This document shows, piece after piece, positions 1 through 64,000 of a stretch of DNA of 64,000 nucleotides (within the stretch, counting starts at the first letter, position 1; each line of letters begins with the position of its first letter). Under the pieces are notes generated by a model, which saw nothing but the letters and a program-made list of their open reading frames with translations, searched no databases and was not told the DNA's origin. The translations under genes and the position numbers were made by a program. The stretch is from Candidatus Nomurabacteria bacterium. GTDB taxonomy: Bacteria; Patescibacteriota; Minisyncoccia; Phycocordibacterales; UBA918. The DNA is taken from positions 733,366 to 797,365 of the forward strand of contig JACKGF010000001.1 of assembly GCA_020632095.1 (NCBI GenBank), given 5' to 3'.

Positions 1-736
1 CTGGTGAGTCTACCCCTCTCACCAAACCAACCGTATTTTTTAATTTGGTAAGATCTGCTTCTGATACATCGCTACCAAATTCTTTACGTAAAACTTGAGA
101 AAGCTGATCGCCACCAATATCAATCGTTGAGGTATACATCAACGTTCCGTGATACACAATTCCGATTCCAGTTCTAGTTTTTCCAAAATCAACTAACATT
201 GTTGCCCCGCTGGCATTTTCTGGAACCACTGCTCTAGCCATAGCTTGAGCTTCCACCTCAAAGGAAACCGGGTGTAAATCAGCCATCACACAAGCATCGT
301 AATACTTCTGAATAGTTTCTTTTGCGTATGCCACCACTGAAACCTGTGCTGTCCTTATCTTGACTTCCTCAGGCAATATCATGTAGTCAAAAAAAACGTC
401 TTTGGAGGGAATTGGAACATTTTCTTCCAATCTAAATTCAAGCAAACCCCTTATTTCTTTCATTGGTGTATTTTGTCTGATTTCAGTTTCAAACAAGTAA
501 GCTCTCTCTTCTGGTAATGACAATCTAACAAACTCTGCCTTAGTTTTTTCCTTAAACTCTTTTAGTACCCCTACTAAATGCTTAGGATCTTCCACTTGAC
601 CCCGATTAACAATCCCGCTTGGAATAGAGATATCTCCCCATTGCTTCAATTTATGAAAAGCTCCCGACCTAGCTGACGGGTGAAAAGAAACATACTTGAG
701 AGAGGTATCAGAAATATCAACCCCTACACAAGGCAT
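1..736 (-). CDS. pilM: Type IV pilus assembly protein PilM (actin-like ATPase), 3'-truncated at window edge
   Basis: Hand translation of minus strand from ATG at 734-736: MPCVGVDISDTSLKYVSF...MLVDFGKTRTGIGIVYHGTLMYTSTIDIGGDQLSQVLRKEFGSDVSEADLTKLKN, matching the PilM actin-fold pattern (IDIGG...FG.S...AE..K). Not in the ORF track because it runs off the window. Confidence 0.7.
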   Translation of the reverse strand, partial: MPCVGVDISDTSLKYVSFHPSARSGAFHKLKQWGDISIPSGIVNRGQVEDPKHLVGVLKEFKEKTKAEFVRLSLPEERAYLFETEIRQNTPMKEIRGLLEFRLEENVPIPSKDVFFDYMILPEEVKIRTAQVSVVAYAKETIQKYYDACVMADLHPVSFEVEAQAMARAVVPENASGATMLVDFGKTRTGIGIVYHGTLMYTSTIDIGGDQLSQVLRKEFGSDVSEADLTKLKNTVGLVRGVDSP

Positions 737-831
737 AGTGAGGTAGGTTGGTGGTGGGATTAGTCGCGAAAGAACTGACAACATATATCACTAGTATACG
801 CTGTTATAGTCTTATATTCGATACTAGCAAC

Positions 832-1446
832 TCACATCTTTAGCCAAATATAAAAACCAACTAGAATCAATACGATAATTGATACTAGACCTAAATATCG
901 TTTAGCATAAGAAATAGCTAATGGCCCAAATCGGTACACACTATAACCAACAATTATGTATCTCAAACCCCTACCAACAATAGAAGCTGCAATAAATACA
1001 AGCAAACTTCCGTTTAGTACTGCCACTACCCAAGCCACGATAGTATATGGAATTGGTGTAACTGCTCCCATTATTGTTAATACAAAAGTGTTGGCTTGGT
1101 TTGAAACCACCATAGACTGAAATTGTTCAAGCATGGTTGGTGTCATGAATTTCAAGATCACTTCAAAAAACAAGGCCGCACTAAAATACGCAAACACTCC
1201 TCCCAACACTGAAAAAGTTGTTGTTAAAAATACAATCCTTCCAACTTTTGCCCGATTAGCCAAAACTGCTGCTACTAAAAAAGGATCAGTTAATATAGGT
1301 AAAGGGAGGGCAGCTTCGATGAATGAAATAGTAGAGATCATCCACAAACCAGACCGCGAACCAAGCAGCTTCTGAGCCTTACCAACTGTATCGGTTGCCA
1401 AAACCTTCTCTACCTCAACATTAAGTTTTTTTGACTGAAAAAACAT
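832..1446 (-). CDS. DedA/YqaA-family (VTT/SNARE-associated domain) membrane protein
   Basis: 204-aa polytopic membrane protein. N-terminal amphipathic region followed by hydrophobic helices, typical of the YqaA/DedA pattern. Confidence 0.45.
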   Translation of the reverse strand: MFFQSKKLNVEVEKVLATDTVGKAQKLLGSRSGLWMISTISFIEAALPLPILTDPFLVAAVLANRAKVGRIVFLTTTFSVLGGVFAYFSAALFFEVILKFMTPTMLEQFQSMVVSNQANTFVLTIMGAVTPIPYTIVAWVVAVLNGSLLVFIAASIVGRGLRYIIVGYSVYRFGPLAISYAKRYLGLVSIIVLILVGFYIWLKM

Positions 1447-1450
1447 TTAC

Positions 1451-1780
1451 TTATTTTATCAAGGTTCCGGGAGGAAGTGGGTTACTGGGATTCAATAAGG
1501 AAAAGACCCTCTCTTCACTACCAGCTAATATCATTCCTTGACTTTCTAGGCCCCGAATAACACGGGTTTCTAGATTAGTTAAAAAGGGACACTGCATTCC
1601 AACCAACTTTTCTGGCTCCGGAAAAAATTCTCTAATTCCAGACACAATCTGTCTTGGTGTCTCTTCCCCAACATCGACACTTAGTTTTAGTAGACGATCG
1701 GCCTCGGGCACGATTTCTGCCGACAAAATAGTGCCGATTTTTATTTCTAATTCTGAAAACTGACTGTATGTAATAGACAT
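1451..1780 (-). CDS. tRNA-binding domain protein (CsaA/MetG C-terminal-like)
   Basis: 109 aa. IKIGTILSAEIVPEADRLLKLSVDVGEE...QIVSGI...LVGMQ...NLETRVIRGLESQGMIL matches the tRNA-binding (EMAP/CsaA) fold signature. Confidence 0.6.
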   Translation of the reverse strand: MSITYSQFSELEIKIGTILSAEIVPEADRLLKLSVDVGEETPRQIVSGIREFFPEPEKLVGMQCPFLTNLETRVIRGLESQGMILAGSEERVFSLLNPSNPLPPGTLIK

Positions 1781-1783
1781 AAA

Positions 1784-2158
1784 TTACTGTTTATTTCTGG
1801 TAATAAAACTATCTAGAATTAAAGCGGCTGCGGCGGCATCTGTCTGCTGATTGCGACCTTGTATCCGTGCAGCCTGCTGGGTGGAATATTGTTCTGGCTC
1901 CAAATGGACCGGAATACCAACCGCCAAGGTAATATCCATCATAAATTCTTCAACTAGCTTATGAACATCATTGGGCTTTCCTTCATTGTCTAACGACATC
2001 CCAATCACTAACTCTTTAACCTTTCGCTTATTAATAAGTGTCTCCATATATTTCAGCAAGTTTTTATCGTTTGGAATTACCTCGTGAGGAAAGGCCATTA
2101 CGCCAGATTCATCGGTCAAAGCAATACCAATTTTCTTAGTGCCAAAATCTATACCCAT
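1784..2158 (-). CDS. ruvX: Holliday junction resolvase-like protein RuvX/YqgF
   Basis: MGIDFGTKKIGIALTDESGVMAFP...ELVIGMSLDNEG...VHLEPEQYSTQQAARIQ...DAAAAALILDSFI is the YqgF pattern. Start set to the internal ATG (cat at 2156-2158). Confidence 0.75.
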   Translation of the reverse strand: MGIDFGTKKIGIALTDESGVMAFPHEVIPNDKNLLKYMETLINKRKVKELVIGMSLDNEGKPNDVHKLVEEFMMDITLAVGIPVHLEPEQYSTQQAARIQGRNQQTDAAAAALILDSFITRNKQ

Positions 2159-2238
2159 TCGTTGCATAAAAACTAGCATACCACGCAATTATTAATTGCG
2201 GGAATAATTAGTCCATTTAAACCATAGGTTAAACCCTG

Positions 2239-2275
2239 CTTTGCAAAAAGCTCCCAAGGGGAGCTTTTTGCAAAG
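2239..2275. terminator. Perfect 16-bp-arm hairpin (bidirectional terminator candidate) downstream of yceI-like gene
   Basis: ctttgcaaaaagctccc-aagg-ggagctttttgcaaag. Confidence 0.5.
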
Positions 2276-2295
2276 ATAAACTTATGACAAATTAT

Positions 2296-3006
2296 TTATT
2301 GTTGTTTTTCTGCCACCAAATCAAAAGATAGAGCGACCATATCAGAAATCGCATTATCAGCTAGATCATCAAAGAATGAACCTGAACCAGCCGTAATCCC
2401 CCACTTAGTGCGGTCGAATTCAAAGTCAGCTAACGCATGCAATTTTCCGCTTTCATCTTGATAAACCGTTGCTGGAAAAACAATTTCGTGAGTCTGTCCT
2501 TTCATCGTTAATTCACCTTGAATCTCGTAAGTAAAGTCAGTAGCGACATTTTCACTTGGAGTTGCCTTCACAATCTCAAATGAAGCGTTGGGATAATTTT
2601 CAACATCAAACCAACCCTCTCCTTTGAGATGACCTTCAAGCATAGATTCTTTCCCTGGCTTCGTCGGAGTATTTGAAACTGAAAGTGAATTCATATCAAT
2701 TCCAAACATACCATTAGCCGTTCCGTCTATAGATTCAATATTTCCATCAGTCAAAGCCAGTGAACCACTATTTATATAACCTTCAATTAGTGGCTTCTTC
2801 CCCGCCCAATGTACACTACTCTGATCTAGAATAACGGTGTATGAACCATCAGCTACCACTGCCTTTTTACCTTCATCCGGCACAAAACCAGTTTCCTTAT
2901 CTGATGTTAATCCATCAATATCCTTAGGAGCACCACTTGGTGTCCAAGCAATAAACACCACTAGTCCCAACACCACCAATCCAACAATTCCAAATATTAC
3001 TTTCAT
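2296..3006 (-). CDS. YceI-like periplasmic/lipid-binding protein
   Basis: Signal/TM N-terminus, then HLKGEGWFDVENYPNASFEIVKA ... ELTMKGQTHEIVFPATV, characteristic of the YceI family. Confidence 0.65.
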   Translation of the reverse strand: MKVIFGIVGLVVLGLVVFIAWTPSGAPKDIDGLTSDKETGFVPDEGKKAVVADGSYTVILDQSSVHWAGKKPLIEGYINSGSLALTDGNIESIDGTANGMFGIDMNSLSVSNTPTKPGKESMLEGHLKGEGWFDVENYPNASFEIVKATPSENVATDFTYEIQGELTMKGQTHEIVFPATVYQDESGKLHALADFEFDRTKWGITAGSGSFFDDLADNAISDMVALSFDLVAEKQQ

Positions 3007-3128
3007 AACCCCGCTTAATTTAATTAGTTAACTTTATTCATTATACGTAAAATATTCGATTTTGTGTCAAATTATGTTTAGCTAGCAGGAGCACTAGAAA
3101 AGCTGGCTTACGCCAGCCATTCTATTTG

Positions 3129-3200
3129 TGCTCCCGCCAGGAATCGAACCTGGAGCACCGGTACCGCAAACCGATATTTTATCCATTAAACCACGGGAGC
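3129..3200 (-). tRNA. tRNA-Arg (anticodon GCG by hand folding)
   Basis: RC = GCTCCCG TG GTTT AATGGATA AAAT A TCGGT TTGCGGT ACCGG TGCT CCAGG TTCGATT CCTGG CGGGAGC A. 7-bp acceptor stem, canonical T-loop TTCGATT, anticodon loop TTGCGGT. Confidence 0.6.
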
Positions 3201-3317
3201 AAACGTCGACGATATTACCACAGATATTATACAATGTCACTTAAATTAAAAAAATCAACCGTTAATTGATTGATTTTTTAATCCCCTAGCACTAAAAATA
3301 TTCTAGCAATTTCCGAC

Positions 3318-3788
3318 CTAAACTCCCAATAATTCCAGCACCTTAATAAGCAATGACTCGTTTAGTTCTTCTTCTTGTAATTTTTCTTTTAGGATAGTCT
3401 CTATGTCATCAATGTTTTCTTTCGGTATAGACATAACTAACAACGGCATAAGCTTCTTGTTAGACTTAATCAACAACTGCGGACCATGAGGATTATCTTC
3501 GTCTATATAATAACTATCGAGAGTCGAAAAAGGGTGTAATCTATCTTCAATCTTAACTCCCCTAACTGAAACTGAATAAGGCACGATAGAAGGTCGCTTG
3601 GCGGCCGAAACAGCCAAGGCCCCTCCAGCTAAGCCAATAAGTAACGCAAATAAAACATTATCGAATAATATTGCTGCCACCACCATTGCAACAATGATAA
3701 TTGCCAAAGCAAAAAACCAGTCATTACCTTTTTCTACATGATGGTGTTCTGGGGCTTCCCAGGAAATACTACGTGGTGTTGGTTCCAT
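3318..3788 (-). CDS. Hypothetical membrane protein
   Basis: 156-aa ORF with two predicted TM helices (FFALAIIIVAMVVAAILF / LFALLIGLAGGALAV). No recognisable family. Confidence 0.35.
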   Translation of the reverse strand: MEPTPRSISWEAPEHHHVEKGNDWFFALAIIIVAMVVAAILFDNVLFALLIGLAGGALAVSAAKRPSIVPYSVSVRGVKIEDRLHPFSTLDSYYIDEDNPHGPQLLIKSNKKLMPLLVMSIPKENIDDIETILKEKLQEEELNESLLIKVLELLGV

Positions 3789-3932
3789 TTCTGAAATTGT
3801 AACACGCTTAAGGTGTACATTTAACCCGTCTTCTGTTACTATCTTTTTCGAATTGGTAGTATACTACCAACCTCTGAGGATATAAGAAGGATCCCTTTCC
3901 AACTTAAACCACAGATATAATTAAATATAATT

Positions 3933-4019
3933 GGAGGGATGGCTGAGTGGTTGAAGGCGGCGGTCTTGAAAACCGTTAAGGGTGAAAGCTCTTCGAGGGT
4001 TCGAATCCCTCTCCCTCCG
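3933..4019 (+). tRNA. tRNA-Ser (anticodon TGA), long variable arm
   Basis: GGAGGGA TG GCTG AGTGGTTGA AGGC G GCGGT CTTGAAA ACCGT + long variable arm + GAGGG TTCGAAT CCCTC TCCCTCC G. Acceptor 7/7 paired. Confidence 0.85.
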
Positions 4020-4031
4020 CTCGTTGAAAAT

Positions 4032-4055
4032 ACCACCTTTTTGGTGGTTATTTTC
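4032..4055 (+). terminator. Rho-independent terminator after tRNA-Ser
   Basis: accacc-ttttt-ggtggt followed by tattttc. Confidence 0.55.
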
Positions 4056-4210
4056 TTGGGCGGAGGGAAGCAAGCAAATTGCTTTGCTTGCGGGAGGGAT
4101 GAGAAAGACGGAAACATGTCGCACGGAGCGTAGCGAGTACGACAGTTGAGTCGGGGTCGCGAAAAATTTTCACCGAAAATTTATTTGTGACAGAATCCCT
4201 CTCCCTCCTC
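4056..4210 (+). repeat. Copy of a hairpin repeat family shared with the tRNA-Lys locus, containing a tRNA-Ser-derived pseudo-tRNA
   Basis: Perfect 9-bp hairpin GCAAGCAAA-ttgc-TTTGCTTGC (4070-4091), also present at 27352-27373. ggagggatg at 4093-4101 repeats the tRNA-Ser 5' end. gaatccctctccctcc at 4193-4208 repeats its 3' end (4003-4018). gagtcggggtcg...gcgaaaaatt...gtgac is similar to units at 27.4-27.9 kb. Confidence 0.6.
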
Positions 4211-4298
4211 CCGAAGTACTTGTTATCGGTAGACCTTAATCCTATATTCATAGATCTAGAATAGAAGTCGTTTCGAACTTTGGTATAGTAATAGAACT

Positions 4299-4829
4299 AT
4301 GCAAGAAGAATTTGAGTTAACTTTTTTAGCGAAAAAACTACCAGAGGGGTTTTCAAAGAATTTCCCCGCAAAAGAAATTTTAGATATTTATATTCCTAAA
4401 AATGTTGAGCACTCTATTTTACGTATTCGTAAAAATGGTGACTCTTATGAAATAACAAAAAAGCAACCGGTATCAGGAACTGATTCATCACACCAGACGG
4501 AAAATACAATCCCTCTTTCTGAGGAAGAATTTAAGGATTTATCCGAACTGCCTGGCAAACGTCTTCGTAAAATTCGTTACTACTATTCTGAGAATGAAAC
4601 TGATTATGAAATAGATGTTTTCAAAGATGATCTCGAGGGATTAGTGGTGGTTGATGTTGAATTCGATTCAAATGAGCTTAAAGCAAAATTCACTGCTCCA
4701 GACTGGGTTCTAGCTGATGTGACACAGGATAAATTTATCGCTGGAGGAATGCTTTGTGGTAGGTCGTATACTGATATTGAGCCAGAACTTCAATCACGAG
4801 GTTATCGAAAGATAACCCTTGAAGACTAA
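4299..4829 (+). CDS. CYTH-domain (triphosphate tunnel metalloenzyme) protein
   Basis: 176 aa. N-terminal FELTFLAKKLP... and C-terminal VVVDVEFDS match the CYTH pattern. Confidence 0.6.
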   Translation: MQEEFELTFLAKKLPEGFSKNFPAKEILDIYIPKNVEHSILRIRKNGDSYEITKKQPVSGTDSSHQTENTIPLSEEEFKDLSELPGKRLRKIRYYYSENETDYEIDVFKDDLEGLVVVDVEFDSNELKAKFTAPDWVLADVTQDKFIAGGMLCGRSYTDIEPELQSRGYRKITLED

Positions 4830-4847
4830 AGACTTAGTATCGGATGA

Positions 4848-4872
4848 CCAAGGTTCGAACCCTTCTCGCTCA
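4848..4872 (+). other. tRNA 3'-half-like fragment (T-arm plus acceptor 3' strand), diverged copy of the tRNA-Ser 3' end
   Basis: caaGGTTCGAACCCTTCTCGCTCAc versus the tRNA-Ser 3' end GGTTCGAATCCCTCTCCCTCCg. No matching 5' acceptor strand upstream. Confidence 0.45.
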
Positions 4873-4933
4873 CTTCACCCACAACCCTGACCAATCTTAG
4901 TGTTTTTTATTATGTGGCTATATAATTACTTGA

Positions 4934-6226
4934 ATGAATTCATTAAATTTTCTTTTTATTTCTTTTTCAGGTCTCCATGTTGATTTAGCTTGGCATGTTC
5001 AAAAAGAAGGTCACGCGGTTAAGTACTATATTAGAGACAAGTCTGATCTGACTGTCGGTGATGGATTTGTTAATAAAGTAACTGACTGGAAAGCAGAGGT
5101 TGACTGGGCAGACATCATTATATTTGACGATGTTCTTGGTCAGGGTGAAATGGCTGAAAAATTGCGCAAACAAGGAAAATTAGTTGTAGGAGGCACTAGA
5201 TACACCGACAAACTTGAGGACGATCGTTCGTTTGGACAAGATGAATTAAAAAAACTCAAAGTAGGAATTTTACCCTACAAAGAGTTTACAGACTTTGATA
5301 CAGCTATCACTTATGTAAAAGAACATCCTGATGAATACGTAATCAAACCAAGTGGTGAAGCACAAAATATCAAACGGCTACTATTCGTTGGGGTGGAAGA
5401 AGACGGTTCTGATGTGTTAAGAATGCTTGAAGCGTACAAAAAAGTCTGGAGTAAGGTTATTAAAGTTTTTCAGTTACAAAAGAAAGTGAACGGCGTTGAA
5501 GTGGGGATAGGCGCCTTTTTCAACGGTAAAAAGTTTGTTGAGCCAATTAACATTAATTTTGAACACAAGAAACTATTTCCTGGTAACGTCGGTCCAGCAA
5601 CCGGAGAGATGGGCACGAGTATGTTTTGGAGTGCACCTAATAAACTCTTTGCAAAGACGTTAAAAAAAATGGAGTCCAAACTAGCCGAGGAAGGATTTGT
5701 TGGCTACATTGATATCAACACCATTGTAAATGGTAATGGGTTATATCCGCTCGAGTTCACTTCCCGCTTTGGATATCCTACTATCCAAATACAAACTGAC
5801 AGCATGACAACCCCAGTCGGTGAATTTTTGTATAACTTAGCTTCCGGTCACGACAATCCATTCAAAGTACGTAAAGGATTTTCAGTTGGAGTACGAATGG
5901 TTGCTCCTCCCTATCCGTATGGTGACCAAAAGATTTTTGACTCTCACTCAAAAGATGCGGTCATCGTATTCAAAAAACCTGGCAAAGAAGGTATCCATAT
6001 CCATGATGTTCGTGATGTGAATGGAGTTTGGTCACTTACTGGAAAATCTGGCTTGGCGTTAGTGGTGGTTGGACAGGGGCTAACAATGCAACAAGCCAAA
6101 CAACAAGCCTACCGTCGGATTCAAAATATTTTAATTCCTAATGTTTATTATCGGAGTGATATTTCAGACCGTTGGGCAGAAGACAGCGACAAATTACACA
6201 GCTGGGGTTACCTACACGAGTTATAG
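4934..6226 (+). CDS. PurD-like ATP-grasp enzyme (phosphoribosylamine--glycine ligase family)
   Basis: N-terminus SGLHVDLAWHVQKEG resembles PurD GGREHALAW. HKKLFPGNVGPATGEMGT resembles the PurD GPNTGGMG loop. C-terminal EFTSRFGYP resembles EFNCRFGDPE. Confidence 0.55.
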   Translation: MNSLNFLFISFSGLHVDLAWHVQKEGHAVKYYIRDKSDLTVGDGFVNKVTDWKAEVDWADIIIFDDVLGQGEMAEKLRKQGKLVVGGTRYTDKLEDDRSFGQDELKKLKVGILPYKEFTDFDTAITYVKEHPDEYVIKPSGEAQNIKRLLFVGVEEDGSDVLRMLEAYKKVWSKVIKVFQLQKKVNGVEVGIGAFFNGKKFVEPININFEHKKLFPGNVGPATGEMGTSMFWSAPNKLFAKTLKKMESKLAEEGFVGYIDINTIVNGNGLYPLEFTSRFGYPTIQIQTDSMTTPVGEFLYNLASGHDNPFKVRKGFSVGVRMVAPPYPYGDQKIFDSHSKDAVIVFKKPGKEGIHIHDVRDVNGVWSLTGKSGLALVVVGQGLTMQQAKQQAYRRIQNILIPNVYYRSDISDRWAEDSDKLHSWGYLHEL

Positions 6227-6433
6227 TGAAGTAATTCCCTAAAGTGAAGACAAGGAATCATTATTTTCTCCATGCCCCTTTCTATCTTAATTTTGAAAGT
6301 GTAATTAATAATGATGAAGGTAGTCAATTTAAATGGTTTTAATTATCTGAAAGACCAGACAACATGACCTTCCCTGTTCACTATCGACTAAATCAAGAAA
6401 CAGCAACAAAGAAACTTTTATCTTAAAGACACC

Positions 6434-7237
6434 TTACTTATGAGCCTTTGAGGAAAACCAGAGACCGTCAAAAAGAGCTTGCATGGTGTCTTTATGTTCT
6501 TGAGAAACCATTAATATACAGTAACTATTTTTAACTGATGAAATATATAGGGTTTTATCATCAAACAAAAAAATAGTAGTCTTGAATTTATCTCTCATAA
6601 TCTTGGGCAGTACTCGTACCTCAGAAGAGTCATCATAATATTTTTTTAGCAACTTACTATCAACAGAATCATCCCAGAGATTTTTGGCTTGGATGTTTCT
6701 CTTAATCCGTTCGTTGATAAACTTAAGTGCAAATTCCTCCCCGACTTGCCAGAAAAAGTTATCTTTTGGAGCGATAGAATACAACTTCTTACTGCGACAA
6801 TACAGAGATTCCATCGCCACCCTACGCACCGCCTCTTTACCCTCAAAAAAAGAAACGGTTGGTTTTTCTAAACCGGAAATAGTTTGTGCTTGTAGTGCTG
6901 GAATTAATTCCAGTATCTCATCTTTTAAATGCGTAGCTTGAGTTTCTTTTTCTTCCGCAATTACTGACAACTGCTCAATGGAGTTGAGAGCAAAACCTAC
7001 CCCTTCACTACCAGTTCGACTGACCAAACCACGCTTTTCCAAGCTCCCCAACGCATAATAAACCGTTGGTCTTTTAATCTCTGTAACTTTCACTAAGTCA
7101 CGTGCTGAGACCGCACCAGCCACCATAGCCAAGTACACTGTCACCTCAGAATCACTGAGTCCAAGCTTTAAAAGATGATGTTTATATTCATTCATATTTA
7201 ACCAAGTTGTATAATCGTTATTATACACGATTGACAC
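6434..7237 (-). CDS. TrmB-family HTH transcriptional regulator
   Basis: N-terminal LGLSDSEVTVYLAMVAGAVSARDLVKVTEIKRPTVYYALGSLEKRGLV is a winged HTH typical of TrmB. A C-terminal effector domain follows. Confidence 0.55.
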   Translation of the reverse strand: MSIVYNNDYTTWLNMNEYKHHLLKLGLSDSEVTVYLAMVAGAVSARDLVKVTEIKRPTVYYALGSLEKRGLVSRTGSEGVGFALNSIEQLSVIAEEKETQATHLKDEILELIPALQAQTISGLEKPTVSFFEGKEAVRRVAMESLYCRSKKLYSIAPKDNFFWQVGEEFALKFINERIKRNIQAKNLWDDSVDSKLLKKYYDDSSEVRVLPKIMRDKFKTTIFLFDDKTLYISSVKNSYCILMVSQEHKDTMQALFDGLWFSSKAHK

Positions 7238-7292
7238 TTTACTTCAATTCACCTATTCTCATGGGAGATAGCTCATTGAAAGGAGAAAAATC

Positions 7293-7886
7293 ATGCAAGT
7301 TATCGGCTTGACTGGAAATATCGGTTGCGGGAAAAGTACGGTCTCTTCCCTACTCTCACGACTTCCCCAAGTACTTGTAGTTGATTCTGATAGTTTAGCT
7401 AAAACTATTCTGTCTGATCAGCGCCATAAAAATTCATTGCAGAAAATTCTTGGTGAAGAGGTTTTTGAATCAGATACAATTAATTTTAAACGAGTAGCTC
7501 AGATTATTTTCCACAACAAACTAACCCGCGTGAAACTTGAAAAATTCATTCACCCTTTGGTTTGGACCAGCATAGACAAAATAGTTAAAGAAACACCAAG
7601 CAACACCTTAGTCATAGTTGAGTCCGCCATCATCTATGAAACCAAAATGGAATCATATTTTGGTGGAATAATTGTGGTCACTTGCCCAACAGATGTGCAA
7701 TTTTCCAGACTCACTACATTTAGAGGAATGAGTTCTGAGCAAATAAAAGCTCGTCTTAGTCAGCAGATTAGTTCAGCTGAAAAAGTCGTTCGAGCTAATT
7801 ATGTAATCGATACCGACTGCACACTAGATGAACTCAAACAACGTGTCTTCAATCTATATAAACAAATCAAAGGAGGACAATCATGA
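7293..7886 (+). CDS. coaE: Dephospho-CoA kinase
   Basis: MQVIGLTGNIGCGKSTVSSLL P-loop and overall CoaE pattern. Its TGA stop overlaps the coaD ATG (ATGA). Confidence 0.8.
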   Translation: MQVIGLTGNIGCGKSTVSSLLSRLPQVLVVDSDSLAKTILSDQRHKNSLQKILGEEVFESDTINFKRVAQIIFHNKLTRVKLEKFIHPLVWTSIDKIVKETPSNTLVIVESAIIYETKMESYFGGIIVVTCPTDVQFSRLTTFRGMSSEQIKARLSQQISSAEKVVRANYVIDTDCTLDELKQRVFNLYKQIKGGQS

Positions 7887-8395
7887 AGAGAGCAATTTAC
7901 GCTGGGACTTTTGATCCAGTCACCAATGGTCATCTTTGGATGATAATACAAGCCAATCGTTTATTTGATGAAGTGGTAGTTGCAATCGGAAAAAACCCTG
8001 ATAAAAAAACTTTATTCTCGCTCGAAGAAAGACTGGAGATACTCAGGGAAGCAACTTCAAAATTAAATAACGTTCGCATCACCTCATTTGAAAATCAGTA
8101 CTTGATTGATTTTGCTATTCAGGAGGGGGCGGGATTTATCATCCGAGGAATTCGCAACAGTCACGACTACGCCTACGAGCAGGCTATCCGCAATGTGAAC
8201 GAGGACATCAACCCCAACATCACAACCGTCTTCCTCACTCCGCCACGAAACCTAGCTGAAGTTAGCTCCAGCTTGGTAAAAGGATTAATCGGACCAACTG
8301 GTTGGGAAAAATTGGTTTCAACTTATGTTCCTAGTACAGTTCTCCAACGATTCAAAATTCGGCAGGCACACCAACGATCATCCTTGCGGGAGTAA
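7883..8395 (+). CDS. coaD: Phosphopantetheine adenylyltransferase
   Basis: AIYAGTFDPVTNGHLWMI (T/HxGH nucleotidyltransferase motif) and CoaD-like length. Confidence 0.85.
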   Translation: MKRAIYAGTFDPVTNGHLWMIIQANRLFDEVVVAIGKNPDKKTLFSLEERLEILREATSKLNNVRITSFENQYLIDFAIQEGAGFIIRGIRNSHDYAYEQAIRNVNEDINPNITTVFLTPPRNLAEVSSSLVKGLIGPTGWEKLVSTYVPSTVLQRFKIRQAHQRSSLRE

Positions 8396-8397
8396 TA

Positions 8398-9027
8398 ATG
8401 AACAAACAAAAACTGAGAAAGCGTTGGCTGAGTTTGATGAAACAATCGGGGATACAAACTGGAGTGAGCGATGTATACAAAGATATTGTCAATCACTACA
8501 GTGAGCAACACCGACATTATCACAATCTGGTTCACATCTATGATGCCCTGCTTGAATTTGATGAGAGTAAACAGTTAGCACAAAATCCTTTAGCAGTTGA
8601 ATTGGCGATTTGGTTTCATGACATTATCTACGACACCAAAGCCTCAAACAATGAGGAGAGGAGCGCAGATTTCACCTATGAAACTCTGGACGGATTAGGG
8701 TTTACTAAAACAGTTTGTGAATTGGTCAGCCAGATGATTGTCGCTACCAAACATGATTGCAAACCGTCTGATTCTGACACTGAACTCTTGATTGATATTG
8801 ATCTATCCATCCTTGGACAGCCCCCTAAAAGATTTACTTCTTACGAGCGGGAAGTTCGAGCAGAATACGTTTGGGTGTCTGATCTGGATTTCAAGGAAAG
8901 ACGTTCAGTCATTCTAAATTTGTTCTTAGCTCGAAAAAAAATTTACTCGACTGACTTACTCCATAAGAAGTACGAGAGAAAAGCTCGAGAAAATATTCGT
9001 TGGTCAATCCAGCGTTTAACCCAATGA
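8398..9027 (+). CDS. HD-superfamily metal-dependent phosphohydrolase (COG4339-like)
   Basis: HRHYHNLVHIYDAL ... AIWFHDIIYD are the paired His/Asp motifs of this HD subfamily. Confidence 0.5.
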   Translation: MNKQKLRKRWLSLMKQSGIQTGVSDVYKDIVNHYSEQHRHYHNLVHIYDALLEFDESKQLAQNPLAVELAIWFHDIIYDTKASNNEERSADFTYETLDGLGFTKTVCELVSQMIVATKHDCKPSDSDTELLIDIDLSILGQPPKRFTSYEREVRAEYVWVSDLDFKERRSVILNLFLARKKIYSTDLLHKKYERKARENIRWSIQRLTQ

Positions 9028-9034
9028 TTTACCG

Positions 9035-9066
9035 GGCCTGTGTAGCGAGCTACACAGGCCTTTTTG
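9035..9066 (+). terminator. Rho-independent terminator
   Basis: ggcctgtgtagc-gagc-tacacaggcc followed by ttttt. Confidence 0.65.
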
Positions 9067-9213
9067 CTGCCACAAAATTACTTCTAAAGAATAAGCCCAG
9101 ATCAAGCGCAAGTTAACCTTTATACAGAATGAATACAATAAACAAATTTTTCCTTCATCTTAAAGACGATCCAAGAACAACACATCTTGGGCTAGCTTTG
9201 TTATAATCACTCC

Positions 9214-9770
9214 ATGTTTAATATCTCAGAAAAACTATTGGCAACAAAACCAAAAGTCGGAGAGGTTATCTTTATAGCGATTGATGGTCATGGCGGATCA
9301 GGTAAGTCAATATCTGCAAAACTTTTGTCTAAAAAACTTCAGGCTGAGGTTATTCATACTGATGATTTTTCCGGCTGGGATAATGTTATAGACAAAGTAT
9401 TTAAACCGATTATTAACGGAGCAAAAACATTGTCTTACCAACCAATCAGTTGGTGGAGCGGCCACCACCCTCAACCTATCACCAATCAAGCGGTGACAAA
9501 AATAATGATCCTGGAAGGTGTCGGTTCATCACGAACAGAACTAACTGACTACATAAGTTTTAATATTTTGTTGATACCCCGAAGGAAATTTGTTTAGGGC
9601 GAGGAATTAAACGTGGCAAAAGTACAGGTAAAAGTACCGAGGAGATTTCTTCCATCTGGAAAAAATGGATCGCAATAGAAGATGAATATATGGAGAAGAA
9701 TAACCCTAAAACTAAAGCCGACTTAATAATAGATGGCACCAAACCTCTTGAAGAGCAAATTAATTTTTAA
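9214..9770 (+). pseudogene. Uridine/cytidine kinase-like P-loop kinase interrupted by a 1-nt frameshift
   Basis: Frame 1 gives IAIDGHGGSGKSISAKLL...ILEGVGSS and stops at 9595-9597. Frame 3 continues from ~9564 as YFVDTPKEICLGRGIKRGKST...ADLIIDGTKP to a stop at 9768-9770, matching uridine-kinase FVDT...R..R..RD and ADIIIP motifs. The shift lies in the A/T-rich tract ttttaatattttg (~9555-9570). Confidence 0.5.
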
Positions 9771-10027
9771 CCCCTGAGACTATAGATAAGTATTTCAGTC
9801 CGTGTCTGAATAATTTTACCTCATTAACACATCGTCACCAATCTGACTCAGACAGGAATCATAAAACGCAGTCGTGGAGATGAAAATATCTATTACATTG
9901 ATGGCACAATATTGTTGTTACAGAAATACTAGATAACGAGCACCAATAAATTAATGTCCCCTTCATTTCGAATCTCTATATTTTTACATCTTCTGGACAC
10001 CCAGAATCCTCTATTAAGTTCACTAAC

Positions 10028-10252
10028 TTAATTTTTGTTGAACGGTAATTTTGCTAAAAAATAAGCCATCGGACACCAACCGAACATTCCCGAAACTAAC
10101 AACCCACCACTAACCAAGATTGATAAGACTATAAATCTAGTATCAATAGTGAAAGCTAAAATTAAGCCAGTTAAGTTTAGTAATGAGCCAATAGTTAATG
10201 CTTGCCTCATGTATACATCTGATTTTAAACACCTTTGTTCGTTTTCCATATT
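10028..10252 (-). CDS. DUF2892/YgaP-like small membrane protein
   Basis: C-terminal GWCPMAYFL motif and Gly-rich TM pair typical of DUF2892. Start set at an internal Met so that it does not overlap the RND stop at 10267. Confidence 0.4.
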   Translation of the reverse strand, partial: NMENEQRCLKSDVYMRQALTIGSLLNLTGLILAFTIDTRFIVLSILVSGGLLVSGMFGWCPMAYFLAKLPFNKN

Positions 10253-10266
10253 TAATTGATTATTTT

Positions 10267-13200
10267 TTATTTTTCTTTCGAAAAATAAACTAAAACTGTT
10301 GGATAAATAACTAACGTCAGAATTGTTGCTAACGATAGACCAAACACTATCGACCAAGCCAACCCAGACCAAACTGGATCACTGGCGATAGTAAGGCTAC
10401 CTAATACCGTAGTGAGTGAAGTTAACATAATGGGACGCAGTCTGGCAGCACCCGCCTCAAAGAGTGACTCTGCTAATGAAAATCCTTTTCTGCGCATTTG
10501 GTCAGTGTACTCAAGCAAGATAATAGCATTATTAACCGCAATTCCGATTAGTGCGATAAAGCCAATTAAAGCGGTAGCAGTAAGGTAGATACCAAATACT
10601 TTATCTAAAACTAGGAACCCCCAAATAATTCCGACTAACCCTAACGGCACTGTCAGCAAGACGTAACCTGGTGTTGAAAAAGTATTATATTGAGCCACCA
10701 ATACACCATAAACCAAAATCAATGCCACTAACATTGCCATTCCTAAGTCCCTGAAATTCTCAAGCGTCATCTCCCATTCCCCACCAAAATTTATCTGCGC
10801 TTGTACTCCATCTGAGTTTATTAATTGCATACCAAATAAATTCCAATCGGTTACTGTGTAGCCTGCAATTCCTTCACTTATTATCTGACGCATCAATTCG
10901 ATTGTCACATATATGACCGAACGGTTTTCGAGTTCAGCTGTAACATATGTCATTTGCAAATTATCTTCTAGCGAAATATTCGTTGGTCTTATTTCGTGAT
11001 TAATTTTTAAAACTGACCGCAAAGGCACACTTTCGCCAGTCTTCGTTAAAACTGGGTAACCTAGTATTTGCTCCGGATTGCTTCGCAGAGCAGGCGACAC
11101 TGAAAGCAAGATGGGGGTATACTCTACATTTTTTGAGCTTTGGTATTCACCGACCTCAACTGAACCAGAGGTAAGCGACAAAATCTCCATTACTGACTGA
11201 CGACTAACCCCAAGATTATCAGCGGCAACACTATCAAAAACATACGAGATTCTGCCTACAGCGACATCAGAACTAATATGCCTATCAACCACCCCAGCAG
11301 AATTTCTATACAGAGCTAATAAAGCGGTAGAAATTTGCTCTCTAACTACACTATCCTCCGACACCACTTTAGACACTACCGTAGCTTGCACTGGTGGTCC
11401 TGGTGGTTCCTCCATCAAACGCACTATCGACTCATACTCCGGATAAGCTGAGATAATTTTTTCCCTTAAATTATAGACAATTTCTGTAGAACTTTCCCTA
11501 CGTTCTTTGGTTGACACTAGATTTACGCGGAGCGTTGCCTCATAGCCTTGCCGACGATTCTGAGCACCCTTAAACATAGTGCTAAAATCTACAATTGGTG
11601 GAGTCCCGACAAATTGTTGGGCCGACACCACCTGTGAACTATCCAATAAAACATCACTGATTTTCTGACTAATTTCCTTTGTTGATTCAATTGAAGTGTC
11701 TACTGGTGCGTCAATAAAAACATAAAATTGATCCCGGTCCGCATGGGGCAACATTTGAAAATGTACCAACCCTGTCGCTGGCAAAATAAGAGTTACTATA
11801 AATAAAGCTAGCGCCCCCAATAAGATATTTTTTTGTTTTTTACGACTACTAAACACCTTGCTCATAACCTGACGATAGATAGTTAAAATTCTATCCATTA
11901 GGTTATTAATTTTACGAGCTAAGTAAGATGTCTTTTCGTGTGAATTTATCACCAAGGTTGCAACATAAGGTACAAAAATAATCGAAACGAATAGCGAGAC
12001 AATAAGGGCAGTTGGTACGAAGAAAGCGATCGGTCCCATGTATGGTCCCATCATGCCTGTTATATACAACATTGGAATAAATACCACCACTGAGGTAACG
12101 GTTGAGAGGAGGAGACCAACTCCAATCTCATCCACCGCGCCGGCAATCACCCGCTCACGACTCATGCCGGAGGGCTCAATAGCAGCCGCTTTTAGATGAG
12201 AATAAATATTCTCCACTACCACAATAGCCGAATCGACCAGCAGACCGAGTGAGAGAATGAGCGCAAAAAGTGTAATCCGGTTAATAGTTTGATCAAATAG
12301 GTATCCAACTCCAAATACAATTAGTAATGTAGTTGGAATAGAAACTAATACTACAAACGCTGAACGAGCAGACAGAAACAAAAGTAACACTAAAGCCACA
12401 ATTACAATTGACTGAATTAGATTAGTGGTTAATCCAGTAATTTCACTAGCGGCCGTCACTCCGTCATCACTCACTATCGTTGGAATCAATTGTCCACTCA
12501 TCTCATTATTCACATAATCATCAATCACCGCTTTTACTTCCGTGGTTACAATTGGCGCACTTGATCCTTCTACCTTTGCTACTGACATCATCACAACTTC
12601 ATCTGTCCCACCATTGTTATTTTGTTCTAGTACATATGAACGCTGCCCAGCCGTACCAATAAATACTTTTGCAACATCTCTAATCTTAATTCCATTTTTA
12701 ATATCCAAACTACTCACCTCTTCTAAATTATTTGCCCGCCCATCAAAGGTTGTTTCCAGAGTGTACTTCTCCCCCACCAAACCAAGCGAAACCAACCTCT
12801 CCTGACTTGATGCTAAAACTTTAGTAATGTCTTGAACACTAATTTTATTTTGAGACAATCGAGTCTGATCTACCTCCACCACTAAGGCTGGAGTATAGCC
12901 CCCAGTCACAGACACCTCACTAACATTTGGAACAGCGCTAATTTCGTGAGACAAATTTAATACCGCTTGACGCAAATCCTCAATCGATAAATTAAGCGAC
13001 CGAAAAACCACCTGCATGACAGGTACTGTCTCGGGATTGATTTCAAAAATTGTTGGCACCCCGATGGCCCCTTTAGCCAAAAAACTATGTTCATTTATAT
13101 AAGAAAGTAAATCAACTTTTGCTTTCGTTTTATCATAACCAACATCAAAGATTACTGTTGTTACAATTGTTGTCCCGTCGGTCACCCTAGTTAAAATTTC

Positions 13201-13458
13201 ATCCACCCCTGGAACCGAGTCAACTTTTTCCACCAACTCATACACCACCCGATTAATTGCTTCTTCACTGGTTGCTCCTTGATAGTTTAATGTAAGTGAA
13301 AACGCTGGACGAATAATTTCAGGATTATATTGTTTGGACATCAAAAAAAATGCCAACAAACCAAATAAAGCTACCCCAATCAACAGTAGTAAAGAAAGGG
13401 GTCGCCTTACTGCAAAAAAGTGACTGACTCTACCGATAAAATTCATTTTCTGATGCAT
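10267..13458 (-). CDS. RND-family efflux transporter (AcrB/HAE1-like)
   Basis: 1063 aa with 12-TM topology and two large periplasmic loops. The TM4 region ALVLLLFL...AFVVLVSIPTTL and C-terminal GLAWSIVFGLSLATILTLVIYP are typical of AcrB-type pumps. Confidence 0.85.
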   Translation of the reverse strand: MHQKMNFIGRVSHFFAVRRPLSLLLLIGVALFGLLAFFLMSKQYNPEIIRPAFSLTLNYQGATSEEAINRVVYELVEKVDSVPGVDEILTRVTDGTTIVTTVIFDVGYDKTKAKVDLLSYINEHSFLAKGAIGVPTIFEINPETVPVMQVVFRSLNLSIEDLRQAVLNLSHEISAVPNVSEVSVTGGYTPALVVEVDQTRLSQNKISVQDITKVLASSQERLVSLGLVGEKYTLETTFDGRANNLEEVSSLDIKNGIKIRDVAKVFIGTAGQRSYVLEQNNNGGTDEVVMMSVAKVEGSSAPIVTTEVKAVIDDYVNNEMSGQLIPTIVSDDGVTAASEITGLTTNLIQSIVIVALVLLLFLSARSAFVVLVSIPTTLLIVFGVGYLFDQTINRITLFALILSLGLLVDSAIVVVENIYSHLKAAAIEPSGMSRERVIAGAVDEIGVGLLLSTVTSVVVFIPMLYITGMMGPYMGPIAFFVPTALIVSLFVSIIFVPYVATLVINSHEKTSYLARKINNLMDRILTIYRQVMSKVFSSRKKQKNILLGALALFIVTLILPATGLVHFQMLPHADRDQFYVFIDAPVDTSIESTKEISQKISDVLLDSSQVVSAQQFVGTPPIVDFSTMFKGAQNRRQGYEATLRVNLVSTKERRESSTEIVYNLREKIISAYPEYESIVRLMEEPPGPPVQATVVSKVVSEDSVVREQISTALLALYRNSAGVVDRHISSDVAVGRISYVFDSVAADNLGVSRQSVMEILSLTSGSVEVGEYQSSKNVEYTPILLSVSPALRSNPEQILGYPVLTKTGESVPLRSVLKINHEIRPTNISLEDNLQMTYVTAELENRSVIYVTIELMRQIISEGIAGYTVTDWNLFGMQLINSDGVQAQINFGGEWEMTLENFRDLGMAMLVALILVYGVLVAQYNTFSTPGYVLLTVPLGLVGIIWGFLVLDKVFGIYLTATALIGFIALIGIAVNNAIILLEYTDQMRRKGFSLAESLFEAGAARLRPIMLTSLTTVLGSLTIASDPVWSGLAWSIVFGLSLATILTLVIYPTVLVYFSKEK

Positions 13459-13466
13459 ACAATAAA

Positions 13467-15077
13467 TTATAGACGTCCGCTGACAGTTGAAACCAAAGTG
13501 GTATCAGGCTTTACTACCCCACTAACAAACACTGTTTCACCAAAATCGTACTCAATATCAACCGGAATACGTTCTTTGTTTTCGGTATAGACTGAAGTTC
13601 CGATACTAGAAAAATGAAGATAAGCGCGAGGAACTGATACCAAATCACTCATCTCTTCGTCAATCAAAATATATCCCGATACTGAATCACCAATCACGAC
13701 GCTTTCCTCAACTACATCAATAATGACGCGAAGGCTGCCCTGCTCAGCAATTGGACTAAATCTGTCCACATAACCCACCACTTGATCATTTTTTATAAAT
13801 TCTTGCCCTGTTTTCAAACTATTAACAAAACTAGCTGGTACAGAAACAATCAATTCCTTCCCAGCCATACCAACCAAAGTCATGATTGGACTACCCGGCT
13901 GTAAATACTCTCCAGCATCAGCCTGGACTACTGACACTACTCCCCCAAAAGGAGCGCGGACTGATCCAAGTGATGTCTCAGCGGCAGCCAACGCAACTCT
14001 ATTGTTTGCCACCTGCGCCTCTGCTTTAGTAGTTTTAGTTGCAAAAAAGACTTGTTTGGAGGCCTCTTCAGCATCAATTTTGGTTATTTCTACACTCTTT
14101 CCCTGTTGTACCAAATCTTCATTTAATCGACTGGTACTACTACGCACTTCAGCCATCGCACTCCTAACATTACCTTCGGTTTCAATTACAGCTTCCCGAT
14201 AAGCTAAATATTGGGTATATATTGCGTCACTACTAGATACTTTTTTTTGGTCAAAAATATCATTTTCACCAGTCCCCAGCAGTTCTGTCGCAGCATTTAA
14301 TTGAGCGTCAACTAAAACAGCTAAAGATTGAATTTCAACTGCATCAAAATCACCCTTACTCTTTGTGTCTCGGAGTTTATTGATTATGTCATCTGAATTA
14401 ATGACGCTATACCCTATTCCGCTCGATAAGTAATTTGGTTGTTTATTGTAGAGAGCTAATACAATTTCACGATACTCTGCCATGCCAGCGGCTGAAAAAA
14501 ATGATTTGTTTTGATCAACAAAATCCATAGTGGCCGATAAATTTGTAATTGCTCCATCAAGAGTTGTAGCTAATTGTTTTATTGATTCAATTACCTGATC
14601 ATCATTACCTGACTGTCGTAACACAGCAATTTCCTTTGCCGAAAAAACTAACTCTTGTTGTTGCTCCAAAGCAGCTTGTCTGGTCGATAACAAAGCTTCA
14701 CTTTGCACGGCTGACAAACCAGCTTGAGCCTGAGCTAGCTCATATTGAGCATTGCTAATTGGAGTATCTTGTAAAGCTAGCATTGTTCCAGCTGGCACCA
14801 CCGCTCCCTCTTGCACATAAATCGATTTCACTTCACCAGCGGTTTTTGCCCGTACTATCACCGAATCCGAAGCTTTAACTATTCCCGAAACAGCAACCGG
14901 AAATTGGCTGACGGCTTCAACTTTATAAAACTCTTCCTTAGTATCACTAACAATCGACTCTTTCTCAGCCAAAACTGAATTTACTTGAAACTTAATACCA
15001 AAAGTAAGAGCTGTGACAGCTAGTAATAACAGTAAGATATATTTATTGGCTTTAAAGACTTTGATAAGATGCGACAT
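13467..15077 (-). CDS. Efflux membrane-fusion (HlyD/periplasmic adaptor) protein
   Basis: N-terminal TM, then lipoyl/beta-barrel segments flanking a very long coiled coil. Sits immediately upstream of the RND gene in the same operon. Confidence 0.7.
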   Translation of the reverse strand: MSHLIKVFKANKYILLLLLAVTALTFGIKFQVNSVLAEKESIVSDTKEEFYKVEAVSQFPVAVSGIVKASDSVIVRAKTAGEVKSIYVQEGAVVPAGTMLALQDTPISNAQYELAQAQAGLSAVQSEALLSTRQAALEQQQELVFSAKEIAVLRQSGNDDQVIESIKQLATTLDGAITNLSATMDFVDQNKSFFSAAGMAEYREIVLALYNKQPNYLSSGIGYSVINSDDIINKLRDTKSKGDFDAVEIQSLAVLVDAQLNAATELLGTGENDIFDQKKVSSSDAIYTQYLAYREAVIETEGNVRSAMAEVRSSTSRLNEDLVQQGKSVEITKIDAEEASKQVFFATKTTKAEAQVANNRVALAAAETSLGSVRAPFGGVVSVVQADAGEYLQPGSPIMTLVGMAGKELIVSVPASFVNSLKTGQEFIKNDQVVGYVDRFSPIAEQGSLRVIIDVVEESVVIGDSVSGYILIDEEMSDLVSVPRAYLHFSSIGTSVYTENKERIPVDIEYDFGETVFVSGVVKPDTTLVSTVSGRL

Positions 15078-15101
15078 ATAAAATAAAATTATTATTGTCA
15101 A

Positions 15102-15119
15102 TATACCCCATAGGGTATA
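15102..15119. promoter_or_regulatory. Predicted CsoR/RcnR-type operator (7-4-7 palindrome TATACCC-cata-GGGTATA)
   Basis: Perfect inverted repeat with a G/C tract flanked by TA-rich arms. Lies between the divergent MFP-RND operon and the csoR-like gene. Confidence 0.5.
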
Positions 15120-15153
15120 TACTGTAAAGCCCTAGCAATTTATAATAAGTAAT

Positions 15154-15417
15154 ATGGCCACAAATAAAACTCCCGAACAAAAGATGATTGATCGCCTTAG
15201 CCGAGCTGAGGGTCAAATTCGTGCCTTAAAAAACTATCTCGAGTCAGGCAAAATTGACTGCAAATCCTTCATCACTCAGGTTAAGGCTGTTCGCAGTGCT
15301 TTAAAAGCTGTCAACGAGGAGTTCATCATCGCCCATATCGACACTTGTCAAAATCTCCCTGAGAAAAAACGCGAAGCTCAAATGGCCGAAGCTATCCGTT
15401 TGTTGATTCAAAGTTAA
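15154..15417 (+). CDS. CsoR/RcnR/FrmR-family metal-sensing transcriptional repressor
   Basis: 87-aa all-helical protein with RAEGQIRAL, ...C...H...C spacing (C36, H61, C65) as in DUF156 regulators. Confidence 0.65.
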   Translation: MATNKTPEQKMIDRLSRAEGQIRALKNYLESGKIDCKSFITQVKAVRSALKAVNEEFIIAHIDTCQNLPEKKREAQMAEAIRLLIQS

Positions 15418-15492
15418 ACACTGTATTTTCATTACAGAAAAACTGCTGGTCTACCCCACACAAAATACCCTTCATGCCGTATAATTAACAGC

Positions 15493-17904
15493 ATGTTTAC
15501 TGGTCTTTCAAAGTCTGAGGTAATTAAGCAAAGAAAGAAATTTGGGTCAAACACCCTACCAGTTCCGCGACGGCGTTTTTTAAAATTAATTGCTAGACAA
15601 TTTCAAGGAGTTTTTAATATTTTGCTTATTATTGCCGCCCTAATAACTTTCGCGCTTGGTCAACCGATTGATGCTTTATTAATTCTAGTTTTTGTTTTTC
15701 TCGGGGTTGGTCTTAGTTTGTTTCAAGAATATAAATCTAATACGGCTGCCGACAAACTCAAATCGTACCTGACCAATCACACGACCGTTCGTCGGGGGAA
15801 TGTTGACGTTGAAATACCCACCACTGAAATAGTGTTGGGTGACATCATTAAATTGGAGTCAGGTGATATTGTGCCGGCAGACGCTATTGTGCGACACGCT
15901 TTGGATTTGCAAGTTGATGAAACAACTTTTACTGGTGAAAGTATCCCCGTCATTATTATTGCTACCGACAAACATTCCCATGAGCCAGATAGTTTAATCT
16001 TGCAAGGGTCTGTGGTTATTCGTGGCACTGCTTACGCTGAAGTGATTGCCATTGGCAGCCATACCAAGTTAGCCCAAATTGCTAAGAGTACAGAAACTAT
16101 TCAAAATACTAGCGAACTCACCAAAGGGGTTAATCGTATCAGCAACTTCATTCTTCGTACTACTTTTGTGACACTTTTGTTTGTCATTTTGGCCAACGTT
16201 TTTATTGAAGGTAGTTCGGCTGACATTCCAAATTTATTAATCTTTGCGATTGCTCTTGCTGTATCGGTTATTCCCGAAGCTCTACCTTTAGTAATTACTT
16301 TTTCACTTTCACACGGCGCTTTACGTCTGGCGAAAAAAGGTGTGATTGTGAAGCGACTCGCCTCAGTTCAGGACTTGGGTTCTGTTGACCTACTGTGTAC
16401 TGACAAAACCGGCACCCTAACTGAAAACAAATTGGTTTACCTTAACCAATACTTTATCCCTGAATCACCTTTTCACCCTTTAGTTTTAGCGCGACTTGCG
16501 GCGCACGACTTAAACAAACAAAAACCTGAGCCGTTTGACTTAGCAACCGACTTAGCCCTAACCGAGGAACAGCGTGCGGAAGTTAACACTTACCAAACAA
16601 TCGAAGAAGAAGCTTTCGATCCAGACCTGCGCAGCAACGGGGTAATTGTCAGTAGTTCAGAAAAACCCAATCTACACATCAGACGAGGTAGTCCCGAATA
16701 TTTTATTAAACTTGGTTTGGTCTCAAACGATTTAGTCGGAGCTTGGTTGGCTGACGAAGAAAAAAACGGCCGACGAGTACTTGGTGTGAGTTACGACGAT
16801 GGTACTGGTCAAAAATTTGGTGGTTTTGTTTCTTTTGCAGACTCTCTGAAAAAGACCACGATTGAAACCATCAATAAAGCCCGCGAATTGAATGTCGCCA
16901 TCACCATTATTACCGGCGACTCAAAAATGGTAGCTGAAGCGATTGGTTATGAAACTGGTTTGTTAAAAAATTCTGATGAGGTAATAGATGCGAGTGATTT
17001 TTTTACTTTACCAGCCTTAGAACAAACCAAAAAAATTACTGGCGTTCGAGTTTTTGCGCGCACTAGCCCAGAACAAAAACTGGCTTTGATAAACCTACTA
17101 AAAGAACATCACACCGTCGGCTTCTTAGGCGAAGGTATCAACGATGCTCCGGCTTTAAAGTCAGCTCATGTTTCGATGGTGGTACAGTCAGCTTCTGATG
17201 TGGCGCGCGAAACCGCCGATGTCATCCTGACCCGTTCTGACCTACGTGTTATTATCGACGGTATCAGACTCGGTCGCGAAACTCACGCCAACACCTTGAA
17301 ATATATTCGCGCTACGCTTGTATCAAACTTTGGAAATTTCTACGCGGTGGCGATTGGCTCGCTTTTTATCAGTTTTCTGCCGATGTTACCCAAACAAATC
17401 CTCCTCCTTAATTTACTATCAGATTTTCCGATGATGGCGATTGCCTTTGATACTGTTAATAAAAAAGAGATCACTAAGCCTCAGAAATACGACTTCCGTT
17501 CTTTGTATATAATATTTATTACTCTAGGTTTGATTAGCACGGTATTCGATTTCATGTGGTTTGCCCTCTTTTATAAAATCTCACCTGAAGTACTGCAAAC
17601 CAATTGGTTTATCGCTAGTGTTATTACCGAAGTGATTCTACTATTCTCTATTCGCTCTATGCTCCCAATCGAAAAAGCCGGTAAGCCGGCTCCGATTGTG
17701 ATTGGTTTATCGGCTGTCGCAATTGTACTCGCGCTTTCTCTACCAATCATTCCTTTTACCGCCAGCTTTTTTGGATTCACTTCCCCAACTTTAATTCACC
17801 TCGGATTAATCTTGTTGCTAACCCTCATATATCTAATTACCACTGAGTTAGCCAAGCGCCCATTAGCTAGATTTCTGTCTCAGACTGAGACTAAAACCAC
17901 CTAG
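15493..17904 (+). CDS. Cation-transporting P-type ATPase (P2/P3-type, Mg2+/Ca2+-like)
   Basis: DKTGTLT phosphorylation motif, IPEALP (PEGLP-like) in TM4, GEGINDAPAL hinge, 10 TM. No CPC/metal-binding domain, so not a P1B ATPase. Confidence 0.85.
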   Translation: MFTGLSKSEVIKQRKKFGSNTLPVPRRRFLKLIARQFQGVFNILLIIAALITFALGQPIDALLILVFVFLGVGLSLFQEYKSNTAADKLKSYLTNHTTVRRGNVDVEIPTTEIVLGDIIKLESGDIVPADAIVRHALDLQVDETTFTGESIPVIIIATDKHSHEPDSLILQGSVVIRGTAYAEVIAIGSHTKLAQIAKSTETIQNTSELTKGVNRISNFILRTTFVTLLFVILANVFIEGSSADIPNLLIFAIALAVSVIPEALPLVITFSLSHGALRLAKKGVIVKRLASVQDLGSVDLLCTDKTGTLTENKLVYLNQYFIPESPFHPLVLARLAAHDLNKQKPEPFDLATDLALTEEQRAEVNTYQTIEEEAFDPDLRSNGVIVSSSEKPNLHIRRGSPEYFIKLGLVSNDLVGAWLADEEKNGRRVLGVSYDDGTGQKFGGFVSFADSLKKTTIETINKARELNVAITIITGDSKMVAEAIGYETGLLKNSDEVIDASDFFTLPALEQTKKITGVRVFARTSPEQKLALINLLKEHHTVGFLGEGINDAPALKSAHVSMVVQSASDVARETADVILTRSDLRVIIDGIRLGRETHANTLKYIRATLVSNFGNFYAVAIGSLFISFLPMLPKQILLLNLLSDFPMMAIAFDTVNKKEITKPQKYDFRSLYIIFITLGLISTVFDFMWFALFYKISPEVLQTNWFIASVITEVILLFSIRSMLPIEKAGKPAPIVIGLSAVAIVLALSLPIIPFTASFFGFTSPTLIHLGLILLLTLIYLITTELAKRPLARFLSQTETKTT

Positions 17905-18056
17905 CTAGATTCGTGGTGATACGAAAACATATCACGCCTTTATTTTCTCTTTCGTCCTTTTGGACTCATCAGGTAGAATACACATTCAACGAGAGAGGGG
18001 CTTACTAAGGTGCCCCTGTTACCTTAAACATCAAGAACTTACAGCTTGGACTACGT

Positions 18057-18701
18057 TTACGCAGACCGGCGCGTAGGACCATCGAAGTAGCGAACTAGTG
18101 CAGGCAGGAACAACTGATTCCACCACTTGATACTGATGTCGATGGAATGGTCCGACGTAACTTGAACACCGTCCGCAACTGAAAACTCTGCTGGATTGAC
18201 GGTGCCAAAGAACTGTTCAAGCTTGATTTCCTCCCGGTAGTCTGGAGCCACAGTTAGTGAGAAATGAAGACCAGCCACTTGACCCTCGCTCCGCATCACG
18301 ACCACGACCTTGCAGTTGTTAAATTGGGAAACACGGTCAATCAATGATTCATAATCATACGGGGCATATTGCCAAGCATCGACAATGTATACACAAGATA
18401 GTGTTTCGGTGGCGGTTTGCGCGATCTTCAGAGCATTCGTGATCTGTTTTTCAAACTCGACTATGCGTGAAGCAAAAAAATCTTTGGCTCCGGACACCTC
18501 CGACTTATCTGTACCAAGAACCAAGTCGTCGAAGTACGAAGCAAACAACCTGACTTTGTACTCCTCCTCAAAGAGAGACAAGCCCGACAGAGACCGTAAT
18601 GCATGGAAGAGTAGCAATACAGACCCTGAACAAAAATATGTCTGCTCACCTCCATAGGAAGCAAACCATTTGATATCTTCTGCTAGTGCAGGATAGCACA
18701 T
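18057..18701 (-). CDS. Hypothetical protein in a locally GC-elevated patch adjacent to the IS5-family element
   Basis: 214-aa ORF with no recognisable motifs. Its 3' end is ~58% GC versus the AT-rich surrounding genome. Confidence 0.3.
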   Translation of the reverse strand: MCYPALAEDIKWFASYGGEQTYFCSGSVLLLFHALRSLSGLSLFEEEYKVRLFASYFDDLVLGTDKSEVSGAKDFFASRIVEFEKQITNALKIAQTATETLSCVYIVDAWQYAPYDYESLIDRVSQFNNCKVVVVMRSEGQVAGLHFSLTVAPDYREEIKLEQFFGTVNPAEFSVADGVQVTSDHSIDISIKWWNQLFLPALVRYFDGPTRRSA

Positions 18702-18899
18702 CCCCCTTTATTCCATTTTCTTAAGATGGTCCAATACTGCACCTGCCGCTTTTTGTTTTTGCATTAGAAATACCTCCAATGATTACCCAGACTGGGCGAT
18801 TTAATCAAACGGCACTATACCGAAAGATTGATTACTCGAGATTACAAATTTGCAATCCCTCACCCTCAACAAAATCCCTTTTAGTTAAGTGTGAGGAAT

Positions 18900-20150
18900 A
18901 ACATTTTTTGTTCTCCAAAATGGCCCCGTTGCCAAACTCCACTTTCCACTCTAGCCCTCTCAACCAAAACACTCTCCACTGAATTTTAATTCAGTGGAGA
19001 GTGTTTTGGTTATAATTATGTCTCTTTTTCTTTGTCCAGACCCAGGACTCCCTCGTTCAAGTAGTTTGTGGTATATGAACCAAAGCTTTCTTCAAATTAT
19101 GAACCATCGCCTGCATAAACCCTTGCATCGTCACTTTAGCGTGTCCGCGGTAGCGAGCACGTTTGTTTAACTTGGAAAATACATTCTCAAACGGCATGCG
19201 AGTTTTTGACCGCCAGGAGTTAAGGTCCCTGTCTCGGTCTTTTCGATTATCTTTCTGAATGGTAGCGACGTGACAACCCTGAGCGGTCACCACCTGATTA
19301 GTGAAGTTGGTATCATAGAGCTTATCCATAAAGACCGCTCCTTGTTTCGGTAGGATACTTCTCACAGTCTTGAAATCAGGCACACTGGCATTGGTGACCG
19401 CTGACTTGACGATTAACCCATGACGCATGTCGACAGACAGATGTCGCTTGTGACCAAACCAAATCTTATTCTTAGACTTTGCTCCCCACTTAGCATCACT
19501 GTCAGCTGCGTACTTCTGCACATTGCTGTTGTTCAGCTTCTTTTCTCCATCAGCTAACGCTTTATCTCGCTCTTCCCACAGGGCGGCTTTAGTGATGATG
19601 GTAGAAGCATCAATGAAGGTGAAGACGTTACCAAAGAGACCGTGGGTTTCTAGGGTAGCGTTAATATCTTGAAACATGGTAGCGATGCGTTTGGTGCCAA
19701 TCCGCTTTCTGAGTTTAGAGAAGTATGAAAAGTCTGGAGTGGGGTCAGTTAGACCAAAACCACAGAACCAGCGGACGGCCAGGTTCTCGCGGAGAGCTTT
19801 CTCCATGTTACGGTCACTATAGTCTTCCCAGAACTGGATTAACAAAGCTTTGATGCCTTTCTCAACGTCAATGCCAGCTGCTCCCATAGTGGAATAGGTA
19901 GCGCGCATTGGTTCAGCTAGCGTATTGAAATCAATGATGTCGTTGATGCGTTTGAAGGGGTGGTTCGGAGTAATGATGAGAGCGAAGACTTCAGCTTCGG
20001 TGGAAAGGTTTAACTTAGTGGTTGGGTCGGCTGGAGTCTGCATAATATGGCTAGGATTAAGGGTTAATTGACCATATTATAACATTTTTTGAGGGGGATT
20101 ATTGGTTAGAGGGTGGGGATGATTGGCAACAGGGCCAAAATATCTCCAAC
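18900..20150 (-). mobile_element. IS5-family insertion sequence (~1.25 kb, single transposase); boundaries approximate
   Basis: Imperfect terminal inverted repeats TGGCCCCGTTGCCAAACTCC...CCCTCTCAACCAA (18921-18970) and their reverse complement at 20100-20150. An internal perfect 22-bp-arm palindrome lies at 18964-19009. Single DDE transposase ORF. Elevated GC. Confidence 0.7.
19057..20043 (-). CDS. IS5-family DDE transposase
   Basis: 328 aa. WEDYSDRNMEKALRENLAVRWFCGF N-terminal region and DDE_Tnp_1-like core (FIDASTI..., HGLIV). Size matches IS5-group transposases. Confidence 0.8.
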   Translation of the reverse strand: MQTPADPTTKLNLSTEAEVFALIITPNHPFKRINDIIDFNTLAEPMRATYSTMGAAGIDVEKGIKALLIQFWEDYSDRNMEKALRENLAVRWFCGFGLTDPTPDFSYFSKLRKRIGTKRIATMFQDINATLETHGLFGNVFTFIDASTIITKAALWEERDKALADGEKKLNNSNVQKYAADSDAKWGAKSKNKIWFGHKRHLSVDMRHGLIVKSAVTNASVPDFKTVRSILPKQGAVFMDKLYDTNFTNQVVTAQGCHVATIQKDNRKDRDRDLNSWRSKTRMPFENVFSKLNKRARYRGHAKVTMQGFMQAMVHNLKKALVHIPQTT

Positions 20151-20306
20151 CCTCTAATCAACTAGTTCTTTAGAGCCTGTCAAAAAACTCCCCAAATACG
20201 TCCGCTATTATTACTCACATAATAAGCTTTGTCAAGCCTAGAGCTTCCTCCTCCTTGTTTGTATTTATACAGAAAAGCCCCGACATATTTCATGTCGAGG
20301 CTGGTT

Positions 20307-22148
20307 TTAAGGACGGAAACCTTGAGCGTCAGCCATCTCTCTAAAAAGCGCTTCAGCTTGGTACAGTTCCCATAGTGAAGAATGAACGGTCACCTGCGAC
20401 ACATCATCGCCACATTCTTCCAAGGGTCGCACAAACACAATTCGGTCCATACGAGCTACTGTCGAAAGACGATGTGCCACCATAAGCATGGTCGTTCCTG
20501 CAGGTAGATTATCCTGCAAATGCTCCATCACCGTCAGCTCAGACAATGAGTCAAGTGAGGCGGTTGGTTCATCCGCTAGAATTAGTCTCGGCCTATCTAT
20601 ACTCAAGTTTAGTTTCAAGTGCGCGGCGGCAATCTGGAGTCGTTGTTGTTGACCACCAGAAAGCTTGAGCCCTTTATACCCAATACTCGTATGGATACCC
20701 TCTGGAAAACGACTAACATCTAACCCAGCTTTACCGAGCGCCTCATGTGCCAGTTTGCAGATTTCTGACTGCTTTGAAACCGACAATTCATCATACGGAA
20801 ATGGTAAATCGAGATGTGATACACCAAAGAGCAAATTACCGAGAACAGAGTCCTCAAACGGTTCACTCTTTTGCATTATGACACCGTAGTACCGCAGTAG
20901 TGATTCTAGTTTCAGTTCACATAAGTTTTCTCCACTTATAATCACCCTACCTGCTAATGGGTCGGTCGCCCGCATTAGTAGACTCAAAAGCTGAGACTTG
21001 CCTGCCCCACTAGGGCCAACAACACCGACTTTCTCACCAGCGTGAATTTGCAGATTGACGTCTCGCAAGATAAGTCTTCTGTCGACATCTTCTCCCACCT
21101 CATGAGACACTCTATCAAACTTAATTGAAATATCCTCTCCGGTGAAGTCGGTACCAACGTCATAAGAAAATGGCACTGGTTGCGAAAACACGCGGCGATA
21201 CTTGGCGATACTTGCCATATTGAATTGCACATCTCGCTGTTGGTCATTGAGATCCCCGAGAGTAGTACGTATCCTCTCAAACGAAAAGAAAACTAACACG
21301 GCCACAGCGATGCTGATTACTTCAGTAAAAACCAAGTAACCGACCAGACCGTACAAAGAAGCAGCAAACACCAAACTACGTAAGCGGTGTTTAACAATTG
21401 CCTGAGCAAAATAAACCCGCCAGATTGCATCATCACCCTTAAGAGCTTCTTGCACTTCTCCTTTAATTTGGCTTAGTACTTTGGTTTCAACACCTTGATT
21501 TTTCACATGGTCGGTGTTGCGCCACCACTCCTGCATTCGTCTATCCCAACGTTTGAACAGGTCAATCACTGGGCGTATTTCCCGATGAACATATTGGTTT
21601 ACTTTTATACCGATATGATGCTCAATCAAGATATACAACAGAACAATCAGACCAAGCCATGTATTTGCGTAAACACACGCAATCAGACCAAAGACCACTG
21701 AACCCCAGCCAGGAATGATTTGGAAGATACAACTTCCGGTCACACTCCAGACTTTTTCCCTTAAACTCTCGACACCGCCGCCGTCAATTTCAGAGGCACC
21801 GCCGGAAAGAAAAGACAGTGGTCGTTGGTAATACAGACGAGTAATAGATTGTGGCATATGCCAAAAATCTTCCTGAAAGAAGTACTCACGAACCTGTTGT
21901 TTCCACCAACTAAGAGCCACGTTACTAAGCTCTAAACATAAAAACAACAAACCTCCCACCAAAAGCGCATCATACACTTGAGTAGTGAGGCCATCAATAA
22001 ACAAACCAATGGCATAAGGTACAGCTATTAGTAAAGCCGACCCTAACAAAACCCGGAACAAAGCCTGCTTAGCTAGTGATCGCGAACGTTCGTTCATAAG
22101 CTCATAAAAAATGAAGCTTAAGTTTTTATCAAGTTTAAAAATAGACAT
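20307..22148 (-). CDS. ABC exporter, fused permease plus ATP-binding protein
   Basis: N-terminal 6-TM domain. C-terminal NBD with Walker A GPSGAGKSQ, signature LSGGQQQRLQIA, Walker B LILADEPTASLD. Confidence 0.8.
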   Translation of the reverse strand: MSIFKLDKNLSFIFYELMNERSRSLAKQALFRVLLGSALLIAVPYAIGLFIDGLTTQVYDALLVGGLLFLCLELSNVALSWWKQQVREYFFQEDFWHMPQSITRLYYQRPLSFLSGGASEIDGGGVESLREKVWSVTGSCIFQIIPGWGSVVFGLIACVYANTWLGLIVLLYILIEHHIGIKVNQYVHREIRPVIDLFKRWDRRMQEWWRNTDHVKNQGVETKVLSQIKGEVQEALKGDDAIWRVYFAQAIVKHRLRSLVFAASLYGLVGYLVFTEVISIAVAVLVFFSFERIRTTLGDLNDQQRDVQFNMASIAKYRRVFSQPVPFSYDVGTDFTGEDISIKFDRVSHEVGEDVDRRLILRDVNLQIHAGEKVGVVGPSGAGKSQLLSLLMRATDPLAGRVIISGENLCELKLESLLRYYGVIMQKSEPFEDSVLGNLLFGVSHLDLPFPYDELSVSKQSEICKLAHEALGKAGLDVSRFPEGIHTSIGYKGLKLSGGQQQRLQIAAAHLKLNLSIDRPRLILADEPTASLDSLSELTVMEHLQDNLPAGTTMLMVAHRLSTVARMDRIVFVRPLEECGDDVSQVTVHSSLWELYQAEALFREMADAQGFRP

Positions 22149-22205
22149 CTCATCCTCCTGAATAAATTGTAAAAGAGCTCGCGGACCATTCCGCCAAAAG
22201 AACTA

Positions 22206-22235
22206 AAAACATCTTGCGCTAAGGCAAGATGTTTT
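22206..22235 (-). terminator. Hairpin plus T-run in the 5' leader of the ABC exporter (terminator/attenuator candidate)
   Basis: Minus strand reads aaaacatcttgcc-ttag-cgcaagatgtttttag, ~60 nt upstream of the AGGAGG-ATG of the exporter. Confidence 0.35.
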
Positions 22236-22467
22236 GATTTCACAAAGTAAATAAAGAGATTTACGAATTCATAACATATTGCCTATACATATAGACTGAG
22301 CCACACAGGAAAACCCACCCACATATGGTGTTTTTCGGACGGACGCCCCAGAAATATCTGACAGCTTCCACATGTTTGATTCAGTTGTATTTGCAATATG
22401 TCGCATTTCTATACATTAACACTATAATTAGTATTGTCAATCCAAAAACCTTTCCCCTAGTTCACCA

Positions 22468-22500
22468 TAAAAACACCACTCTTTGGGGAGTGGTGTTTTT
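22468..22500 (-). terminator. Rho-independent terminator of rpsT
   Basis: Minus strand: aaaaacaccactcc-ccaaag-agtggtgttttt. Confidence 0.65.
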
Positions 22501-22507
22501 ACTTCTA

Positions 22508-22771
22508 CTACTTAACTGATTTTACTTTAGCGGTTAGTCGTGACTTCTTGCGACTAGCGGTGTTGTCTTTGATAACTCCACGCTTCGCTGCCTTGTCGAT
22601 CGCTTTGTAGGCTTTTGGTAATAATTCTTTAGCTTTTGCGGCGTCGCCACCAGCTACCGCTTTCTGAACGTCTTTAACAACCTCCTTCATAGCGGTTTTA
22701 CGACGAATATTGAATACTCGCTTTTTTTCTGCTTGTCGATTGGCTTTTTCAGCTCCTTTTGTAATTGGCAT
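22508..22771 (-). CDS. rpsT: 30S ribosomal protein S20
   Basis: MPITKGAEKANRQAEKKRVFNIRRKTAMKE...RKKSRLTAKV is the canonical S20 sequence. Confidence 0.85.
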   Translation of the reverse strand: MPITKGAEKANRQAEKKRVFNIRRKTAMKEVVKDVQKAVAGGDAAKAKELLPKAYKAIDKAAKRGVIKDNTASRKKSRLTAKVKSVK

Positions 22772-22866
22772 AATGTCTAAAATATAGTGCGGATACTGTA
22801 CCCCAGTAGTCTTAAAAAGGCAAGTGTTTCCGGTTCGTGTTACCTTTAGTACAATACACTACATAT

Positions 22867-23442
22867 ATGATACGCACACTAAACGGGACTATCAGCGACT
22901 TAGGTGAAGGCTGGATAATTATGGAGGTAAATGATATTGGCTACTTGGTTCACTGTCCGACTGCCACCACGACATTTACTCTCGGAGAAAAACTTACCTT
23001 ACATACTTACTTGGCAGTGCGAGAAACTGCTTTGGATTTATATGGTTTCACCTCTAAGTCGGAATTAGAAGTATTTGAACTTCTTCTCAATGTACCGAAG
23101 ATTGGCCCTAAGTCCGCTTTGCAAATCACCAACCAAGCCAGCCCCACCCTACTAGTTGAAGCTATTAGCAAAAATGACGGGGCTTACTTACACAAGTTAT
23201 CTGGCATTGGCAAAAAAACTTGCGATAACATCGTGCAGTTCCTCCAAAACAAAATTGAACACTTACCTGAAGTGGCTGGCGGAACAAACCAATCCATGAC
23301 CGACGTCCAGACCGACGCCATGGACGCCCTCATCTCACTTGGTTACGACGCCAACACGGCCAGAGAAACCATTTCCAAACTATCAGCCGACAACTCAACC
23401 GTGAACTCTCTAGTTACTCAGGCCCTTAAACAAATTAAGTAA
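22867..23442 (+). CDS. ruvA: Holliday junction DNA helicase subunit RuvA
   Basis: MIRTLNGTI...IIMEVNDIGYLVHCP (OB domain), HhH motifs LLNVPKIGPKSALQI and LSGIGKKT, C-terminal domain III. Start at the ATG at 22867. Confidence 0.85.
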   Translation: MIRTLNGTISDLGEGWIIMEVNDIGYLVHCPTATTTFTLGEKLTLHTYLAVRETALDLYGFTSKSELEVFELLLNVPKIGPKSALQITNQASPTLLVEAISKNDGAYLHKLSGIGKKTCDNIVQFLQNKIEHLPEVAGGTNQSMTDVQTDAMDALISLGYDANTARETISKLSADNSTVNSLVTQALKQIK

Positions 23443-23511
23443 CCATTAACAAACAACATTTCATTGGGACAGTCACGTGCGGTGGCTGGGCAAGCGTCGT
23501 ATACTTAGGTC

Positions 23512-24786
23512 ATGGAAAATATTAGAGAACACTTAAAACGATTGATCCCGAAACGAATTTACGGCTTTTTTCAACCTTATTATCATTACTTATTGGCCTA
23601 CTGGGGGGCAATTAAATATCGCCATCCTTCTCGTGAAATCACCGTCATAGGTGTTACCGGTACCAAGGGAAAATCATCAACCACTGAATTACTTGCTCGA
23701 ATCCTACGTAGCGATGGTAAAAAAGTAGCCTCGCTTTCTACTATTCAATTTTCGATTGACGGGCACACCGAGCCAAACATGTTTAAGATGACGATGCCGG
23801 GTAGATTTTTTATTCAGAAATTTTTACGTGACGCTGTTACCGCCGGCTGTTCGCACGCCGTTATAGAAATGTCTTCGGAAGGAGCGCGTCAACACCGTCA
23901 CCGCTTTATTGATATGGACGGTCTAATTTTCACCAACCTCACTCCAGAACATATAGAATCTCATGGCTCATTTGAAAAATACAAGCAAGCAAAACTTTCA
24001 TTAGCTGTGGCGGTAGCCCAATCGCCCAAACGACCACGCTACCTCGTATCCAATACTGACGACGAACATGGCGCTGACTTTTTAAATTTCAAAGTTGAAC
24101 ATAATATTCCATACTCACTAAAAGATTTAACCCTCTACTCCCTACTCAAAGACAGTATCAGTCTGGTTTTTGACTCAGTCACCATCCGAGTACCGATTGT
24201 CGGTCTGTTTAACGTATACAACACCCTAGCTGCTATCACCATGGCGCGAGCACTTGGAGTATCGCTCACCACGATTCAAAACAGCCTCCGAGACCTACCC
24301 CCTATTAAAGGAAGAGTGGAACACTTCAACTCCCCAGAAGGTTCAACCAAGCGAATAACCGCTATCGTAGACTATGCCCACACCCCAGACTCACTCAAGC
24401 AACTTTACGAAGCTTTCCCTAATAAACACAAAGTATGTATTCTTGGTAACACTGGTGGTGGACGCGATACTTGGAAACGCCCAGAGATGGGTGCGATAGC
24501 TGAGACCTATTGTGACCAGATAATTCTCACCAATGAGGATCCTTACGATGAGGATCCTGAGAAAATAATTGCTGACATGAAAAAAGGCATGAGTGATAAG
24601 GCGTTGGTAGAAATTATTTTAGATAGACGCTCCGCTATTGCTCACGCAATAAAAATCTGTCCGCTGGAGGGTTATGTAATTATTTCTGGTAAAGGCACTG
24701 ACCCATACATCATGGGACCCAACAACACTAAGACAGCGTGGAGTGATGCTGAGACAGTACAGGAATTATTGAAACAAATTAGTTAA
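23512..24786 (+). CDS. Mur ligase family protein (MurE/MurF-like)
   Basis: VIGVTGTKGKSSTTELLARIL ATP-binding loop, HAVIEMSSEG, DYAHTPDSL motif. 424 aa, shorter than canonical MurE. Confidence 0.6.
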   Translation: MENIREHLKRLIPKRIYGFFQPYYHYLLAYWGAIKYRHPSREITVIGVTGTKGKSSTTELLARILRSDGKKVASLSTIQFSIDGHTEPNMFKMTMPGRFFIQKFLRDAVTAGCSHAVIEMSSEGARQHRHRFIDMDGLIFTNLTPEHIESHGSFEKYKQAKLSLAVAVAQSPKRPRYLVSNTDDEHGADFLNFKVEHNIPYSLKDLTLYSLLKDSISLVFDSVTIRVPIVGLFNVYNTLAAITMARALGVSLTTIQNSLRDLPPIKGRVEHFNSPEGSTKRITAIVDYAHTPDSLKQLYEAFPNKHKVCILGNTGGGRDTWKRPEMGAIAETYCDQIILTNEDPYDEDPEKIIADMKKGMSDKALVEIILDRRSAIAHAIKICPLEGYVIISGKGTDPYIMGPNNTKTAWSDAETVQELLKQIS

Positions 24787-24799
24787 TACCAACTACGCA

Positions 24800-24844
24800 G
24801 TAACGGTAAACCGCCAGTCCTTTGAACTGGCGGTTTACCGTTAC
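24800..24844. terminator. 19-bp-arm perfect hairpin between convergent Mur ligase and lnt genes
   Basis: gtaacggtaaaccgccagt-cctttga-actggcggtttaccgttac. Confidence 0.5.
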
Positions 24845-26352
24845 TTTGGAATATCAACTCGTTTCACTTTCCACCTATCCCCTTCCTCTACCACAGTCAA
24901 AGATTTAACTTCTCCCTTTGGGGTGTAAACCTTGCCCTCCGCGTGACTCCCTGCACTGACAATATATTTATTATTCCAAACTGCCTGTATTTTAAGCATC
25001 GTGTCTAATTCATGCCAAAGTATTTTTGATTCATGAAACCAGCCGTGAGAAATTGGGTGAGCAACGAACGGCAGGTTAGGACGTTCTTTTAGGAGCGTCC
25101 AAACTCCAGTTGGAGCAACACTCTCAAAACAAAACAAAATCCCTGGTACGTTTTCCGACAAGCTAGATTGGTCTGTATTTGGGCCAACCTGATACGATTC
25201 GCCACGAGATACTTGGTCGATCACATCTCCATAACCGATCAATCGCAATAAACCAGACAAAAAGTAAGAGAGGAATTCACCTTGCGGCACCAAGTATCTC
25301 TTATGAACCTGTTCTATTTTATTCTTTCCCCCAGTGTAGATGAAAGTCTGTAAAAAAGTATTATCCCCTGTATCCACTCGACCACTATCAACAATCACGG
25401 CTGTGGGATTGTGGTATTGAAATTGAAAAAAAGCTTTCACTGCCGCTGGATTGGACCTTTGAGCAAAAAACCGCGCGTCCTCTGGTAACAAAATATAATC
25501 CGGTTCCTCTGTTAGGGCAGCTGTCATCGCTTCACTTAATTCATCCGACATCATAGCTGCGCCACCTTTATCTCGTAAGATATGAGCGGGAAAATTAGTA
25601 TCAATTGTTACCACTTTGTAACCCTCAGCCACCTCTACTGTTTTATTTAAAATTGGTAGATTAGCGGAAACTGACAACAGGATAATAAAAACTAATAACA
25701 CATAGTGATATTGTTGAGTGATAAATTTGGTTAATTTCAATAGACTGATTGCTAACAAAATAAACCCAAAACTCAAACTATAAACACCAGCCATTTTCGC
25801 CACCAACATAAACCATTGATGTTCAGCCAACAAGTATCCACTATAGCCAAAACTAAGAGAGCTATTAATAGTGCCCCCTGGCCCTAAAGCTACAATAGAA
25901 AAAACAATCGAACCAACCACCTCCCCCATCACCCAAGCACTTGGTATCGATAATCCCCAAAAAAAATACTTTGATTTAACTAAGTTTTGTCCATACTGCC
26001 AAGCTAGCACCACCACTATACCGCCCGCCCCTAGACACAAGGAAGCAATCAACCAATATCCGCCAATCAACAACAACTGAACTTTACCTATCTCGACCGG
26101 CAACCAATCAATTGGGTAAGTTGACCAAAACCAGACTGAGGCGAAAGCGGTCTTAATAGTCCAAGCTAACCACGCTCCTAAATAACGAGTTTTTAATGTC
26201 TGGGTTTGTTTTAATAAATATATAAAATAAGCTCCCCCAACAATTCCTAGTACCCAAAGTATTGGAAAAACGAAACCAATTCCGAGTAGAACTCCAGTCA
26301 CAAACCACTGTCCCAAAATACTCTTACTAAACCAATCCATGATACAAAACAA
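24841..26352 (-). CDS. lnt: Apolipoprotein N-acyltransferase
   Basis: N-terminal multi-TM domain followed by a CN-hydrolase domain (…LLPEDARFF…, …LFCFESV…) with the catalytic Cys context. Confidence 0.65.
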   Translation of the reverse strand: MFCIMDWFSKSILGQWFVTGVLLGIGFVFPILWVLGIVGGAYFIYLLKQTQTLKTRYLGAWLAWTIKTAFASVWFWSTYPIDWLPVEIGKVQLLLIGGYWLIASLCLGAGGIVVVLAWQYGQNLVKSKYFFWGLSIPSAWVMGEVVGSIVFSIVALGPGGTINSSLSFGYSGYLLAEHQWFMLVAKMAGVYSLSFGFILLAISLLKLTKFITQQYHYVLLVFIILLSVSANLPILNKTVEVAEGYKVVTIDTNFPAHILRDKGGAAMMSDELSEAMTAALTEEPDYILLPEDARFFAQRSNPAAVKAFFQFQYHNPTAVIVDSGRVDTGDNTFLQTFIYTGGKNKIEQVHKRYLVPQGEFLSYFLSGLLRLIGYGDVIDQVSRGESYQVGPNTDQSSLSENVPGILFCFESVAPTGVWTLLKERPNLPFVAHPISHGWFHESKILWHELDTMLKIQAVWNNKYIVSAGSHAEGKVYTPKGEVKSLTVVEEGDRWKVKRVDIPK

Positions 26353-26788
26353 TTCCCGCGGTCACCGAAACATTAAGTGACTCTTTCTTACCCAACATCG
26401 GAATATCTACAATGGTATCAACAATTTTCAATGTTTCTGCGTCTACCCCACCGACCTCGTTACCAACTATATAAGCAACTTTATCTGGGACAACAAATTC
26501 TTTCAATGTCACAGATTCTGGACACTGCTCAACCGCCACCACTATCACCCCTTCAGCTTGTAGTTTTTTAACTAAATCAGTTGTTTCCGATAAGTGTTCC
26601 CATCCAATCTCCTCACTAGCTCCGAGGGAAGTTTTTGTAATCTCTGCCTGCGCTCGCCCAAATCGATCAACCGGAGTTGGCGTGTACCCAATCAGAAATA
26701 TTTTCTCAACCCCTGTCGCGTCGGCAGTACGAAACATAGCCCCCACATTATAAGCGCTCCGTATATTTTCTAGAATTAGATACTTCAT
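26327..26788 (-). CDS. SpoU-family tRNA/rRNA 2'-O-methyltransferase (TrmL/TrmH-like)
   Basis: LENIRSAYNVGAMFRTADATG ... YIVGNEVGGV ... NVSVTAGIVLY are SPOUT motifs. Confidence 0.75.
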   Translation of the reverse strand: MKYLILENIRSAYNVGAMFRTADATGVEKIFLIGYTPTPVDRFGRAQAEITKTSLGASEEIGWEHLSETTDLVKKLQAEGVIVVAVEQCPESVTLKEFVVPDKVAYIVGNEVGGVDAETLKIVDTIVDIPMLGKKESLNVSVTAGIVLYHGLV

Positions 26789-26959
26789 CCCTGACAGAGT
26801 ACCAAAAGTAAGCCCTAATGACTACTTGGATTGATAAATTAAAAGCCCACGAATCATCATCCCAGACCTTGCACATAAAAAAACGAAATGATAGTGTAAT
26901 AAATGAGCCAGAAGCAACGGCTCACAAGTGCGCAAGCGATAGTTGCGTAAGTTGATAAA

Positions 26960-27165
26960 CGCGCTCACAGGAGAAGAAACTATGAGCAAACACGACGGCC
27001 AAGGGTCCCCGCCCCTGGCCACCCCGACCCTCACGTCCACCACCACCCTTCGTATGGTGCCCTCCGTCGCCCGGACGTGACAAATCAAGGTTCCTGCTTC
27101 GTGCAGGCGTTCATAGACACCTAGCTGACAGGTTAGTCAGCACCCGCCAACAAGCGGGTTTTTCA
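26960..27165 (+). other. GC-rich structured island (~65% GC) ending in an intrinsic terminator; possible ncRNA
   Basis: ggccaagggtccccgcccctggcc...; hairpins cctgcttcgtgcagg and ctgacaggttagtcag; terminator cccgccaacaagcggg plus ttttt (27143-27163). Contains a 32-codon Pro/Thr-rich ORF (26982-27080) that is probably not a real protein-coding gene. Confidence 0.4.
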
Positions 27166-27174
27166 TTACCTTGA

Positions 27175-27202
27175 TTGATTTTATATTCCCTCGTGTTATA
27201 GT
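27175..27202 (+). promoter_or_regulatory. Putative sigma70-type promoter for tRNA-Lys
   Basis: TTGATT (27175-27180), 16 nt spacer, extended -10 TGtTATAGT (27194-27202), ~28 nt upstream of the tRNA. Confidence 0.4.
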
Positions 27203-27230
27203 TTTCCCACTTTGCAATTGCAAATAACAT

Positions 27231-27303
27231 CCGCCCATAGCTCAGACGGTAGAGCAGCAGCCTTTTAAGCTGATGGTCCCAGGTTCGATCCCTGGTGGGC
27301 GGA
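27231..27303 (+). tRNA. tRNA-Lys (anticodon TTT)
   Basis: CCGCCCA TA GCTC AGACGGTA GAGC A GCAGC CTTTTAA GCTGA TGGTC CCAGG TTCGATC CCTGG TGGGCGG A. 7/7 acceptor pairs. Confidence 0.85.
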
Positions 27304-27910
27304 CTCGAGCAAAAAACAAAAACCACGCACCTGCGTGGTTTTTGTTTTTTAGCAAGCAAACTGCTTTGCTTGCGGGCTCGAGTCCGAGGCGGAGCCATAT
27401 TTTTCTGCCCTTAACCTAGGCAGAAAAATAGGTGAGCCGGGGTCGAGAGTACTTACTAGAATTTGAGCAAAGCGAAAAATTATAGTTAGTAACTCGTGAC
27501 GACTAGCCAACCCAAACTGCTTTGCTGGCGGCAGTTGTCCGAACCGCAAGCATGTTTATTGCCCCCTCCTAGGGCAATAAACAGCTGAGGTGGGGTAGCG
27601 AACACTTAGTAGATTTAGCACGAAGTGCATAAATATACTTAGTGATTCGTGACGACTAGCTACCCCAACTGCTTTGCTGGCGGCTCGAGTCCGAGGCGGA
27701 GCATTGTGAGGAGCGCGCCTCCTGGCGCGACGAACTGTGAGCCGGGTGAGTCAGTCTGGGAGACTGACGCAAGGCCTTGCCAGCTACTTTCTGGAGGAAC
27801 GAACAGAAATAGCGACAAGGTGTACAGAATTCGTATAATTAGAAAGCATTTAGTAGATTGTGAGCAGAGCGAAACAGTATACTTAGTGATTCGTGACGAC
27901 ATTATAAAAC
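27304..27910 (+). repeat. Degenerate tandem array (~3 units of ~150 bp) with unit-specific GC-rich hairpins
   Basis: Recurring blocks: aactgctttgct(t/g)g(c)gg(gctcgagtccgaggcggagc) at ~27355, 27515, 27668; ...cttagtgattcgtgacgac(tagc) at ~27488, 27641, 27883; ...gagcaaagcgaaa... Hairpins ttctgcccttaacctaggcagaa and ttattgccccctcctagggcaataa. The first unit carries the same 9-bp hairpin as 4070-4091. Confidence 0.7.
27317..27350 (+). terminator. Rho-independent terminator after tRNA-Lys
   Basis: aaaaaccacgcac-ctgcgtggtttttgtttttt. Confidence 0.7.
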
Positions 27911-27947
27911 CCAACATAATCAAACAATACACATAACTATATACTGG

Positions 27948-28643
27948 TTAATTTTTGACTTTATACTCTAACAAGAGATAGGAATTAGCGAGAGGTTTAG
28001 CACTAACTAACTCTAAAGTTTTAAGCAAAGCCAGATCAGTTTTTACGTGTAATGACTCTCCATCAACTAAGGTTGGTGTACTTTCTCCCCCAATTAAAAC
28101 TGGAGCAACAACTAACAATAATCTATCGATCAATCCTCTTCTAGTCCATTCTGAATTTAGAGTTCCTCCTGTCTGAATAGTCGCCCTCTCGATACCAAAA
28201 TCATTTTTTAATAATTTTAAAGTTTTAGAAAGATCTATCTCTCCTTCATGTTTCAGTATACGGATATTTACGCATTGTTTAACCAACTCAAAAGCAGGAT
28301 GTTCACTATTGTTTGTAACAATGTAAAGAACATCACTCTTACCTGCTAAATATTTAACTCCCGAAACATTGAGATGTGGTTTACTGTCAATTACCACATA
28401 ACTTACTGGCGTTTTTTCTGGTTCGGAGTGTTCGCAATTTACTCCTACTTTTTTTAAAACACGACCAGAATTAATCGAACACAAATCTGTCTCTTGTTCC
28501 AATTTGTAATATTGACCAAGCCCTTCTTTAAGCCCCTCGACCTCTTTAAAATCTAAATCAAAATCTAGAACCTCAGTATCACCTGTTGAAATCTTCCCAT
28601 CTACTGACATTAGAAGAAATAATGTTATGTAAGGTCTTTCCAT
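27948..28643 (-). CDS. RibD C-terminal domain / dihydrofolate reductase-like reductase
   Basis: ITLFLLMSVDGKI N-terminus and LLLVVAPVLIGGE, characteristic of the RibD_C/DHFR-like family. Confidence 0.55.
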   Translation of the reverse strand: MERPYITLFLLMSVDGKISTGDTEVLDFDLDFKEVEGLKEGLGQYYKLEQETDLCSINSGRVLKKVGVNCEHSEPEKTPVSYVVIDSKPHLNVSGVKYLAGKSDVLYIVTNNSEHPAFELVKQCVNIRILKHEGEIDLSKTLKLLKNDFGIERATIQTGGTLNSEWTRRGLIDRLLLVVAPVLIGGESTPTLVDGESLHVKTDLALLKTLELVSAKPLANSYLLLEYKVKN

Positions 28644-28792
28644 AAAAAAAAGTATACTTCATTAGTAATTAAAACCAAATTTTGTTTGCCAAAACCTTGT
28701 TTTCGCAAAAGATTCACAGGACTTTAAGAATCAAAACCAAAACACCTAAACTTCCCAAATCTGCTCATCGGTGTAAACTACGGAGAATTACT

Positions 28793-29383
28793 ATGTCCGT
28801 CTCGCTAGAAAACTTAGAAAAATTTGCTACCCTTTTGCACAAAGTCCAGCGGGTTAAACGCTTTGCGAAGCGTCCTAACGAAAAAGAATTCACCAACACA
28901 GCTGAACACACCTTTGAGGTTGCGATGATGAGTTGGTATATCGCATCGGTGGAAGGTCATGATTTAGATTTTGAAAAAATATTAAAATACGCGCTAGCTC
29001 ATGACCTCATTGAAGCCTACGCTGGTGATACACCAGCTTTTGATACCATTGGTCAAAAAGATAAAGCCAAGCGTGAAGAAGCTGCTATTGCGCGAATCAA
29101 ATCAGAATTCACTGAGTTTCCTGATTTACTAAACATTATCAATTCTTACGAAAATAAAAATGACCCAGAAAGTAAATTTGTTTATGCCACTGACAAAATC
29201 GTCGACCCACTAAATCTGAGCATGGATGACAACCCATCATTTTGGAAAGACAGTAATATTTCTTATCAAACACTCCGCAACTACAAAGACAGCAAAATCG
29301 CTAAAGACCCAACTATCACAAGGATTTGGAAGCTATTAATCGAAAAACTGGAAGTAAATCTAAAACGTTACTTTAATAGTTAA
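28793..29383 (+). CDS. HD-domain phosphohydrolase (YfbR-like 5'-deoxynucleotidase family)
   Basis: TAEHTFEVAMMSW ... ALAHDLIEAYAGDTP (H...HD...D motifs). Start at the internal ATG preceded by GGAG. Confidence 0.55.
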   Translation: MSVSLENLEKFATLLHKVQRVKRFAKRPNEKEFTNTAEHTFEVAMMSWYIASVEGHDLDFEKILKYALAHDLIEAYAGDTPAFDTIGQKDKAKREEAAIARIKSEFTEFPDLLNIINSYENKNDPESKFVYATDKIVDPLNLSMDDNPSFWKDSNISYQTLRNYKDSKIAKDPTITRIWKLLIEKLEVNLKRYFNS

Positions 29384-30081
29384 AGCCCCAACACCCACTG
29401 CTCCAACGCTGTATCCATATCTTTTACGCCACCGTGTCCGGCATGATAGAGCTCGAGCAAGGAACGTGAAAGTGCGACCACCTCTCCTGGCTTAAAAGCT
29501 CTGAGAGCTTGTTTTGATTTGTTGTAGGGAAAATCTTTCATGCCTGCTTCGGCGGCAGACTTTGTTTTATCGGCCAAACGCAAAGCTTTTAATTGCCACC
29601 ATAGTATGCCGATGTTTTCTTCATCGCGCAGTCCATTCAATCGTGCTTCTTGCAACAAGAGCCAGAGCTTACGTTTGTCTTTTTGGGCTAAAGCCTCAGC
29701 TAGAGCAAAGGCGTTGAAACGAACTTCTTTATCAGCCGTAAATTCGTACAGACCTTCAGCGTGCTTTGTATAAACTTTTTTAGCTGGAGCCAACATCGCT
29801 CCTTCGAGCACCACAAACGTATTGGGCGAATCTTTCATTTCTTGCAAAGTTTTTTTTATTTCTTCATCGAACTCTGGATTATTGGAAGGTGTATCAAACA
29901 CATACCATTCACTGCCACCAAACAGTGAAGTCGCCCCGAGTGCATCAGATACCTGTCCTATGTCAAAACTCTCACTTTCAATCGTTGTCAGTTGTCCATC
30001 TTTTGGCATTTTTTCATCAATGTATTTAGTCGCCGCATCGCGAACACCTCTTCTATCGGTTCCAAAAAAAACTACGTACAT
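29380..30081 (-). CDS. holA: DNA polymerase III delta subunit (HolA)-like, short form
   Basis: ATSLFGGSEWYVF resembles HolA SLFASRQTLLL. C-terminal helical lid. Lies directly upstream of polA. Confidence 0.5.
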   Translation of the reverse strand: MYVVFFGTDRRGVRDAATKYIDEKMPKDGQLTTIESESFDIGQVSDALGATSLFGGSEWYVFDTPSNNPEFDEEIKKTLQEMKDSPNTFVVLEGAMLAPAKKVYTKHAEGLYEFTADKEVRFNAFALAEALAQKDKRKLWLLLQEARLNGLRDEENIGILWWQLKALRLADKTKSAAEAGMKDFPYNKSKQALRAFKPGEVVALSRSLLELYHAGHGGVKDMDTALEQWVLGL

Positions 30082-30083
30082 AA

Positions 30084-32477
30084 TTATTTCAAATCACTTA
30101 CGGCCACCTTCTGCATCTCTTCCCAGTTAGGACCAATTTTTATTTCCGCTAGGATTGGTACGCCTTTAGATTTTTTCTCATCTAGTACACTAGTCATAAT
30201 TTTTAAAATAGTTGGCACCGTCGCACCCAGCTTTTCATCTTTGATTTCAAAGATAAGTTCATCGTGAACCTGAAGCAAAATTCTTACATCTGACTGCAAT
30301 CTCAACTCTTCAATATAGTGATGTATTTTTACCATCGCAATCCGAATAATATCTGATTGTGATCCCTGAATCGGTGCATTGATAGCCATCCGCTCCGCTT
30401 GAGCGCGAATAAACGGTACGCTAGATACAATTCCAGGGAAGTGTCGACGACGGCCAAACATAGTCTCGGTATAACCATGCTGACGAGCAAAACTTTTAGT
30501 TTCCTCTAAATATTCAGCTAGCCGGGTGAAAGTATTGAAATAGGCATTGAGAAATTCTTGAGCGGCGGCTCTAGTGGTATCTTCACCGAGATTTTGTCGT
30601 AGTGCATTTACACCCATACCATAGAGAATTCCAAAGTTAATCACCTTAGCTTTGCGGCGCATATCGTCGGTCACATCTTCGGCATTGACCCCAAACACTC
30701 GAAGTGCCACCCCACGGTGGACATCTTCACCACGCTTAAAAATGTCAATTAAATTTGGATCACCAGAAAGAATCGCCGCAATGCGAAGTTCTATTTGAGA
30801 ATAATCAATTGCCACTAAGGTGTACCCTGCTTCAGCTACAAAAGCTTTGCGGATTGCCCTTCCTTCAGCAGTGCGAGCAGGAATATTTTGTAGATTTGGG
30901 TCTTTGCTCGACATTCGTCCAGTGGTGGTGCCTGTCTGCAAAAATGATGACCGTAGCTTCCCATCTTCTTGAACTAAGTTTGGCAAACTATCTATGTAAG
31001 TTGAAACTAATTTTTGTAATTCCCGATAGCGTAAAATTTCACCAATGATTGAGTGTTCATCTTTGAGTTTTTCTAACTCTGACTCTTTAGTCGACCGCTG
31101 ACCACCAGCCGTCTTTTTAGCGTTTTTTGGTTTAAGCCCTAGTTTATCAAACAATATTTCACCAAGTTGTTTTGGTGAATTAAGATTAAATTCTTCACCT
31201 ACTTGTTTATAAATATTCTCTTCTAATTTATGCAATTCGGTATGAAACCTCACTGACAATTCCTTAAGATATTCAACATCTAAGGTGATCCCTTGTTTTT
31301 TCATCTCAGTAATCACTTCAATTAAAGGTTGTTCTATGTCTTCATACACAGACCACAGTCCATCAGCTTTGACTTTTTTCTCAAGAGCTTCAACTGTTTC
31401 TACCCAAGAATGAGTTTTCAAAAAAGCTCGACCATATTCAATTATGTCAGTGTATGTAGCGTTAGTTCGCTCGCTTTCTAAAAGCCAGAGTAAAATAGCC
31501 GCCCTGGCTAATTCTTCAGAATCAACCTTCTCTTCCTCGACCTCATCATTAACTAAATCAATATCAAACAGCCGACTAATTTTCTCAGTCATGTTCCTGA
31601 AACCAAACTCACTGAAAAGTTTGGTGATCCTGTCTGTATCAGCTAGTTCTTTCCATTCAGTTTTTTCAACTTCGAATTTATCTATCGCATCAGTTCTGAT
31701 AGTAGCTAACATTTTGGAAAATTGAGCTTCTTCTTCCCCCTCCTTAAGAAGGTTTATAATCCTTGGTTTAATACCAGCTTCCAAGAAAGCTACTTCGTCT
31801 TTAATTAATTTTTTATAAATTTTATCAATCGAGCCAAAATTAGTAATCAAAGTAGTGGCCGTTTTTTCACCAATACCAGCAATCCCGGGGATGTTATCAG
31901 ACGGGTCACCACGCAAACCTTTATAGTCAGGGACCAACTTGGGACCAAAACCAAATCGATCTTTAACCGCTTGTTCATCATAAATTACGGTATCCTGAAT
32001 TCCTTTTTTAAGAGTAAAAACTTGCACTCTTTTTTTATCGACACATTGAAGAGTATCCATATCACCAGAAGCAATCACTACTTTTAAGTTTTTTTTATCA
32101 GCCGTTAGATGCGCGATAGTGCCGAGCATATCATCAGCCTCAAACCCTGGACGTTCATAAATCGGTATCCCAAAAGCAGCAAAAATATCTCGTGAACGAT
32201 TGATTTGTTGAACTAGTGATTCATCGGTTTTGGAACGACCAGCTTTATACGCGTCGTAAGCTTCGTGTCGATAGGTTGGTTCCGGCAAGTCGTAACAAGC
32301 CGCAATGTACTGTGGTTTGAATTCTTCAATAATCCTAATCAACATTGTAGTCACCCCGTACAATGCCCCGGTTGGCTCACCGTTCGGTGAAGAAAAGTCT
32401 GGTAATGCGTGATAAGCCCGATGAAGAATGGCGTGAGCGTCAAGGAGAACGAGGGTAGTTTCAGATGGTTTAGACAT
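30084..32477 (-). CDS. polA: DNA polymerase I
   Basis: 797 aa. 5'-3' exonuclease domain (LVLLDAHAILHRAYHAL..., GIGEKTA) and polymerase domain (RRKAKVINFGILYGM, QVHDELIFE). Confidence 0.9.
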   Translation of the reverse strand: MSKPSETTLVLLDAHAILHRAYHALPDFSSPNGEPTGALYGVTTMLIRIIEEFKPQYIAACYDLPEPTYRHEAYDAYKAGRSKTDESLVQQINRSRDIFAAFGIPIYERPGFEADDMLGTIAHLTADKKNLKVVIASGDMDTLQCVDKKRVQVFTLKKGIQDTVIYDEQAVKDRFGFGPKLVPDYKGLRGDPSDNIPGIAGIGEKTATTLITNFGSIDKIYKKLIKDEVAFLEAGIKPRIINLLKEGEEEAQFSKMLATIRTDAIDKFEVEKTEWKELADTDRITKLFSEFGFRNMTEKISRLFDIDLVNDEVEEEKVDSEELARAAILLWLLESERTNATYTDIIEYGRAFLKTHSWVETVEALEKKVKADGLWSVYEDIEQPLIEVITEMKKQGITLDVEYLKELSVRFHTELHKLEENIYKQVGEEFNLNSPKQLGEILFDKLGLKPKNAKKTAGGQRSTKESELEKLKDEHSIIGEILRYRELQKLVSTYIDSLPNLVQEDGKLRSSFLQTGTTTGRMSSKDPNLQNIPARTAEGRAIRKAFVAEAGYTLVAIDYSQIELRIAAILSGDPNLIDIFKRGEDVHRGVALRVFGVNAEDVTDDMRRKAKVINFGILYGMGVNALRQNLGEDTTRAAAQEFLNAYFNTFTRLAEYLEETKSFARQHGYTETMFGRRRHFPGIVSSVPFIRAQAERMAINAPIQGSQSDIIRIAMVKIHHYIEELRLQSDVRILLQVHDELIFEIKDEKLGATVPTILKIMTSVLDEKKSKGVPILAEIKIGPNWEEMQKVAVSDLK

Positions 32478-32521
32478 GTTGTTAGTATACTGTTTTTACT
32501 CAAGTCAGACCAATCTAGGTT

Positions 32522-32968
32522 TTAGCCACTAACAAAGACTTTCCGTTTTTCATTATCAATAATTTTAATTGCTATTTTTATAGCAGACTGAGGAACAATA
32601 GACGATATTTTTTCTGGCCATTCAATACACACAATCGTGCGTGGATTATTGAGTATTTCTGAGAATTTTAAGGGAACCAACTCAGTTTCGTCCTCAATTC
32701 GATAAGCATCCATGTGAACTAGATTATCAAACTGATTATGATTAAGAGAGTAGGTTTTCATAATCGTAAAAGTCGGACTGGTAATATGTTCGGTTACGCC
32801 GAGAGTTTGGCCAAGAATTTGGGTAAAAGTGGTTTTACCGGCTCCTAAATCACCAACCAGAGCAATCACTAAAGTTTCCTCCGCTTTTTTGACTGAAAAT
32901 TCTTCTAATACAGCTTTAATCACCACCGAAAATTCAGCTGGCTGCCCGACAACAAATTCCTGATTCAT
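32522..32968 (-). CDS. tsaE: tRNA threonylcarbamoyladenosine biosynthesis protein TsaE
   Basis: LVGDLGAGKTTFTQIL P-loop and SPTFTIMKTY are the YjeE/TsaE pattern. Confidence 0.8.
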   Translation of the reverse strand: MNQEFVVGQPAEFSVVIKAVLEEFSVKKAEETLVIALVGDLGAGKTTFTQILGQTLGVTEHITSPTFTIMKTYSLNHNQFDNLVHMDAYRIEDETELVPLKFSEILNNPRTIVCIEWPEKISSIVPQSAIKIAIKIIDNEKRKVFVSG

Positions 32969-33062
32969 GTCGTTAGCCTATACCAATTTTTAAAATGAGT
33001 AAACTCGTTCCAAGAAATTTTATTTACATTCTTTAAATAACCCGTGTTATCATATATTTTAT

Positions 33063-34805
33063 ATGTTGAAATTTGATGACAAATTATCTAACACTCGTAT
33101 TACAGACTTACGTGCCTTAGAGGAAGAACGTACTGTAGAAACTACTGCTCCACAGCTTGGTTTCAAATATATTAATCTCCGTGGTTATACTATCAACCCC
33201 GAAGCTATCGCAATTATAGATGAGAAAAAAGCTCGAGATTGTGAGGTGGTAGGATTTGAATTTAACAAAAATATTCTCTCAATCGCTGCCAAAAACCCCA
33301 CCAGCCCCAAAACCCAAGCTTTACTCCTTGAACTGCAAAACCGTCGTTATGTTTTAAACATCTACATGTGTTCTTCTGCTAGCTTAGAACACGGCTGGAA
33401 ACGATACACAGATATTGTTGATTCTTCCGCCGAAAAAAGAGGGGTATTTGAAATTAACACAGCAGACATCATTCGCTTAACAACAACCATCAACAAAAAA
33501 GAAGATATTGAAGAGCTATTAAAAAAAATTAGCACTTTAAGTAACGTCCGCCGTATATCTGAAACCTTAGAACTTATTTTCGCTGGCGCGTTAGCTCTCC
33601 GGGCTTCTGACATTCACATAGAGCCAGAAGAAAAAGGAATTAGAGTTCGTTATCGTTTCGATGGAGTACTACACGACATAGTTGACATCGACTCTTACAT
33701 ATACAGCCGGATTATTTCTCGACTGAAACTCTTGTCTGGAATGGTCTTAAATACCCGAGCTGAAGCTCAAGACGGTCGCTTCACTTTTGACACCGGAGAA
33801 AAAGAAATTGAAATTCGTTCTTCAGTTATTCCTGGAGCTATAGCGGAGTCGATTGTAATGCGTCTGTTAGACCCTTCTGTTGCTAGTTTTAGTATGGACA
33901 AAATCCAGCTCAATGAATACATCGAGTCAGTAATGAGGCAGCAATTAAAGCGTCCAAATGGATTGATTATTACCACTGGCCCGACAGGTTCTGGAAAAAC
34001 TACTGCTCTTTACGCTTTTTTAAGGGAAGTTCATACCGAGGGCACAAAAATCATCACTCTGGAAAATCCAGTTGAATACAAGCTAGAGGGAATTATGCAA
34101 ACGCAAATTGAAGACGAGTACACTTTTGCCACCGGCCTCCGAGCGATTCTTCGTCAGGACCCCGACGTGATTATGGTTGGTGAAATCCGTGACCGTGAAG
34201 TAGCCGAAACTGCCATACACGCTGCTCAAACAGGACACCTAGTATTCTCAACCTTGCACACCAACAGTGCTGTAGCCGCCTTCCCGCGCTTAATAGACCT
34301 AGGAGTTGATCCGAGAATTTTTGGTACATCCATCAATATAATTATTGGTCAACGTCTACTGCGAGTTCTTTGCCCGCATTGTAAACAAGCTTATGAAAGC
34401 ATGGGCGAGGAAAAAGAAGTTATCAAACAAATTATCAGTACCCACCCCCACCCAGTTCCAGTACCAGATCCCCTCACCATCTACCGTGCTGTTGGTTGTG
34501 ACCAGTGCGGACAAACTGGCTTTAAGGGAAGAATGGGTATTTTTGAAGGTATTGTAATGGATGATGCAGTAGAGGAAGCAGTACTCCGAGACCCACGTGA
34601 ACATGTTATTATGGAAGCAGCTAGACCTCAAGGTATCCCTACCATGGCTGAAGATGGAATAGAGAAAGTTTTATTAGGACAAACTTCAATGAAAGAATTG
34701 GAACGAGTCGTCGAACTCCCACACAAAATCAGCTCCGCCCAAAACGAAAAAACACCCGTCACTGAAGTAGTCAGCGATGATGATTTTTTATCTCACGTTG
34801 TGTAA
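33063..34805 (+). CDS. pilB: Type IV pilus assembly ATPase PilB (GspE family)
   Basis: N-terminal T2SSE_N domain, Walker A ITTGPTGSGKTT, His-box GHLVFSTLHTN, tetracysteine motif CPHC...CDQC. Confidence 0.8.
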   Translation: MLKFDDKLSNTRITDLRALEEERTVETTAPQLGFKYINLRGYTINPEAIAIIDEKKARDCEVVGFEFNKNILSIAAKNPTSPKTQALLLELQNRRYVLNIYMCSSASLEHGWKRYTDIVDSSAEKRGVFEINTADIIRLTTTINKKEDIEELLKKISTLSNVRRISETLELIFAGALALRASDIHIEPEEKGIRVRYRFDGVLHDIVDIDSYIYSRIISRLKLLSGMVLNTRAEAQDGRFTFDTGEKEIEIRSSVIPGAIAESIVMRLLDPSVASFSMDKIQLNEYIESVMRQQLKRPNGLIITTGPTGSGKTTALYAFLREVHTEGTKIITLENPVEYKLEGIMQTQIEDEYTFATGLRAILRQDPDVIMVGEIRDREVAETAIHAAQTGHLVFSTLHTNSAVAAFPRLIDLGVDPRIFGTSINIIIGQRLLRVLCPHCKQAYESMGEEKEVIKQIISTHPHPVPVPDPLTIYRAVGCDQCGQTGFKGRMGIFEGIVMDDAVEEAVLRDPREHVIMEAARPQGIPTMAEDGIEKVLLGQTSMKELERVVELPHKISSAQNEKTPVTEVVSDDDFLSHVV

Positions 34806-34915
34806 TTTTATCAACATGATTATTTTGAGACATTCGATAAGTTAAACATCAGCCGGTCAAGACTGTTTTTTTGAAAACTGTGATAATGTCTGTTTGTTAG
34901 CTTCTTTTCCAGAAT

Positions 34916-35039
34916 ATAACTCTCTAAGCAAGGCTTCCGCATTGAAAGTGGATACCGCGCTAAGAAGGTTTGCAGCACTCTCACTCGAGGTGAGCGCCAA
35001 AAACCACTCGCAACGTACCCAAGTTGCTTAGAGAGTTAT
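34916..35039 (+). other. Candidate structured RNA element closed by a perfect 16-bp stem
   Basis: ataactctctaagcaa (34916-34931) pairs with ttgcttagagagttat (35024-35039). An inner hairpin ctcac-tcgag-gtgag is also present. Lies in a 490-bp non-coding gap. Confidence 0.35.
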
Positions 35040-35296
35040 CGTCTGGAAAAACATAAAAATAACGTACACAACACTGGCGCACGTCGCAGAACAACTAATT
35101 ACTCACCATCTTAGCATATATAAATTTTTTGTCAAGCGTTTTGGCTGGATGAATTTATGTGAATTCCGTTAGGGTGTGATTTTATTAAAATTAAGGAAGT
35201 TAAAAACTAATTCTGTGGCTGCTTTTAAGTAAGGAATTTACCGGTGGTAAAATTGACATTTTAGTTTTTTGTGTTAGATTATTTTTAGTAATTGTT

Positions 35297-36380
35297 CCCC
35301 ACCTCACGGGCTCAAGTCGAACACTCACTTTATATTCTTCCGTCGTGCTTCTGCACGCTGTTTTCTTTTTCGGTGTCGATCAAGCATTTCTTGCGGGGTG
35401 AAAAACTGCAAACACTCTAGATAACGATCATTAAGTTTCTCTTCTAAGGAACGAAGAAACTTTGGTGAGTACCGAGATAGGTCACTGCTCTTGGGAATAT
35501 GCTTTCTAATTTCACCATTAACATTTTCGATCGCGCCCTTCTCCCAAGAGTGGTAGGGGTGACAAAAATAGATCTTCACATTAAGTAACTGCTCTAGTCT
35601 TTTATGATTAGCAAAGAGCAGATCATTGTCGGTGGTAATAGTGATCATCTCAGGATACCGCTCTTTGATTCTAAGAAAAGCTTTTTCCATATTTTCTATT
35701 GTGACGGGCAGTATCTGTTCGATGAACGACACTCGCAATTTTCTATCTACTACCGTCAGGTCATACCCCACACCAGCTTTACCAGAGACGATAAAGTCAG
35801 CTTCAGAATCACCAACTCGAGCTCGTTTATCTATTATTTTAGGCCGTTTGTCGATAAACGTACGTCCCTTCAGTTTGTTTGCTCTACGGCGTTTATTACG
35901 TCTTTTCTGTTTGGTTAGTAGTTTCTTACGGAATGACTCAATCTTTCTACCGTACACACTTTTCAAAAATCGTCTGATTGAATCAGTTGATATTGCTGGC
36001 AGATGTTGTTCGTGATTGGTGATTCGACCGGCAATACTTTCTGGTGAACAGCCTTCTTTCAGCTTCTCTTCTACCAACTGACGCAACTCAGGATGAGAGA
36101 CAATTTTCATTCCTTGGTACTTGGCGTTCTGACGGCGGACGTTTGCTTTTTGATTAGCCTTCTTTGCTCTGTATTGGCCACTGACTGAATTTTTATTTAC
36201 CTCATACCAGATAGTTGAAACTTCTCTGTCTAAAGCTTTAGCTATTTCACGCAGTGAGTATTTCTTGTCTTTTAGAATCTCTATTTCATCGCGTTCATTT
36301 TTAGAAAGATGTGAGTAGTTTTTATTTTTTTCATTCTTTTATTTTAACAAGTGTTCGACTTCATATGCGGATGTGGGCTC
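35297..36380 (-). mobile_element. IS30-family insertion sequence (~1.08 kb)
   Basis: Imperfect ~30-bp terminal inverted repeats: cccacctcacgggctcaagtcgaacac (35297-35324) versus the RC of gtgttcgacttcatatgcggatgtgggctc (36351-36380). Encodes an IS30-type transposase. Confidence 0.7.
35325..36334 (-). pseudogene. IS30-family transposase with a frameshift in an A7 run near the 5' end
   Basis: The annotated ORF (35325-36110) has the DDE domain (ITTDNDLLF...YFCHPYHSWEKGAIENVNGEIRKH) but lacks the N-terminal HTH. The HTH (LSKNERDEIEILKDKKYSLREIAKALDREVSTIWYEVNKN) is encoded upstream in a frame reached from ATG 36332-36334 only if the A7 tract (plus-strand T7 at 36325-36331) were A8. Confidence 0.7.
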
Positions 36381-36714
36381 TGACTTCAAACCACTACTGG
36401 AGACCTTAATGCACTTAGTTAAACAAATCTATTGGCGTCCTGACTGTAATTTGAGTCCTGAGGGAGAAATGTGGGCAAACGTTCACTTTTTGGTTGGTTA
36501 TAACCAGCCCACACTCAATAATTTTCAGGAAATGGCTAACGAGCTGCGAAAAACCTTTCCTCGAGCAAGTAATGACGACATCAAAGGCGGAAAAGTTTAC
36601 AGATCTACTTGTGTAAGTGGTTTTACAATCATCACTTGGGAGGGGTACCTTCCGAAAGGTAATTATCCTGGCTGGATCCAAACCCGCGACAGTTCAATCG
36701 AGTACAGCTGGTAG
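36373..36714 (+). CDS. Hypothetical protein; GTG start lies inside the IS30 terminal repeat
   Basis: 113-aa ORF, no family recognised. Possibly the remnant of a gene disrupted by the IS. Confidence 0.25.
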   Translation: MGSDFKPLLETLMHLVKQIYWRPDCNLSPEGEMWANVHFLVGYNQPTLNNFQEMANELRKTFPRASNDDIKGGKVYRSTCVSGFTIITWEGYLPKGNYPGWIQTRDSSIEYSW

Positions 36715-36847
36715 CCAAACCCGCTTAGCGAAAATTCGCCTAGGTGGGTTTTCGTATAATTTTTATTATTTTGTTTAATTAAGACATAATTTGAACCCGG
36801 TCTCTACCACCCATGTTCTCTCTCATTTTGCTATACTAGACTCATCT

Positions 36848-37843
36848 ATGGCTGAAGAATCAAACAAAAAGAATATTACCCGCGACGACGCTAGTGGGCT
36901 TGACCGTACACTCCGACCGCAAACTTGGGAAGAATACATAGGACAAACTAAGATTAAGGAAAACCTCCGTATTCTACTCACAGCTGCCCGTGAGCGTGGT
37001 CACGCGGCCGAACACGTCTTACTCTATGGTCCACCCGGATTAGGTAAAACCACTCTCGCTAATCTGATTGCCAAAACCCTTGGTACTAACATGCGTATCA
37101 CATCTGGTCCCGCAATTGAGCGAGTGGGCGACCTAGCCGCCATCCTCACCAACCTCTCCCCGGGGGACGTGCTATTTATCGATGAAATTCATCGCTTGTC
37201 TAAAAGTATTGAAGAAGTACTTTACCCGGCGATGGAGTCTGGTGTACTGGATATCATTATTGGTAAAGGTCCATCCGCCCGCACAGTCCAGCTCGAACTA
37301 CCGCCTTTTACTATGGTGGCCGCCACCACCCGAATCTCCCTTCTCTCCTCTCCCCTACGATCCCGTTTTTCGGGCGGAACATTTAGATTAGAATTTTACA
37401 GTGATGAAGAGATAGCCACGATTCTTAAGCGCTCTGCTGAATTACTTAAGGTTACCACCAAAGACGAAATACTGGAGCATATTGCCAAACGTTGCCGTGC
37501 TACCCCACGCACCGCCAATTATTTACTAAAACGTTGCCGTGATCTGGCTCAGCTTGAAGGCAGTGATCTCAATACTGAGACAGTCACTAAAACTTTCAGT
37601 CTGTTGGAGATAGACGAACTAGGCTTAAATCAACCCGACCGGGCCGTCCTTGAAGCAATTATTCATAAATTTAACGGTGGTCCAGTCGGATTAAATACTA
37701 TAGCGGCTGCTACCGGTGAAGAACCCTCCACCATCGAGGATGTCATAGAACCCTACCTTATTCGCCACGGCTTGCTCGAACGCACCCCACGCGGTCGCAT
37801 TGCTAGCGCTAGCGCCTACAGTCACATACAATTAATACAATAA
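36848..37843 (+). CDS. ruvB: Holliday junction DNA helicase RuvB
   Basis: [18 protein letters not shown] (Walker A), [11 protein letters not shown] (Walker B), and AAA+ sensor motifs. Confidence 0.9.
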
Positions 37844-38166
37844 TGAGTATGCAACAAATTGATAGTATTAATAACAAAATTACTAAACTTGATGTCCATT
37901 TTAGAAAAACGAACGAATCTTTTTCAGAAAAAGAAAGATTATTTTCAAGAGCTATTAAGCTCAATGAAGAAGTGGGTGAACTATGTGAAGCTGTTTTGTA
38001 TGAAAATGATAATAACCAGCGAAAAAAGGAGAAAGAAATTGACCTAGACTCAGAATTAGTCGATGTTATTATTTGTACACTATTACTAGCACATAATCGC
38101 AAAAAGGACGTTTGGATAGAAATAGATAAAAAACTTGATAAGCAACTAAATAGATTTAACTTATAG
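37843..38166 (+). CDS. MazG-like nucleotide pyrophosphohydrolase domain protein
   Basis: LNEEVGELCEAV (the EExGE motif) and a second acidic helix, DSELVDVIICTL. Confidence 0.55.
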   Translation: MSMQQIDSINNKITKLDVHFRKTNESFSEKERLFSRAIKLNEEVGELCEAVLYENDNNQRKKEKEIDLDSELVDVIICTLLLAHNRKKDVWIEIDKKLDKQLNRFNL

Positions 38167-38172
38167 AATAAT

Positions 38173-38712
38173 ATGTCTGGTCACAATAAATGGTCTAAAA
38201 TTAAACACAAGAAAGGAGCCACTGATGCGCAACGTAGCAAAATATTCTCAAAGCACTCAGCTTTGATTACCATGGAAGTTAAAAAAGCTGGTGGCTCTGT
38301 TGATTCAGCTGGAGTTTTAGCCGCCGTAGATAGAGCTAAGCGTGACTCAATGCCAAAAGAAAATATTGAACGTGCCTTAGCTAAAGGTAGTGGTAATGAC
38401 GGGTCTTCACTCGAAGAAGTGCTGTACGAGGGTTACGGCCCAGGTGGAGTGGCGCTTTTAATCGCCGCTGTAACTGACAACACTAACCGCACTACTCCAG
38501 AAATTCGTCACATCTTTTCTAGGTCAGGACTTGAGTTAGGCACACCCGGTTCAGCTGCTTGGGCTTTTACTAAGACAGCCGATGGATATACTCCCAACAC
38601 CCCGATGGAATTAGATGACGCCACTGGAGAAAAACTAGCTGAATTTATCGAAAAACTAGAAGATCAGGACGATGTAGTAAATGTCTACACCACTGCAGAC
38701 ACAGATGAATAA
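38173..38712 (+). CDS. yebC: YebC/PmpR-family probable transcriptional regulator (short form)
   Basis: MSGHNKWSKIKHKKGATDAQRSKIFSK...EVLYEGYGPGGVALLI...NTNRTTPEIRHIFS matches YebC almost motif-for-motif. Classic yebC-ruvC pairing. Confidence 0.8.
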   Translation: MSGHNKWSKIKHKKGATDAQRSKIFSKHSALITMEVKKAGGSVDSAGVLAAVDRAKRDSMPKENIERALAKGSGNDGSSLEEVLYEGYGPGGVALLIAAVTDNTNRTTPEIRHIFSRSGLELGTPGSAAWAFTKTADGYTPNTPMELDDATGEKLAEFIEKLEDQDDVVNVYTTADTDE

Positions 38713-38714
38713 TT

Positions 38715-39194
38715 ATGCGCGTAATTAGCGTTGACCCTGGTTATGACCGCATCGGTGTTGCTGTCTTAGAATTAGAAAACGGGTCCGAAAAACTCGTTCA
38801 TTCAGAATGTATTGAAACTGACCGCACCCAACCCTTGCCCGAACGTCTGCATTTTATTGGCGACAGCTTTACTGAACTCTTAAAACAACACAAACCTAAC
38901 ACACTCGCAATTGAAACGATCTTTTTCAATAAGAATATCAAAACTGTAATCGGTGTCGCTCAGGCCAGAGGAATGATTATTTACTTAGCCCAACTTCATA
39001 AATGCCAGGTTTATGAATTTGGCCCCCAAGAAATAAAGATTGCTGTGACTGGTTATGGTAAGAGCGATAAAAAAGCAGTGATTGATATGGTCACTAGATT
39101 AATCCCTGACACTCCACCTGATGCTCTTGACGACGAGTACGATGCGATTGCTGTTGGTATAACCTGTCTTGCACATTACGGCCGGACCAAGTAA
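38715..39194 (+). CDS. ruvC: Crossover junction endodeoxyribonuclease RuvC
   Basis: MRVISVDPGYDRIGVAVLE..., LAIETIFFNKNIKT, catalytic D/E context. Confidence 0.85.
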   Translation: MRVISVDPGYDRIGVAVLELENGSEKLVHSECIETDRTQPLPERLHFIGDSFTELLKQHKPNTLAIETIFFNKNIKTVIGVAQARGMIIYLAQLHKCQVYEFGPQEIKIAVTGYGKSDKKAVIDMVTRLIPDTPPDALDDEYDAIAVGITCLAHYGRTK

Positions 39195-39280
39195 AATCGT
39201 CGACTAATGCACTCTATAATATTGCATTTAAAACCCTATTTTGATACAAAATACATAACAGAATTATCGAATATTATTAT

Positions 39281-39562
39281 ATGACTTGCTTTAATATCAA
39301 TATGGATGAAATAGAAGATGAGGAATTGGAAGAAGGAGATGATGAGGAATCATCTTTAGATGATGATCTTCTAGAAGAGGTTACCGGAGCAGATGAGGAA
39401 GATGAGGAAGATGTTGAAGGTTTTGGATTACTTGATAGCAAGGATGATGATGACGATGAGGAAGATGACGATGAGGAAGATGATAAAGAAGGAGACGCTG
39501 AACTAGAAGAAGACGCTGAAGACGTAGACTACGACACCTTCGACGACATCGATGAAATGTAG
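39281..39562 (+). CDS. Extremely acidic (D/E-rich) small protein
   Basis: 93 aa, >60% Asp+Glu (DDDDDEEDDDEEDDKEGD...). Followed by a strong terminator. Confidence 0.35.
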   Translation: MTCFNINMDEIEDEELEEGDDEESSLDDDLLEEVTGADEEDEEDVEGFGLLDSKDDDDDEEDDDEEDDKEGDAELEEDAEDVDYDTFDDIDEM

Positions 39563-39572
39563 CCAAAAAATA

Positions 39573-39598
39573 AGCCCGCTTTGCGGGCTATATTTTTT
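39573..39598 (+). terminator. Rho-independent terminator
   Basis: agcccgc-ttt-gcgggct followed by atatttttt. Confidence 0.65.
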
Positions 39599-39605
39599 GA
39601 GCTCT

Positions 39606-39638
39606 CCGAAAAAGCCCCCTTTCCTAGGGGCTTTTTCG
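39606..39638 (-). terminator. Terminator of tyrS (palindrome, usable on both strands)
   Basis: ccgaaaaagcccc-tttcct-aggggctttttcgg. Confidence 0.65.
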
Positions 39639-39702
39639 GAGGCTTACCAACTAGTCTCTAATGTTTAACCAACTTCTACGCAGCGACAATAGAAAACTTT
39701 AC

Positions 39703-40962
39703 CTAGACCTTTCCTTGATATTCTACCTCAAGCACACACAACTGCTTCTTACCTCGTCTTAAAATCGCTATACCATTATGAAGATCGGCTTCTGTTACCA
39801 CAACATCAATCGACATAACTTTATTATCATTCACCGCGACCGCTCCACTTTCAATAAAAGTTCTAGCTTCGCGTTTACTGGTTGCTAAATTAGTTGCCAC
39901 TAAAACGTCAATCACTAAGTCTCCTCCCTTTACTTTAGTAGTTGGAGCATTTTCTAAAAGTACTTTCTTTCCTAATTCACTAATATTCACTACTGATTTA
40001 CCTCCAAACAAAATAGCTGACACTTCCTCAACTAATTTTGCAGACTCCTCCCCATGCACAAGCTCTGTCACAGCAAAAGCTAATTTCTTTTGTGCTAAAC
40101 GACTACCAGGATTAAGTTCAAACTCTTGTTTAATCTTCTGAATCTCTTCCAGTGAAATAAAAGTAAACAACTTTAAATAATCAATCACACCCTCATCACT
40201 CACGTTGAGCCAGAATTGATAGAACTGATAAGGAGAAGTTTTTTCGGCATCAAGCCACACCGCGTTACCTTCACTTTTACCAAATTTCTTACCGGTGGTT
40301 TTATCAATCACTAATGGTACCGTAAGAGCATGTACACTCTCTCCGGTCTTCCGCCGTATCAAATCCACTCCAGCCACTAGGTTTCCCCACTGATCAGAAC
40401 CTCCAACTTGTAAAGTAGCGTTTTTATCTGTAAAAAGTTTTAGATAATCGTAACCTTGTAAAAGAGGGTAAGCAAACTCTGTGTAAGATAACCCTGTATC
40501 GCTTTGTAGTCGAGTTGCAATTGCATCTTTTTTAATCAAGTCATTAACCGTAAAATGTTTGCCAATATCTCGTAAAAAATCAATTAGTTTCAATTCTCCT
40601 AACCAATCATAATTGTTCACAAACTCAACCTCTTGGCTAGTGATAAAATTCTGGGCTTGTTGTTTTATTTTGGCTACATTAGCTGCCACCAGATCCGGGG
40701 CTTTAAGCTCACGCTCTGAGTCTGGCTTTGGGTCACCAATCATACCCGTTCCGCCTCCCACCAAAAAGATGATTTTATGTCCATCATTAGCCAAATGTCG
40801 TAACAACAGCCAAATCACCATATTTCCAACGTGCGCTGAGTCGGCACTAGGGTCAATCCCTTGATAAATAGTCTTTTTTTCACCATTAAAGATCTCTTCT
40901 AAATTTGAAGCTGTAAATTGATGAATAAAACCTCGTTCGATTAGTTCGGATGAAAAATTCAT
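39703..40962 (-). CDS. tyrS: Tyrosyl-tRNA synthetase
   Basis: HIGH-region context (PSADSAHVGNM), KFGKS (KMSKS motif), C-terminal S4 domain. Confidence 0.9.
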   Translation of the reverse strand: MNFSSELIERGFIHQFTASNLEEIFNGEKKTIYQGIDPSADSAHVGNMVIWLLLRHLANDGHKIIFLVGGGTGMIGDPKPDSERELKAPDLVAANVAKIKQQAQNFITSQEVEFVNNYDWLGELKLIDFLRDIGKHFTVNDLIKKDAIATRLQSDTGLSYTEFAYPLLQGYDYLKLFTDKNATLQVGGSDQWGNLVAGVDLIRRKTGESVHALTVPLVIDKTTGKKFGKSEGNAVWLDAEKTSPYQFYQFWLNVSDEGVIDYLKLFTFISLEEIQKIKQEFELNPGSRLAQKKLAFAVTELVHGEESAKLVEEVSAILFGGKSVVNISELGKKVLLENAPTTKVKGGDLVIDVLVATNLATSKREARTFIESGAVAVNDNKVMSIDVVVTEADLHNGIAILRRGKKQLCVLEVEYQGKV

Positions 40963-41041
40963 AGTGAAATAACTGTATCACAGATTCGTAGTAACCCATC
41001 TAGACAACTCATGCTACTATTGGCAATATAAGAAGCAATAT

Positions 41042-43285
41042 ATGAAAATTCACTCATGGTTTAGGAAGAACTGGAAAGAAATCATTATTGATCTCTTAAT
41101 TTTTGGGTTTGCTGCTTCAATTATATTAGCTGCCTGCCTCTTGGTGTGGATTTCCACCTTAGAAATACCTGATTTATCTGCCTTTGAAGAAAGAAGGGTT
41201 CTCCAGTCTACTAAAATTTACGACCGAACGGGTGAGATTGTTTTATATGATTTAAATGAAGATGTTAAACGAACAGTGATTCCCTTTGAAGAAATGTCTC
41301 GTCACATCAAGAATGCGACTGTAGCTATCGAAGATGACCAATTTTATAACCATATGGGAATTCGGCCAGCCGCAATCCTTCGGTCAATGATTAATAATAT
41401 CCAAACTGGAAAAGGAGCGTTTGGTGGCGCTGGTGGTTCAACCATCACTCAACAAGTGATTAAGAACTCAGTTTTACAACGCGACAAGACTCTTAGTCGA
41501 AAAGTAAAAGAAGCAATTTTGTCTATCAAAATTGAACAAATCTTGAGCAAAGACCAAATTCTTGAAGTTTATTTAAACGAATCTCCTTACGGAGGAACTA
41601 TTTATGGAGTAGAAGAAGCATCGCAAGCTTTTTTTGGTAAATCAGCCAGCGAGTTAACCTTACCAGAAGCCGCTTATTTAGCAGCTATCCCCCAAGCTCC
41701 GACTCGGTTTTCTCCTTATGGAAACAACCGAGAAGAACTAGACAAACGCCAACAGCTCGTACTAGAAAGAATGCGTCTTAATGGTTTTATTACCATTGAA
41801 GAATATGAGGAGGCTAAGGGTGTAAAAGTTGAATTTCAACCCCAAGCCGTCACCGGTATCAGAGCTCCACATTTTGTCATGTATATTGTTGAACAATTAG
41901 CTGAAAAATATGGTGAGGAAGCCTTAGCTGAACAAGGATTAAAAGTTATTACTACCCTTGATTGGGAACTGCAAAAAGAAGCTGAGCGAATAGTGTTTGA
42001 AAAAGCCACTGCCAACACCGAAAAATTTAAAGCCTCTAACGCTGGATTGATAGCAACAGACCCTAAAACTGGTGACCTTTTAGTAATGGTCGGCTCTAAA
42101 GATTATTTTAGTGACACGATTGACGGTAACTTTAATATTACCTTAGCCTCCAGGCAACCAGGTTCATCAATCAAACCTTTTGTTTATGCTTCAGCTTTTA
42201 AAAAAGGGTATCTCCCGGCCACTGTTTTATTTGATGTAGCCACTCAATTTTCTCCCCAATGTGAACCTTGGAGCCGTAGCTCAGAATCACCTTGTTATGC
42301 ACCAAATAACTACAACGCGAAGTTTATTGGACCGATTAGCATGCGTAATGCTTTGGCTCAATCACTTAATATCCCAGCGGTTAAAACTCTTTATTTAGCA
42401 GGATTAAACGACACTCTTAAATTTGCCGCTGATATGGGTCTAACAACCTTAAACGACCCTGACCGTTATGGACTCACTCTAGTGCTTGGTGGCGGTGAAG
42501 TACGTTTAATTGATATGACCTATGCCTACGGAGTATTTGCAAACGGTGGCTTAAAAGCAGAACCGAGAAGTATCTTAAGAATTGAAGACAATCGTGGAAA
42601 TATTATTGAAGAATCAGAAGTTAAAACCAATCGTGTTCTTGATGAAAATGTTGCTTATATGATAAGTGATGTCTTATCAGACAATGTTGCTCGTACTCCC
42701 CTTTGGGGAGCCAATTCGATGATTAACTTCCCTAATCGTGATGTAGCAGCAAAATCTGGAAGTACCAACAATCTCCGCGACGCTTGGATAATGGGTTACA
42801 CCCCTAACCTAGCAGTTGGTACTTGGTCTGGAAACAATGATAACTCAGCGATGGGTGGCGGTTTATCTGGTCTAATCACTGCTCCTACTTGGAGGGCTTT
42901 TATGGACGTGGCTCTAGCAAAAATCCCTGAAGAATCATTTCCTCAACCACAGATAAATACTGATGGTATAAAACCAATTATTCGCGGAGAATATATTGAC
43001 ACGGCTTTACTTATCCAAGCAATGCAAAACCAAGCTAGTAGCACTCCAAAACTAAACATAGCTGACATTTATAATAATATTCACAGTATTCTTTATTATG
43101 TAAATAAAAATGATCCCCAAGGACCGTACCCAACTAACCCTGATAATGACCAACAGTATAAAAACTGGGAATATGGTGTACAAGAATGGAATAAAAAGAC
43201 TTTTGGATTATTACTAGATAGTCAAAACAACCAAACACCTTCTGAAGAAAATTCCTCAACTTCAAACAATAACGAAGATAATTAA
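41042..43285 (+). CDS. Class A penicillin-binding protein (transglycosylase/transpeptidase)
   Basis: GT51 motifs AIEDDQFYNHMGI and TITQQ; transpeptidase SGSSIKPF (SxxK), SxN, KSGS(T) context. Low-complexity N/S-rich C-terminal tail. Confidence 0.85.
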   Translation: MKIHSWFRKNWKEIIIDLLIFGFAASIILAACLLVWISTLEIPDLSAFEERRVLQSTKIYDRTGEIVLYDLNEDVKRTVIPFEEMSRHIKNATVAIEDDQFYNHMGIRPAAILRSMINNIQTGKGAFGGAGGSTITQQVIKNSVLQRDKTLSRKVKEAILSIKIEQILSKDQILEVYLNESPYGGTIYGVEEASQAFFGKSASELTLPEAAYLAAIPQAPTRFSPYGNNREELDKRQQLVLERMRLNGFITIEEYEEAKGVKVEFQPQAVTGIRAPHFVMYIVEQLAEKYGEEALAEQGLKVITTLDWELQKEAERIVFEKATANTEKFKASNAGLIATDPKTGDLLVMVGSKDYFSDTIDGNFNITLASRQPGSSIKPFVYASAFKKGYLPATVLFDVATQFSPQCEPWSRSSESPCYAPNNYNAKFIGPISMRNALAQSLNIPAVKTLYLAGLNDTLKFAADMGLTTLNDPDRYGLTLVLGGGEVRLIDMTYAYGVFANGGLKAEPRSILRIEDNRGNIIEESEVKTNRVLDENVAYMISDVLSDNVARTPLWGANSMINFPNRDVAAKSGSTNNLRDAWIMGYTPNLAVGTWSGNNDNSAMGGGLSGLITAPTWRAFMDVALAKIPEESFPQPQINTDGIKPIIRGEYIDTALLIQAMQNQASSTPKLNIADIYNNIHSILYYVNKNDPQGPYPTNPDNDQQYKNWEYGVQEWNKKTFGLLLDSQNNQTPSEENSSTSNNNEDN

Positions 43286-43578
43286 AAAATATTCTTTGGT
43301 GCTACATCAACTCCTAGTCTCTCGACTAGGAGTTTTAAGATGGAAGGATGATGAAATTTTAATTCTGACTTTAAAATACTTGGAACTTTTAAATACAGAG
43401 ATCTGGTACTAACAGTATATTCAATTTGATCAAATGATACATCGAAGCCAGTTATTTCTTTAATCACCAACACACACTCCTTCTCCACCGAAGCTTGAGG
43501 AGCTTTAAAATGTTTCTTATATCTTTCAAACAAATCCCCGATTTTTTTCATTGGTCGTGGAGTTGAGTAGTTTTCCAT
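43282..43578 (-). CDS. DUF721-like small protein downstream of dnaN
   Basis: 98 aa, basic. Conserved position after dnaA-dnaN. Weak resemblance to DUF721 (DciA-like). Confidence 0.35.
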   Translation of the reverse strand: MENYSTPRPMKKIGDLFERYKKHFKAPQASVEKECVLVIKEITGFDVSFDQIEYTVSTRSLYLKVPSILKSELKFHHPSILKLLVERLGVDVAPKNIF

Positions 43579-43580
43579 AA

Positions 43581-44675
43581 CTACTTATTCATTGGCATTA
43601 CTAAATACCGAAGACTTTTATCGGTTGAACCTTGCATAATTACAGCTCTTCCAATACCAGCAAAACTTAATACGACTGAATCATCATTAATATGAGACAA
43701 AGGATCCATTATGTATTGTTGATTAAAATTAAGAGTTAATTCCTCACCATCAACAGAAGCTTTTAAAGTATCAGTAGTATGTCCAACTTCATTATTTTGT
43801 GAAGAAATAGTCAGATTACTGTCAGTAACAGTTAATGATACCTGTCTGAACTTATTAAGAAAAATATTAGTCTTTTTGAATGACCTAAGTAAGTCATCTT
43901 TTAAAACGGTCACATGAGACACGAATTCCTTAGGAATTATTTGAGCGTAGTCAGGAAAATTACCAGTCACCAACCGTGAAGTAATGTACACTCCTCCCGG
44001 AAAGCGTAGAGCACACTGATTTTCATTAATAACTAAGATAGGATCTTCTCCGATAGAGTCACAAACCTTTGCTAACTCAACAGCGTTCTTTTGAGGTACC
44101 ATTATTGACTGCTCTAAAACTAAACCTTTTTGGGGAATAGTTTTTTCCATCAACCTGAAAGAGTCTGTTGCTACAAAAGTTAAAGAATGTTCTTTTTTTT
44201 GTTGAATAAATACACTCCCTAACTCTGGCTTAATAGAGGTCTGAGAAGCCGAAAATGCCACGCTCTTGATTCCATAAGCAAAAGTCGACCCTTTGATAGA
44301 CAGCTCTTCTCCTTGTAACTGGTGAAGGTTAGGAAACTCATCCACTGAGAAGGTTTTGATAGATGTGCTAGTTGAAACAGTTTCCAATTGAAGAACCTGA
44401 TCCTCTGTTCTAAGTGTCACATCTTTCTGTGAGATAAACTGAATACTTTGTAGAAAAATTTGAGTTGGTACAGCTACTACTCCATCTTCATTAATAACTC
44501 CTTCCACCGGAATCTCAATACTGATTTCTAGGTTGGTTGCTTGAAAAGTAACCTTACCTTCTTTGGCTTCTAACCGAACACATTGAAGAACTGGCAAGGT
44601 CACATGCTTGGTACTTATTCGACTAACAAGCTCTAACGCTTTGACTAGTTGGTTGTGTGGAATAGTTATCTCCAT
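43581..44675 (-). CDS. dnaN: DNA polymerase III beta sliding clamp
   Basis: 364 aa. MEITIPHNQLVKALELVSRI..., three-domain repeat, C-terminal LRYLVMPM. Confidence 0.9.
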   Translation of the reverse strand: MEITIPHNQLVKALELVSRISTKHVTLPVLQCVRLEAKEGKVTFQATNLEISIEIPVEGVINEDGVVAVPTQIFLQSIQFISQKDVTLRTEDQVLQLETVSTSTSIKTFSVDEFPNLHQLQGEELSIKGSTFAYGIKSVAFSASQTSIKPELGSVFIQQKKEHSLTFVATDSFRLMEKTIPQKGLVLEQSIMVPQKNAVELAKVCDSIGEDPILVINENQCALRFPGGVYITSRLVTGNFPDYAQIIPKEFVSHVTVLKDDLLRSFKKTNIFLNKFRQVSLTVTDSNLTISSQNNEVGHTTDTLKASVDGEELTLNFNQQYIMDPLSHINDDSVVLSFAGIGRAVIMQGSTDKSLRYLVMPMNK

Positions 44676-45029
44676 ATATTTTTAATTAATCTATTTTACT
44701 CTCTATTATTAGGGGTGTGGAAGTGTGCAAAAGTTGAAAGTATGGTGTGTTTTAAAGTCCTCTCACCCAGGGTCTGATGTAAATAACTGGGGGTTGGTTT
44801 GGGGTAGTTGAGGATAGAGCTGGGGATAGGATTTTTGATAATATTAATTTGTTGATAAGTCATCGTGAGAAGGTTGGTTTTGGACAGCTTATCCTAAGTT
44901 GTATACAAAATTACTAACAAGGTTTTGGTTACTAATCCACAAACTATACATAGAATATGTGGATACATCATAACAAAAATCTTGGTAAAAAACTTCCGTC
45001 TAGACGGAAGTTTTTTACCAAGATTTTTG
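44676..45029. promoter_or_regulatory. oriC segment between dnaA and dnaN: DnaA boxes, G-tract region and a 54-bp perfect palindrome
   Basis: DnaA-box-like 9-mers TTATCCTAA (44889-44897), TAATCCACA (44933-44941), TGTGGATAC (44958-44966). Palindrome aaaaatcttggtaaaaaacttccgtc-ta-gacggaagttttttaccaagattttt (44975-45028) abuts the dnaA stop. Confidence 0.6.
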
Positions 45030-46460
45030 TTATTTAAGGAGTAGTCTAACTTGAGTAATCTCTTCTTCCAGTTCTCCATTATGTTTCAACTCCCCTTTTA
45101 TCTTCTCGCAGGAGTGAATAACGGTAGTGTGGTCGCGACCACCAAGTTTTTTACCGATAGCTGGATATGAAACTTGAAAATCTTCCCTAAGAATATACAT
45201 GATAATTTGTCGTGGTTTTACTACTTCCTTACGGCGAGTCTTTTCGTATATGCTGGCTTGGTCAATATCGTAATAACGAGCCACTTTTTCTACCACATCG
45301 GTAATAGCGAGAGTTTTTCTTGGGCGAGAACTATTTTTGATAATTGTTCTAACTTCTTCAATTGAAAGGGTGCGACCAAGGAGTTGTGATTGACACATAA
45401 TGGTGTTAAGGGCACCTTCTAGTTCGCGTACATTACCTTCAATACTCTCAGCTAAGTGATCGACTACGTCATCACTAAGGACAATGCTGTTCTGAGCTGA
45501 TTTTGCACGTAGGATAGCTGCTCTAGACTCAAGGTCGGGAGCAGGTAGGTCAACAATCATCCCTTGGGCAAAACGAGACTGAAGTCTTTCTTCCATTCCG
45601 TTTAGTAAAGCGGGATGTTGATCACTAGAGAAAACAATTTGTTTGTTGTTGTCGTGGAGAGCATTAAAGAGGTGAAACAGTTCTTCCTGCGTCTTTTCTT
45701 TGGTAGCTAAGAATTGAATGTCATCCATGATCAATACATCATATTGACGATACTTATCTTTAAAGTTGTTGGCTGTACCACTTTGGAGAGCATTAAAGTA
45801 ATCGACGGCAAATCGTTCGCTGGTAACATAGAAAACTTTCTTACCAATCTTCTTGATATGGTTCCCTACCGCTTGGATAAGATGGGTTTTACCGTGACCA
45901 GTTTTTCCATAAATAAATAATGGGTTATAAGTGATACCTGGTTTTTCACTCACTGTTTTAGCAGCAGCGTGAGCTAAGGCGTTGTATGGTCCAACCACAA
46001 AAGTGTCGAAAGAATATTTTGGGTTAAGGTTATCACTCTTGTTTATATAATAGTCTTCTAGGGGTAGAGCTGCGTTAACAGTTTGGTTTTTAGTTGACTC
46101 TTGTTTTTTATCGTTTCTTTGGGCAACCGTATATTCAACACTTCTGACATGAGGAGTAAGGTCACGAAGAGTTTTAAGGATCATGGTTTGAAACTTATCT
46201 TGTAGCCAGTCTTTAACAAACACACTTGGTACTCCAATAGTGGCAGTACCGTCTTCTAGGGCAACGATATGAGTATCTCTAAACCAAGTTTTGAAGTTGG
46301 CTGTAGTAATAGAAAGTTCTATTTTCACTAACGCATCATCCCAAAGTTGTTTTACATCGACTTGTTCAGTATGAACAATACTGTTGTGTGAGGATTGATG
46401 AGTGTGAGTTATAGAAGAATTCATAAAGTTAGATAGATTCGCCCCAAAATCTTGTAGCAA
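45030..46460 (-). CDS. dnaA: Chromosomal replication initiator DnaA
   Basis: Walker A GKTGHGKTHL, Walker B VLIMDDIQF, sensor and box VII motifs, C-terminal DnaA-box-binding HTH (GGRDHTTVIH). The true start may be an internal Met. Confidence 0.9.
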   Translation of the reverse strand: MLQDFGANLSNFMNSSITHTHQSSHNSIVHTEQVDVKQLWDDALVKIELSITTANFKTWFRDTHIVALEDGTATIGVPSVFVKDWLQDKFQTMILKTLRDLTPHVRSVEYTVAQRNDKKQESTKNQTVNAALPLEDYYINKSDNLNPKYSFDTFVVGPYNALAHAAAKTVSEKPGITYNPLFIYGKTGHGKTHLIQAVGNHIKKIGKKVFYVTSERFAVDYFNALQSGTANNFKDKYRQYDVLIMDDIQFLATKEKTQEELFHLFNALHDNNKQIVFSSDQHPALLNGMEERLQSRFAQGMIVDLPAPDLESRAAILRAKSAQNSIVLSDDVVDHLAESIEGNVRELEGALNTIMCQSQLLGRTLSIEEVRTIIKNSSRPRKTLAITDVVEKVARYYDIDQASIYEKTRRKEVVKPRQIIMYILREDFQVSYPAIGKKLGGRDHTTVIHSCEKIKGELKHNGELEEEITQVRLLLK

Positions 46461-46622
46461 TTTGCATTATACTCGTGCTAGAAAAACTGTAAATATTTTC
46501 CCTCTAAATTTGGAATATTGAAACACTTTTTGGAAATAAAAAAATGCAACTGTGAACAAACTGTGGATAACTTTAAGGCTGCTTTTAAAACATCACTTGC
46601 CTATTGAAATATTTATTTATTC
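46461..46622. promoter_or_regulatory. oriC / dnaA promoter region with a perfect DnaA box
   Basis: TGTGGATAA at 46563-46571, plus the partial box tgtgaacaa just upstream. AT-rich. Confidence 0.55.
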
Positions 46623-46658
46623 ATGTATAGTTCTGACTGTAATAAATCTATAACTATT

Positions 46659-46808
46659 ATGCCAAAACGAACATATCAACCAAGTAAGCGAAAACGCGCA
46701 ACTACACACGGTTTTTTGGTGCGTTCTGCCACTGCTTCTGGACGAAAAATCGTTCAAGCTAGACGGCGAAAAGGTCGCGCTCAACTAACTGTAAAAAAAG
46801 CTCAATAG
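46659..46808 (+). CDS. rpmH: 50S ribosomal protein L34
   Basis: [22 protein letters not shown]...RRRKGR is canonical L34. Start at the ATG at 46659. Confidence 0.9.
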
Positions 46809-46829
46809 AGCTTTTTTTGTTGTATAGTA

Positions 46830-47168
46830 TTGATTATGTTTAAAAAGGCAGAAAGGTTAACTAAAAAACAGTTTGATAACTTTTTTAAAACCGGAAAACG
46901 TTTCCAGTTTCAGCACCTAACTATCATTTATTCTCAACACCCTTCCTTACACGCTTCAGTGGTGGTTGGTAAGAAGGTTTCTAAACAAGCGGTACGTAGA
47001 AATGCTTTAAGACGGCGAATTTACGCTCGTTTGCGCAGTGAAGTTAAAGCTAAAGATTCCATAGGAGTTTTTATTGTCATAGTAAAACCCACCTATAACG
47101 CTATTGGTCGAGTAGCAGCAGATGAGTTTCTGACAGCGTCAATTGCCGAGACTATAAAAAATACGTAG
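46830..47168 (+). CDS. rnpA: RNase P protein component
   Basis: RLTKKQFDNFFKTGKRF...VVVGKKVSKQAVRRNALRRRIYARLR (RNR motif). Confidence 0.85.
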   Translation: MIMFKKAERLTKKQFDNFFKTGKRFQFQHLTIIYSQHPSLHASVVVGKKVSKQAVRRNALRRRIYARLRSEVKAKDSIGVFIVIVKPTYNAIGRVAADEFLTASIAETIKNT

Positions 47169-47180
47169 AATACACCCACT

Positions 47181-47906
47181 ATGAATTATATTTGGCACAC
47201 GTTCTTTTTTGACCCAATTTACAACGCGCTAGTTTTTTTTATTGATGTTATCCCAGGTGGTGATGTGGGACTAGCTATTATCGCTACTGTCTTAGTGGTA
47301 AAAACCATTCTCTTGCCAGTTTCTATTAAAGCCGCTAAAACTCAGCGAATAATGAAGGAGCTTGAGCCTAAACTAAAAGAGATTAAAGAAAAACATAAAG
47401 ATGATAAGCAGGTGCAAGCTCAAGCGATGATGCAAACTTACAAAGATGCGGGAATGAATCCTTTTGCCAGTATTTTCTTAATTTTTCTTCAGCTCCCAAT
47501 TATTATTGCTCTATACTACTCAGTCTCAAGAGGAGGAGGAATTCCTTTACCAGAAATAAATACGGACTTACTTTATTTTTTTGTAGAAACTCCAGTTAGG
47601 GTAACAATGGACTTTTTGGGAATGATTGATATTACAGGTAAGAGTGTCTTATTGGCGCTTGGTGCGGGTGTGACGCAGTTTATCTACATTAACCTGTCGA
47701 TGCCCAAGTTACCACCTAAAGAAGAAGGGGCGGAGCCAAGTATTAAAGATGACTTCATGCGCAATATGCAAACTCAAATGCGCTACGTAATGCCGGTTTT
47801 AATCACCTTCGTCGCCTACTCTATCTCCGCCGCTATCGCTCTCTATTTCCTTGTTAGTAACTTAACCATGATTGCACAAGAGTTTTATGTAAAGAAACAC
47901 CGGTAG
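47181..47906 (+). CDS. yidC: Membrane protein insertase YidC (short Oxa1-like form)
   Basis: Conserved TM1/TM2 with ILLPVSIKAAKTQRIMKELEPKLKEIKEKHKDDKQ...MMQTYKDAGMNPF...LQLPIIIALY. Confidence 0.85.
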   Translation: MNYIWHTFFFDPIYNALVFFIDVIPGGDVGLAIIATVLVVKTILLPVSIKAAKTQRIMKELEPKLKEIKEKHKDDKQVQAQAMMQTYKDAGMNPFASIFLIFLQLPIIIALYYSVSRGGGIPLPEINTDLLYFFVETPVRVTMDFLGMIDITGKSVLLALGAGVTQFIYINLSMPKLPPKEEGAEPSIKDDFMRNMQTQMRYVMPVLITFVAYSISAAIALYFLVSNLTMIAQEFYVKKHR

Positions 47907-47927
47907 TTTTTTATGGGCTTAAATAAA

Positions 47928-47960
47928 ATACCAACACTAGGATAAGTGTTGGTATTTTTA
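47928..47960. terminator. Bidirectional terminator between yidC and the secretion-cluster genes
   Basis: ataccaacact-aggataa-gtgttggtat followed by tttt. Confidence 0.6.
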
Positions 47961-47974
47961 AATAAAACTTAGGG

Positions 47975-48754
47975 TTACTTATATTTGGTGCAGGAGACAA
48001 TCCCGTTGTACTCACGAGCCTCTGCTTCTCCTCCAGCTCTTTGACAAGCTTTCATAGCGGCAGTACAGTCGTATGTATTATTTCCAACAGGGTCAGTTCC
48101 TGTAAGGAGACAATCGAATGTACTCGGTCGTTTTTTAGCTGCTCGTACAATACAGGTGCCTAGTTGATCGCTGCCGGGTGGTGGTGGAGTATATTCTCCT
48201 TGATAACAAGCTGCTTCAGGATTTGGTGAAAATGGGTTGTAGTTAGAAGGGCATCTGCCAGGCACAACATTTTCACAAATATTTTTTGCTTCTGCCGCAT
48301 CTCTAATAATACCGGATCTCAAAGGCATAAATTCATCTCCTAAGGGTAGCGAAACAGGGCTACTGGTAGTTATAACACGTGGCGAGCTTGGTATTGGGAT
48401 CGGGTCAAAGGTTACGTTAACATTATTTATGTCTGGATTGATGACAGTTATTATGATTACAGCCGCTAGGATTACCAATAACCCTAGTACAGCACCTTGA
48501 ATATCTTTCTTAGCAGACCCTTTGTCGGTAACAACATCAGACATCATCCACTTAACTCCAGCAATTACTATTTTAATTACCGCCAGGAGAGCCGCAATAC
48601 TGATTGAGAGAGCGTACAGAGCGTTCATATACGCGTCAAATCCCGAGTTAGGATTTACCCCAGGGATACCCACCAAAGGAGTATAACCAGCAGCAAAAAT
48701 TAAGGAAGGGGCGGCTGCTAGAATAAAAACGATTATTGTAATGATTTTTTTCAT
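47975..48754 (-). CDS. VirB2/TrbC-like pilin with a C-terminal cysteine-rich extension
   Basis: Signal peptide MKKIITIIVFILAAAPSLIFA, then two hydrophobic helices separated by a short charged loop (ALYALSISIAALLAVIKIVIAGVKWMM / SDVVTDKGSAKKDIQG / AVLGLLVILAAVIIITVI), the TrbC/VirB2 fold. Then ~120 aa with 10 Cys and PPPP. Confidence 0.45.
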   Translation of the reverse strand: MKKIITIIVFILAAAPSLIFAAGYTPLVGIPGVNPNSGFDAYMNALYALSISIAALLAVIKIVIAGVKWMMSDVVTDKGSAKKDIQGAVLGLLVILAAVIIITVINPDINNVNVTFDPIPIPSSPRVITTSSPVSLPLGDEFMPLRSGIIRDAAEAKNICENVVPGRCPSNYNPFSPNPEAACYQGEYTPPPPGSDQLGTCIVRAAKKRPSTFDCLLTGTDPVGNNTYDCTAAMKACQRAGGEAEAREYNGIVSCTKYK

Positions 48755-48764
48755 GATAATTAAG

Positions 48765-49973
48765 TTACTCAGTTTCTGGTAAAGGTTGTAATCGCTCAAA
48801 CATCCAGAGGTTTTGGTTGTTTTTGTTTACAAAGTAAATATTTACATCATCGTGACCAAACTGTAGGTTGGTTATGTCCAAAGACTGCCCACTTTCTGAT
48901 TGGGTGTTTGACAAGGAAGAAACCCCTTGTTCAGTCATTTTCGATTCCCAGAGGTTATCAGATAAATTAACCTCACCACTATACCAAGTGTCCGGAGTTT
49001 CTCTGTTGTAGGTGTTTGGTGTTTCAGCACATACCACTAGAGAAGAAGTGTTTTCACTAAAGGCACATTTTTCAGGAATAACAGTAATAGGAAATTCAAC
49101 GTAATCATTATATTCATGAAGGTAGAGATATGTTTGGTATCTTTCCTTGTCTTGTCTACTAAACACGACCCCGCTCTCATTTCCTTCAGCGGAAAGACCA
49201 AAACCATCAATTGGCAGACGACTAACCTTTCCTCCTTTTATCTCATATAAAAACCCTTCTAGTTTACTGCTAGCTTTCGGGTAGGCGAAGTGAGTATCCT
49301 TTTCTGTTTTTCCCCAGTCAATCACTGCTTCACGGAAAGGGATTGTAAATAAGTCTTTAGAGGTTTGTTTTACTGGGTCAAATGACTTACCGATAACCGA
49401 TCGGTCAGTTTTAACAGCATACAAAAAAGTGTTGTCAGTAGTAGCTTTAAAGCTGATAATTGGTTCAGTTATAGTGTAGACACTAGAGTCGCTTGAAGAG
49501 GCCGAGTCAAGTTTTTTGATGTTGTATTCACTACTAAAACCGCTACCGGACTGAATCATTACGTATTCACCATCTAAAGTAATGCTACCTTTTTGGCTGC
49601 TTGGGAAGGTGGTAGCTGATACTCTCTCTTCTTCCCCACTAGTTAGGTTAATAGAAAAAACGTGTCCCGTACCAGCTTCGATATAGTAGACAACAGGGGT
49701 GGAAGAAGCGTTTTTCATTACTTCACGGTAACCAATAATTGGTTTGGTAGTGAGTTGACGAAGTCTTTTAGAGGTAGAAACATTCACTGTTGGTTCATTG
49801 TCTAATGTAGGTTCTTCATTAATGATTGATGTGTCAGTAGTGTCGCCAATTGATAGGTCACCAAAAACCTCGTCAACATTCTTAGGTGTGCCAAAAAATA
49901 AAACCCATATCCAGATAGCGACTAGGATAATTATTAGTACTACTCCAATGACGATAAATACTGTGCGTTTCAT
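48765..49973 (-). CDS. Hypothetical membrane-anchored secreted protein (putative secretion-system component)
   Basis: N-terminal TM (VFIVIGVVLIIILVAIWIWVLF). Ser/Thr-rich, predicted beta-rich ectodomain. Confidence 0.35.
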   Translation of the reverse strand: MKRTVFIVIGVVLIIILVAIWIWVLFFGTPKNVDEVFGDLSIGDTTDTSIINEEPTLDNEPTVNVSTSKRLRQLTTKPIIGYREVMKNASSTPVVYYIEAGTGHVFSINLTSGEEERVSATTFPSSQKGSITLDGEYVMIQSGSGFSSEYNIKKLDSASSSDSSVYTITEPIISFKATTDNTFLYAVKTDRSVIGKSFDPVKQTSKDLFTIPFREAVIDWGKTEKDTHFAYPKASSKLEGFLYEIKGGKVSRLPIDGFGLSAEGNESGVVFSRQDKERYQTYLYLHEYNDYVEFPITVIPEKCAFSENTSSLVVCAETPNTYNRETPDTWYSGEVNLSDNLWESKMTEQGVSSLSNTQSESGQSLDITNLQFGHDDVNIYFVNKNNQNLWMFERLQPLPETE

Positions 49974-49977
49974 AATA

Positions 49978-50943
49978 CTAGAAGTTTATTAGAATATTAC
50001 TCTGTGCCCCTTGTAAAATTTGTTTGGTGTCTCGAACATGAAATTGAACGCTTGATTGTCCGAAGGTTCCTGTTCTCTGTAGAGTGACTTCATACGGGTT
50101 CCCTCCAAAATCAGTAGATTTATTACCATTAACTTTCCATTCTTTAATATCTGGATTGTTGTAGACCCGAGAATCAAGGTTGTATGGTTCAGCGCGCACG
50201 GTCACACTATTACCGATTAGAGATAAGTTTTTAGCGATTGGTTTTTGGCTGATACCGAATAGAGAGCTAACTTCATAAAAATGTACTTCCGGTGCAACAG
50301 AAGGAATACTGACCGCCCTTTTTGCTAAAACCACCCCTCCAGGTTCGGTTACTTGTAGGTAAAGTGAACTATAGTCGCCGATTGGGGTGGTAAAAGAGAT
50401 TTGATTTCGACCCCTAATTGGCCCACCTTCAAGAACTTGGTTGTTTAGTCTCCAAGTGTAAACAAGGTCAGAATCCCTAAATCCACTATCGCTCACCAAC
50501 GCAGTAGCGTTAACAATACTACCAATACTTGGTAGTGAACGGCCGAGATAAAAGTCTGGGGTTCTGGTTTGAGGTTCGATGATTATGTCTAAGTAAATAG
50601 GATTGATGGTATTTTGTAGAATCACTCTAGAACCCTGAGGTGTATTTAAGACAACTTTAATATTTTGAGTCTTACCAGCTTCTCCTGCTATTATTTTTAC
50701 TTCTCGTTGATTTTCCGCTTCTTCAATAACTTGATCATCTAACAGCCAAGTAATTTTAGATCCGTAAGTGCTTCCTTGATAGTCTTTGAGGGTGGCTGTG
50801 ACTTCTTCACCAGGTCTTGGATATTCTGGTTTAGTTTCGATGGTTGACTCAGGGTTGGTAAGTGAATTTGTGTCCAATTGAGCTAGCGCTGGGGAGGCGC
50901 TTAAGCTGACTATGGTTATTAAAAATATTATTAGTGTCCTCAT
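49978..50943 (-). CDS. Hypothetical secreted protein with repeated beta (Ig-like) domains
   Basis: Signal peptide MRTLIIFLITIVSLSASPALA. Internal repeat ...ITW/YTW...L(D/N)(D/N)QV(I/L)E... Confidence 0.35.
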   Translation of the reverse strand: MRTLIIFLITIVSLSASPALAQLDTNSLTNPESTIETKPEYPRPGEEVTATLKDYQGSTYGSKITWLLDDQVIEEAENQREVKIIAGEAGKTQNIKVVLNTPQGSRVILQNTINPIYLDIIIEPQTRTPDFYLGRSLPSIGSIVNATALVSDSGFRDSDLVYTWRLNNQVLEGGPIRGRNQISFTTPIGDYSSLYLQVTEPGGVVLAKRAVSIPSVAPEVHFYEVSSLFGISQKPIAKNLSLIGNSVTVRAEPYNLDSRVYNNPDIKEWKVNGNKSTDFGGNPYEVTLQRTGTFGQSSVQFHVRDTKQILQGAQSNILINF

Positions 50944-51034
50944 ACCATAATCATACCAGACCATAAGACACAAGAGCCCAGTTTAGTGCGTTTGTTTGGG
51001 ATATCTCCAAACACCATAAATTAATTATCCAAAT

Positions 51035-51967
51035 TTATTTTGGTCGTAACCAAATAATCATAGTCCAAATCATAAACCAAGGAAGTAAGTTTAGGACTGG
51101 TGTAAAGTATCCAAAAAAACATAGTATAAATACAAAAATCTTAATACCAGAGCTTTTACCTGAAATCGGTTCAAAACCATTTAGTTTGTATATGAGATAA
51201 ATAATTAAAAGCACCGCTATGCCGAATATAAATATTATTAACTCAGTTACCATAAAAAGATTAATAGGGTCAAGGACTGATACATTGATTCCAAATACAG
51301 CTTCCGAAATCTTTCCTGCCACTTCAAGTAGACGACTGGCGGCATAGTGAATACCTTTATATAAAAAATTACTGTTAGGGTTTGGAGTAACAATTTTTTT
51401 AATTGAGTCAAGAGCGCCAGCCAGAGCGAAAAAAACAATATTTAACAAAGCAAAAGGTAATTGAAATAGAAACCAGGAGGGTATTGCCCACGACCAAATA
51501 CTACCAGTCACAGTGGTTGCACGACCCCGCATAAGAAGCGTGGCTGAGGTACCCTTTATTGATAATTTACCAGACTTAAGTTTTTTAGGGGTGACTATTG
51601 GTTGGGTTGAATAGGTTACATTGGCTTTTCTGGTTGTTTCCTCAGAGCGATTTATTTGCTGTACAGGTTTATAGGGGTTATTTTTAGGGTCTTCTATAGA
51701 TGAGGGTTGTAAACCTTGTTTTGCGTAAGAGGCTTGGAAATTCTCATGGGTAGGGGTAATAGAGCTGGTGGGTTGTTGTTTGGTTGGTGAACCAGGCGTA
51801 TTTGAAGATCGGGTGGTTTCCGATCTAACGTTTCTTACCTCTTGTCCGCTTGTTGCACTAGAAGAATAAGCTAGGGTCGGGCGAGTTCCTGGTCCGTATT
51901 TAGGGTCGTTAACCGCTTTTGGGTATCGCTCACTATATCGCTCATCTTTTTTTTGCGGAACCGCCAT
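51035..51967 (-). CDS. Hypothetical polytopic membrane protein with a disordered N-terminus
   Basis: ~150 aa S/T/P/Q-rich N-terminus, then four or more TM helices. Confidence 0.35.
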   Translation of the reverse strand: MAVPQKKDERYSERYPKAVNDPKYGPGTRPTLAYSSSATSGQEVRNVRSETTRSSNTPGSPTKQQPTSSITPTHENFQASYAKQGLQPSSIEDPKNNPYKPVQQINRSEETTRKANVTYSTQPIVTPKKLKSGKLSIKGTSATLLMRGRATTVTGSIWSWAIPSWFLFQLPFALLNIVFFALAGALDSIKKIVTPNPNSNFLYKGIHYAASRLLEVAGKISEAVFGINVSVLDPINLFMVTELIIFIFGIAVLLIIYLIYKLNGFEPISGKSSGIKIFVFILCFFGYFTPVLNLLPWFMIWTMIIWLRPK

Positions 51968-51981
51968 ATACTAAAAGTATA

Positions 51982-53784
51982 CTACATCCGTGAAGCTTGT
52001 AACTCTTCTCGGGCTTTTCTGATTTGGAGAATTTGTGATGGGTCGGAAGTGATGATTTGTTCTTCAGTATAAGAAGCGATTATTTTTATTGCGACGTGTT
52101 TAAGGCCGGCAAAAAATATACCCTCTCCTACATTGGATTCAAGTAGCAAAAACTTTTCTTCATCAGTTAAATTAAAGGTTTTTTGGATGTTGTCGATAGC
52201 TGTTGGAGATTGTTTCATTAAGAGCTGAATTGATGAGTTGGTAATCATTGGTACTCCGTAAGGTGAACGAAGGAAATCGTCCACGTCTTGAGTGATGGTG
52301 GCTATACCTAGGTAATACTTTCGTCCTCGTTTTGCTAGACTAAACAAGAAAGAGGCGGTGTCTTCAGATTTCATCATCCACCAAGCTTCATCAATCACCA
52401 TTAAGCGCTTAACCATTCTTCGTCTGATTGATCCCCAGATGAAGTTAGTGATGATATACATGGCGATAGTTTTGAGCTCATCTTCCATGTCACGTAGGGA
52501 GAAAACCACGAATTTTTGATTAATGTCGACATTAGTGGCATGGTTCATGAAACCAGACCAGGTTCCAGCGGTGTATTTTTGGAGTCTAGTTATAAGTGAA
52601 GAACTACCATCCATACCAGCTAACACCATTTCAAAGTCAGTAAGTAATGGTGGTTCTAGGTTAGAGAAATTTGCATCACCGGTGATGTCTTTTAAAGCGT
52701 AGGTTTCTTGGATAGCAATATCAATCAAAGTTTCTTCTTCAGCAGTTAGGCCACCCAGCATTAGTCTGAATAAACCTACCAACTCAATAATGTGGGTACG
52801 GAGGACATCGCGGGGGTCCTCATCAGCGCTTGGTGTGGGAAGGTCAAAAGGATTTATGTGGTGATTAGACGATAAAGAAATGTTGAAAAAACGTCCACCA
52901 GTGGCTTCGGCTAAGTATTCATATTCTCGCTCTGGGTCGATTACAATCACTTCAGTACCAAACATTAAAGAGCGTAGAATCTCAAGTTTTAAGCCAAATG
53001 ACTTCCCTGCTCCAGAGGTGGCAAAGGTAACGGAGTTGTAATTTGTTAGACTGTAGCGGTCGAATAGTACTAGTGAAGAATTGTGTCGATTGACACCATA
53101 AAGAATTCCTGAATCCGAGGTTAAGTCGAAAGAAGTGAAAGGAAAAAAGCTTGAGAGGGGTTCAGAGTTGAACTTGCTGTGAACCATGAGTTCATCATTA
53201 GATAGCGGTAAAATACTTTTGAAGCCTGGTTCTTGTTGAAATAAGGCTGGCTTCATTGCTACTAAACGGGCATCAAGAATTCCACGAATATCATTTTCAA
53301 CCTGGTTAATTTCAGTGTCGGTTTCTCCATAGATGGTTAGGTAGAATCCTACATCAAATAACTTTTCCTCGGCTTGTTGTAGTTTGTCGCGCAGATCTTC
53401 AAGGTTTCGGTAAGCGGCTTCAAGTTGTGGGTCGCGCACCTCCCCTTTTTCCGCTTTGATATTAATTTGGCTTTGCACCTCAGCGACTTTTTTTTGAAAT
53501 TTCTTTAAAGTTTCAGCCGTGTCAACGGGATGGATAAAAATTGATACGTCAAGTTCTTTAGCTAGGTTTAAAACCGGCTCCAGCCAACCGTCGTTCAGGT
53601 ATCTTGGGTAAGAAACAGCATAATAAACTCTAGCATTTACTCCGCTAACATTAATACTTCTAGGACTCACATTAATAGCTGATGGTGCAATCACATCAGT
53701 TAAAGTGAGGAGTTGATCTTTAATCACATTAGAAGGGTCTTCACCTTGGTTTTTCTTGGGTTGTAGTAAATCTGCTAGTGACAT
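51982..53784 (-). CDS. virB4: VirB4/TrbE/CagE-family type IV secretion ATPase, C-terminal ATPase part
   Basis: Walker A TSGAGKSF, Walker B MVIDEAWWMM (DEAW), and GIATITQDVDDF (ATQ motif). Confidence 0.75.
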   Translation of the reverse strand: MSLADLLQPKKNQGEDPSNVIKDQLLTLTDVIAPSAINVSPRSINVSGVNARVYYAVSYPRYLNDGWLEPVLNLAKELDVSIFIHPVDTAETLKKFQKKVAEVQSQINIKAEKGEVRDPQLEAAYRNLEDLRDKLQQAEEKLFDVGFYLTIYGETDTEINQVENDIRGILDARLVAMKPALFQQEPGFKSILPLSNDELMVHSKFNSEPLSSFFPFTSFDLTSDSGILYGVNRHNSSLVLFDRYSLTNYNSVTFATSGAGKSFGLKLEILRSLMFGTEVIVIDPEREYEYLAEATGGRFFNISLSSNHHINPFDLPTPSADEDPRDVLRTHIIELVGLFRLMLGGLTAEEETLIDIAIQETYALKDITGDANFSNLEPPLLTDFEMVLAGMDGSSSLITRLQKYTAGTWSGFMNHATNVDINQKFVVFSLRDMEDELKTIAMYIITNFIWGSIRRRMVKRLMVIDEAWWMMKSEDTASFLFSLAKRGRKYYLGIATITQDVDDFLRSPYGVPMITNSSIQLLMKQSPTAIDNIQKTFNLTDEEKFLLLESNVGEGIFFAGLKHVAIKIIASYTEEQIITSDPSQILQIRKAREELQASRM

Positions 53785-53793
53785 AACTATTTA

Positions 53794-54435
53794 TTATCTA
53801 TTATCAACTATTGGAGCGCTCCCAGTCATATCGGCTGGATTATATAAGTGGTAAAACAGTTCGACCAAATCATCTTTTCCTAAAGAGATAGTTCTTACTC
53901 CTATCCGGGCTAATCCTTCTGATACCATGTCAACTCTTTGTTCAAGCTGAATCCGGTGTTCCTCGAACTGGAGATCATTTTGTGAAGATGATTGTTTTTG
54001 GGATTGAGAAAACATACTGGTGATTCCGCGAGTAATATTTAGTTTGGTTGGAGAGTAAGGAACAACTATAAAAAAGTTTTTACTCATAACATCAACATCT
54101 CTAGTGAATGAGCTGATAAATTCCATGTATTCCCGAAGTTGAATACGCATTAAATCATTATCTTGTTTTACCTCGAGACTTTGGAGAAGTTCTAAATAGG
54201 GTTCAATATTTAATTTTCTAGATTGAATATAGATTTGTAAAGAAAAATCTATAGTATTAAGAAATTGCTGAAATTGCATCAAAATTGCTTTTTGCTCATC
54301 TAATGATTTTAAAGCAAAGTTAATTGAAGAAGCCAAAAGCAACATACACATTTGACCGTTCTTTTGGATTATGACATCGTCACGAATATCTTTAATAGAG
54401 ACGAAATCTTGAGTGGCAGCTTGAGCTTTTGGCAT
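53794..54435 (-). CDS. virB4: VirB4 N-terminal domain encoded as a separate ORF
   Basis: VSIKDIRDDVIIQKNGQMCMLL...EQKAILMQFQQFLNTIDFSLQIYIQSRKLN matches the N-terminal domain pattern of Gram-positive-type VirB4 (PrgJ/TcpF-like). Same frame as the downstream ATPase ORF, separated by TAA TAA. Confidence 0.55.
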   Translation of the reverse strand: MPKAQAATQDFVSIKDIRDDVIIQKNGQMCMLLLASSINFALKSLDEQKAILMQFQQFLNTIDFSLQIYIQSRKLNIEPYLELLQSLEVKQDNDLMRIQLREYMEFISSFTRDVDVMSKNFFIVVPYSPTKLNITRGITSMFSQSQKQSSSQNDLQFEEHRIQLEQRVDMVSEGLARIGVRTISLGKDDLVELFYHLYNPADMTGSAPIVDNR

Positions 54436-54436
54436 A

Positions 54437-54865
54437 TTATTCCTTTTTTTGTAAGGCTTGTAATTCTAGTTTTTTAGCTAGTGAAGCGATGTTATTTTTA
54501 GGTCGTGCTGGATTTATTAAAGAGGGGTCAGTGCCTGTACGGGTTGAATTTGGTTGACTTGGGGCTGAGGTTTTGTAGACAGTATCAGTTTTTTGACGCC
54601 ATAAGTACAGCCTTTGACCTCTTATATAGTTGTAGATAGCTTCTAGAAAAAAAGAAAAAGGTCGGTTGTTGACTGGGTAAAATGCCAGAGCCCCTGCCAG
54701 TAGAGCTAGCGGAATACCTAGAAAAATAAAAAGAAACAGGGGTAGCGTAAAAAACATTACGACGGCCATACCAACTCCCCCTCCAAGATAAAGGAACTGA
54801 CGCCAAGTAAGAGGGCCAAAAATTTTATCTTCGATATCTATGAATTGAGGAACTTCAAAACGCAT
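54437..54865 (-). CDS. PrgI/VirB3-like small membrane protein
   Basis: FEVPQFIDIEDKIFGPLTWRQFLYLGGG then two TM helices. Located immediately upstream of VirB4, as PrgI is. Confidence 0.5.
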   Translation of the reverse strand: MRFEVPQFIDIEDKIFGPLTWRQFLYLGGGVGMAVVMFFTLPLFLFIFLGIPLALLAGALAFYPVNNRPFSFFLEAIYNYIRGQRLYLWRQKTDTVYKTSAPSQPNSTRTGTDPSLINPARPKNNIASLAKKLELQALQKKE

Positions 54866-54918
54866 ACACCACCATTATACATGGTGGTGGGGAAAAAGAT
54901 CGTAATTTGTTCAGTTGC

Positions 54919-55443
54919 TTACTGACCCCAACTCGGGGCTGAGGCTTCTGGTTTAGTTCGTCCTTCATTTAAGATAGCTGATTGGGTTGAGGTGTAGGTA
55001 GGGATGTGGCTTTGAGCCTGTTGCAGTTCCACATCATTAGCCATAGTGCGAACATGGGGGATGTTCGGCAGATTAGAAAGTGAAGCCTCTGCTTCAGCTA
55101 TATCTAAAGCCATGGCGGCATCCTCAGAGGAATTATATATTTCTGCTTGAGTGGTTAGTATCTCCAGCGCATTATTTATTTCTGTCGAAACCACGGTAGA
55201 TATTTCTGTAGATAGTCCCAAGTTTTGACTGAGAATTGAAGGGAGTTCGACTGGTTTTGACAAATCTAAGATCATATCACCAACTACGAGAATAAATTTG
55301 TTGTAGTTAGTATCATCAGTCAAGTTGTACTTTTCAGCAATTTTCCACAGGGCTTCCCCACTCTCAGGGGAAGCGTACAAAAATTTATTAGTTTCAGAAG
55401 CAACTTCGTAAGCAGCGTTGCGTTGTTGATTAGTGATAGACAT
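54919..55443 (-). CDS. Hypothetical soluble protein within the secretion cluster
   Basis: 174 aa, no TM, no recognisable motifs. Confidence 0.3.
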   Translation of the reverse strand: MSITNQQRNAAYEVASETNKFLYASPESGEALWKIAEKYNLTDDTNYNKFILVVGDMILDLSKPVELPSILSQNLGLSTEISTVVSTEINNALEILTTQAEIYNSSEDAAMALDIAEAEASLSNLPNIPHVRTMANDVELQQAQSHIPTYTSTQSAILNEGRTKPEASAPSWGQ

Positions 55444-55458
55444 AGTTTAAATTGCGAC

Positions 55459-57756
55459 TTAAGGAATTGGTCTTCCGTATTGATCAAGTAGTCCAGAGCC
55501 TGGAGTAGGAGCCGTGTCCTCAGGGTTGTTCCAGTTTAGTCGGCCATGGGCGCTCTTTAGGTAGTTTTGAGCGGAAGTGATGTTTGGATTGGCTGGGCCA
55601 TTGTAATTCTTTATCTTTGTCTTCAATTCTTCACGATCGTCCGCACTTAGAGTGTTGTTTCCGTAGATTGCTTCTAACACGTTACCGTTTATGTACGGTA
55701 AGGCATTATCACTTAACAATGCATCACGTGAAAGCTGGGCAATATCAATAGCTTTTTTAGGTTTGTTAGGTGCTGTGGTAAATAACTCAGAAACCTTCGC
55801 TGAATCATTTGCAGTAGATTTTTGTAGGTTACTACGCTCAGTAAGTTGTGCCATTTTTTGTCCATCTGTGAACTTATCACTCTTTTGCAGATCATCCATT
55901 TGCTTCTTGGTAAAGAGGTGGGCATTTTCTTTAATAAAGTTATCACCCAAAGTCTCCATTTGCTTAAGGGAGAGCTTGGTTAATTCCTCATTCCGGTTCT
56001 TACCATTACTTGTTAGTGAGGCCTCGATAGCTTTCTGACGAGCGTCTAGAAGTTCAGCTTTTTGATCTTGTGTCAACCCATCACTATCCATCATTTTATC
56101 GAAATCAGATGACTTAATATTTCCGATAATCTTTTCAAACTGTTCTGGTTGTTGACTCATCATCTCTTCAAGTTGAGTAGCTGAGTAACCGGCAACTGTT
56201 TGTTGCATAGTGGCGATTGTTTTCTCTTCAGCCTCTTCAGCCCTCTTTAGGGTGTCGGCATCAGTAAGGCTGCTCTTATCTACTGTTTGGCCATTATGAA
56301 GTACCTGACCGTTCTTCTTACGTTCTTCGGCCGCGATGCCAGCTTCTATAGCCACGTTGTTTCTCTGTCTGGTGTCAATTATAGAACGCTTCTTGTTTTC
56401 CTCGGCAATGGTATTACTCAAGCCGAACTTAGCTTCCTTAAGACTTTTTGCCTTATCTCGAACAGCGTCATCCATTCCAACTCGACTGCCTACCCACCGA
56501 ACCGCACCATTATTAGATCGTTGCATCCTGTTAAGACCCTTCTCGAGACTTGATCCAACTTTGTAAGACAATCTTCTACCAGCCAATCCTCCTCCATATG
56601 CTACTGGAGCGGCAACTGTTCTAGCCGTGGCTCTGGTGGTCGCAATAGCTCCCCGCTTTAAACCTTGTTGAGCTTTGCTTTTTATACTATTACCAATTCT
56701 TAAGGCCGCACCAGCGCCATCGGCGCCTAGTTTGTTGGCTACTACCACCGATGCAATAAGGAAAATTGACGATAGGATAAAGGGAGGGATTGTGCTTTCA
56801 AAAGTACTACTAATCTGGCTACCACTACCAGCAAGAACGGCTCGGAAGTCCTTGATACTACCCATTGATCCACCAGTACCGAAAAAGTTTTGAATAATCA
56901 TGGTAGAAAAGTAGACAAGTAATATGTATACCGGGGCAAAAAATGACTTGCCTAAAAAACCTTTCCAGTAAGTGGAGGTAACACTTTGCATTTGTGGGAA
57001 AACCCAACCAAGAAACATTAAGGGAGACAAGACCATATACAGACATAGTGCAGCGTAACGTATCATCAACATTAAACCGCCTGCAGCAAACACAAAAATA
57101 GCGACCATGTATAAGAGAGCTGTACCAAAAATGTAACCGTAAAGAGTGCCATCACTCATATTCGGAGGCAAGCCATATGAACCGCCTCCCCCAAAGAGGG
57201 TGGTGATTCCAAAGTTACTCATTAAAGTGGTAGATACTTCCACTAATCCATTATTTACAACAAAGCCACCCAGAGCAATCTGTGAAGCTAGAGAGTTTGA
57301 TATATCTACAATAAATTTAGTAATATACAGACTAAAGTTTACTAACAGTGCGGCGAGGATTAGGTTGATTAGCCAGCGTTTGGTACTAGAGTCGTCACTG
57401 TTGAGAATCATCTTAAATCCGATATAAATCAAGCCAAAGATAAAAGTTAGATTAAAGATGTCTCTTACGTTTACCCAGAGTTTATCAACCACAACCCCTA
57501 CTCCCGTATTTAGGAACTGAAATCCAAATCCAATCACAAATGTGTTGATTCCTGCGTCTAAAATCATTCCTGCTAGTCCAACAAACAAACCTAAGACATT
57601 GTTTACCAACGCCCATAAAGTGTCTTGGAAGAAACCAGCCGACACGGTTGAAGGAGACAACAGAAAGAAAGGTATGACTAGTAGGGCGGTTGGTAGATAT
57701 TTCTTTAAAAGGCTCATAATTTCATTCACATTTATTATCTCAAAATAGTTTGCCAT
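55459..57756 (-). CDS. VirB6/TrbL-like polytopic membrane protein with a long C-terminal coiled-coil/charged tail
   Basis: Signal/TM N-terminus, ~7 TM helices with Gly-rich loops (GGGGSYGLP), then ~380 aa K/E/Q-rich helical tail. Confidence 0.45.
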   Translation of the reverse strand: MANYFEIINVNEIMSLLKKYLPTALLVIPFFLLSPSTVSAGFFQDTLWALVNNVLGLFVGLAGMILDAGINTFVIGFGFQFLNTGVGVVVDKLWVNVRDIFNLTFIFGLIYIGFKMILNSDDSSTKRWLINLILAALLVNFSLYITKFIVDISNSLASQIALGGFVVNNGLVEVSTTLMSNFGITTLFGGGGSYGLPPNMSDGTLYGYIFGTALLYMVAIFVFAAGGLMLMIRYAALCLYMVLSPLMFLGWVFPQMQSVTSTYWKGFLGKSFFAPVYILLVYFSTMIIQNFFGTGGSMGSIKDFRAVLAGSGSQISSTFESTIPPFILSSIFLIASVVVANKLGADGAGAALRIGNSIKSKAQQGLKRGAIATTRATARTVAAPVAYGGGLAGRRLSYKVGSSLEKGLNRMQRSNNGAVRWVGSRVGMDDAVRDKAKSLKEAKFGLSNTIAEENKKRSIIDTRQRNNVAIEAGIAAEERKKNGQVLHNGQTVDKSSLTDADTLKRAEEAEEKTIATMQQTVAGYSATQLEEMMSQQPEQFEKIIGNIKSSDFDKMMDSDGLTQDQKAELLDARQKAIEASLTSNGKNRNEELTKLSLKQMETLGDNFIKENAHLFTKKQMDDLQKSDKFTDGQKMAQLTERSNLQKSTANDSAKVSELFTTAPNKPKKAIDIAQLSRDALLSDNALPYINGNVLEAIYGNNTLSADDREELKTKIKNYNGPANPNITSAQNYLKSAHGRLNWNNPEDTAPTPGSGLLDQYGRPIP

Positions 57757-59138
57757 TCTGATTCAGTAGCTTTGTATTGGCTGGCTGGATACAAGGTTAG
57801 TTTGGTGTATTCAGAAATGGCGTCATTTTGTGCATTTACATCACCAGCAGCCACGGCAGCATCAAATCTAGCTATTATTAAATTGAGAGCACTTACGTTT
57901 GTGGTGGTTTTATTGATTACTTCTAATGCATCATTGTAGGCTGCTGCTGCCTGAGCCGCTCTGTCTGGTCGGACCAAAGGATTAACAGAATAGGATTGAA
58001 GAGCAGGGGCATAATTATTGGCTAGGTTTCTGTAATTTGTCTCCGTTACAAGGGCGTCTGACATTAGCTTTCTTGATTCAGCCGGGCTTAGTCCAGGGGT
58101 AGCTTGTCCAACGGCACTAGTGTAAGAACCACCACTATAACCTGAGTAGGTGTAACCTGTACCGCTAGAGAGACCTAGTAGTCCAGATGCTCCAGTTAAG
58201 GCCTTGTTAGCTATTTGGCCTATTAAAGCAGAAATAACCTCGTTGATTTCATCTGCTGAGATTAGACTTTGGCGACCAGAATCTAGGTTGAAAGACAAAG
58301 CTTCTTCTATAATTTTGCCTGGCTTGGTGATAAAACACTCCTCTCTGTCTGCGCCAGCGCCATGAACTATTTCACAAATCTCTCCTGATAGAAAACCATC
58401 GCCAAAATCAAGTAAAGAATATTGTTCACCTTTGGCATTGATAACCCTAGCTTGGCCTCCTATTTGACCAGACAAGATTGCCCCGTATGGTGTGTAGGTT
58501 TGCGGGGTGGCGGTGATGGTGAACCAGTCAGCCCAGCCTCCTTGAGAGAAGTCTCCAGCAATAAATTGTTCAAAATTACCTACAATACCACTTAAGCTAC
58601 AAGTTGGAGCCGGTTGATCAGTTCGTTCTCGGTTGTACTGGAGAGCTACTGATATCTGCACATCAAGTCTAAAGGGTGCACAGATAAAAGAGCCGAAAGA
58701 ACCCAACTCACTAATATATGTCCCGATCGCTTCATCAGCTGCCTGTAGTAAAAATCCACTCAAATCCTGAACAAAAGCTGGGCTACCCTGAAAACCAGAG
58801 TTAATCCAGTCAACAAGACTTTGTACCATTGAGGAAACCACCCTTTTAGCTACAGCCCAAGCGATGCCATCAAGAATGTTTTCTTTCATCCAATTATTTC
58901 CAGTCATAGTAGCTGTAATGCTGTCAAAATACTTAGAAGCAGTAGTGGCCGCATTAATAATTCCTAGTTGAACATTGTTTAGCCATTGAGTTGGTTCGAG
59001 CGCTCCTCCAGTCATTCCTCCAGCCTCTACGGTACTGATGTGGTTGTACGGCTGAGGGATATAAGTGGCAGAAAAACCAAAAATAACAAAAATTATTGCT
59101 ATTAAACCCTTTTTAAGAATTGAAAAAAATGTATCCAT
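57735..59138 (-). CDS. Hypothetical membrane-anchored secreted protein
   Basis: N-terminal TM. Gly/Ser/Tyr-rich segment (GTGYTYSGYSGGSYTSAVG). No family recognised. Confidence 0.3.
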   Translation of the reverse strand: MDTFFSILKKGLIAIIFVIFGFSATYIPQPYNHISTVEAGGMTGGALEPTQWLNNVQLGIINAATTASKYFDSITATMTGNNWMKENILDGIAWAVAKRVVSSMVQSLVDWINSGFQGSPAFVQDLSGFLLQAADEAIGTYISELGSFGSFICAPFRLDVQISVALQYNRERTDQPAPTCSLSGIVGNFEQFIAGDFSQGGWADWFTITATPQTYTPYGAILSGQIGGQARVINAKGEQYSLLDFGDGFLSGEICEIVHGAGADREECFITKPGKIIEEALSFNLDSGRQSLISADEINEVISALIGQIANKALTGASGLLGLSSGTGYTYSGYSGGSYTSAVGQATPGLSPAESRKLMSDALVTETNYRNLANNYAPALQSYSVNPLVRPDRAAQAAAAYNDALEVINKTTTNVSALNLIIARFDAAVAAGDVNAQNDAISEYTKLTLYPASQYKATESEWQTILR

Positions 59139-59148
59139 AAGCTAATAA

Positions 59149-60036
59149 TTAATTTTGGTAATTAGGACTAAACATAATAAATAAAACAGCCGGGTCATCA
59201 GTGGTAAAAAGACTAGATTTTGGTTCGAGAGCTAGGTACAAATTTTGCAAAGCATAGCCAAGACCCTCAGCGTCATCCTGGTATCTTTTCAAGCGAAGCA
59301 AGGTGAAGGCCGGGTCATCCAAAACCTTTGTCATAGCCTCAATATCCATATGGACAGCGTGAAATGTGTTGATTATATCTAAGTGTTCTTTAACCAAAAA
59401 AGCAGGTACAGGGGTGTTTAGAAAGTCATCACGATTACGTCGGTAGCCCTCGGTGAGAGATTTAAGTCCAGTCAGCCCATTGCTATCGTCACTTTTTAGG
59501 AGTTCGTCAAGAATTGCCAACTCATTTTTAACATCAGGCACATTATTTCTTAAAAGTGTGCCAGCCATAGTATTAGCATAATTAACTATGTCCTGATCAT
59601 TCCATTCTTTAAGGACGATGATGTCTGGGGTATCATAAAGGTCGTGGGCAGTTTCTTTACTTAGAATATCGACTGTATCGCTAATTACTTGTTCCTGACT
59701 GCGTCCGAACGGGCCATAACCCTTTGCTCTAATGATATCCTCCATAAAGTTTATTCCTAATTGACCAGTTAGAGTTTCAGGGGGAACATAGGTAGAGTCT
59801 TGTTTCTCTAATATTACTGGCTTAGTAGTTATAAACTCGTCTCTCCAGTCTTCAATACCATTTCCATCATCATCACTTACTTCGATGGCTACTCGAGGGG
59901 AGGGCTTCGCTGCCAGAACGGCTGCCTGATGAGAAATTTTAGGTGCATTAAAATTACTTAATACATAAGAGCCAGCAACTAAAGCAAAACCGATGATTGC
60001 TGAGCCGACTATTTTTGGGTTGATATTTCCCTCCAT
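59149..60036 (-). CDS. Hypothetical membrane-anchored protein, first gene of the secretion cluster
   Basis: N-terminal TM (IVGSAIIGFALVAGSYVL). Acidic DDDGNGIEDWRDEF segment. Confidence 0.3.
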   Translation of the reverse strand: MEGNINPKIVGSAIIGFALVAGSYVLSNFNAPKISHQAAVLAAKPSPRVAIEVSDDDGNGIEDWRDEFITTKPVILEKQDSTYVPPETLTGQLGINFMEDIIRAKGYGPFGRSQEQVISDTVDILSKETAHDLYDTPDIIVLKEWNDQDIVNYANTMAGTLLRNNVPDVKNELAILDELLKSDDSNGLTGLKSLTEGYRRNRDDFLNTPVPAFLVKEHLDIINTFHAVHMDIEAMTKVLDDPAFTLLRLKRYQDDAEGLGYALQNLYLALEPKSSLFTTDDPAVLFIMFSPNYQN

Positions 60037-60131
60037 ACATTATTAGTATACCAGTAGTAACTACTAATAATTCGTAAATTTGCCCACAAGTGTGCATTGA
60101 GTTGGGTATAAACTGTTAATTATGGCGTGAA

Positions 60132-60941
60132 TTAAATTGTTTTTACTGTTAGTAATGAGTTAACAACGTTAATCCACGTATCTAAAGGGATATCCTCTGC
60201 TCTGACATCTAGCGGTAGTGCAAGTCTGGTTAGAATCTCACTTACTGTTTCTCTAGGAAACTCTTTTGCTAAATTACCGACTAGTTGTTTTCTTTTTTGG
60301 GCGAACCCGAGGTGAAGAATATGAAAAAACTGTTTCGAGGTAAAATTACTGAAAATATCGCGGTTAATTTTATTCACCGCGACAATGGCGGAGTCGATTT
60401 TTGGAGGTGGGGTGAAATGACTTTTACTGACGGTACATATATATGTCGGTTCGCCAAAAACTTTTACTGATAGTGACAGTAGCGACTCTTTTTTATCCCG
60501 AGCGATACGTTCGGCTACTTCCTTTTGGATGAGAAAGACAAGAGTGTTGGGTTGGCATTTGGAATCAAGTAAAGTACGAAAAAGAAAGCCTGATAAATAG
60601 TACGGAATATTTGACACCACTTTGAAGGTTTGATTGGTCAGTCCAAAATCAGCCAGGTTTAGAGAGCGGGCGTCGTGGTGGTGTAGGGTGAGTTGTCCGC
60701 TAGCAATTTCGTTAGAAAATGATTCCTCGAGTGATGTAACCGCCCGCGCATCCGCTTCAATCGCTATCACCCTCGCGTCGCGCTTCAAAATCTCCTTAGT
60801 TAGAGCGCCAGTTCCGGGTCCAATCTCAAGTACTGTCTCCCCCGCTTGGAGGTTGGCCGCGTCACACATTTTAATCGGTACGTAATCACTATTCAAAAAA
60901 TTCTGCCCCAGTGATTTTTTATGTGCAAATTTTTCCTGCAT
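60132..60941 (-). CDS. rsmA: 16S rRNA (adenine1518/1519-N6)-dimethyltransferase
   Basis: SLGQNFL motif, LEIGPGTGALT SAM-binding motif, NIPY motif. Confidence 0.85.
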   Translation of the reverse strand: MQEKFAHKKSLGQNFLNSDYVPIKMCDAANLQAGETVLEIGPGTGALTKEILKRDARVIAIEADARAVTSLEESFSNEIASGQLTLHHHDARSLNLADFGLTNQTFKVVSNIPYYLSGFLFRTLLDSKCQPNTLVFLIQKEVAERIARDKKESLLSLSVKVFGEPTYICTVSKSHFTPPPKIDSAIVAVNKINRDIFSNFTSKQFFHILHLGFAQKRKQLVGNLAKEFPRETVSEILTRLALPLDVRAEDIPLDTWINVVNSLLTVKTI

Positions 60942-60963
60942 TTAGACAGATTAGGGTAGCTAC

Positions 60964-61042
60964 GCAAATTATGCAACTAATCTAGTGTGCGCTCCGGGCC
61001 GCTAGGCCGAGTCTTACACATTAGATTAGTTACGTAATTTGC
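60964..61042. promoter_or_regulatory. Long imperfect palindrome (26-nt arms, 22/26 complementary) with a GC-rich centre, upstream of rsmA
   Basis: gcaaattatgcaactaatctagtgtg ... cgctccgggccgctaggccgagtctta ... cacattagattagttacgtaatttgc. Confidence 0.4.
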
Positions 61043-61105
61043 TTTTATGAATAAATACTCCTCTTGCTGCGGGAGCGTGCGAGTGATGTTTTTTAACCTA
61101 AAAAA

Positions 61106-61189
61106 TCAACCTGACTCAGTCAGTAGCGAATCATTCTCAGTAAAAATTTCATGAGCGAGGATGACGAGTCACTGACTGGATCAGGTTGA
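61106..61189. promoter_or_regulatory. Second long inverted repeat (19-nt arms, 17/19 complementary, 46-nt spacer) in the same intergenic region
   Basis: tcaacctgactcagtcagt ... actgactggatcaggttga. Confidence 0.4.
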
Positions 61190-61203
61190 CTGTCGGTAGT
61201 TAT

Positions 61204-63171
61204 CTAATCCAAATAGATCGTAGTTTCGTAGCCAGACTTCCCTCCTGATTCGCTGGGGTTGGCACTCTCAACGTGTTTGGTGTCGATGTCGTTGAGGAAT
61301 GATGAAGGAACGTTGACTCTTTGGCTGCCGAAGATAGTGCGCATGTGGGCATAGGTCAGGAAAATTTTCTTTTCGGCGCGAGTAAGAGCAACGTAAAATA
61401 GTCGACGCTCTTCTTCTTGATCGGTCTTACCATCATCGAGTCGTTCGTGTGGGAAAAGTCCTTCCTCTAAACCAGTAATAAATACGTAAGCGAACTCTAG
61501 TCCTTTGGCGGCGTGGATAGTCATCAAGCGAACAGCATCTTGTTCTTCTTTTTCTTTGAGTTCATCTTGATCGCTTTGGAGAGCCGCACTTTCTAATAGT
61601 TGTTCAACCGCTTCGCTTGGTTCGACTTCGTCATAACGAGTAGCCAGGGTTACTAGCTCACGGAGGTTTTCTAATCTTTCTAGCGCTTCTTCAGTTCGTT
61701 CGTCTTTTAATTCATCCTCAATACCACTACGCTTCATGATGAATTTAATGGTGTCAGATAAGGGTTTCTCGGTAGCTGTTTTGGCTATATCTGACATGAT
61801 AACGTCAAACTTTTGTACCTTTTCTAAAGCACCCTTGTTTAAGTCGGCTCTATTTCCTTCGATAACTTTAAGCATGGTAACTTTCCCGATACCACGCGCT
61901 GGGGTATTGATTACTCTAGTTAAGTCAGCGTTACTGCCAGGGTTTAGAGCGAGACGTAGATAGGAAAGGACATCTTTTACTTCTTTACGTTCAAAGAATT
62001 TGGTGCCAAGTAGTTGGTAAGGCACTTCAAAATTTAAAAAAGCTTCTTCTAGTGAGCGTGACTGGAAGTTGGTGCGATACAGAACAGCAATTGAAGAGGG
62101 GTCAGCACCATCGGCCACCAAATTTTTAGCAGTCATCGCTACGTACTCAGCTTCGTCATAACCAGTCATGCCAGCGTAGAGGGTCAACTTCTCTCCTTTA
62201 TGATTATTAGTGAAAACATTTTTCTCTACCCGGTTTTGATTTTTCTTGATGATATCGTTCGAGGCAGCGATGATGGTTTGGGTGGAACGATAATTTTCTT
62301 CTAAGAGAATCGTAGTGGCACGCGGAAAATGTCTTTCGAATTGCAGGACGTTTTTTATATCAGCTCCCCGCCAAGAATAAATATTTTGGTCAATGTCCCC
62401 TACCACACATATATTGTGAGCTTCACCGGCTAGTAGTTCGGTAATAGTAAATTGCACGCGGTTGGTGTCTTGATATTCGTCGACGTGAATATACTTGTAA
62501 CGTTCTTGAAGTTTGGTCCGCACCGGGGGGTGTTCTTTTAAAAGGAAAAGTGTTTTAACGAGCAGGTCGTCAAAATCAAGGGCTTGTTCCGCTTTAAGAA
62601 TTTCTTCGTACTTATCCCAGACTTCGGCTGCTACTTGTTCTGGGAAAGAATTGGCTGAATCCTTAAAAGCGAGCAGAGTGATAGCGTCCCCTTTAGCTCT
62701 TGAAATGATGGAGAGAATTTTTCTAGGTTCAAATTCTTTAGGATTATAGCCAGCTTTTTCAATTGATTGTTTAACAGCTTTTTGGCTATCACTCCGGTCG
62801 TAGATGGTGAAGTGGCGACGCAGTCCGAGCGTGTCGTGGAACTCACGCAACAAACGAACGCCGAGGGAGTGGAACGTGGTAACGGTTGGTTGACTGTCTA
62901 TAACCGCGCGATCAGAAGGAAAGTATTTTTGAGTCAGTGTGGTTACACGTTCACGCATTTCTTTAGCTGCTTTGTTGGTGAAGGTAACAGCTAATATATT
63001 GTTGGGAGCTACGCCTTGGTGAATCAGGTGAACAATCCGGTGAGTAATAACTCGAGTTTTTCCAGAGCCAGCGCCCGCTAGGATCATTAAGGGGCCGTCG
63101 GTATGTAACACAGCTTGTTTTTGGGGTTCGTTTAATCCTTCTAAATACGGGGTTTCAGACATATGTGCCAC
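61204..63171 (-). CDS. pcrA: ATP-dependent DNA helicase PcrA/UvrD (short form)
   Basis: Motif I AGAGSGKTRVITHRI, motif II DEYQDTN, TFHSLG, and VGDIDQNIYSWRGA. Confidence 0.85.
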   Translation of the reverse strand: MAHMSETPYLEGLNEPQKQAVLHTDGPLMILAGAGSGKTRVITHRIVHLIHQGVAPNNILAVTFTNKAAKEMRERVTTLTQKYFPSDRAVIDSQPTVTTFHSLGVRLLREFHDTLGLRRHFTIYDRSDSQKAVKQSIEKAGYNPKEFEPRKILSIISRAKGDAITLLAFKDSANSFPEQVAAEVWDKYEEILKAEQALDFDDLLVKTLFLLKEHPPVRTKLQERYKYIHVDEYQDTNRVQFTITELLAGEAHNICVVGDIDQNIYSWRGADIKNVLQFERHFPRATTILLEENYRSTQTIIAASNDIIKKNQNRVEKNVFTNNHKGEKLTLYAGMTGYDEAEYVAMTAKNLVADGADPSSIAVLYRTNFQSRSLEEAFLNFEVPYQLLGTKFFERKEVKDVLSYLRLALNPGSNADLTRVINTPARGIGKVTMLKVIEGNRADLNKGALEKVQKFDVIMSDIAKTATEKPLSDTIKFIMKRSGIEDELKDERTEEALERLENLRELVTLATRYDEVEPSEAVEQLLESAALQSDQDELKEKEEQDAVRLMTIHAAKGLEFAYVFITGLEEGLFPHERLDDGKTDQEEERRLFYVALTRAEKKIFLTYAHMRTIFGSQRVNVPSSFLNDIDTKHVESANPSESGGKSGYETTIYLD

Positions 63172-63295
63172 ATCATATCATGGCTGATACAAACTAATTA
63201 TTATGTATAAAAATTACGAATGTATTAATCCATTCTGGATATGCTAAGTAATTTCTTCGATTACAAAGTTATTTATTAAAATAGGTCAAGTAAAT

Positions 63296-63323
63296 AAAAA
63301 CCCGATGCAATTGCATCGAGTTT
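63296..63323 (-). terminator. Terminator of the ABC gene
   Basis: Perfect palindrome cgatgcaa|ttgcatcg flanked by A/T runs. Confidence 0.55.
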
Positions 63324-63338
63324 AAACTTAACATCATA

Positions 63339-64000
63339 TTAAGGACGAAATCCTTGGAGTTGTGCAAGGCGACGGTAGGTTGGGGAGAGTTCGTAAGCTT
63401 CTCTAGGAGAGTTACAAATCATTTCAATTTGGGGCTCTTCAGGCTCACATTCGCTAACCTTTTTCAACACAATTATACGATCACAATTTCTTTGGGTAGA
63501 AAGGCGATGAGCGATCACCATGGCTGACCTTCCTCGTGACAGAGCCGTGTCTATGCCTTGTTGAACCATCATTTCTGTTTCAGCGTCGAGTGAAGCAGTA
63601 GCTTCGTCAACAATCAAAAACTCAGGATTTTTTACTAGTGCTCTAGCTATACAGATTAGTTGTTGTTGTCCGTCAGATAATTGTAGGCCGTGTTTTCCAA
63701 CTAGTGTATCAAGACCATGACCATTGAGACGTTCACGCAGTGATGGAGTTAAGGCATCTAGAATATTCCAGATAGATGAATCTGGCACATTATCCAGGTC
63801 CTCTTTATGGGTCGCAAACATTATGTTTTCTCTAGCGTTACCACTAATCATGTCAGAGCGTTGTAATATAGCTCCAATATGCCGCAGGACAGTATTTTTC
63901 TGGTAATGAGATAAAGGGATGCCGTTTATATGGACTGCTCCAGAGTCAGGGTCCATAGCCCGAAATAATAATCGGGCTAAAGTACTCTTGCCTGAACCAC
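63339..64000 (-). CDS. ABC transporter ATP-binding domain (C-terminal part of an exporter), 5'-truncated at window edge
   Basis: Signature LSDGQQQLICIARAL, Walker B FLIVDEATASLD, H-loop AHRLST. Confidence 0.7.
   Translation of the reverse strand, partial: GSGKSTLARLLFRAMDPDSGAVHINGIPLSHYQKNTVLRHIGAILQRSDMISGNARENIMFATHKEDLDNVPDSSIWNILDALTPSLRERLNGHGLDTLVGKHGLQLSDGQQQLICIARALVKNPEFLIVDEATASLDAETEMMVQQGIDTALSRGRSAMVIAHRLSTQRNCDRIIVLKKVSECEPEEPQIEMICNSPREAYELSPTYRRLAQLQGFRP

Follow-up and report, generated by a model that had tools for sequence, protein, structure and literature searches.

Staphylococcal conjugative plasmids of the pGO1/pSK41 type (MPF_FATA) encode TrsD, a protein of ~200–230 aa, directly upstream of TrsE, a VirB4-type ATPase of ~600–670 aa, and TraD and TraE of pIP501 are the equivalent pair. 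In pSK41, trsD, which encodes 227 aa, is followed, after a gap of 14 nt, by a 672-aa ATPase at the trsE position (annotated 'DUF87 domain-containing protein'). Since 2025, the pairing of TrsD with VirB4 has also been known from the type IV secretion systems (T4SSs) of Patescibacteria, in which TrsD is the most abundant component and shows remote homology to the VirB4 N terminus (PMC12102498). In that survey, the Patescibacteria proteins were retrieved with a hidden Markov model (HMM) of pGO1 TrsD, 1,664 of 2,272 TrsD copies adjoined virB4, and TrsD is reported to be essential in Ca. Southlakia epibionticum ML1; TrsD is treated there as a separate component of unknown function, not as 'a split VirB4' (PMC12102498). 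By contrast, VirB4 is one polypeptide in the CD1110 family of Firmicutes, in TrwK of R388 and in Agrobacterium. VirB3–VirB4 fusions have been reported for some conjugative systems, although none was found in Patescibacteria (PMC12102498).

The locus described here lies in a Candidatus Nomurabacteria/Paceibacteria genome, within a stretch of 64,000 nt that was analysed as a whole (hereafter, the window). A 213-aa ORF (ORF A) is followed after 9 nt by a 600-aa ORF (ORF B), dimensions close to those of the pSK41 pair, and in both systems a small gene, here of the PrgI family, lies just upstream. The staphylococcal pair is plasmid-borne, whereas the T4SS in the window is chromosomal and adjoins dnaA, and sequence similarity between the two is very low. 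The described Patescibacteria T4SSs (Quinonero-Coronel et al. 2025, PMC12102498; Wang et al. 2023, Ca. Southlakia epibionticum) come from the same phylum and share with this locus an origin-proximal position and a gene set comprising VirB4, TrsD, PrgI/VirB3 and pilin-like genes; the locus is a further example of that system and does not depart from it in any substantial respect. Because a relaxase is mostly missing from these systems (PMC12102498), the T4SS in the window is probably not conjugative. An earlier note on this DNA, which drew attention to the junction between the two ORFs, did not identify them as the TrsD + VirB4 pair already described for plasmids such as pGO1 and pSK41. The observations described below make it very probable that the locus represents the normal, ancient two-gene VirB4 architecture of Patescibacteria T4SSs.

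The junction and its neighbourhood

Both ORFs are encoded on the minus strand, ORF A at 53794–54435 and ORF B, which encodes a VirB4-type T4SS ATPase, at 51982–53784. Direct reading of that strand gives the codons GAT AAT AGA, then TAA (53796–53794) and a second TAA (53793–53791), followed by ATA GTT, the ATG of ORF B (53784–53782) and TCA. ORF A is therefore closed by tandem stop codons (53791–53796), and the 9-nt spacer between its first stop and the ORF B start (53785–53793) includes the second TAA. Counted from the first base of the first stop, the ATG comes 12 nt later, which puts the two ORFs in the same reading frame. The earlier note had placed the tandem stop and the ATG at these positions and had described a 213-aa ORF ending in TAA TAA with a same-frame restart of the ATPase ORF; all of these details proved correct. 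Its remark that the case is not one of TGA recoding is irrelevant here, because the stops at the junction are TAA.

Immediately upstream, the 142-aa small membrane protein of the PrgI family (VirB3-like; 54437–54865, minus strand; PF12666 PrgI, E 1.4e-11, 45.2 bits against a cut-off of 27) has its stop 1 nt before the ORF A start, and a PrgI gene also precedes the ORF A–ORF B pair in four of the related loci (L058 and L061–L063). A C. perfringens plasmid has the same gene order, with PrgI followed by a fused VirB4 of 783 aa. The VirB3–VirB4 fusions mentioned above illustrate that the boundaries between these domains are evolutionarily plastic, although the direction is opposite (fusion rather than fission) and PrgI is separate in the window. 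Downstream of ORF B, after a gap of 14 nt and in the same tightly packed string of minus-strand genes, lies a 310-aa membrane protein (51035–51967) without a family match; a region homologous to its C-terminal membrane part lies downstream of the ATPase ORF at a related locus (L009). Further upstream, the same string contains a 765-aa protein (55459–57756, minus strand) with a hydrophobic-rich N-terminal half, whose position upstream of PrgI is conserved in L061 and L062. As this protein has no family match, its assignment as a VirB6-like channel component would be speculative. A weak T4SS_pilin match, below its cut-off, was found at 47975–48799.

Assignment of the two proteins to VirB4

ORF B has the features expected of the VirB4 family, namely a curated profile score, a P-loop with Walker motifs and a VirB3-like gene nearby. 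It matches NCBIfam NF045971 (conju_CD1110) with 364.7 bits against a cut-off of 325 (E 9.4e-109) over positions 163–732 of 752, Pfam PF19044 (P-loop_TraG) with E 1.9e-28 and the VirB4 C-terminal domain in PDB 4AG5 with E 3.3e-40; its translation contains a Walker A motif, TSGAGKSF, and a Walker B motif, LMVIDEAW. The ATPase domain is 32–36% identical to plasmid homologues. TrwK residues 330–735 align with ORF B residues 149–546 and, as residue 149 pairs with TrwK residue 330, TrwK extends ~180 residues further at the N terminus. ORF B does not carry a complete N-terminal domain: positions 1–162 of NF045971 are absent from it and are supplied by ORF A, which matches positions 1–167 of the same profile. 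The two proteins thus tile one VirB4 model and, unlike in the fused forms, jointly cover the whole protein as two polypeptides, with ORF B representing VirB4 without the first ~165–215 residues of its full length.

The identity of ORF A was approached through profiles and fold. Besides NF045971, ORF A matches NF045975 at positions 101–264 of 894. When its profile was compared by hhalign with residues 18–192 of the fused C. perfringens VirB4, an E value of 4.8e-5 was obtained, and comparison with pSK41 TrsD gave a probability of 81% (E 1.2e-5, 167 columns, ~19% identity). Against the curated TrsD/TraD model NF041427, ORF A scored 17.4 bits (E 0.003), below the cut-off of 200. On these profiles, ORF A is a remote relative of TrsD/TraD that lies outside the curated threshold and, because the score is far under the cut-off, the term TrsD homologue is based here on synteny, on the HMM survey in the literature and on profile–profile comparison. 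No family was returned when ORF A was scanned against Pfam; precomputed tables nevertheless list PF26593 ('TraC-like') for it, and the exact protein is annotated in Candidatus Nomurabacteria.

The AlphaFold2 model of ORF A has a pLDDT of 90.1 and a pTM of 0.81, with low confidence in the tail (residues 200–213). When it was searched against the PDB with Foldseek, the 14 best matches were all R388 TrwK/VirB4 with a probability of 1.00, the next match falling to 0.21. The TM-score to TrwK is 0.40–0.62 when normalised to the query (E ~1e-3), the aligned TrwK residues not being reported by Foldseek. A profile built from 55 ORF A homologues returned no match among PDB sequences, even at E 10, so the link to TrwK is one of fold. 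The earlier note had called the small ORF the VirB4 N-terminal domain, and the NF045971 coverage, the TrwK fold match and the C. perfringens VirB4 alignment bear this out. Judged by profile homology and predicted fold, ORF A really is the stand-alone, TrsD-like counterpart of the N-terminal region of VirB4.

Conservation of the split among relatives

The alignment with related genomes that the earlier note had proposed revealed that ORF A and ORF B are separate in 57 of 57 relatives (57–77% identity), as they are in the window, and both proteins are kept at 57–86% identity. ORF A has 2,628 homologues, the best 120 of which are all 210–221 aa long, and 149 of the 150 best representatives after clustering at 50% identity are stand-alone proteins. 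The copies of ORF B that are of abnormal size or not full-length arise solely from contig-end run-offs or from interruption by masked N-runs; two seeming exceptions, an ORF B of 810 aa at L009 and one of 80 aa at L046, are artefacts that go back to masked N-runs in the contigs as stored. The idea that relatives mostly encode a fused protein is contradicted by this survey. A single fused protein of 797 aa was found in one relative (P0165), in which the ORF A and ORF B regions are contiguous. It is colinear with positions 18–725 of TIGR00929 (VirB4_CagE), and the G-MGG start of ORF B is still visible within it.

The geometry of the junction is much less constant than the split itself. Gaps were measured at 58 junctions, with the conserved ATG that aligns with residue 1 of the query taken as the ORF B start. 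They range from 1 to 82 nt with a median of 7, and overlap was never seen. The gap modulo 3 is 0, 1 or 2 at 19, 19 and 20 of the 58 loci, respectively, and an in-frame second stop is present at 7 of the 58 (12%). The first stop of ORF A varies between genomes, TAA or TAG, whereas ORF B has an ATG of its own at every locus, in a conserved ATG-GG start. These comparisons argue for a genuine split that is kept by selection. By the same comparisons, the TAA doublet and the common frame, from which the earlier note had suggested a deliberate split, are coincidences of this genome without a role.

Competing explanations and operation of the pair

Two ORFs in the same frame, 9 nt apart, have the look of a fresh nonsense mutation, and the continuous 797-aa gene in one relative could be taken to indicate that virB4 was recently broken in this genome only. 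Such pseudogenisation is scarcely credible: rather than a disruption confined to a single lineage, with decaying fragments, both ORFs are present, intact and separate at every locus, down to 57% identity and in all three relative frames. Moreover, ORF B has its conserved start, stand-alone homologues of ~213 aa number in the thousands, and TrsD is reported to be essential in a cultivated relative (PMC12102498). That the stops are false and were introduced into a continuous gene by sequencing or assembly error is a general possibility for any metagenome-assembled genome. However, five independent assemblies, made from different samples with different pipelines (ENA ERZ28655857, GCA_020428725.1 and Logan SRR8206192, SRR14234111 and SRR12358676), agree at every base of the 60-nt junction, which speaks strongly against such an error, and the stop is conserved among relatives, leaving this explanation with next to no likelihood. 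The view of the earlier note that the split looks less like a sequencing error or a single nonsense mutation thus agrees with the five assemblies, the 57 relatives and the ~2,600 homologues. Programmed read-through or stop-codon recoding, by which the in-frame arrangement would yield a full-length fused VirB4 beside or instead of the two proteins, is compatible with the shared frame in this genome and with the tolerance of a fused form in one relative. We consider it highly improbable, because selection for read-through would hold the downstream ORF in the frame of the upstream one, yet the frame is uniformly distributed over the 58 loci; furthermore, two consecutive stops would suppress rather than favour read-through, and the interchange of TAA and TAG together with the invariable ATG of ORF B also speaks against it.

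The tandem stop could also be the by-product of an internal promoter. The two stops together with the preceding GA create GATAAT, a −10-like hexamer that precedes the ATG of ORF B by 8 nt and from which a leaderless ORF B mRNA might be made, with expression independent of ORF A and no translational coupling. In the window, a TATAAT-like hexamer occurs 6–9 nt upstream of the start codon in 17 of 50 genes, against ~1.1 expected, and 43 of the 50 lack a Shine–Dalgarno motif; GATAAT sits at exactly that spacing before ORF B, overlapping TAA TAA. However, the hexamer matches at five of six positions in an AT-rich, stop-containing spacer, where matches come easily, and the spacer in many relatives is 1–5 nt, which leaves no room for a box. 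Because a box at 6–9 nt precedes ORF B in only 13 of 58 relatives, it is no general feature of the junction. The box could allow separate transcription of ORF B in this genome, but as an explanation of the tandem stop we regard the internal promoter as unlikely. An elaboration of this idea, in which the TrsD-like ORF A is an independently regulated adaptor and the box drives a leaderless ATPase mRNA in this genome, so that the ratio of N-terminal module to ATPase is tunable and the module is free to evolve alone, is likewise quite doubtful.

With the ancient two-gene architecture, VirB4 would be made as two polypeptides from one operon-like string in which the PrgI/VirB3-like gene is followed by ORF A and then ORF B. 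ORF A would form an autonomously folding module equivalent to about the first 170–215 residues of full-length VirB4, and ORF B would provide the rest of the N-terminal domain and the P-loop ATPase domain, the cut falling in a flexible linker. We infer that on the cytoplasmic side of the membrane the two products come together again without covalent linkage and, with the VirB3-like PrgI, form the ATPase complex by which the T4SS is powered. Through co-transcription as an operon and possibly through re-initiation, the very short spacer may link synthesis of ORF A and ORF B, and the short gap throughout the relatives is compatible with translational coupling. The missing Shine–Dalgarno motif before ORF B was considered as a sign of termination–reinitiation coupling and was rejected, since its absence from 43 of the 50 window genes makes it uninformative on coupling.

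As a discovery, the TrsD + VirB4 split at this locus counts for little. Small additions to the published survey (PMC12102498) are the fold match, the rare fused form and the demonstration, at the level of coordinates, that both ORFs tile a single VirB4 profile. The T4SS itself is biologically important, as a cultivated relative cannot grow epibiotically without it, a point that is not an addition of the present work. For annotation, ORFs of the ORF A type, to which the label 'hypothetical protein' is often given, should be described as a VirB4 N-terminal module in detached form, and neither truncation nor a pseudogene should be recorded for the 600-aa ATPase. Taken alone, a same-frame restart after two tandem stops is no evidence of recoding or design. 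Some ORF A homologues carry low-complexity tails of 100–230 residues.

Two genes for one VirB4

The minus-strand junction was read directly (...GAT AAT AGA TAA TAA ATA GTT ATG TCA...), and the coordinates and description in the earlier note proved right. The TrsD-like ORF A (53794-54435, -, 213 aa) ends in tandem TAA TAA stops (53796-53794 and 53793-53791, -), and the ATG of ORF B (53784-53782, -), a 600-aa gene (51982-53784, -), follows in the same frame, 9 nt from the first stop. Five assemblies, made independently from different samples, share the exact 213-aa protein and an identical 60-nt junction (ENA ERZ28655857; NCBI GCA_020428725.1; Logan SRR8206192, SRR14234111 and SRR12358676). Because the junction is the same in all five, the stops are not a sequencing or assembly error. 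An exact match to ORF A, on a 997-kb contig, is annotated 'hypothetical protein H6784_03835 [Candidatus Nomurabacteria bacterium]'.

ORF B is a VirB4-type ATPase. The motifs TSGAGKSF (Walker A) and LMVIDEAW (Walker B) can be read in its translation, which matches P-loop_TraG (E 1.9e-28), AAA_10 and DUF87 in Pfam, the NCBIfam model 'VirB4-like conjugal transfer ATPase, CD1110 family' (NF045971; 364.7 bits against a cut-off of 325) and, in the PDB, 4AG5, a solved C-terminal domain of VirB4 (E 3.3e-40), and R388 TrwK. The alignment with the 752-position CD1110 model begins only at position 163, and TrwK residue 330 is aligned to ORF B residue 149; at its N-terminus ORF B is therefore ~180 residues shorter than TrwK.

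The part of VirB4 absent from ORF B is supplied by ORF A, whose matches cover positions 1-167 in the CD1110 model (E 4.6e-4) and 101-264 in NF045975, a mycoplasma VirB4 model (E 4.9e-10). The match to the TrsD/TraD family NF041427 is weak (E 0.003, far under the cut-off). A local Pfam scan of ORF A found no family; in precomputed Pfam tables, PF26593 'TraC-like' is listed on ORF A and all its homologues. A profile of 55 ORF A homologues matched pSK41 TrsD (probability 81%, E 1.2e-5) and residues 18-192 of a 783-aa Clostridium perfringens plasmid VirB4 (E 4.8e-5). When the AlphaFold2 model of ORF A (pLDDT 90.1, pTM 0.81) was compared with the PDB by Foldseek, the top 14 matches were all R388 TrwK/VirB4 chains (probability 1.00, query-normalised TM-score up to 0.62), and the following match had a probability of 0.21. 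As the final ~14 residues of the model are of low confidence, the cut between the two genes lies in a flexible linker.

The same architecture is found in pSK41, in which trsD (227 aa), preceded by small genes, is followed after a 14-nt gap by a 672-aa VirB4-like ATPase gene; in the C. perfringens plasmid, by contrast, PrgI is followed by a single VirB4. Within MPF_FATA, TrsD occurs only in the pGO1 subclass; among Patescibacteria it was 'the most abundant T4SS component', with 2,272 homologues spread over 2,221 assemblies and an association with virB4 for 1,664 of these homologues; it is given as essential for Ca. Southlakia epibionticum ML1, and belongs to T4SSs that in some classes often lie near dnaA (Quinonero-Coronel et al. 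2025, PMC12102498). The window locus matches the dnaA-proximal T4SS of that report and is therefore an instance of an arrangement that is already known.

Conservation of the split and features of the junction

The split is completely conserved. Among 57 species-representative genomes whose ORF A has 57-77% identity (variously labelled Paceibacteria, Kaiserbacteria, Nomurabacteria and Parcubacteria, with some Saccharibacteria or other taxa), ORF A is closed by a stop and ORF B has its own ATG, mostly ATG-GG, in every one; this is the comparison with related genomes that the earlier note had proposed. The best 120 of 2,628 ORF A homologues (71-100% identity) are all 210-221 aa long, and of the 150 best representatives in a 50%-identity clustered library, which reach down to ~32% identity, 149 stand alone (112-443 aa), the remaining one having 797 aa. 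Two apparent exceptions, an 810-aa ORF B in L009 (a false fusion to the downstream gene) and an 80-aa ORF B in L046, were rejected as artefacts of masked N-runs in the stored contigs, which call for caution in automated junction surveys.

On this comparative evidence, readings of the split as a pseudogene or a sequencing error were rejected. Read-through was rejected likewise: the spacer modulo 3 is distributed 19/19/20 over the 58 junctions (the relatives plus the window), equal to chance expectation, whereas under selection for read-through or a fused product the frame would have been kept. The spacer is 1-82 nt long (median 7) without overlaps; short overlaps such as ATGA are seen at other places in the window (7883-7886). 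ORF A ends in TAA at 45 junctions, in TAG at 13 and never in TGA, and a second in-frame stop follows in only 7 of 58. Thus, the earlier interpretation stands in that the split is genuine and conserved, whereas the shared frame and doubled stop are incidental.

The 797-aa representative (P0165), the only fused TrsD-VirB4 seen, is a contiguous ORF A plus ORF B protein (L058 544-2937, contig CAZTUR010000004.1, MAG GCA_964615945.1) in a PrgI-VirB4 context near dnaA. From position 18 to 725, the canonical VirB4_CagE model aligns with it colinearly in one stretch, which proves most directly that ORF A and ORF B make up one VirB4. Because its junction (...GRQG-MGG...) retains the ATG-GG start of ORF B, the protein suggests a secondary re-fusion through loss of the stop; since only one contig, of one sample, carries it, an assembly artefact is also conceivable. 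Other homologues, including P0141 (356 aa), P0197 (406 aa), P0232 (443 aa) and ~35 more, stand alone and carry low-complexity C-terminal tails of 100-230 residues in which Pro, Ala and Gln abound, so the detached N-module gains additions of its own.

Gene neighbourhood and expression

Each of the two conserved genes encodes a part of VirB4 that complements the other, and both are packed together with a PrgI-family (VirB3-like) gene (54437-54865, -), which lies 1 nt upstream of ORF A; the three belong to a single string on one strand, in which the gaps are 1, 9 and 14 nt. PrgI, ORF A and ORF B would be co-transcribed, the short spacer would link the synthesis of the ORF A and ORF B proteins, and these would re-associate with PrgI at the membrane into the T4SS ATPase complex. 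In R388 cryo-EM work, VirB3 and the tails of VirB8 reportedly bind at the VirB4 N-terminal domain.

A Shine-Dalgarno motif is absent before 43 of the 50 window genes (ORFs of >=120 aa), and a TATAAT-like hexamer ends 6-9 nt before the start in 17 of these 50 (~1.1 expected from the window-wide rate), for example at 4934(+), 13458(-), 15493(+), 54865(-) and 51967(-). This pattern suggests that leaderless mRNAs are widespread in this genome. With Shine-Dalgarno motifs so generally missing, the sequence speaks neither for nor against translational coupling of ORF A and ORF B. At the A/B junction, A-GATAAT-AA, which contains the doubled stop, lies 8 nt upstream of the ATG of ORF B, a spacing like that of those hexamers, and could act as a weak internal promoter for ORF B; however, a box at 6-9 nt is found in only 13 of 58 relatives, which makes this a minor, lineage-specific possibility.

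The string lies directly beside yidC (47181-47906, +), dnaA (45030-46460, -) and dnaN (43581-44675, -), a region (43581-47906) presumed to be the replication origin. Several of its large genes were without a match in Pfam and NCBIfam; the unmatched genes (55459-57756, 57735-59138, 59149-60036, 54919-55443, 51035-51967 and 48765-50973, all -) presumably encode divergent membrane and surface components of the T4SS, and one product, of 765 aa, has an N-terminal half rich in hydrophobic stretches. At the cluster end, a 274-aa ORF (47975-48799, -) that weakly matches Pfam T4SS_pilin (E 6.8e-5; 23.3 bits, short of the 26.6-bit cut-off) is possibly a VirB2-like pilin gene.
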